A DNA stretch of 64,000 bases from Mobula hypostoma (Eukaryota): NCBI RefSeq assembly GCF_963921235.1, contig NC_086115.1, positions 56,420,001 to 56,484,000 on the forward strand. Direction: 5' to 3'. The notes beneath the pieces are model-generated. The model made no database searches, was not told the DNA's origin, and saw only the letters and a list, made by a program, of their open reading frames with translations. This document shows positions 1 to 64,000 of the stretch, in pieces (position 1 is the first letter of the stretch; each line of letters begins with the position of its first letter). Both the position numbers and the translations under genes were made by a program.

Positions 1-542
1 TCCAGGATATTAAAAAATGTTATCAATATTAGTAACCATGAAACTATCATATTTTTGCAAAGCCTCATCTGGTTCACTACTAGTCATCCATAATAATCTG
101 GTTTATATGTAACTCCAGACCCACGAAGATGGTTGATTTTTGGATGCTTCTTAAAGTCAGGATAGACAATAAATGGTGAACAAACAAATAAAGATAAAGT
201 TTGAACTTCCTGGAAAAGAATAATACAATAAAAATGTCTTTCATTTCTGGAAAATCTGAACCCAGTTCAGAAAGATATCAGAACCTCTATTTTTTCCTTA
301 AAAAGAGCATTGTAATGTCAACACCTGCTAAAAAAAAAATGTTGTACACTCGCAATTTCACTGAGAATTCACAGACTGTCAAGAGAAATGAATTGAAAAA
401 TACTCATACTCCACAACAAAGGAGATCTTGAGGTTGGGCCTAACGCACGTTATGAAGCAGAGGGATGGAGAATCATTGAATCATTGCTGTACTTGGGTGA
501 GATGGAATGACAGAAACACAAAACCATTATGTTTACAAAACT

Positions 543-930
543 AATCAGAATCAGGTTTAATGTCACCGACATATGTCATGAAATGTGATGTCTTTGCGGC
601 AGCAGTACAATGCAATACATAATAATAGAAAAACTGTGAATTGTAGTACATGTAATTAAATTAAAGGTAAATTAAATAAATAGTGCAAAAATTAAAATTA
701 ATTAGTAATGATGTAGTGTTCATGGGTTCAATGTCCATTCAGAAATCTGATGGCGGGGTGGGGGTGGCGTGAACGAGCCGTTCCTGAATCATTGAGTGTG
801 TGCCTTCAGGCTTCTGTACCTCCTTCCTGATGGTAGCAATGAGAAGGGGGCGTGTCTTGGGTGATGGGGGTCCTTAATGATGCACACTGCCTTTTTGAGC
901 CATTAGTCCTTGAAGATGTCCTGGATGTTG
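543..930 (-). mobile_element. Rex1/Babar-type LINE 3' fragment (host of the CR1; resumes at about 2537-2605)
   Basis: AATCAGAATCAGGTTT tail shared with many copies; the sequence joined across the CR1 matches the uninterrupted copy at about 46160-46240. Confidence 0.75.
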
Positions 931-2536
931 ATATTAAGGGAGAGGAGATGTTGGAGTCGTTAAAATACATTAGGACAGATAAGTCCCCGGGGCCTGACGG
1001 AATATTCCCCAGGCTGCTCCACGAGGCGAGAGAAGAGATTGCTGAGCCTCTGGCTAGGATCTTTATGTCCTCGTTGTCCACGGGAATGGTACCGGAGGAT
1101 TGGAGGGAGGCGAATGTTGTTCCCTTGTTCAAAAAAGGTAGTAGAGGTAGTCCGGGTAATTATAGACCAGTGAGCCTTATGTCTGTGGTGGGAAAGCTGT
1201 TGGAAAAGATTCTTAGAGATAGGATCTATAGGCATTTAGAGAATCATGGTCTGATCAGGGACAGTCAGCATGGCTTTGTGAAGGGCAGATCATGTCTAAC
1301 AAGCCTGATAGAGTTCTTTGAGGAGGTGACCAGGCATATAGATGAGGGTAGTGCAGTGGATGTGATCTATATGGATTTTAGTAAGGCATTTGACAAGGTT
1401 CCACACGGTAGGCTTATTCAGAAAGTTAGAAGGCATGGGATCCAGGGAAGTTTGGCCAGGTGGATTCAGAATTGGCTTGCCTGCAGAAGGCAGAGGGTGG
1501 TGGTGGAGGGAGTGCATTCAGATTGGAGGATTGTGACTAGTGGTGTCCCACAAGGATTTGTTCTGGGACTTCTATTTTTTGTGATTTTTATTAACGACCT
1601 GGATGTGGGGGTAGAAGGGTGGGTTTGCAAGTTTGCAGACAACACAAAGGTTGGTGGTGTTGTAGATAGTGTAGAGGATTGTCAAAGATTGCAGAGAGAC
1701 ATTGATAGGATGCAGAAGTGGGCTGAGAAGTGGCAGATGGAGTTCAACCCAGAGAAGTGTGAGGTGGTACACTTTGGAAGGACAAACTCCAAGGCAGAGT
1801 ACAAAGTAAATGGCAGGATACTTGGTAGTGTGGAGGAGCAGAGGGATCTCGGGGTACATGTCCACAGATCCCTGAAAGTTGCCTCACAGGTGGATAGGGT
1901 AGTTAAGAAAGCTTATGGGGTGTTAGCTTTCATAAGTCAATGGATAGAGTTTAAGAGTTGTGATGTAATGATGCAGCTCTATAAAACTCTGGTTAGGCCA
2001 CACTTGGAGTACTGTGTCCAATTCTGGTCACCTCACTATAGGAAGGATGTGGAAGCATTGGAAAGGGTACAGAGAAGATTTTCCGGGATGCTGCCTGGTT
2101 TAGAAAGTATGCATTATGATCAGAGATTAAGGGAGCTAGGGCTTTACTCTTTGGAGAGGAGGAGGATGAGAGGAGACATGATAGAGGTGTACAAGATAAT
2201 AAGAGGAATAGATAGAGTGGATAGCCAGCGCCTCTTCCCCAGGGCACCACTGCTCAATACAAGAGGACATGGCTTTAAGGTAGAGGGTGGGAAGTTCAAG
2301 GGGGATATTAGAGGAAGGTTTTTTACTCAGAGAGTGGTTGGTGCGTGGATGCACTGCCTGAGTCAGTGGTGGAGGCAGATACACTAGTGAAGTTTAAGAG
2401 ACTACTATACAGGTATATGGAGGAATTTAAGGTGGGGGCTTATATGGGAGGCAGGGTTTGAGGGTCGGCACAACATTGTGGGCCGAAGGGCCTGTACTGT
2501 GCTGTACTATTCTATGTTCTATGTTCTATGTTCTAT
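931..2536 (+). mobile_element. 5'-truncated CR1 LINE (RT domain + 3'UTR)
   Basis: ORF 852..2387 has KSPGPDG, NYRPVSL, DFSKAFDKV, GVPQG and YKTLVRPHLEYC motifs; catalytic FADD mutated to FADN; frameshift near the end; (TTCTATG)n tail 2510-2536. Confidence 0.95.
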
Positions 2537-3329
2537 GGAGGAAAGTGGCCATGATGGAGCTGACTAGGTTTACAACTCTCTGCAGCTTATTTTGGTCTTG
2601 TGCAGTAACATCAATCATCTAATTATTGAAATGTAATGGAATAATTATTTTAAAAATTATGTGATTTACATTTCACCTGTAATTATTTACCTACTTGAGA
2701 TTTTTTTAAAAAAAGAGAGCTGATATTAACCTGAAGCAAAGAGAAATATTTCAATATTTAGTATAGTCTTTGCAAAGGGCATCTGAGGAAGTCATTCCAA
2801 TAAGACATTGTTGACTTTAGAATAGGAGAATCGGTATCTTTACTGTTGTCATAGTTAATTTTCAGATTATTCATTACAGCATGTACTGTATTTCACAGGA
2901 TATAACAAGAGCTTTCTCCAAGCAATCAAAACACTAAATATATTCTGCAGTGAACAGGAGAACCGAATCATTTCAACCTTCCATAATTTGTAATGACAAC
3001 TCACGTCATTGACCATTTTGCACCCCAGATGGTAGGAAGGTAATATAACATCTCTGCGTGTGTTTGATTTAAAATGGATGGAGAGGAGAGGTTAGTTCAT
3101 TAAAATGTAAATGCAAATATGACAGCATTTCATAGAGGTGAATTACTGCTCTCTGCTTGTATATGAGGAAGGATGAACATACAATGTAGAACTTTTTGGC
3201 AAAGTACAGGCCCTTCAACCCATGATATTAAGTCGACTCTAAGATCAATCTAGCCCACCTCTCATACCCAGACCTTTACTTTTCTATCATCTATGTACTT
3301 AGCTAAGAGTTTCTTAAATGCCTCTAATG

Positions 3330-3894
3330 ATATAGATGCACCGTAGCAAGCATTTTTCTAGGGTGCTTCACAATCTGGTATGGAAGTTGTCCTGTCCAAG
3401 ACCAAGAGAAGCTGCAGAAGATTGTGAACACGGCGCAGCACATCACACAAACCAATCTTCCGTCCTTGGACTCACTTTACACCCCACGCTGTCGGAGCAG
3501 TGCTGTCAGGATAATCAAGGACATGACCCCCCCCCCAGCCAACACACTTTTTGTCCCTCTTCCCTCCAGGAGAAGGCTCAGGAGCTTGAAGACTCGTACG
3601 GCCAGATTTGGGAACAGCTTCTTTCCAACTGTGATAAGACTGCTGAACGGATCCTGACCCGGATCTGGGCCGTACCCTCTAAATATCTGGACCTGCCTCT
3701 CGGTTTTTTTGCACTACCTCACTTTCCATTTTTCTATTTTCTATTTATGATTTATAATTTAAGTTTTTAATATTTACTAATTTTTACTATTTTTAATATT
3801 TAGTATTTGTAATCCAGGGAGCAGGAAGCGCAGAATCAAATATCGCTGTGATGATTGTATGTTCTAGTATCAATTGTTTGGTGACAATAAAGTA
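3330..3894 (+). mobile_element. Rex1/Babar LINE 3' end inserted in an older CR1 fragment
   Basis: ORF 3424..3657 has the Rex1-type C-terminus LPSxRRLRS...NSFFPTVIRLLN; AATAAA near the end; TAATG duplicated at 3325-3329 and 3895-3899. Confidence 0.8.
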
Positions 3895-5989
3895 TAATGT
3901 ATCAAGCTCTACCACTGCCCTTGGCAGGGTTTTCCATGCACCATCCACTCTCTGTGTAAAGGACTTATCTCTGACATCCCCTCTATGCTCAAAACAGCTT
4001 AAAATCATGCCCCCTTGCCTTAGCCATTTCTGCCTTGGGAAAATGTCTCTGGCTATGCATTTGATCTGCACCTCTTATTGTCTTGGCACCTCTATCAAGC
4101 CACCTCTCATCCTCCTTCGCTCCTGAGGTAAAAGCCTTAGTGACCGGCTGATGTGCATGTGGGGCGAGTCAGGGTATGATCAGGGAATATAGGCAGTTCC
4201 ACCATAGTCTGAGTGTTGCGGTGATAAATGACCCTACACCATCACTGATCATGTAAAGAGTGAGGAGTTGAACGGCAAAACAGGATTTAGCCATGGTGCA
4301 CTCATTCTGTTTGCTGTAGTTACCCACTTTTATTGACAGATCACACTGCAGTCAGAACTAAGAAAGCAAACTGTCCTCCTCCCTGGATCCATTCAGGAAG
4401 ATTAGAAGACATACTAGGTCTTGCCTAATTCAGGCAGGACACAAGAGAACATGACTACATCAGAGATCAGCATTTCTGTTAACATTGTGACAAGGTTGTG
4501 AAATTGCCCCAAATTTCAGCCCCAGTGTATTACATGCATCATGTAGTGGCAACTCTTCATTGTATTCTTCTTCTGAAATTCTGATCTGCTGAAGCCAAAA
4601 GCTGTGAATTAGCTACTCATGTATTTAAAAAGCTTAAGCATGCAGGAAGATAAACTTGTTTGAAAGGAAATGATTTCTGTCCTTTTTTTTTCAGTTTCCA
4701 CATCTCTTGAAACGAATACATCAATGACAAAACCAACCTTTATTGGAAAGTTGATGGGCCACATTCTTGAACTGCAGCCGCCATTTCTCAGAAGGTTCTG
4801 CATGCTCCTGGGTAGGGAGCTTCAGGATTTAGATCTATGAAGGAATTATGATATATATTTCCAGTGAGGATGGTGTGACTTGGAAGAATTTCTGCAGATG
4901 GTGGTGTTCTAACAACAGTAAAACAGCACACAAGGAACTTTCTAATTAAAAGATATAAGGCATCATCAACATTTCTTAAAAATTGGGAAGTACTTGAAAC
5001 TTTGAGGTTACAAATGATCTTTGCTTCATGCAGCATAAAGAACTGAAGTCATTTCAAATTTTTGACAGAATTTTGACCATGTCCAAGAGGAAGAGATTAT
5101 GTTCTTTGTCATTCTCTCCAATGAGCTAAAATAATTATATTTATTTATTTACTGTTACAGCAGGGAATATGCCCTTCCAGCCATTCCAACTCAGCAACCC
5201 CACATCCCCAATTAATCCTTATCTAACTACAGAACAATTTACAATGACCACCCGACACATCTTTGGGCTGTGTGAGGAAATTGGAGCACTCGGGGAAAAC
5301 CTACACATTCCATGTGGAAGACGTACAGAGATCCCTTATAGAAAGGCGCCCATGTGGATAGAACAAGTTAATACTGTGGCGTCCATGTGGATAAAACAAG
5401 TTAATGCAAGAATGAACTACTAATAAGCCATTGAAGAAGGCTTAAAGATAAATGATATTATCAACCACAATCACAATCACAATGGATAACGCTGCAAATT
5501 TTTGTTTTGGAACTCCACTCTCCATGTACTTTTACTTGATGACGATATTAATTATTCCCTACAGCATAGAATACTTGAGATCCAAATTTATTATTTTTAA
5601 CAAGGTCTGGGCTTTCTTAATCAGAAAGTTGAGTTCCAAGGCAGCCCAAACTAGAAAGATGAAATAGCATACTGTTTCATCCTTGCATGGTGACAAAACA
5701 TTTGTAAGGAAATTGCCAAGATTGGAGAAAAGCTCAATCCAACCGATGAAACTTTACTTGATGGAATGGCTCTAAATGTAAGTGGTCGGAAAAGTTTCAA
5801 ATCGGGATTTAGCAAATTATATAATTCTATGTTGATTGTCACTTGAACATTGATGTGGGAAAGAGGGAAAATAAATATACTTATTTGCTTAGGAAACAGT
5901 CTCTTCCGAAACTGGAACTGAGGTTTCATTTTAGCCCACATTAGAGGACCTTTGCTTCATTAGTTTGGTAGAGGATGCTTGAACTGACG

Positions 5990-6270
5990 CACGCTATTGT
6001 AGCAGTTAGCACAATGCTTTACAGTACAGGCCACCCACGTTCCCGCTGTTGCCTGCAAGGAGTTTATACGTTCTCCCCATCACCACGTGGGTTTCTTCCG
6101 GGTGCTCCAGTTTCCTCCCACAGTCCAAAGTCCTATACCACTTAGTAGGTTAATTGGTGATTGAAAATTGTCCCAAGATTAGACTAGGATTCAGTTGGGA
6201 GATTGCAGGGTAGTGTGGCTTGATAGCCCAGAAGGGACAATTCTGTGGTGTATGTCAATAAATAAATAAA
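5990..6270 (+). mobile_element. Decayed SINE (V-SINE/HE1-like); related copies at about 5150-5350(-), 22600-22920 and 47270-47510
   Basis: Core GTGGGTTTCxxCCGGGTGCTCCAGTTTCCTCCCACAGTCCAAAG; (AAAT)n tail. Confidence 0.65.
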
Positions 6271-6563
6271 TAGCCAATGAAAATGCCTTAGTTCTTAGCA
6301 TTTAAATCCCTCAGTATAATACGTTTGAGCCTTCCTGGGTTCAAGTGTCATCATGTTTTCTCATAAGCAATCTGCTCATCTTTTAGGAGGGCTGAGTCAC
6401 ACTGCCCTACATCTTACATGATAGTGTGCGCAGCTGCATATCAATATGACCTGCACTCGCACTGTGTATATCAAACATGTGCTTCTTTCATCATTCCTTA
6501 GGCAATATTTGAGGATGGCCATAAAAAAATTTCCAGGATTTATTACTGAATAAACAGGATAGT

Positions 6564-6946
6564 TGGGTGGCGGGGTGAAGATACGCCTCTACCAAAGGAG
6601 GTATAAGGCGTTCATTCCCTCTGCTAGCCTGCTGGTCACCCTTGGGCAAGGTGTAGCACCTGCTTAGCCCCCCGATCAGGGTCAGGTGAAGCCACAGGAG
6701 CAGGTGGTGGATGGTCATTTGAGCAGTTGGTGCAGATCACAAGTCCTGGTTATGTGACCACTAATGGCAGGAAGACAATCTCAGAAGAGTATTGATAATG
6801 GCTGGGGTCATCCGTCTTGTAAAGACACTGCCCAGAAGAAGGTAATGTCAAACCACTTCTGTAGAAAAAATTGCCAAAAACAATCATGGTCATAGAAAGA
6901 CCAAGATCACCAATGTCATACAACACGGCTCATAATGATGATAATG
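6564..6946 (+). mobile_element. Non-autonomous RTE-related short retroelement; copies at about 18460-18800(-) and 44490-44850(-)
   Basis: GAAGG(C/T)AATG(G/T)CAAACCAC motif, (ATG)n-like tail; TSD AAACAGGA(T/C)AGT at 6552-6563 and 6947-6958. Confidence 0.7.
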
Positions 6947-7699
6947 AAACAGGACAGTAAAGGTACACTTTACACATTCAGTACGAAACATAATTAAGTA
7001 GTAAAAAAAAACACATCCTTTGCTTCTCACAGTTGCAATTCACTTTACTGAAAATTGTTAGTTTTTCTTCTAATCCAAGTCTCAGTAAAAGCTTTCACAG
7101 CTTTTGTTTTAAGAACTTAAATATTTTCTTGTTTCTTAAAAAATCTCCCATTATTTGTACGTCGGCAATTTTAGTCATGCAGGCAGGATTAAAACCACCC
7201 CTTCATTTCTTAAATTTCCACCTGTGTTATTATTTTGCAACAAAAAATATTGCATGCTCTCTTCCATTTATTTATATTGCAGATCGTATAAGTCACTTGC
7301 TAGTTGGTCACTCTGTAAAGTATTTTCAGTGTCAAGGATATAGCTTTCAATATTATTGTTGGCTTACAATTTGAAATAAGATTTAATTAAATGGTGGTTC
7401 AAGAGGCTTTATGACCCACTTTGCCAAATTTCAAGCTGAGCTGCATTTCCCTGCTGTTTTCAGAATCACGTTTATTATCACTGACATATGCTATGAGATG
7501 TGTTGTTCTGTGGCAACAGTGCAGTGCAATACATAAAATATTGCTATAGGTTACAATAACAAATATATAAATGAATAGTGCAAAAGGAGGGCAAAATAAT
7601 GAGGCAGCTCTCATGGGTCGGTGGATCACTCGGAAATCCGGTGGCAGAGTGAAAGAAACTGCTCAGTTGAATGTGCTGCCATGCATTTTTCCCTCCCTT

Positions 7700-8310
7700 T
7701 CATTGCCTTTATTAACTTATATAGATGTGTGGCGGAGAGCATATTGACTGGCTGCGTCATGGCCTGGTATGGAAACACCAATGCCCTTGAACGGAAAATC
7801 CTACAAAATGTGATGGATGCCGCCCAGTCCATCACGAGTAAAGCTCACCCCACCATTGAGCACATCTGCATGGATCACCGTCACAGGAAAGCAGCATCCA
7901 TCATCAAGGACTCCCACCTCCCAGGCCATGCTCTCTTCTCAACACTGCCATCAGAAAGAAGGTACAGGAGCCTCAGGACTCACTTCAGCAAGTTATTAGC
8001 CCTCAAACTTTAGGTTCTTGATCCAGAGCAGATATCCTCACTCAACTTCACTCACCCCATCACTGAAATGTTCCCACAACCTATGGACTCACTTTCAAGG
8101 ACTCTTCATCTCATGTTCTCGATATTTATGGCTTATTTTTTTTTCTTCTTCTTTTGTAAGTGCACAGTTTGCTGTTTGTCCTGTTGGATGCAGTCTTTCA
8201 TTGATTTTATTATGTTTCTTGGATTTACTGAGTATGCCTCTAAGAAAATAGATCTCAGGATGGTATATGGTGACATATATGTACTTTGATAATAAATTTA
8301 CTTTGAACTT
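7700..8310 (+). mobile_element. Rex1/Babar LINE 3' fragment
   Basis: ORF 7621..8013 has YRCVAESILTGCVMAWYGN...HALFSTLPSERRYRSLRT; ACTTTGA tail. Confidence 0.85.
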
Positions 8311-8760
8311 AATGCCCGAACACAGCATTTCTTTCTCAGCTACAGTATATGCTACTAGTTTTTTTTTTAGATTTACAACAATCCCTTTCTTTGTATAGTT
8401 TTTATTCACATATTTTATTTCTATCACTTTGCTTATTCAAGTTTTGACACTGGTCTTTATTTACCCAAGTGAAATATAAACAAAATGTGTATTAATGCAG
8501 GTCAGATCATGAAGATATTATATGGTTGACATATCTTCCATGATCTTCGCAAAGACTGACAATCTTTCTGTTATCATTTCCATGTTGGTGCCATATTCTA
8601 ATGTAAGCCTAACATTGCTCCTTGGGCAAAATGGACTGTTCACTGTCACCAATTCTGATCAAAACCTCCAACATTTAACCATATTAACAAAAAGACAAGC
8701 TTGGGACTTCTGTGCATACATGATTAATATACAAATGTTTAACAACCATGGGGGATTATA

Positions 8761-9272
8761 CACTCAGTGGTCACTTCTTTGAGGTGTCTCCTAATGTTTG
8801 TGGTCTTCTGCTGTTGTAGCTCATCTGCTTGAAGTTTCAATGTGGTGTGCATTCAGAGATGCTCTTTTGCCTGCCACTGTTGTACTGTGCGGTTATTTCA
8901 GTTACTGTCAGCTTCCTGTCTGGCTATTCTCCTCTGACTTCTCTCATTAACCAGGCATTTTCACCCTCAGAACTGATCACTGCATGTTTTTTGCACCATT
9001 CTTTGTAAACTTTAGAGATTATTGTCTGTGAAAATCCCATGAGATTAGCAGTTTCTGAGATACTCAAATCACCCCGTCTGGCACCAATGATCATTCCATG
9101 GTCAAAGTCACTTAGATCACATTTCTTCCCCATTCTGATATTTGATCTGAACAACAACTGAACTTCTTGACCATGTCTGTATGCTTTTATGCATTAAGTT
9201 GCTGCCACAGGATTGGCTGATTGCATTAATGAGCAGATGTACTGGTGTACCTAATAAAGTGGCCACCAAACG
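8761..9272 (-). mobile_element. Internally deleted Tc1-like DNA transposon
   Basis: TA-flanked TIRs of the CACTCAGTGGxCACTTT type; transposase HTH N-terminus MGKKCDLSDFDHGMIIGARRGDLSISETA. Confidence 0.85.
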
Positions 9273-9459
9273 TATCGGTCAGAGCCACTGGATTTTGCAG
9301 GAGGTCTAGCAGCAGAGCTCAGCTCTTTCATCCACTAGGGAAATTGCTTCTTGAGTGTCAGTTCAAACATGCTAAAGAATTCCAGACTGGCTTTTTCAAT
9401 GAGGGTTGGAGAGCCCTAGGTTGGGAGACAAGAGGAATTTTTTAAGCTATTGTGTTTAA

Positions 9460-10490
9460 ACTGCATCTCCTCCATTTCCCATACATCTGCTCAGTCTAGC
9501 TTCCTGCCGCCTTATTAGTGATAGAGTTCCACTTGTCCTTACTTACCACCCATCAGCCTCTGCACCCACAGCATTATCCTCCCGTAACTTATACTATCTC
9601 CAAAGGGCTCCTACTACTAAACGTATTTTTACTCCCCACCCCCAACCCCTCTGCTCTCCGCAGGCATCATCTCTCTGCAATTCCCTTGTCCATTCGTCAC
9701 TCTCTGCTGATCTCCCTCCAAGCACTTATCCCTGCAAGTGGCCTAAGTGCTACATCTGCCCATACACCTCCTCCCTCACTGCCATTCAGGGCCCCAACCA
9801 GTCTTACCAGGTGAGGCAACGCTTCACCCGTGAATCTGCTGGGGTTGTCTATTGCGTCTGGTGCTCCTAATGTGGCCTCCTCAACATTGGTGAGACCCAT
9901 TGTAAATTGGGGGAGGCTTCGTTGAGCACCTCCACACCATCTGCCACATGCAGGACTTCCGGGTGGCCAAACATTTTAATACTGATTCCCATTTCCCTTC
10001 CAACATGTCAATCCATAGCCTCCTCTTGTGCCAAAATGAGGCCATCCTCAGGGTGAAGGAGCAACAGCTTGTATTCTGTCTAGATAGCCTCCAATTTAAT
10101 GGCACAATTATCAATTTCTCCCGGTAAAAACATTTCCCCTCCTCCCTCATCTGTTCCCCACTCTGGCCTTTTACCTCTTCTCATCTGCCTATTACTTTAC
10201 ACAGGGTTCCCTCCACCTTCCTTTTCTCCTATGGTCCACTCCCCTCCCGTAACAGATTCTTTCTTCTCCAGCCCTTGACCTTTCCCCACCTGCCTTGCTT
10301 CACTGATCACCTTCCAGTTAGCCTCTTTTCCTCGGCCCCCCCCCCAACTGTTTTGTTCTGACATCTACCCGCTTCCTTCTCAGTCTGGAGAAACGTCTTG
10401 GCCCAAAACTCTTTTCCATAGATGCTACCCAACCCCACCATTTTGTGTGTGTTGCTTTGGATTTCCAGCACCTGCAGACTTTTTCATGTT
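9460..10490 (+). mobile_element. Penelope-like element fragment (GIY-YIG endonuclease + tail)
   Basis: Decayed VVYCxxC..C...IGET...VAKHFN motif; C/T-rich tail and CAGCAxCTGCAGA end; homologous copies at 27320-27795, 34330-35250, 41385-42560 and 51640-52502. Confidence 0.8.
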
Positions 10491-11516
10491 TGCTATTGTG
10501 TTTTAGTTTAAACATTTTTAAATATTGGCAAATTGGTTTATTATTGTCACATGATACAGTAAAAAAACTTTTTTTTGCATGCCATCCATATAGATCATTA
10601 CATTACAACAGTGAGTCGAGGTAGTACAAGGGAAATAGCAGAACGCAGAAGAAATTGTGCAGGGAGCAGTCTCATCTAGCTTTGCCTCTGGATCTCAGAC
10701 ATTTAAAAATCTCTCATATTTCTTATGGCTATGCTGCTGAGAGGCTGGGATACTTTGGGCCAGTAACATTAGTTCTTTGTGTCCTAAGTAAAGACTGGTT
10801 GGAGGAATCCAGGTCAACAAGGTCTAGTCCATTATCTGTCAACTCTACAGAAAACATTCCTTTATCATTTAGTCACTGTAACATAAGTCAATGGTAAATA
10901 AGTTCTCAACAATTTATCAAATGTCAGCAAATTAATTGATAGTTGAGTTTTTAGCCAATGGACTGAAAATCAGAATTAATAAAACAGAATTGTCAAGCTG
11001 CCTATCTTCACAAAGCTACAACCTGTAAAGTTTGACTAACAGGTATGCACCTGATTTGTGAACAATGGCAAATAAATCAGCTGAAATTATATTATTTCTT
11101 AACTAAACAAAATTTCAGTTTCCACCTATAGGAATTTTTTTTAATTTTCAGTAAATGCACAGCAATTTAGTTTGTGCAAGAAAATGTACTCATGAATAAT
11201 GCATTGATTAATATTGTCATTCTTCCACAGAATGGGGAACCCATCTCTTTCAGCTAAAGGTTCATTATGGTGATGACTCTTTATAGTTATATTTTCTAAC
11301 CAAGAAGATGGAAACTAGTGAAGTTGCTCAGTATATTCTTTCTGAAGCACTGTCTTTTAAAAGTATGGCAATTCATATTTACCACTGAAAAATATAGCTT
11401 GAAAGCATTTTGTTTTGTTTAGTCATTTTTAGATACAATCAATGCCAGTTCAGCAAGAAGATCCAGTAGGTCAAGTCCCCTACAGGTGGTTTAAAAGTCT
11501 GGTATTGTACTTTTAC

Positions 11517-11687
11517 TTAGTATTCATCAAGAGCATCAGTTCGAGGGATGGATAATCCTCGCTCCTTTAATGCTTCACTTTTTGCCTTTTCTGCCTCTTG
11601 CTTTTCATGCTGCTGAACTCTCTGAGCTTCCAGAATCTCCTCGATTGACACTCGCTGCAAAGGGGTATCGGTCTCCCTCTCTAGATC
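11517..11687 (-). CDS. LSM1: LSM1 coding exon 4 (171 bp incl. TAA; DLERETDTPLQRVSIEEILEAQRVQQHEKQEAEKAKSEALKERGLSIPRTDALDEY*)
   Basis: LSM1 C-terminal helix ending LDEY; CAG acceptor; total CDS 46+69+116+171=402 nt = 133 aa. Confidence 0.96.
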   Translation of the reverse strand, partial: DLERETDTPLQRVSIEEILEAQRVQQHEKQEAEKAKSEALKERGLSIPRTDALDEY

Positions 11688-11898
11688 CTGTGAGGATAAT
11701 GTCAGTCATTTAACCATCACAAAGAAACTGGCAAGTTTAAACATTGTGAGACAATTACTTTACTAAATGAATTAGAAGCAAACTACAGTCTATTGAATTA
11801 AACTGCAAGACTGAATCTGCATGCAAAGTCTTCCCCATACAAGCAATAATTGAATCCATTTTAAAAAATCCATGAATTGAATATTTCATGAAACTTAC

Positions 11899-12014
11899 TA
11901 TTTCCCCCAGAAGCACCACATTTTCCCCTCGGACAACGAAAATCCCTCTTGGAATATCACCGTACTTCCTTCCTACATGGATTCGCTCCACCGTCCGATG
12001 AAGAACCAAATTAG
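11899..12014 (-). CDS. LSM1: LSM1 coding exon 3 (116 bp, ANLVLHRTVERIHVGRKYGDIPRGIFVVRGENVVLLGEI)
   Basis: Sm2 motif (VRGENV); CAG acceptor and GTAAGT donor; overlaps ORF 11755..12009. Confidence 0.97.
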
Positions 12015-12379
12015 CTGCAATATGGAGAGGGTGTGTGTTAAGGAATTAGCACAACTGAATACCAAATGTCTCTAGTCATAAAAGACATAATGCGTTAATT
12101 AATCCAAATAGTAAAGTACAATTCTCAATAAAATTGATTTTTTAGGTTGCCATTGCTCCGCAGTTTTGAAGCTGGATCATTCTTGCCTTAGACAAACATG
12201 ACTCTTAAATTATGTTTTATTTAAATATACAGTACAAAATGCAAAATAAAAATCTCAACTGGAGTAGACAAACCAAACGACCAGAGTACCAATCTAGATT
12301 AATTGGGACAAGTGGGATTCTGAACTTTTAGGGTGCATATCAAAACTAAAGGATTTAAAGAAATTTATATTTACATCCC

Positions 12380-12785
12380 TTCAAGAGGAACACAACCATT
12401 GAGGCTTTCCTGCCTCAATGACCTGGAGAGCCATGTTGGCTGGAGAGAGGGCTTTATACTTCGGCTCTTGATAGGGTCACCCATGCCAAACAGGTTAAAG
12501 GGTAGAGGACAGACTAAGAGTAGTCCACTATCCTCCAGGTTCGGGGGTTCAGCTCAGGGCTAACAACCCTGGCTGGTAAAACAAAACTGTTACAGAAACA
12601 GCAATGAGGAATTCTACATCTGAGTGCAATGGTATTCCTGAGTCTCCACCCGAGACTTGCGTGACTGACAGTGGTGAAAACTGGGTGGAAGCTACTGACA
12701 TGATGAAGGAAGCCGTGAACGCTGCCAGAGATGAAGTACCTTCACTGCTCTCTCAAATGCCAGCGGCGTAATGGGCAAAAGAAGA
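12380..12785 (+). mobile_element. Short non-autonomous element derived from an RTE (Rex3/Expander-like) 5'UTR; second copy at 63145-63540
   Basis: The two copies align (CCTCAATGACC...TAGGGTCACCCA..CAAACAGGT...GGGGGTTCAGCTCAGGGC...AAAACAAAACTGTTACAGAAACAGCAA). Confidence 0.65.
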
Positions 12786-12982
12786 ATATTTATATCACAT
12801 TTTATTACCAAACCTGATTAGTTGAACAGTACAAATGAAATGACGTTGTCTCAAAATGTTCACTGTTTTTCTCTCTAGGTTTTCACTCTCTCTATGGATA
12901 CTGCTCGACCTACACAGCATCATCAGCATTTTCTGCTTAACACAGTTAAATAATAGTCATTTGTTACTGTACCAATACTTAC

Positions 12983-13051
12983 CAAACTGATCCACACTCC
13001 TCAAATATCCTATTAATGTTCTTCCATCTCGAAGTACAACTAAATGCTTTT
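12983..13051 (-). CDS. LSM1: LSM1 coding exon 2 (69 bp, KKHLVVLRDGRTLIGYLRSVDQF)
   Basis: Sm1 motif; pyrimidine tract/CAG acceptor and GTAAGT donor; phase 1-1 fits the neighbouring exons; absent from the ORF track. Confidence 0.96.
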
Positions 13052-14064
13052 CTGCAAAAGGAAAAATGAACATTTTAAGTGATACAAAGTATTCTGAAAC
13101 ATCATTCCTGATAACTGGAACTAATGTTAATTTCTAACTATAGTCACTACTAATTTCCAGTTCTATCCTGAAAGAGAGAAAGGATGCAAAGGAAACAGAA
13201 GTAAATGGATAAGAACATCAGCTCAGATTTGATCTGATAAGAGGTTGGTTTTATTGCAAAAATCTGTGAATATATTCACATTAAATCAAATGCATAAATC
13301 CACAAAATTGTAATGTACAGAGGTTAGTAGGTAGTATACAAATAAATGTTAAGCTTTAACACAAATGAAGTAATAATTTATGAGATTCTGAAACTATTTT
13401 TGCACCTGTACCAACACTGCCTTATTCTAACCTCTTTAACATTACTTACCTCCTTCACACTGCTCACATTCTCCTCCTCCTCTAATTTTCAACTCATAAA
13501 ACTTTTCTGTTTGTGCCCTATTCCACCCAAAGAATTGCTCAACCATTATCCTGTTCTTACTGGTTACGGTTGCCCTAATGCATCCTACTTTAGGGCTTCA
13601 GTCTTGTTCTCTAACTACCCCAAATCCACTTTCAGACTCTCCAATCCTTTTATGAATTATGCCTGCCCTTCAATGTCAGCCATATCCTCAGCTGCCTTGG
13701 CCCACTCTCTCGAATTCTCCCTCTGCATTCCTTTGCTCCTTTATGTTAAGGCCTTTATAAAGCTACCACCCAAACCAAATTTATCCTCATCTTTGCATGA
13801 TGGTATCATTTGATGGATATTCCCATAAATAATGTTTTGGATTAAATAAAATAACATCATTATTAAAATAATGGACAAATGGATTTCAATTAACTAATGG
13901 GGCAAAGATCGTCTCCAGTGATCTGAATCCCAAAGAAGGGTCTTGGCCTGGAACATGGACTGCTTATTCATTTCCATCGATGTTGCCTGACCTGATGAGT
14001 TTCTACAACATTCTATGGGTGTTAATCTGCAGAATTAATTATTTTACTAAAACTTGTAATAAAA

Positions 14065-16975
14065 CCATAAGAAATAGAAACAGAACTAGGCCATTGCTTG
14101 GCCCGTTGAATCTGCTCTACAATTTCATCATGGCTGATCCAATTTTCTTCTCAGCTCCAATCTCCTGCCTTCTCCCCATATCCCTTCATGCCTGATCAAA
14201 GAAGAACCTATCAACCTCTGCCTTAAATATATGAAACCCCTTTTTACCGGGCGTCTCTAAAAACACGGCTGGTTAGCCCCTCACTAAGAAGCCAATGGAC
14301 TCAGTGGTGGGAAAACCACCTTTCTCGAACTCCGTATTTCTAGGGTTAATATGACTTGGATCCTACCAGACCAGGTGAGCCAGGGTGTTTTAACCACCTG
14401 CATCCCAATTTGAGAAAATACTGTGTAAATGCAATTACCTGTCAGCAAGAAATAACACATCATACACTGCATATAATTATAAGAAAGGTGTACTTATGAA
14501 TGCCACATAATCAAACAGTTATTAAAGAAGAATGAAAAAGGGAAAAAAAATAAAAGGGTCCATTATATTCAAAGCAGTCCAATCTGCACAAAGGTGGTGC
14601 TCAGATCTTTCAAGAGCTGGAGGTGTCCATGTACTCAGAGCGCCAACTCCTATTCACCAATCATTGATAGAACTTTTCCATTTGGACCCCATCAAATCAC
14701 ACATTCTGGTTGGATCGAATCCTACTGCCAGTTCTCTTGATCATCTTCTCTCTCCACCTACCACCGAAAAGGGCCTTGACTCCTATAGTGTCCATCACAA
14801 AACCTCTCTGCCCAGATCTCTCTAGAACCTTCTCCCAATTCCACCTTCCTGATTGGCTGACCTGACTTTCCTAAGCTGATCACAACCTCTTATCTTTAAT
14901 AGTAACCCAAATACTACTACCAGCAGAACACACTGCTTTTACACAAACCAATTAAATGAAATATCCCACAGCATTAGCAGTAAACACTTTGTAAAATCTT
15001 AACCAGGGCATTACATACATGTAAAGGCCTGGTCTCCACAGCCACCTGAATTCCACAGATACACCTATCTCTGGCAAAAGAAATTCCTCCTCATCTTCTA
15101 AAAGGACGCCCCTCTATTATGAGGCTGTGCCCTCTGGTCTTAGACTCTCCATTCATAGGAAACATCCTCTCCACATCTACTCTATCAAGACCTTTCACCA
15201 TTCAACAGATTTCAATGTGGTCACCCCCTCATTCTTCTGAATTCTAGTGAACACAGGCCCAGAGTCATCAAACGCTCTTTATATGAAAAGCTATTCACTC
15301 CTGGAATAATTTTCTTAAACCTCCTTTGAACCCTCTCCACTTTCAGCACATCCTTTCTAAAATAAGGAGCCCAAAAATGCTCACAATACTCCAAGTGAGG
15401 CCTCACCAGTGCTTTATAAAGTCTCAAAATTACATCCTTGCTTTTATATTCTAGTTCTCTTGAAATGAATGAAACATCACATTTGCCTTCTTCAGTATAG
15501 ACTTAACTTGCAAATTAACCTATAGGGAATCTTGCACAAGGACTCCCAAGTCCCTTTGCATCTCAGTTTCTTGTATTTTCTCTCCATTTAGAAAATGTTC
15601 AACCCTTTCATTTCTTCTACCAAACTGCATGATCGTACACTTCCCAACACTGCATTCCATCTATCTCTTCTCCTAATCTGCCTGTCCTTCTGGAGCCTCT
15701 CTACTTCCTCAAAAATACCTGCCCCTCCACTTATCTTTATATCATCTGTAAACTTTGCAACAAAGCCATCAATTCCATCATCCAAATCATTTACATATAA
15801 CATAAAAAGAATTGGTCCCAATACAGACCGCTGTGGAAAACCACTAGTCACCTGCAGCCAACTAGAAAAGGCTCCCTTTATTTCCACTCTTTGACCCTGC
15901 CAATCCGCCATTGCTTTATCCAAGCTAGACTCTTTCCTGCAATACCATGGGCTCACAGCTTGTTAATCAGCCTCATGCGTGGCACCTTGTCAAAGGCTTT
16001 CTAAAAATCCAAGTACACAACATCAACTAATTCTCCTTTGTCTATCCTGCTTGTTAATTCTTCAAATAATTCCAACAGATGTCAGGCAAGATTTCCCCTT
16101 GAGGAAACCATGTTGACTACAGCCTATTTTATCATGTGTCTCCAAGTTTCCTGAGACTTCATCCTTAATAATCAACACCAACATCTTCCCAACCACTGAG
16201 GTCAGACTAGCTGGCCTATAGTTTCCTTTCTTTTGCCTTTCTCCCTTCTTGTAGAGTAGAGTGACTTTTGCAATTTTCTCGTCTTACGGAACCATTCCAG
16301 AATCTAGTGATTCTTGAAAGATCATTACTAATGCCTCCACAATTTCTTCAGCCACCTCTTTCAAAACCTTGGGATGTACTAGTTGGTCCAGGTGACTTAT
16401 CTAACTTCAGACCTTTCAGTTTCCCAAGAACCTTCTCTCTAGCTATGGTAACTTCACACACTTCATGACCCCTGACACCTGGAACTTCCAACACACTGCT
16501 AGGGCCTGACACAGTAAACAGTGATGCAAAATACTTATTCAGTTCACCTGCCATTTCCTTTTCCCCCCATTACTACCTCTCCAGCATCATTTTCCAGTGG
16601 TCCAATATCCATTCTCACCTCTCTTTTACACTTTACGTATCTGAAGAAACCTATAGTATCCTCTTTAATATTATTGGCTAGCTTACTTCTGTATTTCATC
16701 TTTACCTTCTTAATGACCCTTTTAGTTACCTTCTGCTGGTTTTTAAAAGCATCCCATTCCCCTAACTTTCCACTAATTTTTGCTCTATTAAATGCCCTCT
16801 CTTTAACTTTCATATTGGCTTGGACTTCTCCTGTTAGCCACAATTGTGTCATCTTTCCTCTAGAACACTCCTTCCTCTTTGTGATGTATATAATCCTGTG
16901 TCTTCTGAATTCCAGCCATTGCTACTCTGCCGTCATCCCTGCCAGTGTTCTTTTCCAATCAATTCTGGCCAAATT
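14065..16975 (-). mobile_element. Decayed CR1 LINE in LSM1 intron 1, interrupted by a solo LTR
   Basis: ORFs 15221..15427 (YKALVRPHLEYC), 15588..15956 and 16348..16554 (DKSPGP); many stops and frameshifts. Confidence 0.9.
14232..15015 (-). mobile_element. Solo LTR (784 bp), probably Gypsy-type
   Basis: Minus strand reads TGTAATGCCC...GGGGGTTTCA (TG..CA with short inverted ends); 4-bp TSD TATA/TACA; splits an otherwise colinear CR1 3' end. Confidence 0.7.
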
Positions 16976-17737
16976 CAACAATTCCATAGATTTGTCAGGC
17001 ATAGATGTTGTTAATATGAATGACAAAAAAAACCTGTTTCCAACAAATAGTTTCTTTAGAATTGCATTATCTTGTTAGTGATCTAAAATAATAAAAAGCA
17101 AAACCCTTTCAATTTGTAACAAACTCCTTCATGAAACTTATAATGCTTATGAAGCTATTTTCCTTGAAAGCATGTGAAATAAAGGCTTCTGTCAATGTTG
17201 ATTTAATGGTCCAATTCCTTTTATCCTCTAGCACAGCACACATTGAATACATCACAGAGACAATCCTTGGAGATTCTAAACAGTTTTGTAAGGCAGAAAC
17301 ATTTTGTTAGACAGCATTATTTCTGCTGATAAATTTATTTAAGGTGTTCTTTGCTTGGAACATAAAATCAAAATTATTTGTAAGTCTGTAATTTATGAAT
17401 ACTACATATACAATTGTGAAATGCAGCAGTGTCTCAAGGGCAAAGCAGCAGTATCCACTTCATGAGTCCCATTGTAACCAAACTTGCAATCGTTCTCCAC
17501 AGTGTTACCCGGATGAGTGTTTGTCACTTATACAATATCTATTATGAAAATGGCTCACTGCTACATGGTTTTTCTGTAAACAGATTAAATTTTTTTTTAT
17601 TGAATACTAATAGCCCTTCAACTTAAAGGCAGCAAAAGAATTCTTTCGTTTAGAAATAATGGGGACAAAATAGAGATATATTGCATGCTAACATTTTCTT
17701 CATATTTAATGCAGAATGAAACATTTTTAAATTTTAT

Positions 17738-17739
17738 AC

Positions 17740-17780
<41 letters not shown>
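17738..17780. repeat. Compound (TA)n(GA)n microsatellite in a Rex1 3'UTR relic
   Basis: Seen directly. Confidence 0.9.
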
Positions 17781-19148
17781 CTTCTTACTATAATTTACAG
17801 CTTTTATTCTTACGTATTGCATTGTAATGTTGCTGCATAATGACAAATTTCTCGACATATACCAGTGATATTAAACCTGATTCTGATTTGTGCAAAAGTC
17901 TTGTAGATCAGCAGTGCCTCTGCTAAATACTCCGTTAACACCCTGCATGCTTTCAAATTAGCAATTTATGGGGAATACCTCTGACTTCGGCAGAGTATTT
18001 ATTCATGATTACACCTCTAATGCATCTTGGAATGTTGTCTCTCATTAAATACAGATAATATATAAATATTTTGTGTGGTGCAAGGTCAAGATTGAGAAGC
18101 AGAAAGAGTGTCCAATCACAGTGTCCACAGTTGTTGAACTGTCATCAACAAGTCTGATTAAAGTGAGTAATCGAAATGCGGCTCATCATTCTTTTTAGAT
18201 CAAACTGTATGTCAAGTTTTTACAGTGGGGTTTGTATGAATAGTTTTATTTGGTGTTTCAAATTTTAGCCCTCAGTGTAAATAAAAAAGGGACTAATCAC
18301 GTGAACGCATTAACCACAAAAGGGTTTGTGTATCATCCCAAATCAAGAGTTTAACTTAAGCTATTTATCTCAATCCAAAACATATTCATATGTTTAAAAT
18401 ACAAAAATGTTGTTAAGTTTATTTTGGCTAGGCTATAATTATGGCAGGGACCGACTTCTGTCATCACCACGTGCCGTGTCGTATGACGTGGACAATCACG
18501 GTCAATGACCATGATTGTTCTTGGCATATTTTTCTACATAAGTGGTTTGCCATTGCCTTCTTCTGGGCAGTATCTTTACAAAGTGGTGACCCCAGCCATC
18601 ATCAATACTCTTCAAATTGTCTACCTAACGTCATAACCAGGGCTTGTGATATGCACCACCTGCTCCCATAGCTTCACGTGACCCTGATCTGGGGGGCTAA
18701 GCAGGGGCTCCACCTTACCCAAAGGTGACCTGTAGGCTAGTGGAGGGTAGGAGCACCTTGTACCTCGTTTGGTAGAGACATATCTGCACCCTACCACCCA
18801 TTTGACCTCTGTAGGTTTTTCGACTGAAAATTCTGAAAGAGATATAAGAAACCAGTTAGGTTGCACAGCATTACATTTATGCCAAGTGGAGAATAATGTA
18901 AATGAAAATTATGATAAATATGTAAATTACTGCAGGACCAAGCCATTTGGCCTCTTGAGTCTGTTCTGCCGTTTACTAAGGTTATAGGTGATCAGATTTT
19001 ACACTGCACACTCTTGTCTAGTTGTGGTAAACTTTCAATCCCTTACTGACTAAGAAGCTATTAAACACTGGTCTTTAAAATGCTGGAAGACTCTAACTCC
19101 ACCACCTTTTCTGAGGTACAGAGTACCAAAGACACACAACCCTTAGAG

Positions 19149-19227
19149 CAGGGGTTCCCAACCTTTTTTATGCCATGGACCAATACCATTAAGTAAGGGA
19201 TGGTGGACTCCAGATTGATAACCTCTG
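19149..19227. mobile_element. About 80-bp hAT-type MITE; other copies at 35038-35117, 49366-49445, 60027-60097, 61759-61832 and 63793-63873
   Basis: TIR CAGGGGTTCCCAACC; perfect 8-bp TSD CCTTAGAG here, GT(A/G)TAGTA at the 35 kb copy. Confidence 0.9.
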
Positions 19228-20337
19228 CCTTAGAGAAGGAACTTCATCTCATCTCTGTGTTAAGTGGGTAAATTTTAAAGACCACTTTAAGAGGAAACAT
19301 AATGTCCACATGTACTCCTCGTTAGGGTGTTTTTGCGGTTACCACATAGAGCAATTAACTTCATTAACTAACTTCAGCCACCAATCTTCAGATCTGAATA
19401 TGGACTGCAGATTACATTTAAAATGCAGCTCTGGACAATGGGTTCCTAAGAGCCGTGAACCACAGTTAACTGGAAGATCAGACAACGCTGATTCAAACTC
19501 ATTTGGGTGTCTAAGGTGTGGGTGTGAAGAGGGAGATGTGAAAATTGTGTGGATTTCAAAGGAAGCAAAAAGAACCAATACTCCATAATTTTAATTCCTT
19601 CCTTAGACTGCCTATTACATGCCTTTTTTTTACATTTTGGAAATCTTATAATAATGTAACATTATCAAGTATCAGAATCACAATGAATATTACTATTTTC
19701 TATTCAAGAGAAGCTCCAAAGACTTATAGATTCAAGGATTTGTGTAACAAAAAGGAGCTTTAAGGCAAGAATAATTCACAAAATTGTTCAACCCTTTTCA
19801 AGTTATTAGTCACTTTCCTTTGTTAAAATGTATATTGAGTAACCAGTCTTTCTAACAATGTCCCAGGGACCAATACTCTCCCCATTTTTCCAAGCATGAC
19901 CAAAATCTAATAGCTAATTCATTAAAGATATGATTTTTGTTTACAGAACAGTTTGCTGTAAAGTCAACTGGTGCATATTATGGAAAACAGTTGATATAAT
20001 ACCAGTTCCACTTTGGTAGTGCTAAAGCACCTATGCTGTTTATCCTTTTGTTTAAACACAGCAGATCTGGGACTCCTTGATGTGACGAGCAGGCATAAAG
20101 GATATGAAGTGTTCCAACCCCGGCATGAATATACTGAGCAAAATGTTGATCATGTTTTGCATTTCAACAATGCTTCCAAGGACTTGTAAATATGTACTCA
20201 GAGTAGCTTGGTGTGTTTGATCTTTTATGCAACCAAGTTCTTCCTATACTTTAACCTTCACTGATTTTCCATAACATGCAGCTATCTTTTGACCAGGCTG
20301 TCGTACATAACCAGCACCTAAAATAGATCAGCATACA

Positions 20338-21934
20338 CAGTGGTATGCAAAAGTTTGGGCACCCCGGTCAAAATTTCTGTTTCTGTGAATAGCTAAGCGA
20401 GTAAAAGATGACCCGATTTCCAAAAGGCATAAAGTTAAAGATGACACATTCCTTTAATATTTTAAGCAAGATTACTTTTTTATTTCCATCTTTTATAGTT
20501 TCAAAATAACAAAAAAGGAAAAGGGCCCGAAGCAAAAGTTTGGACACCCTGCATGGTCAGTACTTAGTTACACCCCCTTTGGCAAGTAAGTGCTTTCTGT
20601 AGCCAGCTAAGAGTTTTTCAATTCTTGTTTGGGGGATTTTCGCCCATTCTTCCCTGCAAAAGACTTCTAGTTCTGTGAGATTCTTGGGCCGTCTTGCATG
20701 CACCGCTCTTTTAAGGTCAATCCACAGATTCTCAATGATGTTTAGGTCGGGGGATCATGAGGGCCATGGCAAAACCTTCAGCTTGCACCTCTTGAGGTAG
20801 TCCGTTGTGGATTTTGAGGTGTGTTTAGGATCATTATCCTGTTGTAGGAGCCATTCTCTTTTCATCTTCAGCTTTTTTTTTTACTGACGGTGTGATGTTT
20901 GCTTCCAGAATTTGCTGGTATTTAATTGAATTCATTCTTCCCTCTTCCAGTGAAATGTTCCCCGTGCCACTGGCTGCAACACAAGCCACCCACGTGCTTA
21001 ACAGTTGGAGAGGTGTTCTTTTCATAAAATTCTACACCCTTCTTTCTCCAAACATACCTTTGCTCCTTGCGGCTAAAAAGTTCTATTTTAACTTCATCAG
21101 TGCACAGGACTTGTTTCCAAGATGCATCAGGCTTGTTTAGATGTTCCTTTGCAAACTTCTGACACTGAATTTTGTGGTGAGGACGCAGGAAAGGTTTTCT
21201 TCTGATGACTCTTTCATGAAGGTCATATTTGTGCAGGTGTCACTGCACAGTAGAACAGTGCACCACCACTCCAGGGTCTGTTAAATCTTCCTGAAGGTCT
21301 TTTGCAGTCAAACAGGGGTTTTGATTTGCCTTTCTAGCAATCCTATGAACAGTTCTCTCAGAAAGTTTTTTTGGTCTTCCAGACCTCAACTTAACCTCCA
21401 CTGTTTCTGTTAACTGCCATTTCTTAATTACATTACAAACTGAGGAAATGGCTACATAAAACTGCTTTGCTATCTTCTTATAGCCTTCTCCTGCTTTGTG
21501 GGCATCATTTATTTTAATTTTTAGAGTGCTAGGCAGCTGCTTAGAGGAGCCCATGGCTGCTGATTGTTGGGACAAGATTTGAGGAGTCAGGGTATTTATA
21601 AAGCTTTGAAATTTGCATCACCTGGCCTTTCCTAACGATGATTGTGAACAAGCCATAGCCCTAACAAGCTAATTAAGGTCTGAGACCTTGGTAAAAGTTA
21701 TCTGAGACTTCAAATCTCTAGGGGTGCCCAAACTTTTGCATGGTGTTTCTTTCCTCTTTTTCCACTCTAAAATTGTATAAAAGAAAAATAATACACTAAT
21801 CTTGCTTAAAATGTTGAAAAGAATGTTTCATCTTTAATTTTATGACTTTTGGAGATCAGTTCATCTTCTACTCACTTAACTATACACAGTAACAGAAATT
21901 TTGACCGGGGTGTCCAAACTTTTGCATGCCACTG
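20338..21934 (-). mobile_element. Near full-length DD34E Tc1 transposon of IR/DR type (transposase pseudogene 20557-21554)
   Basis: About 210-bp TIRs starting CAGTGG(T/C)ATGCAAAAGTTTGG, each with outer and inner direct repeats; GRPKK AT-hook, [11 protein letters not shown]...SPDLNIIE (34-aa spacing), KGGVTKY*; stops and deletions; right TA intact, left TA mutated to CA. Confidence 0.95.
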
Positions 21935-24699
21935 TAAACGCCAAGGAGGCCAGTGCTAGACTGATTTTTGGGTTGAGGACATGTACATTTAGCAATTTAA
22001 TGCTCAATTATAAATTGCACATTGCACATTTAGATGGAGATGTAATGTGAAGATTTTTACTCGTGCATATGAAGCATGCAAGTAATACAGTCAATTCAAT
22101 TGATTGCGGCTACCATTCTTCACATCTGAAAATATATTGTGCAGCGCTGGACAATGGGCTCCTAAAAGCTGTGAATCCCAGACCAAGCAATGATGATTAA
22201 AATTCATTTGGATGTCTGTGGTGTGGATGCGAATCAGGAAGTGTGAACGTTGTATGTGGTTTCAAAAAAAGCATTATCCATACACTGTAAATATGGAGTT
22301 GTCCTTTGATGTTTGGCACATAAAATATCCAACCCCACGTTGGGCCAGAAACAGCTTTCGACTGAAAGCGTCTCCATAAGATGCCTGCAGTACCTTGTTT
22401 TGTCATATAAAGAAGCTGCTTTGTATCTACCAGTAATTTTCTCCAGTGACTTCATTCACGCAACAAAAGCCAGGACAGATTTCTACCCAGACCTTGAGAA
22501 ACTTCAGCCCACGATCCTCCTGGACAATTCAATGTTAAAATAGCAAAAGACCAAATCCTCTGAAAAATCCTGAAAGGCAAGGATGGAGTATGGAAAGTTA
22601 GGGCAGCATGGTAATCACTTTACAGGGCCAGTGATCACCGACTGGAGTTCAATTCCCTCCATTGTCTGTAAGGAGCTTGTATGTTCTCTCTGTGACTGTG
22701 TGGGATTCCTCTGGGTGTTCTGGTTTATTCCACTTTCCAAAGACATATGGTTGGGGCTAGTGAGTTGTAAGTGATGCTGTGTTGGCACCAGAAGCATGGT
22801 GATACTTGCGGGCAGCCCCCAGCATAACCCTTACAGATTTGATTTGATACAGCACAGCACATTTTACTGTATGTTTCAATGTACGTACATGTGATAAGTA
22901 AAGCTAATCTTTAATCTTTTCAGTGAGTCCTCCATCTGAGTAAGGATTTGTGATAACCAGTACACTGCTTCATTAGAGGGTCAAGCACAGGACTTCTTGG
23001 TAATTTCTCCCAATCTAGGCAATGGTACTTGTCAAATTATCTCTTCATCTGAGCAAGAGATTATAAGAGAGTCTGCTATATCCACACCATAATGGCTACT
23101 TATGACTGTGGGTCTGATCCATTCTGTTATCTCCATCAGTCTGGCTCCAAAGCAAAAAATGGCAACAGAAACAGTGATGCACGTTTCAGACAACCTGAGG
23201 ACTCTCAACCAACAGGAGGAATAGAGTATCCACAGCTTCTAGTCTCCTTTGAGGATCACCATAATTAGCACCTGTGAAGATACTCTTCATATAACTGCTA
23301 GCAAAAACCAGAACTTGATTGATGAGGGCGTGCGGGAGATCCAGGAATTAACTGAAAGCATATGTTTAGTTCCTTTGTAACGTAATTCCACCACACCTCA
23401 AGGAAAATGAAACAGCTCAGCCTTAACAGAAAACTACAGTCTATAGAGCAGATGGTTGGTGGAAGGAGAACAGCAAGTCCAGTAACTCACCAATAATCAT
23501 GACATATGGATTCATAAGCACCGTCAAGACTACTATAGGCCAGACACCCAAGAGTCCACCCTGCTATGAGCCAAGAAGACAGTATTTTTGCTGAAGTTTT
23601 AAAAAAATTAACCCTTAAAGGAGACAGTATTCTTGTCTAAAACACAGCAGAGTAATTCACAAACTCATTTCCCACATTAGGGGAACTCAGAAACACCATA
23701 ATTATTATTTCTTTCAAGAACAGAAACAAATCAATTGCATTAACCGCAGAGGATCAATGTCTCTGCCAGCATTCACCTCAGCCAACTCCTGCCAATGATC
23801 AAAGAGCTGTTCCCTGAACCACAGTGTGACTTAACCATCTCAAATCAAAATGGATAAGATTTAATGGCATATCAACCCTATTCAGTGGATTCATGACTTT
23901 TATCAGTTTTTGCAAATTTCATCCTTCAATTGGCATCATATATCCGAAGCAGATTTGGAAAAATTACAGTCTATGCTTTCGAGAACCAATTCTGAAATAA
24001 AACCAGGAAAGGTCGGTGGGGGTGCATGTGTGCATTCACATCAATGACCTTTCATTGCTGTCAATGATCTGAAATATTAACATTATTTCTGACTCCAGTA
24101 ATGCTGTTCCATGCACTTAGTTCAGTATTTCCTGTTTTTATGTTTAAATTAACATTTCAGGTAATAAAAAGTTACTGACCTGAAATAATAGCCGTTATTT
24201 CCCCCTACATCAAAATCACCTCAACTGCTGAGCACTTTGTGTGTCGTTTTCCCCAAAATTTCAGATTTCTAGCATCTTTAGCACTTTACATTTGCAGAAG
24301 AAATTCTGATCAGATTTTTAATTATGTAGGGAAATTATCGTCAATTAAAATTAATAGCGAAGGAGGTTGCAATTTTTCTCTTGCCTGATCACCAGAACTG
24401 ATCAGGTTTCTAACACAAGACACCCAGCGGACTTTGCCTGTGATCAGTATCTGATGTAGAAAACAAAGTGGAGAAATGATTTAAGAATATTCTCAAGCTT
24501 CCTTCAATAAAAAAAATGCAACATCACCAGAGACCGAGATCCCCTGAACCACCACAACTTGGATACGGAGCTTTCTGAATGGCATTGAGAACCTCAGTGG
24601 GACAGGACCGTAGAGGAGGCCAGCATGAATGGCGGGACTGCAGCATAAACAAGCTGGGATCTGCCAATGAAGCATTTACCCTGTTTCCCTTTCCACAAT

Positions 24700-25356
24700 T
24701 CTAACTTAGTCAGCTGCATCATGGGCACTGGCCTCTGTAGTCTCCAGGACACCCGCAAGCAGTGAAGCCTCAAAAAGGCGGCATTCATCACCTATCGCCC
24801 AGGTTATGCCTTGTTCTCATTGCTACCATTATGAAGGCGCTACAGGAGCCTGAAGGCACACATTCAAAAGATTCAGGAACAGTTATTCCCCCCTGCCATG
24901 TATTTTCTGAATGGACATTGAACCCATAAACTCTACCTCACTTTTTAAAATTTCTATTTTTGCACTACTTAAATTTATTTTATATATTTACTGTAATTCA
25001 CGGTTTTTTCTCTATTATTTTGTACTGAATTGCACTGTTGCCGCAAGGACCATTTTCACGACACATACCAGTGATACATTCAGCCAGAGACTCATTCCAC
25101 TGAGATGCAACACAGAGTGTCATAGGAAGTCATTCCTGCCTGTGGCCATCAAACTTTACAACTCCTCCCTTGGAGGGTCAGACACCCTGAGCCAATAGGC
25201 TGGTCCTGGACTTATTTCCTGGCATAATTTACTTTTTACTATTTAACTATTTATGGTTTTATTACTATTTATTATTTATGGTGCAACTGGTACCAATTTC
25301 CCCCGGGATCAATAAAGTATGACTATGACTACGACTATATTAAACCTGATTCTGAG
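24700..25356 (+). mobile_element. Rex1-type 3' fragment with a second Rex1-type tail nested at about 25078-25336
   Basis: RKSFLPVAIKLYN C-terminus and (GACTAT)n tail inserted in the host tail CCAGTGATA..TTAAACCTGATTCTGA. Confidence 0.7.
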
Positions 25357-25709
25357 ATGCCTCCTGACCTGTTCATCATTTCCAGGACCTTAAGTTTTTA
25401 TTTAAGATTTCTAGCAGCTACTTTAAAAAAATCACTAACTAGCGAAGCAACTTCTTTCATCGGGCATCCGTGGAAGTACAGTATCTGCGATCTCATCGGA
25501 TACCTCAGACCCAAACGAAGGCAGCTTTGGTCCCGAAAGGCTGCCCAACAAGAGAACATGAAGCAAAAGCAGACGATGCTCCAAGTTTCCTGGGCTGGGG
25601 ATAAATACAAGCCTGGGTGTCAAGCAGTGGCACCACAACGAGGGCAAAGCTACCAGGACTCCGCCACGCAAGGGGAGGACGATTGAAGAAAGTGAAAGTG
25701 GCGCCTTAC

Positions 25710-25755
25710 TGTCAATGTCTTCAATCAGGCTGGCTGTGCCGGGCATATAGTTCAT
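25710..25755 (-). CDS. LSM1: LSM1 coding exon 1 (46 bp, MNYMPGTASLIEDID+1 nt)
   Basis: Encodes the vertebrate LSM1 N-terminus MNYMPGTASLIEDID; ATG at 25755-25753 in context CAAGATG; GTAAGG donor follows; lies in a CpG island. Confidence 0.96.
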
Positions 25756-25999
25756 CTTGCTCCGAAGCAACCATTGGACGTCACATGGTCCACAGGAAGA
25801 GGAGGCGACGTCGGAGCCGCGTCACTTCCGCCACCGCTGATCCTGGGCGCCCGGGTGCTCTCTCCTGCTGCCGTTAGCTCCTTCTCGGTGCAGCCGGCCG
25901 AGGTCGCATTCGCGGCGGAGTTATCCCCCGTCTGTTCCCGTGAATCCCTCTCCCCAACCGAAGGGCGGTTTCGCTGAGCGAGGGTCGGTGAGGTGTAAG

Positions 26000-26011
26000 A
26001 TGGCGGCTCGG
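26000..26011 (+). CDS. PRDX3: PRDX3 coding exon 1 (MAAR, 12 bp)
   Basis: Strong Kozak AAGATGG; ATG GCG GCT CGG followed by GTGAGG donor; phase 0 fits exon 2. Confidence 0.8.
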
Positions 26012-26744
26012 GTGAGGAGAAGGGGAGAAACTTGCCTCGCCGCGGCTCAGGCTGGCGAACGGGGGTTGGGGCGCGGGAGAGGGAGGGAGAAGAACACTGC
26101 TCCTCATCCCTCCCGTTCGGAATAAATTGACAGAGACCCTTCATGGCCCGTCGGGGGTCTGCAGTTGTGTCAGAGTTGGACTTGACCCCAGAAGGACGCC
26201 GTCTCACAATTCATTGCACTCGGTGCTAGCTGCGGGCCTTGGGCACGTCTGCCTTTATCTTTTCAAATAGGCTTCAGCTTGTCACGAATTTGTGTGCAGG
26301 ACACCCTTCTCACTCTGTCCCCATCCCACATATTTTCCCCCTAAGTGGGGCTGTGGGGATCTCGAAAACCAGACTGCCAGGTGCCGTGCGACACCACCAA
26401 AACTCTTCGGATCAGCTCTCTCGAAGATTAAATAACTGGCATGATATCTGTAGTGGTTAGGTCCAACCTTTTATACTCATCCATTCTCCTTGTTCTCAAG
26501 ATTTAAAATCAAAATGAGATTTATCTGGGCTGTTTTATAACATTCATTGTGTCATAACTGTTTAAAGGTCAGGGTTCATCCAGTGCATGTGCGCTAAATT
26601 TGGAATTTAAACTATTGTAACGTATTGAATTTCCTCTGCTTGGAGCCAAATTAATTGTGGAAAAGTTGGAGATGATGCAGCTAAGCCTGTTTTTTTTTTC
26701 AGTTGGATTGATTGACTTGCTTTTCTGTTTGCATCACTTTTCAG

Positions 26745-26871
26745 ATTTACAGGACATGTATAAGCATAAGGGGAGTTACAACAGCTTTGCAAACACAATG
26801 TATTAAGAAAAACTTGATGCACCGTCGGATTTCAACCCCTCTTGCAAACTATAAATGCAACTTTAGTACAA
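26745..26871 (+). CDS. PRDX3: PRDX3 coding exon 2 (mitochondrial presequence IYRTCISIRGVTTALQTQCIKKNLMHRRISTPLANYKCNFST)
   Basis: TTTTCAG acceptor, GTAAGT donor; R/K/S/T-rich with no acidic residues; ends FST like PRDX3 presequences; phase 0-1. Confidence 0.85.
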
Positions 26872-28307
26872 GTAAGTGCTGTGGAAAAGTTGTTTATTTT
26901 TTTTCTAATGAATCTCGGAAATTAATTAGCTTGGCTGGCTGCCTGGGAAGAAGCCCTTTAGCAAAGAGTCTACTGAATTAAAGTCTACTGAACTAGAAAC
27001 ATAGAATTATTCAGATAAGACTTGAGGATATTTCTAAAGAGCTCCTTGTATCTAGGTGTGATGTAATCACAAACCCCTCAAAAAAACTTGTTGCAATCTC
27101 AGAAGAATTACAATAGGAGGATCCATTGAAATTGGGTGAGACTAGAACTAGAGGTCATAGGTTAAGGGTGAAAGGTGAATTAGGTGAGGAAAATCTGAGT
27201 GGGATACTCAGGGTGGCATGATGTGGAATGAACTGCCAGCAGATGTGGTGGATGCAGGTTTGACTGCAACATTTAAGAGAAGTTTAGATTATATGGACTG
27301 GAGGGCTATGGAGGCTAAACACAAAATACTCTGCAGATGCTGGGGTCAAAGCAACACGCACAACACACTGGAGGAACTCAGCAGGTTGGGCAGCATCTAT
27401 AGAAACGAACAGTCAACATTTCGGGCCGAGACCCTTTGTCAGGACTGAAGAGGGAGGGGGCAGGGGCCCTGTAAAGAAGATGGGGGAGGGTGGGAAGGAG
27501 AAGGCTGGTAGGCACCAGGTGAAAAACCAGTAAGGGTAAAAATAAAGGGGTGGGGGGGTTGAAGCAGGGAGGGGATAGGCAGGAAAGGTGAAGAAGGAAT
27601 AAGGGAAAGCACAATGGTTAGTAGAAGGAGGCGGAACCATGAGGGAGGTGATGGGCAGCTGGAGGAGGGGGCAGAGTGAAACTGGGATGGCGGAAGGGAG
27701 GGGGAGGGAATTATCAGAAGTTGGAGAATTCATTGTTCATGCCAAGGGGCTGGAGACTACCCAGACAGTATATGAGGTGTTGCTCCTCCAACCTGACCAC
27801 AATGGAGGCTGTCAAGTGTAGGTCAATGGGATTAGGTAGAATTACAGTTCAGTACAGATTAGATGGAGCAAAGGGCCAGTTTCTATTCTGTAGTACTCTG
27901 TGACTCTTAAGTTCAAGAACTTTCTAGTATGTATTGGGGGGGGGGGTAGTTTTGAGAGTTGCTTCTGACTCTTAATAAAAAAAAAAGAAATGAGACCTTA
28001 TGAACTTAGTTTTTGGAACTTTCCCTTGGAATATTTAATCTGTCTCTTTAGCCTTTTCTACAGATGACCTTTTTCTTTTAATTAACGAATTTAATTGGCC
28101 AAAATCTGTTTTTACTTTAAATCCACACACATAGTTCATAGACCAGTTAATAAAATAGAACCGTGCTGTTGTATTGCAGATATCATTCAGTCCAATTGGG
28201 ACTTTTGTATTTGACAATGCATGCAGGGAACTCCATTTGAAGTATTAAATGTCAACATTTTTAATTGACATCTGACCCTTTAATTGAGACTTATACCTTC
28301 TCTTTAG

Positions 28308-28449
28308 CTTATTCAAACTTTGCTCCTGCTGTTACCCAGCCCGCTCCCTTTTTCAAGGGCACTGCTGTAGTCAATGGTGAGTTCAAGGAAATCAGCCTGG
28401 ATGACTACAAAGGGAAATACCTGGTTGTTTTCTTCTATCCTCTGGATTT
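28308..28449 (+). CDS. PRDX3: PRDX3 coding exon 3 ([47 protein letters not shown])
   Basis: PRDX3-type APAVTQxAP mature N-terminus and FFYPLDF; TAG acceptor, GTAAGT donor; 142 bp. Confidence 0.97.
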
Positions 28450-31400
28450 GTAAGTAATTTTTCACGGGCTCTTTGCTTGGGGCTTGACTGTAAAAGAAAA
28501 TGTTTCTCAGCTAGAATTTCTTCATTGACAAATTTTATACAAATCATATTTATTGCCATGTGCAACTTTAAAATAGATATTTTGGATAAAATTCTAAACT
28601 ATTCCAATATTCTATTAACATGCATGCAAGTAATATTTGTTATCTGTATCTGACAGCAGCAAAACTAAGTGTTGATATTATGTTGCTCAGAGTTAAGGAA
28701 GCCTGAATATCTAAGCTTTGTTATCAACTTTGAAAATATTGACCAAGTGATGGGTGGAGAACCTTTTTTTCTGGAGCAGTTCTTTCTTACTTTACTTAAG
28801 CCCATCAACCCTACTGGGTCGTAGGCTGCCGACAACAGATTGCCAGAGCCCTCTGTCTTGGGCCAGTCCTTCGAGTTATCCTAGGTGTAGTCCATCTGCT
28901 CCTTCCTATTGAATGATGAAAGCCTTGATAGAGTGGATGTGGAGAGGATGTTTCCTATGGTAGGAGTGTCTTAAGACCAGAGGTCACAGCCTCAGAATAG
29001 AGGGGTGTCCTTTTAGAACAGAGATGAAGAAGAATTTCTTAGAGAGATGAATCTGTGGAATTTGTGGCCACAGGCAACTGTGGAGGCCAAGTCTTTATTT
29101 ATATTTAAGGCAGAGGTAGATAAGTTCTTGATTTGTCAGGGTATGAAAGGATACGGAGAGGAAGGCGGGAGATTGGGGCTGAGAGGGAAACGGATCAGCC
29201 ATGATGAAATGGCAGAGCAGACTCGATGAGCCAAATGGCCAAGTTCTGCTCCTATATCTTATGGTCTTCCTCTCCCAGGGACGAGGTTTTGGAGCTTCTG
29301 TTGGCATTTTTGCAGCACTAGGTTTTTATGGGATGGGGTTGCTAGTCCCATGCCCAGTCCCCTCCTTTCACAGCCAGGCTTGGGACTGTCCATGGTGGAG
29401 TTTCTTTCTTATGTTTTATTTAATCTGTTAATTGACAAGTGGATCTTTTTTTTTCTCTCTAGTTTTAATTCCTTTCTTACCTTTGTTTTTTCTCATTCTG
29501 AACCCATTCTGGTACACAACATATGCTCATTTTTGTACATCTGTATACATATATTGAAAAGAACATTTATGATTTCCCTGTTTATATGTGAAGCAATGTG
29601 ACGGAGGAGGGTTGATGCTTTTGCGTGCTGGGGTGCTTTGGTGTTCTGAAATTTTTTCTGTCATTCGTTCTTTGGGGTTTATCTTCTGTTTTGTGGGTGT
29701 CTGTGGAGAGTAAGAATTTCAGGTTGTATAATGTGTACATTCTCTGATATCAAATGGAACTATTGAACATTGAAGCTTTGCTGTTGATTATTATTGCCGC
29801 TCCAAAGCTGTATACACTGTAGTAACTGATATAAAAGCTATATTCTCTGTATGAAGTGTTATACATAAACATACACTTAAAATTTTGTCAATTGCTGGCA
29901 TGATGAGTACTTTGGAATTTGTTCTAGTCCAATTTGATATTGTTGGTATTTGGGAAAGAAGGTTGATTCCTGTATTGAAATTAACAACCACATCAGACAG
30001 GCTCTGGAATGTTGGCTCTGTTGCAATCATTTTTGATTATGATGTTGTACAGTTGAACAGTTTGAACAGTTTTTAACCATAACTAAGGCTTCGCACTAAG
30101 GTCCTTTAGAATTGTTGAAGATTTATGACATAAGTGGATGATATTGGACCCATTGCAACAATGCTGGTCTCTAATCTATAGACTCAGATCTATCACATGT
30201 ATATCAAAGCACCCAGTGTAATGTGTTTGCATTAGCAACCAACACACCCAAGAATGTGCTGGGGGCAGCCTGCAAATGTCACCACTCATTCTGGCGCCAG
30301 CAAAGCATACTCACAATGTTCAGCAGAACAACACGAGCAGCAGCAGCAAACCATCAACTAAGGCGAGAGCTGAATTCACTCACTCGCTCTCCGTGATGCT
30401 CATTCCACTTGCCAGGGCGCCAGAGCCTTTTGCTGTTCTGTTGTTGGGTCAATTTAAATGCCAGCCCAGATAGACTGAAAAGGAAGGGGTTTCAGTTGGG
30501 ATGAGAGCCGTTCTCTGTGATAGTCATCTCCATGGCGCTGAGACTGTGAAGACTGCCCTGGCTGCTGTGCTCCGTGCCTGCTGATGTGATAAACTGATAA
30601 GTGGGTCTTTGTACCTTTTCCAAGCTGCTCCAGGGTTTGGATCTGAAGACTCCATTTGGGTTTGGAATGTTATCGTTGGCTTCAATTGTTTGCATGATTT
30701 GTATTTTCCTTTCTCTCGTGCATTGAGTGTTGGGCTTTTATTTTTATTCTTTTCCTCTTTAATTGGGTTCTTTCAGGTTTCTTGCTTTGCAGCTACGTGT
30801 GAGCAAACAAATCTCAAGGTTGTATAACATACACTCTTTGATAATAATTCCTGAATCTTGAACAACAGAACAAATCAAGACTGCAGCATAATAACAAGCC
30901 TTTTTCTGACCCTTTACAAACATAGGCAGGCCTCTAACCCCAGAACGGTCTGTTTCTCTGGACTCTCAGACATTGGGCCAGTCCCAGGCCTTGACAAGCA
31001 CCCTTGACCTTCAGATTCTACCTCTGGACTTGCCAACCTCAGTCTCTGACCTTTTTGGGCTTTGTACCTCTGGATTTTGCTGAGATCTTGACTTTCACCT
31101 TTGGCTTTGCCCTCCAGACTTTGCCAGTTCTGGGTCTCAACCTTGGGTCTTGCTGATTGCAGGCTTGACCTTCGAGCTTCAGCCCCAGATTTGCCAATCA
31201 TGGATTTGAATTTCGGGCCTTGACTTACAGACTTGCACGACCACTGTGGCATGAGGTGGGGTAGAGTCACAGGCCCTTATTACTCCCGCCTGCATGGACC
31301 TCCGGATCAGACTTGCTGAATTGGGGATCATTGGTCTCCTCAGCACCTGCTGACCCAGCCTCCAGGAACGCTGATCCTCAACTGCGTAGCCCTCCAACCT

Positions 31401-32156
31401 GGACTCCAAACACCAGCTCCTGCCCCTGACTTTTCACTCTCCCTCATTCTTAAAGTTTGCAGCTCCAGGTTAACATCCAAGCACATTTTTGTGATGATGG
31501 CATTTACCTCCCTTTCATGCAATGAATCCCAGAGTTCTGTGCTCTGCATTGGGGAGAAATCCACCCAATTATCCTAATAATTTCTTCAAACTTTCTGTCT
31601 GGAGGCATTGGTCCTCGTAATTTCAAATGCCTTCAGTTAAGTCTCCCCTCAGTGGGTGTGTTCAAATGAACCAAGCCTATCTAATCTTTACTCATAGCTG
31701 AAATTTTCCAGTCCTGTCAACCTCTTTGAAAAATCTCTCTGCACACTCTCCACTGTTATCTTTTTAAATATGACTATAACTGTGTGCAGTACCCCAGGCT
31801 GTAGTCTAATTAGCATTGTATAAGTTCCAGCATAATCTCCCTGCTCTTGTATTGCATGCTTCTGTCTAATAAAAAAAAGCATGCACCTTGTATCCACTAT
31901 ATCAATCTGTCCAAATCCTTTGAGGGATCTATGGACATATTCTCTATGGTTCTTCCTCACCTCAGTGTCCTTCCATCTGTTATATTTGCTTTGCTTTGTT
32001 GCTTCTCCCAAAAACAATATTTCCCTTTTCGGATTGAATTCTGTTTCCACTTTTCTGTCCAACAGTGAGGCTTTCTACATTTTAATGCAATCTAAAGTAT
32101 TCCTCAATGGTGCCTATAGCAACAATTTTTGTATATATTTTATTGTGCCCTCTATA

Positions 32157-32417
32157 AAAGGAAAGGTACGTTGCATCCGGAGTTTCTCCGGTTAGCGGAC
32201 GATTTCCCTCCACACCTCTCTGATGTAGTGGGGAACCGCATATGAGGCAAGTTACAGCAGTGGTTTGCCATTGCCTTCTGCCAGGTGAGTTTCTAAAGAG
32301 ATCACCAGCTCGTAACCCAGCACGGATGGAAAGCGTGCAGGGGAGCTGGCTGGATTCGAACTCGGGACCTTTCGTCCCAAAGTCCAGCACTGATGCCACT
32401 ACACCACCAGCCAGGTC
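32157..32417 (-). mobile_element. tRNA-derived SINE with RTE-type body and 13-bp TSD
   Basis: A box TGGTGTAGTGG, B box AGTTCGAATCC, GAAGGCAATGGCAAACCACT motif; TSD TGTGCCCTCTATA at 32144-32156 and 32418-32430. Confidence 0.9.
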
Positions 32418-33113
32418 TGTGCCCTCTATACCCAACTGTAAATCATTATCCTTCAAAAAGCTAGGGGCCAAGTACTGAAGCCCCAGAGCACCAATGATGA
32501 TGGCTTCCAGTTACAAAATCACTCATTTACTTTCACTTGCTGCTGCTGCTGGGTCAATTTTGGACTCCTGTCAATTTGTCACTGTCCCTTCAGATGAAAC
32601 TCATGAAAAGTGCGAGCACGTTTACTGTGTTTTACGAAATAGCTCCTTTTCAACAACCAGTAGATTTTAGATTTGAACAGCATTACTTTCTTCTATGTGA
32701 CCACTCAAAACTATGGAGTCATTTTATTAAGATTGGTGCTCGTATATTAAGATACAACTGAAGTATTGTACTAAATGTGTTTAAAACTTTAACGACTTCA
32801 AATGATTTAAGTATTCGAAAATGGAAAGTGAAAGCACTTGGGGTTGCTTATGTTTCTATAGTTAACTTTGAAACATGCTAAATTAAATGGGTAGTTTAAA
32901 TTTCCTTTTGCTAAATGATATAGACAAAAGTCTAATTTTTAAGAAGAAATGCGATGTCTGCTTTTGTATCAAAGTATTCTCTAGAATGCAAGCATTGGCA
33001 GATATATTTTTGCAGTCAGCTTTTTGTTTCTTTCTACATACATATAGATATGATTAGAAAAGATGTGTAGTTTTAAATAACTTCTAAGACAAAAATATGT
33101 CCTTTTTTTTCAG

Positions 33114-33249
33114 TACTTTTGTTTGTCCGACTGAAATCATTGCTTTCAGTAACAAAGCAAGTGAGTTCCATGACGTAAACTGTGAAGTAATTGGTGTTTC
33201 TGTAGACTCTCATTTCTCTCACCTTGCCTGGATCAACACTCCAAAAAAG
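33114..33249 (+). CDS. PRDX3: PRDX3 coding exon 4 ([45 protein letters not shown])
   Basis: Peroxidatic Cys motif FVCPTE; T-tract/CAG acceptor, GTACAG donor; 136 bp. Confidence 0.97.
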
Positions 33250-33673
33250 GTACAGAAGCATGCAGGAAGATTTTACACTCCTGCAATTGATTTTTTAAAA
33301 TGAATTTTTGTTAATTTTTGTGCAATAATTATGTAACTTTGTATTTAACAAAATAATATTCTGAATTATCAGCAACGCATTCAAGTTTTGGTGTTGAAAA
33401 TTAAGCAGTGTCATCAGACTATTTCACAAATGCAATGTGTTGTGAGGTAACAAATTCTTAAGATCTGTACAAAATAATGTTCTCTAAGTTAATTATCTTG
33501 GGATGGGAGATTTTTGTATTTATTGAGGCAAGAAAACAGAAATTATTGAGTGTGTTTCTATTAAGGTAATAAGAATTATATTTCAAAGTCAGTGTCATTT
33601 TAATTTACTAGTAAGTATCTTTTAAATTTATGCATTTGGTTAAGTTTCCCCAATATTCATTCTTTTCTTCCAG

Positions 33674-33777
33674 AGTGGCGGTTTAGGGCACATGAATATA
33701 CCACTACTGTCCGATATAACAAAGCAAATGTCACGGGATTATGGAGTGCTACTGGAAAATGCTGGTATTGCTCTAAG
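33674..33777 (+). CDS. PRDX3: PRDX3 coding exon 5 ([35 protein letters not shown])
   Basis: GGLG motif; CAG acceptor, GTAAAG donor; 104 bp; absent from the ORF track. Confidence 0.96.
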
Positions 33778-36700
33778 GTAAAGTATTTTGTTATAAGGGA
33801 TGCTTCCACTTCAGTCCCTCAGATATTAAATAGCTGATGAGACGATTGTATAACCTGCAGATTCTGCCAGTGGTGGAGCAGGGGAACCTTAATGGCCAGG
33901 ATGAATGGGCAATGTGGGAGCTGGTGCATTGCCTCTGCCATTCCACTGGGTGTCTGTGTGTTCCTAGTGAATAGTTGAGATTCTCGCTGCCATCCTGAAT
34001 ACTCCTCATTGACTTTGAACAATCACAGCCCAGGGATTCCCATGAGTTTGCGAGGATGTTAGACATGCAGTCATTAAGAACATTCTTCAATGTATTCTCT
34101 GTCCTGCAGATAATCTGTTGCTGTGACGGCATTCCGAACTGAGTGGCAGTTTTTGGAATCTGGTTTGTGCATGTGAATGACATTGGAACCTATTATGTGT
34201 AATTCAAAGATGTCCTGGAAAAGGTTAGTGTGGGGAGGTAGAGAATAATAGTACAGACAAAAAGTTTAAGATATTGCAAGGTGCAGGGCTGTGGTAGTGA
34301 GGAGAAAAGAACTGAGCCCTATTTTAGTATAGATCATGAATTAAAGTTACTTGGTGCTGTAGAATTTGATGTTGAATCAAAAAAGCTGCAGTGTTCAGTT
34401 TGAAGATGAGGTAATATTCCGCGAGCTTGCAATAGACTTTGTTATAACAATGCAGGTGGCCAGAGTGAGATGAAGAATTAAAGTGGTTAGGAACAGAAAG
34501 CTCAGGGGTAGCCCATGCATACTGAGTTCAGGTTCTCTGCAGAGTGATCTGCTTTTGGTTTCTCTGATTTAAAAAGTAGACCACCTGTGAATACGAAGTG
34601 CAGTATACGAGACTGGATGTGTAAGCAAATTGCTGCTTCACCCGCAAATCTGCAAAGACTGCTTTCCTGAACGGTGGACAGAGAAGAGATTGAGGGACAT
34701 GTGTTTCATCTCCTACAGTTGCGTGGGTATGTGCCAGAAGAAATGGAGTAGTTGGTGGAAAATAATGGGGGAAGGAGTCACCAAAGAATGGTCCCTTCAA
34801 AACTGAAGGGGCACGAGTGGGGAGAAAAAGATGTCTGGAGCTGGGAGAAATTACAAGGGAGAATCTGCTGAATACAAGTACTGGAGACACGGAATGCAAA
34901 AACTATACTTCAGGAAAGGGTGTGAGAGCAGAGGTGTAGGAAACAAATGGAAAGCATTCAAGGGTACTGACTGTTGAAATGGAGGGAGAGCCACTGTTTA
35001 GAAAGATGGAAGATATTTTAGAGGCATCCGTATAGTACAGTGATTCCCAATCTGGGGTCCACGGACCCCTCGGTTAATGGTAGTGGTCCATGGCATAAAG
35101 AATGTTGGGAACCCCTGGTGTAGTAAGTCTCATCGTTGGAGCAAATATGATGGAGATGGGGAAACTGGGAAAATGGAATGGAGACTTTACTGGAAGCAAG
35201 GGAGGAAGAAGCATTGTCAAGATAGCTGGAAAATTCTGTTTTGTAACAGATGGTGTTTACTGTGTATGCATGCAAAAAAAACTAATCTCAGGTGCATTTA
35301 TGGTGACATATATGTAATTAAATATGTACTTGCCTCCTTTGGTGGAAACACAGATCCTGTAAGAGAAGAGTCAGAGAGGGGCCATGCGAAGCTGAGAGAT
35401 GCTTGGAAATCTGCAGCAAAACTGAAGGCATTTTTTGCGTCTTAAGTGAAAGGAACAGAATCAATACAATTGTAGAAAGAGTGGAAAGAGAGAATCACAT
35501 ATCCCAAAAAGGTTGGATTTAATTTGGGCCTTTTGTAAGTTCCCATAGTTAACTTTGATCTGGGATTTAAAAAAAAGACTCCAGCATGACTATGAGCCAC
35601 ATGTAGAAGTTATTTCCTTTCCTTTTCACTGTCATGATTAACTTTTGAAGTCCTGGAGAACAGACAGCAATGCTTTATTGAGATTGGCTTTGCAGGCTTG
35701 CCTGGTGCAACACTTAGAGCAGAGACATGGAGAAGAGCCAAGTTCTGGTGACTGGAATGGTTTTCAGATACAAATGAGTGTCGGGAGTTTTAGAACTAAG
35801 GTGCACCTAAATCCACAAATAAAGGATAAATGCAGCAAAGTCTTAGATGTGTTGTGCCAAAAGCCAGGTCTAGGAGAGTTGTACAAAAATTATTTCCATC
35901 AGTAAACAGAAGATGCATATTTCTGGTGTTGGAAATTGAGGGATAACTTTTTAGAGTGAATCGAATGTATATTTCAAAACTTAGAGATAATGGGTATTGA
36001 GCAAGGACTAATTGGTTGGCATTCTCAGAGAGCTTGACTGTTAGTTCACTGTTATGAATTATACCCTTCTGCTCACAAAAGGTTAATGGCTGTGTCTTCT
36101 ACAACAAAGCTCCACAGTAACAAAAAACATGTGGCATTTTGTGGGATTTCCATAGACCAACAACAAGTAGATATTAGAAGAGAAAAGTGATGCTCCCTGT
36201 CATTGGTCTGTCCTTGATTGAAGATACTGATTAATGTTAAAGTCAATCAGGCATCTATTTATTGTTTACTCTTTAAATTAGATAATCACCCCAAATTAAA
36301 TGTTTATGATTGAATTAAATGTCTATTTTTGTTATTAGTTCTCTCTGGTCCTGTACCTGTTTGTTAACACTATTCATGCAAATTGTTATTGTACTTGTTA
36401 TGTTAAAGCAAAGGGAAAATTTAGAATTTTGTGTTAGCATTTAAGCAGATTGGAGCAAAGATGTTTCTGCGATGAAGCAATAATATGTTTCAGTTACCTA
36501 GAGTTCTTTCTACTTCCTTTATCTTGTATCTGTGACCTAAACTTGTCAGTATTTTTCAGCTATGCTGGCAAATTTGTTCTTGAATAAGGCATTTCATGCT
36601 TGCCGTTCATTTCATTTTGCAAAGCAGATTTCATCTAATCATTTTGATAAAAAGTGAAGTCCAAATTGGAAATAAAGCATCCATGTGCTAATTGAGAGCT

Positions 36701-36854
36701 CCTACTTAGTTTTGAATATTCATATTTTTCAGATTATTTTAATGGTTTTATCCTGGAAAGTTACAGCTTCAAATCTGACATGAAGTAAAATGTGATTAGC
36801 CTTTGAAGTGAAATTTTAAAAAATGGTAACTTTTCTAAATTGTAATTTTACCAG

Positions 36855-37020
36855 AGGTCTTTTCATTATTGATGTTAATGGAATTATCAAGCACATAGGC
36901 ATCAATGATCTGCCTGTAGGTCGCAGTGCTGAAGAAACTCTGCGCTTAGTTAAGGCATTTCAATTTGTTGAAACCCATGGAGAAGTTTGCCCAGCAGAGT
37001 GGACCCCTAACTCTCCAACG
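36855..37020 (+). CDS. PRDX3: PRDX3 coding exon 6 ([55 protein letters not shown])
   Basis: Resolving Cys motif GEVCPAxW; CAG acceptor, GTATGT donor; 166 bp. Confidence 0.97.
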
Positions 37021-37857
37021 GTATGTAATATTGCACTTAATTTAGCAGCTCAATAAATTAGTTGGGCTAAGCATTTGTGGAACAAGCAAACAATTTAGTT
37101 GTAAAGTAATTAACTTAAGTTTTGCATCACTTACAGAAGTTATATTTTCCTACAGTTTCTTCAAATGTCAAGCAATTTAAAATTGTGCTAGCTAACTTCC
37201 TAACAAGTGGATAGCTGTGATATCAATATATATTAATCAATAATATATGTGATATCAAAATATACTCAAAAATGTTCTTGCTTTCAGTAAAACAAAAGCT
37301 AGATGCCTGTTAGATCTGAGTTATAATCCTCTTAATGTGGTACCTTGCTTGTCCCTTTTCAAGTCCTGTTTTGAAAATAAAGGAGCAGTTTGAACTAAAA
37401 TATGAATGAGCAATTCTATTGTGTGTAGAATTGCTCTAGAAATTGGTAGTTCATAGCATTTTGATATGCATTCCCATTCACTGAGATTGTATATACAGTA
37501 AATGGGTTTAAAATAGCACTTGATTTGCTAAATCCTAATGATGCTCTGTAAGCAGACTTTCAAATTTAGGTGGTAATGGGTTTTCTGTGATTTCATAGTT
37601 TGGGGTAGCATTCCCTGAAATTTTCAATTGCCTCAGAAGGTATTTGGCATCTTGCCTTGGCTTTCTGCCTGACATAGGCAACTTGGTGTGGAATGGGAGG
37701 TTGAAATTATATTTCCATCTGTTTGACTAAATCACTCTATTGTACTATTAGTTTAACCTTCTGGTTTTTACTTCTCTCCCCAACCTGCAGTATTTCCCCA
37801 TTATATAGATTTTAGTGAGAAGTTGCATTTTAATTTTAATTCCCAGACTAACATAGA

Positions 37858-39037
37858 TTGGCTTTTGACAAGGTCCCACGCAGGAGATTAGTGTGCAAAC
37901 TTAAAGCACACGGTATTGGGGGTAAGGTATTGGTGTGGGTGGAGAATTGGTTAGCAGACAGGAAGCAAAGAGTGGGAATAAACGGGACCTTTTCAGAATG
38001 GCAGGCAGTGACTAGTGGGGTACCGCAAGGCTCAGTGCTGGGACCCCAGTTGTTTACAATATATATTAATGACTTGGATGAGGGAAATAAATGCAGCATC
38101 TCCAAGTTTGCGGATGACACGAAGCTGGGTGGCAGTGTTAGCAGTGAGGAGGATGCTAAGAGGATGCAGGGTGACTTGGATAGGTTGGGTGAGTGGGCAA
38201 ACTCATGGCAGATGCAATTTAATGTGGATAAATGTGAAGTTATCCACTTTGGTGGCAAAAATAGGAAAACAGATTATTATCTGAATGGTGGCCGATTAGG
38301 AAAAGGGGAGGTGCAACGAGACCTGGGTGTCATTATACACCAGTCATTGAAAGTGGGCATGCAGGTACAGCAGGCGGTGAAAAAGGCAAATGGTATGCTG
38401 GCACTTATAGCGAGAGGATTCGAGTACAGGAGCAGGGAGGTACTACTGCAGTTGTACAAGGCCTTGGTGAGACCACACCTGGAGTATTGTGTGCAGTTTT
38501 GGTCCCCTAATCTGAGGAAAGACATCTTTGCCATAGAGAGAGTACAAAGAAGGTTCACCAGATTGATTCCTGGGATGGCAGGACTTTCATATGAAGAAAG
38601 ACTGGATGAACTGGGCTTGTACTTGTTGGAATTTAGAAGATTGAGGGGGGATCTGATTGAAACGTATAAGATCCTAAAGGGATTCGACAGGCTAGATGCA
38701 GGAAGATTGTTCCCGATGTTGGGGAAGTCCAGAACGAGGGGTCACAGTTTGAGGATAGAGGGGAAGCCTTTTAGGACCGAGATTAGGAAAAACTTCTTCA
38801 CACAGAGAGTGGTGAATCTGTGGAATTCTCTGCCACAGCAAACTGTTGAGGCCAGTTCATTGGCTATGTTTAAGAGGGAGTTAGATATGGCCCTTGTGGC
38901 TACGGGGGTCGGGGGGTATGGAGGGAAGGCTGGGGCGGGGTTCTGAGTTGGATGATCAGCCATGATCATAATAAATGGCGGTGCAGGCTCGAAGGGCCGA
39001 ATGGCCTACTCCTGCACCTATTTTCTATGTTTCTATG
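37858..39037 (+). mobile_element. Young 5'-truncated CR1 LINE in PRDX3 intron 6
   Basis: Uninterrupted 362-aa RT ORF with intact GVPQGSVLGP and FADD; 3'UTR and TTTCTATG tail. Confidence 0.97.
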
Positions 39038-39169
39038 AAGCAGATTCAGTATATCGTAAGTGTCATTATTCATAAATTATTGTTAAACTTCTTGGATTAT
39101 ATTCATTCTATAATATTTTATTAAACCATAAAACATATTTGTCTATTAATCCTGCCATTTGTTTTACAG

Positions 39170-39223
39170 ATCAAGCCTTCCCCAGAAGCTTCCAAAGAAT
39201 ATTTTTCTCAAGTCAATGAATAA
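39170..39223 (+). CDS. PRDX3: PRDX3 coding exon 7 (IKPSPEASKEYFSQVNE*)
   Basis: YF motif; TTTTACAG acceptor; total CDS 741 nt = 246 aa. Confidence 0.95.
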   Translation: MKPSPEASKEYFSQVNE

Positions 39224-39419
39224 CATCTAATATCCATACCTTTTATTGGTGTATTTTGTTGATGTTTGGACAGAATGACTACTTGGAGGTGGAGGTTTTC
39301 TTTATCTGGGATAAGTTGTCCCGTAAGGTTGGAGTCAGCAATAGGCCTAATGTTTAACCACTGAATCTTATCATGTAAAATGAAAACTATACTACTGAAT
39401 GTTCCTTTGCTGTTTAATA

Positions 39420-39964
39420 CAGTATTGTGCAAATGTCTTAGGCACATGTATATAGCTAGGGTGTCTCAGAATGTGCATAATACTGTAGTTGTCAATATGG
39501 AGCAGAGAGTCAGTTTGTAAATCTGGCGGGAGCAAAGGATGTTGGGAATGGCAAGGGCGGAGCTCTCCGAGAACAGCGTGGGACGGGTGGCAGAGGAGTG
39601 CCAGGGGTGCAGGGTGGCATGGATGCAGACACACCCAGCCCTGAGACACCAGGCAAAGTCATTTCATTCCAAACAACTGGTTTATTGCTCATTATGGAAT
39701 GTCTCTCTGGTGCTTCCCACTCCCTCCCCTCTTCCTTCCCCTTTTCCCAACCATGATTTCGTTCTCCCAGCCCTCTTCCTGCTCTCAGTCCACAGTAGAG
39801 ACTGGTATTAGAATCAGGTTTATCATCACATATGTCATAAAGTTTGTTCTTGTTTTTTGCTGCAGCCCTGTGCAGTACAATACTTAAAATTAATACAATA
39901 CTGTGCAAAAGTCTTAGGCATCCTGGCTATATATGTATGTGCCTAAGACTTTTGCACAGTACAA
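39420..39964. mobile_element. Composite Tc1-type MITE just downstream of the PRDX3 stop
   Basis: Two mutually inverted palindromic units of about 67 bp (CAGTA(C/T)TGTGCAAAAGTCTTAGGCAC) bracket about 410 bp of cargo; outer TA dinucleotides. Confidence 0.65.
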
Positions 39965-41384
39965 TATGATGTTCATCTAAAGTAAACCAGAACAGAAATT
40001 CTGTACCAACTAATGAATCACAAAATTAAACCAATGTTTTCTTTATACAAGAAAGTTTCAAATATAATCACCTAAATTGCATTTAATTCTGTAATTCTAA
40101 GTTATACCCGATACTCTAAATAAATGTACGAGTTCCTAAATTTATTGTCATCCAATTTTTTTCCAAGCCATCGCACTGCTGAGGAGCATCATGCAATTTT
40201 TCAAAAATGTAAACCAAGCCAAATTTTATTTGGTACTGAATGAATCGTTGGCAAGAATTCTACATAGTATTTGTGCATTATTGGTAATTAAAAGATTGTC
40301 ATTTTGTGTTGTATCTGGTATTACCAACCTAGATCTTCTCACAGGAAAATTCATTTGTTTACACGTCTTGTTAGTAGAAGTTCTCTTCCAAGATTAAGTA
40401 TATCTGCTAAAATGACTGGCTGCTTTTCCTCATAATTTAGGCAACAGTATTAACAAAGTAAAGGGGAATATTACTATGATTATATGACTAAAGGATGGGT
40501 TACTTTGAGATTTATCTCTGGTTCGACACCTCCAACCTGAGGAAACATTGATTCTGCATCTATCCTATTAATTCCTAAAAGAAGTGTGTAGATTTTGGAA
40601 AGATCATCTCTAATTGTTTATCAAGACACTACAAACCCAATGTCCTTAATTTTTCTTCATGACAAACATGCCATCCCAACTTTCCCTTTTGCAAGCACAT
40701 TCTTCCTTTGACAGGGAGATGAGCCCTGTTTGCAGTATTCTGGATGTGGTCTTACCAGGGCCCAATGAAACTGGGTAAAACATTTCTTCTCTCATATTCA
40801 AATCTTATGTTGATGACTTAGACCTTTTTAAAATCTTCTGGTTCTAACGAATGTTGATGTTTGCTTTCTTTACTGCTTGGAGACCAGTCCCTGTCCAGTA
40901 ATTTTAAGGTTTTTTTTAGCTTTGATATCTAGTAAATAGATATTAAGTATGTGGAACACATTTTTAATGTAAAGCTTCATACGTTACATTACTGATCACA
41001 AATCCATTACATTGAAATAAATCTTCACATGTGAACACTGACAAATTTAACAATTCCTTCCTTCATCGTAATGTACAAATCAAGTGACTTGAATTTAGCC
41101 CAGTCTTTCTCATTGATAAAATGATAGTGGTGACCAGAATATCAATCCTTGTGTATAGCAGTAGGGGAAAACCAAGTTCTATCTTGATCTTATTAAGAAT
41201 TTTCTGTATGCTTATCATTTTTTCCATCAGACCTAAATAAATCTATTTCTTTCAGTACTAATCTTGTACATTTAATTTCTCCTAAATAAGTATAATTCTC
41301 TGACTTGGTCAGTCTGTTTGTAATGGATTTCTCAAGCTCTGCTTTCTTTTCCAAATGCAAACATAAAATAACACACAAACTCAA

Positions 41385-42560
41385 ATTCTGCAGATGCTGG
41401 AAATCCAAAGCACACACAAACTACTGGAGGAACTCAGTAGGTCAGGTAGCATCCATGGAAATGAATAAACAGTTGATGTTTTGGATGGAGAGCCTTTTTC
41501 AGGACTAGAGAGGAAGGGGGAAGGTGTTAGATTAAAAAGGTGGGGGAGGGGAAAGGGGATAGCTGAAAGGTGATAGGTGAAGTCAGGTGGGTACGAGAGG
41601 TGAAGGGCTGGAGAGGAAGGAGTCTGATAGGAGAGGGTGTGGAGCATAGGAGAAAGGGAAGGAGGAGGGCACCGGTGGAGGTGATAGGTGAGAAGAGGTA
41701 AGAGGCCAGAGTTGGAAACAGAAGAGGGGACGAGAAGGGGGAATTTTTTTTTTAACTGGAAGCAGGAATGGATACTCATGCCGTTGGTTTGGAGGCTATC
41801 CAGAAGGAATATAAGGTGTTGATCTGGTGCCCTAATGGCAGCCTCATTGTGGCACAAGAGGAGGCCATGGACCAACATGTCAGAATGGAAATGGGAATCA
41901 GAATTAAAATGCTTGGCCACCGAGAAGTCCACTTTTGCCATATGGAGTGGGAGATGCTTGGCAAGGTGACCGACCAATTTACGATGGGCTTCACCAGTGT
42001 AGAGCAGGCTGCTTCGGGAAGATTGGATGACAATGAATGAGCCCAGCAGATTTGCAGGTAAAGTGTTGCCTCACCTGGAAGGACTGTTTATTCCCCTGAA
42101 TAGAGGTAAATGGCTGTTGTAGCACTTAGACTGCAGGGATTAAGTGCTGGAAAGGACATTAGTGAGGGATGAATGGGCATGGAATCACAGAGTGCTGAAA
42201 GCAGAGAGTGGGGGGAAGTAAAGATATGTTTGGTAGTAGGATCTCTTCGAAGGTAGTGGAAGTTGCAGAGGCTCATGGGGACAAGATTAAGCTGGTGGGA
42301 AGATGGGGTGAGCATGTTGTTTAGAAAATGGAGGGGATGTAGGTGTGGGCAGTGTCAATGGGGGAGGAAGAGAAACTGCTTTGAAGGAGGATATTTCTGA
42401 TATCCTGGGAAGGAAAGCCATGTCTTGGGAACAGATGCGATGGAAACAATGGAGCTGAGAAAAGGGAATAGCATTTTTACAGGTGATGGGGTGTGAAGAG
42501 GAATAGCCAAGATAACCATGGGAATTGGTAGATTTATAAAACGATGTTGGTCAACAGTTA
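41385..42560 (-). mobile_element. Penelope-like element fragment
   Basis: ORF 41381..41977 reads VAKHFNSDSHFHSDMLVHGLLLC...QHLIFLLDSLQ, the GIY-YIG region C-terminus. Confidence 0.85.
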
Positions 42561-45325
42561 AAATAACACAGTAGGCTGTAGAGCATCTGTGGGGAAAAAA
42601 TCAAGGAGTTGACTCACCTTTCATCAGAGCTTGGAGATGTTGGCGGTAACCAGGATCACTGAGTTTTTCCCATTACATTTACAGCACTTCTCTTGTCACA
42701 CCTTCATCTCTTTCCCAGCAAAGGATAACATTACCCTTATCACCTTTACCACTCAGCCAATAAACTCAGTAGAGTGTCTTTTGCAATTTTTATGACTAAC
42801 ATGACGATATGATGAAGCACACATTTCTTTCCCCTCTTGTTATTCTGAACTAATCATTCCCTCCAGGGCATTCCATCTCCTCCAATAATCATCCCTTTCA
42901 CATGGCATGCCAAGGCAGTAGCTTTAGTACCTGATAGAACTCAGCAGGTCAGGAAATTGATACATAGTTGATGTTTTGGGCCAACACCCATCTTCAGGAC
43001 TGAGAGGGAAGGGGGAAGATGCCAGAATAAAAAGGTGGGGGGGGGAGGGGAAGAAGGCTAGCTGGAACGTGATAGATGAAGCCAGGTGGGTAGGAAAGGT
43101 CAATGGCTAGATAAGAAGGACTTTAATAGGAAAGGAGAGTGGACCATAGGAGAAAGGGAAGAAGAGGGGACCCATGAGGAACCTGTCCTTTCCTGCCTAT
43201 AGCCCTTTCCTACTGTCTAGTTGCAATTTCCAGGTAAAACAGCAATTTCAGATTATACCTAGCTGCTTACTGTGTGGTATTTACACAGAGACCAAACACT
43301 GATTACAGATATTATGCTAATGAATTTAGCTACAAAGCCATTGAGTGTTAATATGTGAGTTTTCCATTTACAATTCAATTTTTCTAGGAAGATTCTACCA
43401 ACGTACCTATAATATTTTCAATATATGAAATATTGCTGAACAAAGTGTCTCCCTGATGCATAATCTACACGTAAATCACAAAATACTTGTACTGCTTTGG
43501 GGAAAGCTTCAGTGTTGCAATACGATCCCAACCTTCTGATTGCCTATCAGTTTCGTTCTCTTTCTGACTCTTGTCTTGGCCTTTGCATTGTAATTTAGAA
43601 ACATCTGTGGGAGTGGGGTAAAAGGGTGGGTTGGGGAGGTGGTGTTGTGTACAGAGAGTTTAAGAAGAAGATGAAAGGAGAATTCATAAAACTCATAAAA
43701 TTCTTACTGGGCTTGACAGGCTGGGAGATTCTTTTTGCCAGATTTATGAATCACAAGTTTCAAAATAAGTGGTAGGATTTTCCCTTTTCCCTTAAGCACC
43801 ACAAAGTTCAAAGTAAATTTATCATCAAAGTACATATACGTCACCATATACAAATCCTGAGATTGATTTTCTTGCAGGCAATCACAGTAAATACAAAAAG
43901 TCCGATACACTTTTGTAAAGAAGTGACCTGTATAAATGACATGCAAAACAATTTTTTTCACTACATTTCAGTACATGTGGCAATAATTGCCTTGCTAGTC
44001 TGTTTAAGACAGTATAGGAAAAAAAGTATTTTATTTTCTATCTTAGAGTTAATTGAAAGGAGGGGTTCATCAGTTTCTGTGGTAGAAGGTGACATTTATC
44101 TTGCCGAGTGGCATGATTGAAGGTTCAGGAGGCCTACTGTACTTCTATTTCTTGTGTTGAGCAAGTACCTTGCTTTTACATATGGACATGCTACGGCCTT
44201 CTGTGTCCAACTGTTTCAGGAAATGCAGCAAAAGAGCACTTCAACCTTTGTTTTTGAACTTCTTTCTTGTGGTAATTTCAAGACTTGAAATTGTCCACTC
44301 CGTCAGGAAAAATGCGAATGAAGAAGCAGAGAGATCTAAATGTCCTAGGAAATATCTGCAAAGGGTACAGCGAGTAATTCGGAAAGCTAAGAGAATGTTA
44401 TTGTTAATGCTTGGAGTTGAATACCAAATTGGCAGGTTATGCTCTGTGGGCCATTCCTGAGGCCACATCAGGTGGGCAGTGTAAATTGGTTATGTGCCAT
44501 ATCATATGGCAGAGACGATCATGGCCTTTTCATGACCGTGACTGCTCTTAGCAAATTTTTCTATAGAACTGGTTTGCCATTGCCTTCTGGGCAGTGTCTT
44601 TACAAGACAGGTGACCCCAGCCATTATCAATACTATTCAGAAACTGTCTGCCTGGTGCTCGCATAACCAGGAATTGTGATATGCACCAGCTGCTCATACG
44701 ACCATCCACCACCTGTTCCCGTGGCTTCACGTGACCCTGATCGGGGGCTAAGTAGGTGCTACACCTTGCCCAAGGGTGACCTGCAGGCTAGAGGAGAGAA
44801 AGAGTGCTTTACACCTCTTTTGGTAGAGGTGTATCTCCACCCTGCCACCCAAAGCACAGTATTGGATGTAAATGCATTGGAAACAGTTTACAAGGATTTA
44901 CTTGACTAATAGCTGAAATGGTCAGTTGTCCTTTAAGAAGAGGTTCAATGGGCTTTTATCGCCAACAACTTGAGGAATGAGAAGTGACTTAATTAAAGCA
45001 GAAAGTTCTGAAGTCTTGATGCAGAGACAAGTTTCTTCTAGGAGAATCGAGAGTTAAAGGTCACTTGTTTAAATATACAGGATTTAAAAAGATATGGCAA
45101 AATATTTTCTTAAAGGGAGTTGTTGGTCCTTGGAACTCCCTTTCTTAAAGGCTGTTGGAATTGGAGTATTTCACTGTTTTAAAGGCTGAGTTGATAAACT
45201 TTTGATAGGTAAGAATGTGAAAGGTTACTGGGATTAAGTGAGAATATGGAATTGAATTTGCATTCAGATCAGCCGTGATTTGACTGAGTGGCCTTCCTTT
45301 TTCTGTCTTTCCCCAGCCTTTTCTC

Positions 45326-46830
45326 AGAATCAGAATCAAGTTTATTGTCACTGACATACACTTGGTGGCCACTCTATTAAGTACACCTGTACACGTGCTC
45401 ATTAATGTAAATAGATAATCAGCTAATCATGTGGCAGCAACTCAGTACAATAAAAGCATGCAGACATGGCCAAGAGGTTCAGTTGTTCAGACTAAACATC
45501 AGAATGGGGGAAGAAATATAAGTGACTTTAACTGTGTAATTATTGCTAGTGCCAGGCGGGGTGGTTTGAGTATCTCAGAAACTGCTGATACCTTGGGATT
45601 TTCACACACCACAATCTGAGAATGGTGTGAAAGACAGGAAAATGTCCAGTGAGTGGCAGTACTGAGGGTGTAAATGCCTTGTTGATGAGAGAGGTCAGAG
45701 GAGAATGGCCAGACTGCTTCAAACTGACAGTAACACAAATAGACACACGTTACAACAGTGGTGTGCAAAGAGCATCTCTAAGCGCCCAACACATCAAACC
45801 TTAAAGTGGATGTGTTACAGCAGCAGAAGACCACGAACATACAGTCAGTGGCCACCTAAATTGGGGACACGGAGTGTATATCATGAAATGCAATGTTTTG
45901 TGGCAGCAGTACAGTGCAATACATATACAATTACTATAAGTTACAAAAAATATATAAAATATAAATGAACAGTGCAAAAAGAGAGCAAAATTGTGAGATA
46001 GTGTCCATGATTCATGGGCCATTGAGAAATCTGATGGTGGAGGGGAAGAAGCTGTTCCTAAAATTTTGAGTGTGCATCCTTAGGCTCCTGTACCTCCTCC
46101 CTGATGCTAGTGAGAAGTTAGCATGTCATGGATGATGATGGTCCTTAATGATGGATGCTGTATTTTGAAGATGTCCTTGATGTTGGGGAGGCTAGTGCCC
46201 ATGATGGAGCTGGGTGAGTACACAACCCTCTGCAGCTTTTCTTGAGAATTCCATAATGGACAGTGATGCAACCAGTGAGAGTGCTCTCAACAATATGTCT
46301 GTTGAAATGTGTTGGACTCTTTAGTGATATACTAAGTCCCCTCAAACTTCAAAGTTCATAATATGTCACCATCAATAACCATGAAATTTATTTTCTTGTG
46401 GGTGTACTCAACAAATCCTATTGAAATATCGCTGCTGGTGTGTCTTTTTCTTGATTGCCTCAATATGTTGGGCCCAGGAAAAGATCATCTGAGGTACTGA
46501 CGTCCAGGAACTTGAAGCTGCTCACTCTTTCCACTGCTGAGGCCTCGATGAGGATGGGTGTGTGTTCTCCTGATTTCCCCTTCCTGGCATTGAGAACAAG
46601 GTTGTTGTAGGGGCACCACTCAATTAGCTGATCTACCTCACTCTTGTATGCCTCCTCATCTCCATATGCAGTTCTACCAAAAACAGATCTGTCATTGGTG
46701 AATTTGTAGTTTGCATTTGAACTGTGTCTGGGCACACAGTCATGGGTGTAGAGAGGGTAGAGCAGTGGGCTAACATGTATCCTTGAGGTGCACCTCGGTT
46801 GGTTGTCAGTGAAGAGATGTAATTTCTAAT
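45326..46830 (-). mobile_element. Decayed Rex1/Babar LINE (RT + 3' end)
   Basis: GAPQG, KFTND (from KFADD) and ERVSSFKFL motifs in ORFs 46460..46857. Confidence 0.85.
45359..45876 (+). mobile_element. Internally deleted Tc1-like transposon (same family as 8761-9272) nested in the Rex1 tail
   Basis: ARRGGLSISETADTLGFSHTTI; TA at both ends; the host tail resumes afterwards. Confidence 0.8.
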
Positions 46831-49800
46831 CTGCACTGATTGCAACGCCGACTGCAATTTGCAATCTATTAATTTTTTTTCTTGATCTGATGAAAGGACG
46901 TTGTCCTGAAATGGTTAGCTATGATTTTCCACAAATGCTTCCCAACTTTCTGAGTATTTCCAGTGTTTTGTTTACATGCTTAAAAAAAATTTGTTAAGTA
47001 CCTCATGTCGATCAGTATCTCACACAACAATCTTTGATATTGCCTTTAAAGTAACTTTGCATGTGGCCTGCAGATGGAAGGATGATGGAATGGTGGAGCA
47101 GGTTCAATGGGCTGACTAGCCTGATTCTGCTCATACCATTAGATCTTATAATGGTCCAATTAAGTTGCCCGGTTGTAGCCAAATTATGATCATCGGCTCT
47201 GATTAAAATTCTGAGTAAAAACTTCCAGAGGTAGTTTTCTTAGTTTTTTTTTAATATATTCTCTATATTACCAGCGACCTGGGCTCAGTTCCCGCCGCTA
47301 CCTGTAAGAACTTTGTAGGTTCTGACCATGACTGCGTGGGTTCCTCTGGGTGCTCCAGTTTCCTCCCACAGTCTAAAGGCATTCCGATTGGTAGGTTAAT
47401 TGTTCATTGTAAATTGTCCCATCATTAGGCTAGGGTTAAATAGGGAGTTGCTAGGTGGCACAGCCTGAAGGGCCGGAAGGTCCTACTCCACACTCAATAC
47501 ATAAATAAATAAAAATAGAATTACTGAATCTAAGCCTGTCATGATGCTTGACATTCATCCTAATTCGAGTTTAGTTTGTAAAATAGCAATTAAACAATCA
47601 AATACACCCTCTTCTCAATGGTCTAATGTTATGCTGTGGCTCAATTTGTGTTTGCAGTGTATTTGAAAGTGAACTTGTTTTTGATTCATAACATATTATG
47701 ACATTGACGATGCCCATATGCCCCTTGTCCTTGTGTAGACTCTGCAGGAGCTGTCTGTGTGCTCTTTCCCCTCCACTTGTATCTGTAATCCTAGACGGTT
47801 GCTATGTACCCTTCCTTTCACCATTTTGCACATTTTGTTGAGTTTGACATTTTCCAGCTGATTTTTATAAAGCTCTTTGTTCCTAACTTGAGTTCGTGAG
47901 CCTTGAACCAATTTTCCCCTTTATTCCTTCTGCAACTTGCCAACTTAGAAAGGTGATTTTCATATTTTGGTTCACATTCTTTGACCCTTTGGCAGATTTC
48001 TGGTCTGCTTCATAATGAGAGTTTTCATGTTTTCTCACTTTATAGTTCAGATTGTTGTCATCTGCGCCATTTTGCTTTTAATGTTATTTTCAATAAAATC
48101 AGCATGTTGTCCTGAAGGCATACTTCTCTATTTCGTACAAAGTGAAGGAATGCCATACCAATAAGAGCACTAGCTGTGGGCAGGTCATGCTCCATTGCCC
48201 TTCATTTTGGTGTTAGAGATTATTATTTGGTTTCAAGATTTAAAAGATTCAAAGTACATTTATTATTAAAGTATGTATGCAGCATACAACTCTGAGATTC
48301 ATCTTCCCCATAGACAGCACCAAAACAAAGAAAACTATGGAACGCCTTCAAAGAAAATAACCCCCCCACCCCACCACATGCAGAAAAGTGCAAATTGCAA
48401 CAAAAAAGAGCGAAAACACAGGATATAAAACACAAAATCAAAAGAGTCCAGGCATATTCAGTTCAGCTCAGCAAACAAACTTTTTACTCCAGATGATTGA
48501 ATTCCCCTTTACATCATCGTTTTGATGTCTGGAATCTGTCCTCATTTGAATGAGAGCCACTTAACTTTTGCAGAGACCAGATAATTTTTGTGTGCAGTGA
48601 CAAATTAATGTAGAGCCACACTGAGGTGGGTGAAGTCACCTGAAGTGCAAAAGCTGGCAGCCACTGATAACTGATTCGGAGAAGGAAAACCCTTTTGAAA
48701 CTTTGACCAGCAGATCGTTGAATGGTCAAACCCACAACTTGGTTATTCTTTAAAATAAATATAATCACAGTGCAAATACTTTATTTTGTGTCCAAATGCC
48801 TTCAATAATAGTGTGTTTCTTACCAGATTAAACATAGACTAAAAGTAGTAATTTTCCTAATGACATTTGGATTCTTCAGTCAGGCATACTCTAGATTTGT
48901 CTGGATGTTGCAATGTACCTACTCTTTTTTCATTATGTGGTCTGCGTATGCATCCAGTATTTTACTGGCCAGATTTTGGCAAGACAAGATCGTTATACGT
49001 ATAGCTTGTGTGAATAAAATTAAATGGCTGTGGCCACTTAATATTCAGTAGCAAATATGGGAATAAAATTTATTTATGGGCTTCAAGGAGTTGGATTATA
49101 TTATTCGTGAGTGTGTGAGCCTTTAAACTAGTGTTCAGGACCTTATACGGACCGGCAAATCTCAGTGCCCAGCAGAACAAATTTGATAACAAGAAACTGT
49201 GTGTGCCATTGAGACTGTTGTTTTCACTTAATGGGCAAATTGGGAATACTGTAATTGTTCTATTTGGAAAAAGTGGTACATGGTTAACTGAATGGCTTTC
49301 ATAAAAAGTTATAATCTTAAGTGGATTGGGTTGATGCATTTGAAGAAAGATTTATTGCCCTGAAGTAGGGGTTTCCAGCCTGGGGTCCACAGATCCCTCA
49401 GTTAATGGTAAGGATCCATTGCGTAAAACAGGTTGGGGACCCCTGAATTCCAGTATAATTAATATGAGTAATGATTAATATACAGTCTACCAGCAGCAGT
49501 ATCCCAAGACTAATCCTCATTTTACTGAGGATCTAAGTATTCCCTGAGCTACAAACATGGGCTTCCAATGTCCCATGATATTGACCTGAAGCTCATATTT
49601 GGCATGCCAAATCTCATGTGACTAGCTCAGCATGGTTTCAATAGGGGTTCCACAAGCATTGAAAGGCATGCAGAAACAGACAAACTCTTTGGTCTTTTGT
49701 TCTCAAGCCGTTGGTCCCTGAGTCCAGGAAAGAATCCAGCTGCTATCAGCAAATATTAGAGATTAACAGACCTAGTGTTTAAATTATACAGACACCTTAC

Positions 49801-51639
49801 ATGCTGCAAGCTCACAAAGAGTTAATGTGTCACTTGGAAATGTTCAGACTTTCGTCCAATATCTCACAAAGTTTAATACAACACACCCTTTTATAATAAT
49901 TGGAAGTGATATGTGATTACACTCACTGCTGTAAAGTGGGAAGCATGGTGATGAGTTTACACATAGCAAGCAGAAACAACTACGCAAGTGTTGTAATAAT
50001 GTTGAAAGAGGTAGCGTAAGTCTGCTGCTCTCTAAAGTTCCCTGGGGTCATTTATTTTTTCTTGAGAAAGCAGTAGTTTAGTAATTCATATAAGGCTAGC
50101 ACTTCTGATAATGCAGTCCTCTCTGTATACTTTTGTGTCCTGGTGTGGGACTTGAACGCATGAAGCTTTGCCGCAGAGCAAATGCGTGACAAACCAGAGT
50201 CCCAACCACCAACTGTTGACTTTGAAAGGACAAAGTTTGATACTGGAAGTGCTTTCAAATATAATTATTTGTTATTACTTGTTAGGAAATGTACAAGATT
50301 TCACTATAGTACGACATTAGGTTATTAATCGCTTAAGTTCTCAAAACAGAATAGTTTTGAGTTGAGATTTAAAATAAACAACAGCACTTTAAATTCCTAT
50401 GAGGAGCAGCTTGAGACAAGCAGGATTGTTATCATGATGCAGCAATGTGTTTAATATGCTCGTGAAGCAGACAATAGTCGGGGACATTGCTTAGTTCTCA
50501 TTTGGAATACAGTATATATTACAACATTGAGCAGCCCCTGCTGGTTAGTTTGAGTAAACGTTGTAGCATATTGAGGTCTTGAGTGAATTTATATCACATC
50601 TTGTACTTTGTATTTCTCTGCACATTAATTTTATTTTTTGGGGGGGACTATTTACATTCAAAACAGAAAATGAAAATCAGTATAGAGTTGGTAAACTCTT
50701 GATAGCATTTGTAAATGCGATTTATTTTCCATTATGCTACCTTCTGTCTGGACAGTTGAAGATTACCTTTGTCAGTGCTGGCCTGTTCTGATGGAAACTG
50801 GTGTCAATTGAAAACCATCAAAGTTAGGTCTTAGCATTTGTATTTCATTGTGAAACAAAGACAACTAAAATCAGTGTAAAGTTAAAAGAATGTAATTGTT
50901 TTCGGAATACAAGGTTGAAACTGGATTGGAACACAATACGTATAGGTAAATCTCAAACTGTTTCTAGTTTTTATTTTTGAAACATCCCTTCATTCAAGAT
51001 CTGAATATAAGCCATTTCAGGTTGATTGTCTGAGGCATCTGCAGAAAATCTTCATCTGTTTTTGATCTTTAGACGTTCAGCTTTGCTTTCAATCAGGCAA
51101 AAGTGCAATAAATTGCAAAGCTACTTTTGCAGATATCTTCCACTATCTTGCCAGGCAGAGTGATGTCACCCCCCACCCCCAACTCAGAAGCAGCAACAAA
51201 TAAAACTAGTTTTTTTTGTCTGGAATGCTTAGATCATAGGATTCAAAGATTAAAGGAAGGAATTGCTGCAAGATATTTTCAGAAGTCTTATTGCAATACA
51301 CTGTGGGTTCTGACAATGTCTCTTTCCTTATTGGAATTTAGAATATGCCTTTTTGATTAGGGTTGTAATCCTGAACATAAATGTGTAACACTCTGTTTCT
51401 GTGGTAGTGTCTAAAGTGCAATCAGCCTCTGAGACAAATTGCAAAATACTTGGTCAAGAAATTCTCATGACCAGCATTCTTTTGTCAGCCAACATCATCA
51501 TGAAGAGGCGAACTGGCCATTCATCTGTTAGTTCCTCTGCTGCATGCAAAATTGCCCTCAGGTTTACTTGGATAAGGGTATTAGTTCTGTGCACATCATT
51601 AAAAAAATGTAAGGATAAAAATGCATACCTATAAATCCT

Positions 51640-52502
51640 TCCCCCCACCTCCTTCTGCTTTCCGCGGGGATCGCTCCCTATGCAACTCCCTTGACTATTC
51701 GTTCTCCCTACTGACCTCCCTCCTGGCACTTATCCTTGCAAGCGGAATGAGTGCTACACCTGCTCCTACACCTCCTCCCTCACTACCATTCAGGGCCCCG
51801 AACAGTCCTTCCAAGTGAGGCAGCATTTCACCCGTGAGTCTGTTGGTGTCATCTTTTGTATCTGGTGCTCCCGGTGTGGCCCCTTGTATATTGGTGAGAC
51901 CTGACATAGAATGGGAGACCACTTGGCTGATCACCTATGCTCCATCCACCAGAAAAAGCGGCATCTCCCAGTGGCCACCCATTTTAATTCCACTTCCCAT
52001 TCCCATTCAGACATGTCCATCCATGGCCTCCTTTACTGTCCTGATGAGGTCACACTAAGGAGGAGCAACACCTTATATTCTGTCTGGGTAGCCTCCAACC
52101 TGATGGCATGAACATCGATTTCTCGAGCTTCCAGTAATATCCCCTCCCCCTTAACCATTCCCCATCCCCTTTTCCATCTCTCACTTTGCTCCTTAGCTGA
52201 TCTCACCTTCCCTGTTACTCCTCCCCCTTTCCTTTCTTCCGTGGCCTTCTGTCCTCTCCTATCAGATTCCCCTTCTCTGGCCCTGAATCTCTATTCACCA
52301 ATCAACATTCCAACTCTTTACTTCACCCCTCCCCCTCACAGTTTCATCTATCACCTTGTGTTTCTTCCTCCCCTCCCATCACCCTCTGACTCCTCATCTT
52401 TATTTTCTCCAGTCCTGCTGAAAGGCCCAAAATGTCGACTGTACTCTTCCATAGATGCTGCCTGGCCTACTGAGTTCCTCCAGCATTTTGCATGTGTTGC
52501 TT
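51640..52502 (+). mobile_element. Penelope-like element fragment
   Basis: CGPLYIGET and DHLCSIHQKKRHLPVATHFNSTSHSHSDMSIHGLLYC; characteristic tail. Confidence 0.85.
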
Positions 52503-52689
52503 AAAAAAAGGGACATGTTTTATAATAAATTATTATAATAAAATATTTTTTAAAAATTAGAATAAAATACAACACTAAGTACAGGTGCAGAGCACCTTTA
52601 AAATAATATTTAAATCATAGACATCTCTGTAATCCAATCACTACCTTGGTGATGAGAGGGCATACATGAGCAAGATATACATATCAACT

Positions 52690-53320
52690 ATTTCAGTGGG
52701 GTCGCAGCAACAACCTTGCATTCAACGTCAATCAGAACAAAGAATTGATTGTGGACTTCAGAAATGGTAAGACAAGGGAACACACACCAGTCCTCATAGA
52801 GTGATCAGAAGTGGAAAGAGTGAGCAATTTCAAGTTCCTCGCTGTCTATCAATACCATTGAGGATCTATCCTGGGCCCAACATACCGATGCAGCTACGAA
52901 GGAGGGATGACAGCAGCTATATTTCATTAGGAGTTTGAGGAAATTTGTAATGTCACCAAAGACACTTGCAAATTTCTACATGGAGAGCATTCTAACTGGC
53001 TGCCTCACCATCTACTGTACAGGATCAAAATAAGCTGCAGAGGGCTGTCAACGTTGTCAGCTCCATCATGGGCACTAGCCTCTGTAGTATCCAGGACATC
53101 TTCAAGGAGCAATGTCTCAAAAAAGCAGCGTCCATCATTAAGGACCCCGTCACCCATGACATGCCCTCTTCTCATTGCTACCATCGGGAAGGAGGTACAG
53201 AAGCTCAAAGGCACACTCTCAGGGACAGCTTCTTCCACTCTGCCATCCCATTTTTAAATGGACATTGAACCCATGAACACTACCTCACTACTTTTTAATT
53301 TTTAAAAAATTTTTAACACA

Positions 53321-53357
<37 letters not shown>

Positions 53358-53680
53358 TCTCTATATATATATTTACTGTAATTCACATTATTTTTCTCGA
53401 TTAGTATGTATTGCAGTGTACTGCTGCCACAAAGTCATAGAAACATAGAAACATAGAAAATAGATGCAGGAGTAGGCCATTCGGCCCTTCGAGCCTGCAC
53501 CGCCATTTATTATGATCATGGCTGATCATCCAACTCAGAACCCAGCCTTCCCTCCATACCCCCTGACCCCTGTAGCCACAAGGGCCATATCTAACTTCCT
53601 TTTAAACATAGCTAATGAACTGGCCTCAACAAGTCAAAAAATTTCACAGCATATGCCAATGATGTTAAACCTGATTCTGA
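52690..53680 (+). mobile_element. Rex1/Babar LINE 3' part with a (CT)n(TA)n microsatellite at about 53320-53372
   Basis: KELIVDFR, VERVSNFKFL and DSFFHSAIPFLN motifs. Confidence 0.8.
53436..53630 (-). mobile_element. Short young CR1 3' end, same subfamily as 37858-39037
   Basis: Near-identical reverse complement of about 38845-39037; (CATAGAAA)n tail; AAGTCA on both flanks. Confidence 0.9.
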
Positions 53681-54293
53681 TTGACTACCATATTTACAGC
53701 CTTGATTGAGCTTTTGCAAGTTGCCGGTATATGTTCCATATTTAAGTGTCCACATCTATAACTTTTTTTCTGATCATCCAGACCTGATGTAAACACAACA
53801 AATAATACCAGATCTCAATAGAATTTGCTGTAGTTACTACAAGTAAAGATTAACAAGGATGGTTTCTCAGTGTTGGTTGATGCAATTGCCTGATTTATAC
53901 TAAGAAACCCAAACTTACTTTTATAAAATACACCTAACATAAAACATGCATAAGATTGTCTAGAAGTGTGGTTTTCCACAAACAATTCTATAAACAGACA
54001 TGTAGATCTCAATCCAAATAATAAGCCAATGTGGGCAAAAATCCAGATCACAATGCACAGAGCTCGTCTCGCAACCAATCAGTGACAAGACTCCCTCCCT
54101 ACATCACAAACGAGTTTCTGTATGACAATCAATCAGCTGATTGATAAGTACATATATAAAGGCCAAGCATTCGGAGGACACCCCACTAGTGAACAGCGCA
54201 CTGATGATGTCTCCATGTACAGAGAACAAATGTTTGCAAATGTATTACCAAGATTGGAGAACAACTCAACCCAAGCATCAACCACCAGAGCTA

Positions 54294-54611
54294 AGAGGGG
54301 TGATTGATAAGTTCGTGGCCTAAGTTAGAAGGAGACGAGTTATACAACTCTAGTTACATGCACCTGCAGGTCAACTCTTTTATTATGCAAAATGTTTGAA
54401 GTTAATAACTCATCTCCTTCTACTGTAGGCCATAAACTTATCAATCACCCCTGCTGTGGACACTTTCTGGAGGTCCAAGATCCGTATGTGCCACGACCGC
54501 TCGACTAAGTGTGTAAATTTAGGAGGGGACTATGTTGAAAAATAAAATGTGCTAGGTTTTCTAAAATTGACTCCTTCTACCTTAGGCCATGAACTTATCA
54601 ATCACCCCTCA
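54294..54611. mobile_element. Mariner-type MITE with an extra internal TIR
   Basis: TIR GAGGGGTGATTGATAAGTTC(G/A)TGGCCTAAG at both ends, flanked by TA; third copy at about 54412-54452. Confidence 0.85.
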
Positions 54612-55535
54612 TATACATTTTCTGAGTTATTTCCACATATACTGTATGTTTGTAAAACAGATGTAGCAATGTGCTCAGAGATTTCTGGATTAAAGCCATA
54701 GTTACTACTGGAGCCATTAAAGATGAATAGGAGGCTTTTTATCCCTTTGACTGTGTGCTGGCTCTTTGCTAGTACAAATCAAAACTAACTCTTATTATTA
54801 ACACAAGACAGTCTGCAGATGCTGGAAATCCGAAGTAACACACACAAAATGCTGGAGGAACTCAGTAGGTCAGGCAGCATCTATGGAAATGAATAGGTAG
54901 TCGATGCTCTGGACTGAGACCCTTCTTCAGGACTGAGATGGAAGGGGAAAGATGCCTGAATGAAAAGGTGGGGAGGGGAAGAGGAGAAGCCTAACCTGCT
55001 GAGTTCCTGTGTGTGCAACCCTTACTATTTACTGATAGATCTGATCTTCCTCTGGTCCCTTCAGAGAACAAAGTTGCCCAAACCCATTTTCAAAATGTAG
55101 TTGTTAACAGAAGGAGATCATCTTTGAACACAGAAAAGAGTGGTAGCTGGTTGGATGCGTTATTTTTTACCTCTGGTCCGAGGAATTTGTCTCTAGGTTT
55201 ATTTCTTTCTCTTGGTTTACTGAAATGTCAAGACACAATCTTCTTGGAATAATTTGAAAATATTCATTTTAATATACTGACCAGTTATATAAATTCCCAA
55301 GCAGGTACACAGTATTAATGCTGTGATTTTTGCTGCCTACATTGCATTGGCAGGATTAAAAAAGAGAATTTTGAACATCCAAATTATGTCTTCTTGAAAT
55401 GACATTATGTGAAAATTCCTCATTTAGAGTTGTGCTGTCACAATGAAATGAAATTTTGAGCAAAATGTCTAAAAGTGAAGCAACTTTGAACAACCATAGA
55501 ATTTGCATTCATTTACTTTTAATAATATGGAAAAT

Positions 55536-56759
55536 GTTGTTGTTGTTGTTGTTCGTCCTTCATAGTCGAAGATGACCATGGCTTCAAAGTCAAATGGGAG
55601 ATTGGTGGCTGTGGGTCCGGAGGTGACTGATGAGGCCAATCTGGGCCCTGAAGGCTCGCCCACATGTGGGACACAAGTGGGTGGGTGCTGTCGTGGCAGT
55701 GGATGCTGCTCGGGCCTTGCGCGCAGCACACTTTTGTTGCGCCTCGATGATGCGCCTGACTTCAGCTGCACGGGCTCTTGTGGTGATCTTGCTGCGCCAA
55801 GCTGGATGGTCGAGTGGTCGAGGGCAAGTGTCTCCCACGTGTTGATGTCGACACCCAGGCCTTTGAGGGACGCTTTCAGGCAGTCTTTATAACGTTTCTT
55901 CTGCCCCCCGACTGAGCGCTTGCCCTGACACAGTTCTCCGTACAGCAGCTGCTTAGGCAATCGGCTGTCTGGCATTCTGACCACATGTCCAGCCCACCTG
56001 GCTTGGGCTTTCAGCAGGAGGGTGTAGACGCTGCAGAGCCCAGTTCGTTCCAGGATTTCCGTGTCGGGGACTTTGTCCTGCCACCTGATGTGGAGGAGTC
56101 TGCAGAGACAGCTCAGGTGAAAATGGTTGAGCTGTTTGGCGTGTCTGCTGTAGACAGTCCAGTTCTCGCTGGCGTAAAGGAGGGTGGTAAGGACCACTGC
56201 ACAGTAGACCTTCAGCTTGGTGGTAAGGCTGAGTCCTCTCCGCTCCCAGACGTTCTCACGGAGTCTCCCAAAGGCAGCACTGGCTTTGGCAATCCTGTTG
56301 TTGACCTCAGCGTCTATGTTCACTGCGCGAGAGAGTATGCTGCCCAGGTAGGTGAAGTTGTCGACTGCCTGGAGGTTCTGGCCCTTCACCGTGATGCGCG
56401 GCTCCTGGTATGGCTTTCCTGGGGCAGGCTGGTACATAACTTCGGTCTTTTTAGGCGCCTGCAGGCAGTTACAAAGGTGCGAGAGACTGTCATCAGAGAC
56501 TTGTTGTTTGCTGATGACTGCGCACTCAACGCCAGCACAGAGCAGGAGATGCAGCGTGAAATGGACTGCTTCTCACAAGCCTGTGACAACTTCGGTCTCA
56601 CTATCAGCACCAAAAAGACCGAAGTTATGTACCAGCCTGCCCCAGGAAAGCCATACCAGGAGCCGCGCATCACGGTGAGGGGCCAGAACCTCCAGGCAGC
56701 GGACAACTTCACCTATCTGGGCAGGATAATCTCGCGCAGTGAACATAGACGCTGAGGTC
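55536..56759 (-). mobile_element. 5'-truncated RTE-clade LINE with an inverted 5' segment
   Basis: RT/C-terminal motifs (LLFADD, FTYLGS, RWAGHVVRMPDSRLPKQLLYGEL, C2H2 finger CPTCGRAF...SHLRTH); (CAA)n tail; TSD AATATGGAAAAT at 55524-55535 and 56760-56771; 56453-56759 lies on the + strand. Confidence 0.95.
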
Positions 56760-57358
56760 AATATGGAAAATATTCCAATGAGGTTAACAATGTGACTTAC
56801 ATTTCACCCCCAGGTGACATCCAACATTTGGAAAAGAAGTTTCCTTAGCCAGTCACAGAAAGGTTAAATCCCAGAGTCACAGAAAACATAAATGGGCTCT
56901 TGTTTTTGTATATAATTTACTATTATGTTTAATGAACTACCTGAGTCCAATTCTGTTAGAGAATCTTACTGAAGTTGGGTGTAATAATCTAATCTAATTA
57001 TGATCCAAAGGTTGTTCATATTGGCCAGTCTATTCCTCTGTTTAGTCAGTTGCGACTTAGCAGTCAATCTACTTTAAACAAGTATGGTGTAATGAAAGAT
57101 AAAGAGCAGGGTATTCTCCAGCAGTGCAATACCAAAGTCAGGAAATGCTCATTTCAGAAATATTAAGGTTCCTCATTGACTGTGACAGCATGGTAGTTCA
57201 ACTAGCTGAGCTTCTTTGAAACTAGACTTGTGTTTTCCAAAATGGATTCTGCATTCTCTTTTTAACCCTTAAATTGTTCACCTGGAATATAATTGTAGAA
57301 GATATGTGTGATTTAGTCAAATGATACTGATTGAGTAATTATTTCATTGCTATTAACA

Positions 57359-57867
57359 GGGGTGTACGAGGTGTCTGGGGAGGGGTAGCACCTCTGGTGA
57401 AGGGACTTGTCATGTCCGTTCCAGGGCAGCTCACTCACCTTTGGTCCACACCGGACACTCAGCTCTCACCCGTGGCTCCAAGTGGCTGTTTGCCACACCC
57501 CGGTACGCCACTTTGACAGGCTGGCTAAATCTAGTGAGGGTAGTCCGTGATCTCTTACCCCTGTTAGATAGGGACATGTCTGTCCTAGCATGCGAATTCT
57601 GCCTCAGCAGACAGGGTGGATGAGATCTAGAGTGAAATCCAATAGCCAGGAAGACGGTTCTGCAATGCTCCATGGACAGCAAAGGGCACAGAAGACATGG
57701 TCATCCACTGTAAGCGGGGGGTCCCAGTTTGTGATGCTTGTTCATACCACTGGATCAGACTCATGAGGTTGAGAGACAGGAACTGCCCCAGTGCAATGGC
57801 TTTTCTGCTTTAAAAACTCTCCCGCACAGGCTTCCTGTCATCGTCAGACATGACAGACAACCACCAA
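57359..57867 (+). mobile_element. Non-autonomous RTE-related retroelement
   Basis: RTE-5'UTR-like CAGCTCTCACCCGTGGCTCC; 8-bp TSD TATTAACA at 57351-57358 and 57868-57875. Confidence 0.65.
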
Positions 57868-57879
57868 TATTAACACGGA

Positions 57880-59390
57880 ACATAGAAAATCACTGTATGG
57901 GCACAGGCCCGTTAACCCACAATGTTTTGCTGAGCCATTGAAATTAGTAATCAAATGCTTGGCTAATCTAATCCTTTCTCCCTACAGAATATCCATGTTC
58001 TTCCATTTCCTACACAAGAGCAACTTGAATGCTTCTATCGTATTTGCCTCAACTACCACACCTAGCGGAACGTTCCAGGCACCCGACGTGCTCCGCACAT
58101 CTCCTTTGAACTTTATCTCACCTTAAATGCATATCTTCTAGTGTTAGACATTTCAACCCTTGGAAAAATATGTTGGCTGACTACTCTATGTACATCTCCC
58201 TTAATTTTTTAAAAATCTGTCCCCTGCTCCGGAGAATCCAACCGGAGTTTGTCCAACCTCTCTTTATACCACGTGCCTTCTAATCCAGGCCGCATCCTGG
58301 TTAACTTCTACATCCTCTCTGAACCCTTGGCATCCTTCCCGAAAAAAAAATGCAATCAAGTTAATAAGACAGGTCTTGTCCCACACAAAACCAAGGTGAC
58401 TGTCCTTAATTTTGCCACAGTTTTCCAAATACTCATAAATCCTATCCTCTTCAGTAACTTCCTTACTGTTGACATGTGTCTCCTGGTCTACTGTTTACAG
58501 GATTTCCCTTCTGGAGTAATAGAACAGCATTAGCTACTCTCCAGTCCTCCAGAACCTCACCTGTGGCTAGAATAGGTATGAAAATATTGGTCAAAGCTCC
58601 AGCAATCTTTTCTCTTGCCTCATTCAATAACCTGGGGTATATCCTATCAGATCCTGGGGATAAATGAAGTATAATGTATTTTAAAGACCTCCTTCTTTAT
58701 CTTGAAATATCTAGTATATTTGCATGCTCGCACTAATCTCTCTATCCTCCACATCCTTCTCCTTGGTAAATACTGATTGCTAATTACACATTTAGGACCT
58801 CACCCATACCCTTTGCCTCCAAACACATGTTCCATCCTTTATCCTTGGATGTGTCCTATCTGCTCCATAGTTGTTCTCTTGTGCTTGATGTCTGTGACAA
58901 ATTGTTCCTTGGATCTTGTGGAAAACTAGTTCAAATTTGCAGAGGCCCCAGCAGATGTGTTGGGAACACCCAGTGCCTTGAGTGATATGCCAGAGGATTG
59001 GAGGATAGCTAATGTTCTGTTGTTTGAGAAAGGCTCTAAGAATAAGCTGGGAAATTATAAGCCAGTGAGTCTGATATCAGTAGTGGGTAAGTTATTGAAA
59101 GTTATTATAAGGGACAAGATAGGTAAGCATTTGGATAGACAGAGACTTATTAGGGATAGTCAACATGGCTTGTGCATGGTAGGTGTCCAACCAAACTTAT
59201 AGTGTTTTTCGAGGAGGTTACCAGAGAAGTGGATGAAAGTAAGGCAGTGGATGTAGTCTACATGGACTTTAGCAAGGAGAAGCCAAAGTTTGGTATAGGT
59301 GGTTGCCTCTCTGACTGGAGGCCTGAGACCAGTGGTGTACCACAGGAACCTGTGTTGGGTCTGTTGCTGTTTGTCACCTGTGTGACATGT
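57880..59390. mobile_element. Old CR1 fragments (minus about 57880-58880, plus about 58900-59390)
   Basis: PEDWRIANV...GNYKPVSL, VDVVYMDFSK and TSGVPQ motifs, heavily deleted. Confidence 0.75.
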
Positions 59391-60584
59391 AAGTGGAAAC
59401 GTGAAGAAACATAATCTACACCAATATTTTTGCTCTAATATAAAATACAAAACACGATCTATTTTTAGTGTTTGTTCATGTCTCTTTCAGGACTTCTTGC
59501 CAGATGGCATTTGAGAGAAATGGACAGTATCAACCTGAAAATTTGACTGTGTCTTTTCCACCATGATGGTCCCTGATCCACTGAACTCCCCCAGCATCTT
59601 GTTTGTTCCAGATTTCAGCATCTTATATTTCAACTTTTGATCAACTTAATTATTATTATTATTATTTTTCTATATTTGCACAGTTTCTTTTGCACATTGC
59701 TTGCTTGTCAATCTTTGAGTGTAATTTTTCATTGATTCTACTGTATTTCTATGTTCTACTGTGAATGCCTGTGAGAAAATGAACCGCTGCCTGATATGGT
59801 GGTAGAGGCAAATACATTAGAGGCTTTTAAGAGATGTCTGGACAGGCACACAAGTGTGCGGAAGATGGACAAATATGGACATTGTGTCGATAGGAGGGAA
59901 TAGTGTTTGGGGTGTTTTTGATTTCCTTTTTCGCTGGTTCAGCACAACACTGTGGGCTGAATGGCCTGTTCCTGTGCTGTACTCTTTGATAATAAACTTA
60001 ATTTGAACTTTGAAATTGCTCTAGAGCATAGGTTCCCAATCTGGGGTCCATGGTTAATGGGAGGGGTCTAATGCATAAAAAAGTTTGGGAACCCCTACTC
60101 TATTGCATAGTGTTTGGATTGAAAAAGTCAAGACTGTCTGTATTATTGGAAAAGGCATGATGGTGTACATGAATTTGCAGAGGCAGAGAATGGAAAGAGA
60201 CAGTGGGTCACCGGAAGCCTTTGTAGGTAGAAAAGCATGAGTGATGTTTAAATGAGACTTTGCGTGAAGATAGGGTAACTGCCTTTTCTTCAAGACATAA
60301 TGCAATGATCTTTTTTGGGAAAGAATCAAAAGGTGAAATTTGTTTATAATGATTAGCGCAGCGTGGATTCAAGTATAGATAAAAACAGAAGAAACAATAG
60401 CACAAGGAACAAGTAAACAAAATCCTTTCTTCAAGGAAGTACGAAGGGGTGACAGACAGGTCTGAACTGTTGAGTTCTCCGATAATGACACACCATTAAA
60501 TCAGTATTAGCAGGACTATGTTTAATTTAGTCATTCAGTCAGAGCTCCCCTGCAGCTAATTCCTTTCAGAGGTATTAAATTGAG

Positions 60585-60599
60585 GTTGCCCATAGTAAC
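60585..60599. promoter_or_regulatory. RFX X-box-like motif GTTGCCCATAGTAAC
   Basis: Matches the GTNRCC-N(0-3)-RGYAAC consensus about 90 bp upstream of the candidate ATG; forkhead-type GTAAACAA at 60413-60420. Confidence 0.5.
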
Positions 60600-60689
60600 T
60601 CTATGTTGTTGCTCTGGCTAGTTCCTATCTGTTGCTTGGGAAGCAATGCTTTTCTCGATTTTGTACTTGTTCAGATAAAGACAACCAAG

Positions 60690-60987
60690 ATGGCTCAGGT
60701 AAATATTAATAGATCTGCTTCACATTTAGGATTGTCATCCAGGTTTCCCAAATTACACCATCCTTTATCAAGGTTGGGCGATCCTGAAGCTGTTTCAGTA
60801 CAGGGTATTTCCACAAGCAGAGGAAGATTTGCTTCTCAGAAGCTCAGGGATAGTAGGATGTCATTGAAATTCAGTGTCAACACATCGGAAAAGAGTGAAT
60901 CTGGATCTGCATTGGAACATGCGTTAAAAATGCACAAGATGGAACAGCTGGACAACTGGAGGAAACTGGATCGTTGGTTAAATCTCA
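60690..60987 (+). CDS. Candidate first coding exon of an unidentified gene (MAQVNINRSASHLGL...MEQLDNWRKLDRWLNL, 99 aa +1 nt)
   Basis: Open frame in non-repeat DNA, Kozak ACCAAGATGG, canonical GTAAGT donor at 60988, possible acceptor at 60674; product not recognised. Confidence 0.5.
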
Positions 60988-61959
60988 GTAAGTGGCAATA
61001 TTAAATGATTTTTAATGATATCTTGAATTAAGTATACACACCATTCAGTAAATTAAACATTCTCAGTTGTCCCTCTGACCACTACCCCCCAATAAAATAT
61101 GGATCTATATCACACATGAACAAGAAGAATGCATGGGTGATAAATTCTCAGGGGATTTGGAAGGAAAAACACTGAATTTCTAGTCTTCAAATGCTTTAGG
61201 GAAACATTGCTTGCTGATCAGGGTGATATCCTCTGCTCGCCTTTTCCAAAAGTGCTGCACAGTTTACTAGGAATGCACTATTTAAAATGCATGTCTAAAA
61301 TGAAACACTATGGAGATTTTCTGCTGATGTTGTCTTTACAGTCCTGGAGATTAGCTGGCATTTACATTTCTACTGAATAGTACAGGAGCACTCTGGTGTA
61401 TTCAAGAATCTTACCCAATGGTTAGCAATAGGTTGTGCTTGCCAACACTGTCTAGGGTTCAGAAACTACAAGCCAAGCATGAGTAAGAAATCAAAACTTT
61501 GAAGAACTTTGAAGAAAACAAATTCAATTGTATTTCTTTCTCCTCTAATTGCCTGCAAGAAAATAAATCTCAGTATATGGTAACATTTATGTACTTTGAT
61601 AATAAATTTACTTTTAACTTTCAATTTACCTTGAACTTTGAAAACTGCAGAGTATAAATTTACTACCCACTCATTACAAATCTGTCCTTCCATATTCTTA
61701 AAATACCCCTGCAAGTGTCAGTGTACCTGCACTCTGAACTTCGCATGTTTGTATAGACCAGGGGTTCCCAACCTGGAGACCATGGACCCCTTGCTTAATG
61801 GTTTTGCTCCATGGCTTAAAAAGGTTGGGAACTAATTGCAAACAAGAGAGAATCTGCAAGTACTGAAAATCCAAGCAACACACACAAAATGCTAGGGGTA
61901 ATCAACAGATCAGGCAGCATCTATGGAAAAGACTACAGTCAATGTTTCAGGCCAAGACG

Positions 61960-62785
61960 TAAGAACATAAGAAATAGGAGCAGGAGTCGGCCATCTGGCC
62001 CATTGAGCCTGCTGTACCATTCAATAAGATCATGGCTGATCTGTCTGTAAACTCAGCTCCAGCTACCTGCCTTTCCCCATAACCCCTAATTCCCTTACTA
62101 TGCAAAAATCTATCCAACCGTGTCTTAAATATATTTACTGAGGTAACCTCCACTGCTTCATTGGACAGAGAATTCCACAGATTCACCACTCTTTGGGAAA
62201 AGCAGTTCCTTTTCATCTCCATCCTAAATTTACTCCCCCAAATCTTGAGGCTATGTCCCCTAGTTCTAGTCTCACTTACCAGTGGAAGCAACTTTCCTGC
62301 CTCTATCTTATCTATCCCTTTCATAATTTTATGTTTCTATAAGATCTCCTCTCATTCTTCTGAGTTCCAGTGAGTACAGTCTGACTTCATAGTCTTTCTT
62401 CATAGTCTGACTTCATCTCTCTTCATAGTCTGACTTCATCTCTCTTCATAGTCTAGCCCCCTCATCTCTGGAATCAACCTGGTGAACCTTCTCTGCACTG
62501 CCTCCAAAGCCAGTATATCCTTCTTCAAGTAAGGAGACCAGAACTGCACACAGTACTCCAGGTGCGGCCTCACCAGTACCCTGTACAGTTGCAGCATAAC
62601 CTCCCTGCTCTTAAATACAATCCCTCTAGCAATGAAGGCCAATGTTCCATTTGCCTTCTTGATGGCCTGCTGCACCTGCAAACCAGCCTTTTGTGATTCA
62701 TGCACAAGCACTCCTGTCCCTCTGAACAGCAGCATGCTGCAATTTTTTTACCATTTAAATAATAACCTGATCTTCCATTTTTCCT
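61960..62785 (-). mobile_element. CR1 LINE 3' fragment
   Basis: ORFs 61947..62324 and 62436..62735 (LYRVLVRPHLEYC, RVVNLWNSL); TTCTTATG tail. Confidence 0.9.
62378..62453. repeat. About 3 tandem copies of a 23-bp unit (CATAGTCTGACTTCATCTCTCTT) inside the CR1
   Basis: Seen directly. Confidence 0.85.
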
Positions 62786-64000
62786 TCCTGCTGAAGGGCC
62801 TCAGCTCGAAACGTCGACTGTACTCTTTTCCATAAATGCTTCCTGGCCTGCTGAGTTCCTCCAGCATTTAATGTGGGAACTAGTCGTATACACAGCAAAT
62901 GATAGTGGGATAATTAAATGTCATCCCCTCTGGAAAGCATACTAAAAACAGACTACACATATTCATCTGTTTACCAGACTTAATTGTTACCTAGGGTTGG
63001 GGTATGCCCCTGCTCTGTGTCACTTCCCACCCTCATTACTTTCAAACAAACAGCTGCATCTTCCAGCTTATTGGAAACTGGGCAGGTACTGCTTGTACCT
63101 TTCTGGCCATTGGAATCAAACCTATATCTACAGCTCCTCCAAGAGGACCACAGCCTTGCCGTGGTTTGGAGGCTCGTGTGCCTCAATGACCCAGAGAGCT
63201 CTGCTGGCTGGAGTCAGGGCTTTATGCTTTGGCTCCTGGTAGGGTCACCCACATCAAACAGGTCAAAGGGCAGAGGCCAGACTAAGAGTGGTCCACCTGT
63301 CCTCCAGTTTTGGGGGTTCAGCTCAGGGCCAACAACCTGAACTGGTAAAACAAAACTGTTACAGAAACAGCAATGAAGAATTATACATCTCAGTGTGATG
63401 GCATTCCTGAGTGTCCACCCAGGACTTGCATGACTAAGAAAAGTGAAAACCAAGCTACTGACACAATGAAGGAAGCCCTCCAGAGATGGAGGACCTCCAC
63501 TGCTGCCCGAAATGCCAGCAGCATACCTGGCAGTAGGCAGGTTTACTGCTGTTCTATGGCATTAAACATTGGTACCCTGAAACTCCATGTTAACGTGCCA
63601 GTTATTTACATTAATGCACTGATACCACAGATGTATTGTATTGTAGTATGTTACAATATGATTTTGAAGCTACAACAACACATCTTGAGTGGATCCAAAC
63701 TTAAGGTGGATGGGCAATCATCAAAAATGTGAGCTTACTAAACATTGTTTACATTAGCCAGAGGTGGCTTTGAAGATGAGAAGAATCTAGGGCAGGGGAT
63801 CCCAACCATTTTTTATGCCATGGACCCCTGCCATTAGCCAAGGGGTCCATGGACCTCAGGTTTGAAACCCTTGATCGAGAATAAAGCCTTTCAATGTCCG
63901 TTTCAATGGGTTGCCTTCCAGAAGAGATGAGACATAAAAACATAAGATTAAAATTAGGCCATTTGGCCTATTGAGTGTTCTCTGCTATTCGATCATGGCT

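What the first reader, a model, noticed from the sequence alone, without database searches (positions are those of the whole stretch)
11517..26011. LSM1 in a non-canonical locus (head-to-head with PRDX3): candidate retained 2R ohnologue, 'LSM1b'
Seen: an intact 4-exon, 133-aa LSM1 immediately divergent from PRDX3. Established: human LSM1 is head-to-head with BAG4 near STAR at 8p11, while PRDX3 lies at 10q26 near GRK5 and BAG3. 8p11 and 10q26 belong to the FGFR1/FGFR2 paralogon. This protein has VLRDGRTLIGYLRSVDQFANLVLHRT, whereas the human protein (from memory) has LLRDGRTLIGFLRSIDQFANLVLHQT. The Y/V/R states resemble invertebrate LSM1, and the C-terminal helix also diverges. Inference: cartilaginous fish may keep a second LSM1 from whole-genome duplication, or the reciprocal copy. 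That would allow an alternative Lsm1-7-Pat1 decapping ring.
Basis: partly seen in the sequence, partly recalled or inferred. Interest (0 to 1): 0.72.

Follow-up and report, generated by a model that had tools for sequence, protein, structure and literature searches.

The report
Ray keeps an ancestral second LSM1
This devil-ray gene is a working copy of the mRNA-decay factor LSM1 that still sits beside PRDX3, as in amphioxus. Cartilaginous fishes carry it together with a second LSM1, whereas bony vertebrates, humans included, appear to have lost this copy and kept only the one beside BAG4.

Summary
An intact four-exon, 133-aa LSM1 lies on the minus strand (25755 to 11517). Its ATG is 244 bp from the ATG of PRDX3, across a CpG-rich region. 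Spliced RNA contigs from two studies show it is transcribed.

The reading is largely right, with two corrections.

1. A second LSM1 ("c2", 74-77% identical) exists in the same genome and in 16 cartilaginous fishes, chimaera included.
2. The PRDX3-LSM1 pair is not a novelty. Amphioxus has the same head-to-head pair, so this is the ancestral chordate position.

- Elephant shark: PRDX3 <-> LSM1 -> GRK.
- Human: SFXN4-PRDX3-GRK5, with no LSM1.
- Cyprinids: BAG <-> LSM1 -> GRK.
- Whales: BAG4 <-> LSM1.

So two paralogous LSM1->GRK blocks exist, and bony vertebrates lost LSM1 from the PRDX3 block.

The window's copy is the conservative one (dN/dS about 0.02). The c2 copy evolves faster, mostly in the C-terminal helix.

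The 133-aa protein tree cannot resolve orthology, so the ohnologue claim rests on synteny. The paralogon of c2 and the idea of an alternative Lsm1-7 ring remain untested. Both genes are already annotated as LSm1, but I found no paper on the duplication.

The parts
10456..11516 (-). LSM1 3' UTR, about 1.0 kb. The far end is approximate and abuts a highly repeated SINE-like element at about 10342-10569.
   Evidence: Spliced contigs of X2, X1 and X5 extend down to 10456, 10570 and 10645 (table 8).
11517..11687 (-). LSM1 coding exon 4 (residues 78-133 plus stop): the C-terminal helical extension.
   Evidence: The joint 11686/7 -> 11898/9 is seen in three runs.
11899..12014 (-). LSM1 coding exon 3 (Sm2 part of the Sm fold).
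   Evidence: Both flanking joints are seen in RNA contigs.
12983..13051 (-). LSM1 coding exon 2 (Sm1 motif).
   Evidence: The joint 12014 -> 12983 is seen in three runs.
25710..25791 (-). LSM1 exon 1: 46 coding bases (25755-25710) plus at least about 36 bases of 5' UTR.
   Evidence: About 82 further letters lie upstream of exon 2 in contig record 1 of X1. The position of the 5' UTR is inferred, because exon 1 was outside the stretch laid.
25756..25999 (.). Shared 244-bp region between the LSM1 and PRDX3 start codons: a presumed bidirectional CpG-island promoter. A block conserved in ray, electric ray and sixgill-type shark carries GGAAGT/CTTCC, TGACGTC and CCAAT-like motifs.
   Evidence: GC 0.64 and CpG observed/expected 1.0; alignment with L001, L007 and L014. 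The motif reading is from general knowledge and was not tested.
26000..26011 (+). PRDX3 exon 1 (four codons, donor GTGAGG).
   Evidence: The offset of the annotated CDS start in GCA_963921235.1; exon-chaining model.
26745..26871 (+). PRDX3 exon 2 (mitochondrial presequence). This is a model: the best splice sites among the solutions that give 246 aa.
   Evidence: Not checked with RNA.
28308..28449 (+). PRDX3 exon 3 (start of the mature protein, peroxidatic region).
33114..33249 (+). PRDX3 exon 4 (holds the FVCPTE peroxidatic cysteine motif).
33674..33777 (+). PRDX3 exon 5.
36855..37020 (+). PRDX3 exon 6 (resolving cysteine, VCPAEW).
   Evidence: Best PDB hit is mitochondrial PRDX3.
39170..39223 (+). 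PRDX3 last coding exon with stop.

Best explanation
The stretch is a real, expressed LSM1 gene. It encodes the subunit that defines the cytoplasmic Lsm1-7 ring, which together with Pat1 binds the 3' ends of deadenylated mRNAs and promotes decapping. It is driven from a short CpG-rich bidirectional promoter shared with the mitochondrial peroxiredoxin gene PRDX3.

It is one of two LSM1 genes that all cartilaginous fishes examined carry. This copy (c1) keeps the ancestral chordate position, head-to-head with a mitochondrial-type peroxiredoxin as in amphioxus. It lies in the PRDX3-LSM1-GRK block that in human is SFXN4-PRDX3-GRK5 at 10q26, without LSM1.

Bony vertebrates keep only the LSM1 of a paralogous block: BAG <-> LSM1 -> GRK in cyprinids and BAG4 <-> LSM1 in mammals. 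Most likely the LSM1->GRK pair was duplicated as a block in the early vertebrate genome duplications. Cartilaginous fishes kept both LSM1 copies, and bony vertebrates lost the PRDX3-linked one.

Shown here: gene structure, splicing, transcription, two paralogues, local synteny in 20 genomes, and strong purifying selection.

Inferred: whole-genome-duplication origin, loss in bony vertebrates, that c1 is the main housekeeping Lsm1 of these fishes, and that c1 and c2 both enter Lsm1-7 rings.
For: - Gene model and identity to the annotated LSm1 P0122.
- Best solved relatives are Lsm1 of S. pombe and S. cerevisiae at 89-93 bits, against 47 bits for LSm8.
- Spliced contigs in three runs from two studies.
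- A second LSM1 clade in 16 chondrichthyans, including Mobula hypostoma and Callorhinchus.
- The c1 and c2 clades are each well supported and each includes the chimaera: 98/99 and 100/100.
- Amphioxus and all vertebrate copies share the same three intron positions, so c2 is not a retrocopy.
- Peroxiredoxin <-> LSM1 is seen in four batoids, four sharks, the chimaera and two amphioxus assemblies.
- The amphioxus peroxiredoxin has an Arg-rich N-terminal presequence.
- Callorhinchus has PRDX (253 aa) <-> LSM1 -> GRK (590 aa).
- The human gene order is SFXN4, PRDX3, GRK5 (PMC13488206).
- Cyprinids have BAG <-> LSM1 -> GRK of 584 aa, and whales have a 457-aa BAG <-> LSM1.
- The lamprey has LSM1 -> GRK.
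- c1 shows 30 synonymous and 0 non-synonymous differences between Mobula and Narcine, with omega 0.016 between ray and shark. Synonymous sites between c1 and c2 are saturated.
- The AU test disfavours c1 plus bony LSM1 as one clade (p = 0.04).
Against: - The protein is short and very conserved. With 51 sequences the vertebrate backbone collapses, and the AU test does not reject c1+c2 as sisters (p = 0.34).
- The p = 0.04 against c1+bony is borderline; with 42 sequences it was 0.26.
- c1 is overall more similar to mammalian LSM1 (84-85%) than c2 is (79-80%).
- The GRKs beside c1, c2 and cyprinid lsm1 could not be typed. Only their 17-aa first exon lies in the fetched loci.
- That the Callorhinchus GRK is GRK5 rests on its length and its PRDX3 neighbour.
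- c2 was not shown to lie near BAG4, STAR or DDHD2, so its paralogon is unknown.
- No GRK exon lies within 10-11 kb downstream of c1 in the ray window, Narcine or Heptranchias.
- By exon similarity the amphioxus peroxiredoxin is as close to PRDX1 as to PRDX3.
- I did not verify that teleosts have a separate PRDX3-linked grk5.
Confidence: 0.7

Rival explanations
1. c1 is the true orthologue of bony-vertebrate LSM1. In the bony-vertebrate stem the gene, with a GRK, moved from beside PRDX3 to beside BAG4. On this reading c2 is the extra paralogue that bony vertebrates lack.
For: c1 is closer to mammalian LSM1 overall than c2 is (84-85% against 79-80%), above all in the C-terminal part (71-73% against 56-62%). 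The tree backbone is unresolved. With 42 rows the AU test gave p = 0.26.
Against: It needs LSM1->GRK to move next to BAG4 while a GRK5 stays next to PRDX3 in human and chicken. The AU test with 51 rows gave p = 0.04 against c1+bony. In the first tree c2 grouped with bony vertebrates at 83/77. The higher similarity of c1 is explained by its very slow rate.
Confidence: 0.15
2. c1 and c2 arose by a segmental duplication of an LSM1->GRK segment in the chondrichthyan stem. This would be after the split from bony vertebrates and before chimaeras and elasmobranchs diverged. Both copies would then be co-orthologues of the single bony-vertebrate LSM1.
For: The AU test does not reject c1+c2 as one clade (p = 0.31 and 0.34). 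Both copies are confined to chondrichthyans in the databases searched. In Carcharodon both lie on the same 122-Mb chromosome.
Against: Bony vertebrates themselves show both blocks: PRDX3-GRK5 without LSM1, and BAG <-> LSM1 -> GRK. So the block duplication predates the bony/cartilaginous split. In the other species compared (Mobula, Stegostoma, Rhincodon, Chiloscyllium, S. torazame, Heptranchias, Pristis, Hypanus, Rhinoraja) c1 and c2 are on different chromosomes. Synonymous sites between c1 and c2 are saturated.
Confidence: 0.1
3. The gene is a dead or artefactual copy (pseudogene, assembly duplication) of no functional weight.
For: None found.
Against: The frame is intact and the splice sites are canonical. 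Spliced transcripts are present. There are 0 non-synonymous against 30 synonymous differences between two ray orders. The same locus is present in nine independent assemblies.
Confidence: 0.01

Closest known systems
Tetrapod and teleost LSM1 (human LSM1 at 8p11, head-to-head with BAG4)
   Same: Both are 133 aa with the same four coding exons and the same three intron positions. The Sm core is 94% identical and the whole protein 84-85%. Both start head-to-head with another gene a few hundred bases away.
   Different: The partner gene is PRDX3, not BAG4. The block corresponds to human 10q26, not 8p11. c1 keeps V21, Y31 and R45 as in the invertebrate outgroups: all three in Lingula and oyster, V21 and Y31 in amphioxus. 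It is probably a paralogue, not the orthologue, of the human gene.
Chondrichthyan LSM1 copy 2 (for example P0228 of Mobula hypostoma, P0245 of Callorhinchus)
   Same: Same family, length and intron positions. It is present in the same genomes and its Sm core is 90-95% identical.
   Different: It is only 49-55% identical in the C-terminal 55 residues. Its dN is about 18 times higher over comparable splits, with C-terminal omega about 0.24. Its neighbours are an INPP5F-like gene upstream and, in Stegostoma, a GRK downstream. It has no peroxiredoxin partner.
Amphioxus peroxiredoxin <-> LSM1 pair (Branchiostoma floridae)
   Same: Head-to-head arrangement with 336 bp between coding starts. The peroxiredoxin is 234-235 aa with an Arg-rich N-terminal presequence.
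   Different: There is no GRK downstream; a kelch/BTB gene lies there instead. The peroxiredoxin subtype is not settled by exon similarity.
Arabidopsis LSM1A/LSM1B (from my own knowledge, not checked here)
   Same: An organism with two LSM1 genes, both of which can occupy the Lsm1 position of the cytoplasmic ring.
   Different: It is a plant lineage with a younger duplication and largely redundant copies. The ray pair is ancient and asymmetric in rate.
LSm8 (defines the nuclear Lsm2-8 ring)
   Same: An Sm-fold subunit that swaps with Lsm1 to change the function of the ring.
   Different: It is a much weaker match, 47 bits against 89-93 for Lsm1. It also lacks the long C-terminal helix.

Membership tests
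LSm1 (Sm-like protein, cytoplasmic Lsm1-7 ring subunit) | Sm fold (Pfam PF01423, LSM). | tested here: met
   Precomputed PF01423 on P0122 and its cluster.
LSm1 (Sm-like protein, cytoplasmic Lsm1-7 ring subunit) | Closer to Lsm1 than to Lsm8 or other Sm/LSm proteins. | tested here: met
   PDB search: Lsm1 of S. pombe and S. cerevisiae at 89-93 bits, LSm8 at 42-47 bits, SmG at 29 bits.
LSm1 (Sm-like protein, cytoplasmic Lsm1-7 ring subunit) | Long C-terminal extension after the Sm domain (the helix that crosses the ring and gates RNA entry). | tested here: inconclusive
   A 55-residue extension is present and aligns to yeast Lsm1 up to residue 116. Its helical structure and its position over the pore were not modelled here. 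The function is taken from 10.1101/2020.04.22.055376.
LSm1 (Sm-like protein, cytoplasmic Lsm1-7 ring subunit) | Assembles with Lsm2-7 and works with Pat1 in decapping. | not tested
   No complex prediction or experiment was done. This is inferred from 84% identity to mammalian LSM1.
LSm1 (Sm-like protein, cytoplasmic Lsm1-7 ring subunit) | Animal LSM1 gene structure: three introns at fixed positions and phases. | tested here: met
   The same exon boundaries reproduce the exact proteins in ray, electric ray, shark c1 and c2, lamprey, whale, cyprinid, pike and amphioxus.
Vertebrate whole-genome-duplication ohnologue pair | Duplication after the amphioxus split and before the crown of the group that holds both copies. 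| tested here: met
   Amphioxus lies outside all vertebrate LSM1 at 100/99. The c1 and c2 clades each contain the chimaera and elasmobranchs.
Vertebrate whole-genome-duplication ohnologue pair | Neighbouring genes duplicated with it (block duplication). | tested here: met
   LSM1 -> GRK is seen beside c1 (Callorhinchus), beside c2 (Stegostoma), in cyprinids and in the lamprey. The identity of each GRK was not determined.
Vertebrate whole-genome-duplication ohnologue pair | The copies lie on different chromosomes that belong to one recognised paralogon. | tested here: inconclusive
   The chromosomes differ in Mobula (66.7 and 162 Mb) and in most other species. Markers for c1 are PRDX3 and a GRK (human 10q26). 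The markers for c2 (an INPP5F-like gene and a GRK) do not assign it. Chromosome-scale paralogy was not tested.
Vertebrate whole-genome-duplication ohnologue pair | The gene tree places the duplication before the bony/cartilaginous split. | tested here: inconclusive
   The backbone is unresolved. AU p values are 0.34 (c1+c2), 0.04 (c1+bony) and 0.43 (c2+bony).
Conserved bidirectional (head-to-head) gene pair | Divergent orientation with less than 1 kb between the starts, in a CpG island. | tested here: met
   244 bp between ATGs, GC 0.64, CpG observed/expected 1.0.
Conserved bidirectional (head-to-head) gene pair | The arrangement is kept across distant species. | tested here: met
   Nine chondrichthyan assemblies and two amphioxus assemblies.
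Conserved bidirectional (head-to-head) gene pair | Shared regulation or co-expression of the two genes. | not tested
   Only LSM1 exons 2-4 were laid with reads, and contig depth cannot rank expression.

The most novel reading that the evidence does not exclude
Cartilaginous fishes run two different cytoplasmic Lsm1-7 rings. One is built on the ultra-conserved PRDX3-linked Lsm1. The other is built on the fast-evolving c2, whose changes are concentrated in the C-terminal helix that gates RNA entry in the yeast ring. On this reading the two rings select different mRNA 3' ends or different tissues. It is a subfunctionalised mRNA-decay system that bony vertebrates collapsed into one gene by losing the ancestral-position copy.
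Probability: 0.3. Interest if true: 0.65.

Novelty: new member of a known kind. Interest (0 to 1): 0.5.

Why it matters
LSM1 is treated as a single-copy core factor of mRNA decay in vertebrates. Three things follow from these results.

1. A whole vertebrate class carries two ancient LSM1 genes.
2. The human gene is probably not the one in the ancestral chordate position. The ancestral PRDX3-LSM1 bidirectional pair has survived from the amphioxus/vertebrate ancestor to rays and chimaeras, but was broken in bony vertebrates.
3. The LSM1->GRK pair gives a small, clean marker for the FGFR paralogon, and possibly a fourth GRK4/5/6-type lineage beside fish lsm1.

The two paralogues differ mainly in the helix that controls RNA access to the Lsm1-7 ring. 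This makes them a natural experiment on that gate. The result is of moderate interest: a solid evolutionary finding, not a new kind of system.

Tried and rejected
- **Retrocopy origin of c2: rejected.** The gene spans 16.3 kb in Mobula and has the same three introns.
- **Pseudogene or assembly artefact for c1: rejected**.
- **Typing the GRKs beside c1, c2 and cyprinid lsm1: failed.** The fetched loci hold only the invariant 17-aa first exon.
- **Typing the amphioxus peroxiredoxin by exon similarity to solved structures: inconclusive.** PRDX1 scored 78-83 bits and PRDX3 65-80 bits. Only the presequence-like N-terminus points to the mitochondrial type.
- **Resolving orthology with maximum-likelihood trees: failed.** The 42-row tree weakly joined c2 with bony vertebrates (83/77). 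The 51-row tree collapsed.
- **Neighbours of Pristis c2:** none within 10 kb.
- **DNA of c2 from the window's own genome:** Loci from the look-up of encoding contigs cannot be sent to the reads tools, so c2 expression was not examined.
- **Notes of the scan:** a search for GRK5 found nothing. LSM1 was noted only for this stretch.
- **Literature:** searches for LSM1 ohnologues or paralogues in vertebrates, and for PRDX3-LSM1 linkage, found nothing relevant. The 'lsm1' hits were LSM12 or LSM14.
- **Callorhinchus c1:** the cDNA-derived protein P0128 could not be mapped exactly onto L007, so that CDS was left out of the rate analysis.
- **Not used:** complex prediction and structure prediction. 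No binding claim is made.
Full report
**1. What is in the window**

LSM1 lies on the minus strand with four coding exons: 25755-25710, 13051-12983, 12014-11899 and 11687-11517. All introns are GT-AG, and the 402-nt CDS gives 133 aa.

The protein is identical to database protein P0122. That protein is annotated as LSm1 in Hypanus sabinus, Narcine bancroftii and two further batoid assemblies. In assembly GCA_963921235.1 the gene spans 14,239 bp, exactly as in the window. The same assembly carries a protein named for Mobula hypostoma. So the window is from that devil ray or a near-identical genome.

The best solved relatives are Lsm1 of S. pombe and S. cerevisiae at 89-93 bits, against 47 bits for LSm8.

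PRDX3 starts at 26000 on the plus strand. A seven-exon, 246-aa model fits the annotated length. One of its exons scores 105 bits against mitochondrial PRDX3 and 82 bits against PRDX1.

The two start codons are 244 bp apart. This region has GC 0.64 and CpG observed/expected 1.0.

**2. Expression**

Contigs of three runs were laid on the stretch: X1 and X2 with no mismatch, and X5 from a second organism and study. They join 11686/7 to 11898/9 and 12014 to 12983. They continue about 82 letters beyond exon 2 and run about 1 kb into a 3' UTR. A fourth run covers the introns continuously, as DNA would. The gene is therefore transcribed and spliced as modelled. Contig depth says nothing about expression level.

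**3. A second LSM1**

A full-length search found a second LSM1 type, here called c2. It is 74-77% identical to the window's protein (c1). It occurs in the same genome (P0228, on a 162-Mb chromosome) and in many elasmobranchs.

A search with c2 extended the list to 16 species, including a Callorhinchus entry, P0245.

The c2 gene spans 16.3 kb in Mobula. It has the same three intron positions as c1, lamprey, whale, cyprinid, pike and amphioxus LSM1. It is therefore a genuine gene duplicate, not a retrocopy.

**4. Local synteny**

This is the core of the argument.

| Species or group | Arrangement | Calls |
|---|---|---|
| c1: four batoids, four sharks | 246-271-aa peroxiredoxin <-> LSM1 | 16, 53 |
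| c1: Callorhinchus | PRDX (253 aa) <-> LSM1 -> GRK (590 aa) | 30 |
| Human (chicken has the same genes together) | SFXN4, PRDX3, GRK5 in that order, no LSM1 | 39, 40 (PMC13488206, PMC10976558) |
| Two Branchiostoma floridae assemblies | 234-235-aa peroxiredoxin <-> LSM1, 336 bp apart | 24, 69 |
| Whales | 457-aa BAG protein <-> LSM1 | 32 |
| Three cyprinids | BAG (395-397 aa) <-> LSM1 -> GRK (584 aa) | 47, 48 |
| Sea lamprey | LSM1 -> GRK | 21 |
| c2: Mobula, Stegostoma, Heptranchias | INPP5F-like gene -> LSM1, and -> GRK (588 aa) in Stegostoma | 19, 22, 54 |

The amphioxus peroxiredoxin has an Arg-rich N-terminus that looks like a presequence.

The simplest reading has four steps.
- An ancestral PRDX3 <-> LSM1 pair existed before vertebrates.
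- An LSM1 -> GRK adjacency arose in early vertebrates.
- The block was duplicated.
- Bony vertebrates then lost LSM1 from the PRDX3-GRK5 block, and tetrapods lost the GRK from the BAG4 block.

**5. Phylogeny**

With 42 sequences, c1 (92/90) lay outside a group made of cyclostomes, c2 and bony vertebrates. In that tree c2 joined bony vertebrates at 83/77.

With 51 sequences the c1 clade (98/99) and the c2 clade (100/100) are firm, and each includes the chimaera. The backbone, however, is a polytomy. The AU tests gave:
- p = 0.34 for c1+c2 as one clade;
- p = 0.04 for c1+bony vertebrates;
- p = 0.43 for c2+bony vertebrates.

The tree shows that the duplication predates the chondrichthyan crown and postdates the amphioxus split. 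It does not settle orthology, so that rests on synteny.

**6. Rates**

| Comparison | Result |
|---|---|
| c1, Mobula vs Narcine | 30 synonymous, 0 non-synonymous differences |
| c1, ray vs sixgill-type shark | dS 0.51, dN 0.008, omega 0.016 |
| c2, Stegostoma vs Heptranchias | dN 0.148, dS about 2 (saturated), omega about 0.07 overall, 0.24 in the C-terminal 55 codons |

The Sm core is 90-95% identical between c1 and c2. The C-terminal part is only 49-55% identical.

c1 is thus the conservative copy. This also explains why it looks more like human LSM1 overall (84-85%) than c2 does (79-80%).

**7. How it most likely works**

c1 should be the Lsm1 subunit of the cytoplasmic Lsm1-7 ring, acting with Pat1 in decapping-dependent mRNA decay. 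This is inferred from family membership.

In the S. pombe ring, the C-terminal region of Lsm1 restricts binding to RNA 3' ends, and its removal lets the ring scan along RNA (10.1101/2020.04.22.055376). In yeast, Pat1 docks on Lsm2 and Lsm3 (PMC3915908).

The c1/c2 differences are concentrated in this helix. Two rings with different RNA selectivity are therefore plausible, but untested.

Transcription probably starts in the shared CpG island. A block just upstream of the LSM1 ATG is conserved from rays to a sixgill-type shark, and it holds ETS-, CRE- and CCAAT-like motifs. The motif reading is from general knowledge.

**8. Open points**
- The paralogon of c2 is unknown. I could not show BAG4, STAR or DDHD2 near it.
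- The GRKs could not be typed.
- Two unchecked notes of this scan bear on the picture. One places a BAG4 gene with a WW domain on another piece of this genome. The other proposes a second SAC2/INPP5F paralogue. They fit the picture but do not prove it.
- No paper describing vertebrate LSM1 duplicates or the PRDX3-LSM1 pair was found.
- RefSeq already names both genes LSm1.

**9. Verdict**

The gene is a new member of a known family, of moderate interest.

Noticed in passing
Proteins P0154 and P0201 (Denticeps); P0183, P0184, P0193; P0155, P0161, P0149; loci L006, L011-L013: Teleosts have two LSM1 types that form one teleost clade. Denticeps keeps both. Cyprinids, herring and catfish keep the type that in cyprinids lies beside BAG and a GRK. 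Pike, salmonids and eels keep the other type, which in pike lies beside a DSPc phosphatase and a PID-domain gene. This looks like reciprocal loss after the teleost duplication.
   Followed up: partly
window 10342-10569 and 12394-12735: Two short elements collect enormous contig depth and many partial matches in all four runs. One lies at the far end of the LSM1 3' UTR and the other in LSM1 intron 2. They behave as a very abundant, transcribed SINE-like repeat family.
   Followed up: no
window 852-2387 (+), 15221-16196 (-), 37858-38946 (+), 55469-56755, 20557-21575 (-): Long ORFs of LINE reverse transcriptases and a Tc1/mariner-like transposase remnant lie here. Several sit inside the 12.7-kb LSM1 intron 1 and inside the PRDX3 intron before its last exon. 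The element at 55524-56771 was noted separately by the scan.
   Followed up: no
P0245 (Callorhinchus c2), P0243 (Heptranchias c2): Some c2 proteins change residues that are invariant in every other LSM1 compared. For example, 'YGDIPRG' becomes 'YSNITRG' in the chimaera and 'YGDITRG' in Heptranchias. This suggests relaxed or shifted constraint on the Sm2 region.
   Followed up: no
L003 and L015 against window and L014: Over roughly comparable divergences, synonymous divergence is about four times higher in c2 (dS about 2) than in c1 (dS about 0.5). Either c1 has constrained silent sites or the two regions mutate at different rates.
   Followed up: no
Carcharodon carcharias proteins P0038 (c1) and P0244 (c2): Both LSM1 copies are reported on the same 122,117,421-bp chromosome in the great white shark. 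They are on different chromosomes in the other species compared.
   Followed up: no
L002 (Petromyzon marinus): Lamprey LSM1 is preceded on the same strand by an RNA polymerase I A49-like gene and followed by a GRK. Neither a peroxiredoxin nor a BAG gene lies beside it.
   Followed up: no
L011-L013 (cyprinids): The GRK beside cyprinid lsm1 may be the zebrafish 'second GRK5 paralogue' that PMC3307776 attributes to the teleost duplication. Its linkage to BAG and LSM1 suggests it could be an older paralogue lost in tetrapods.
   Followed up: partly
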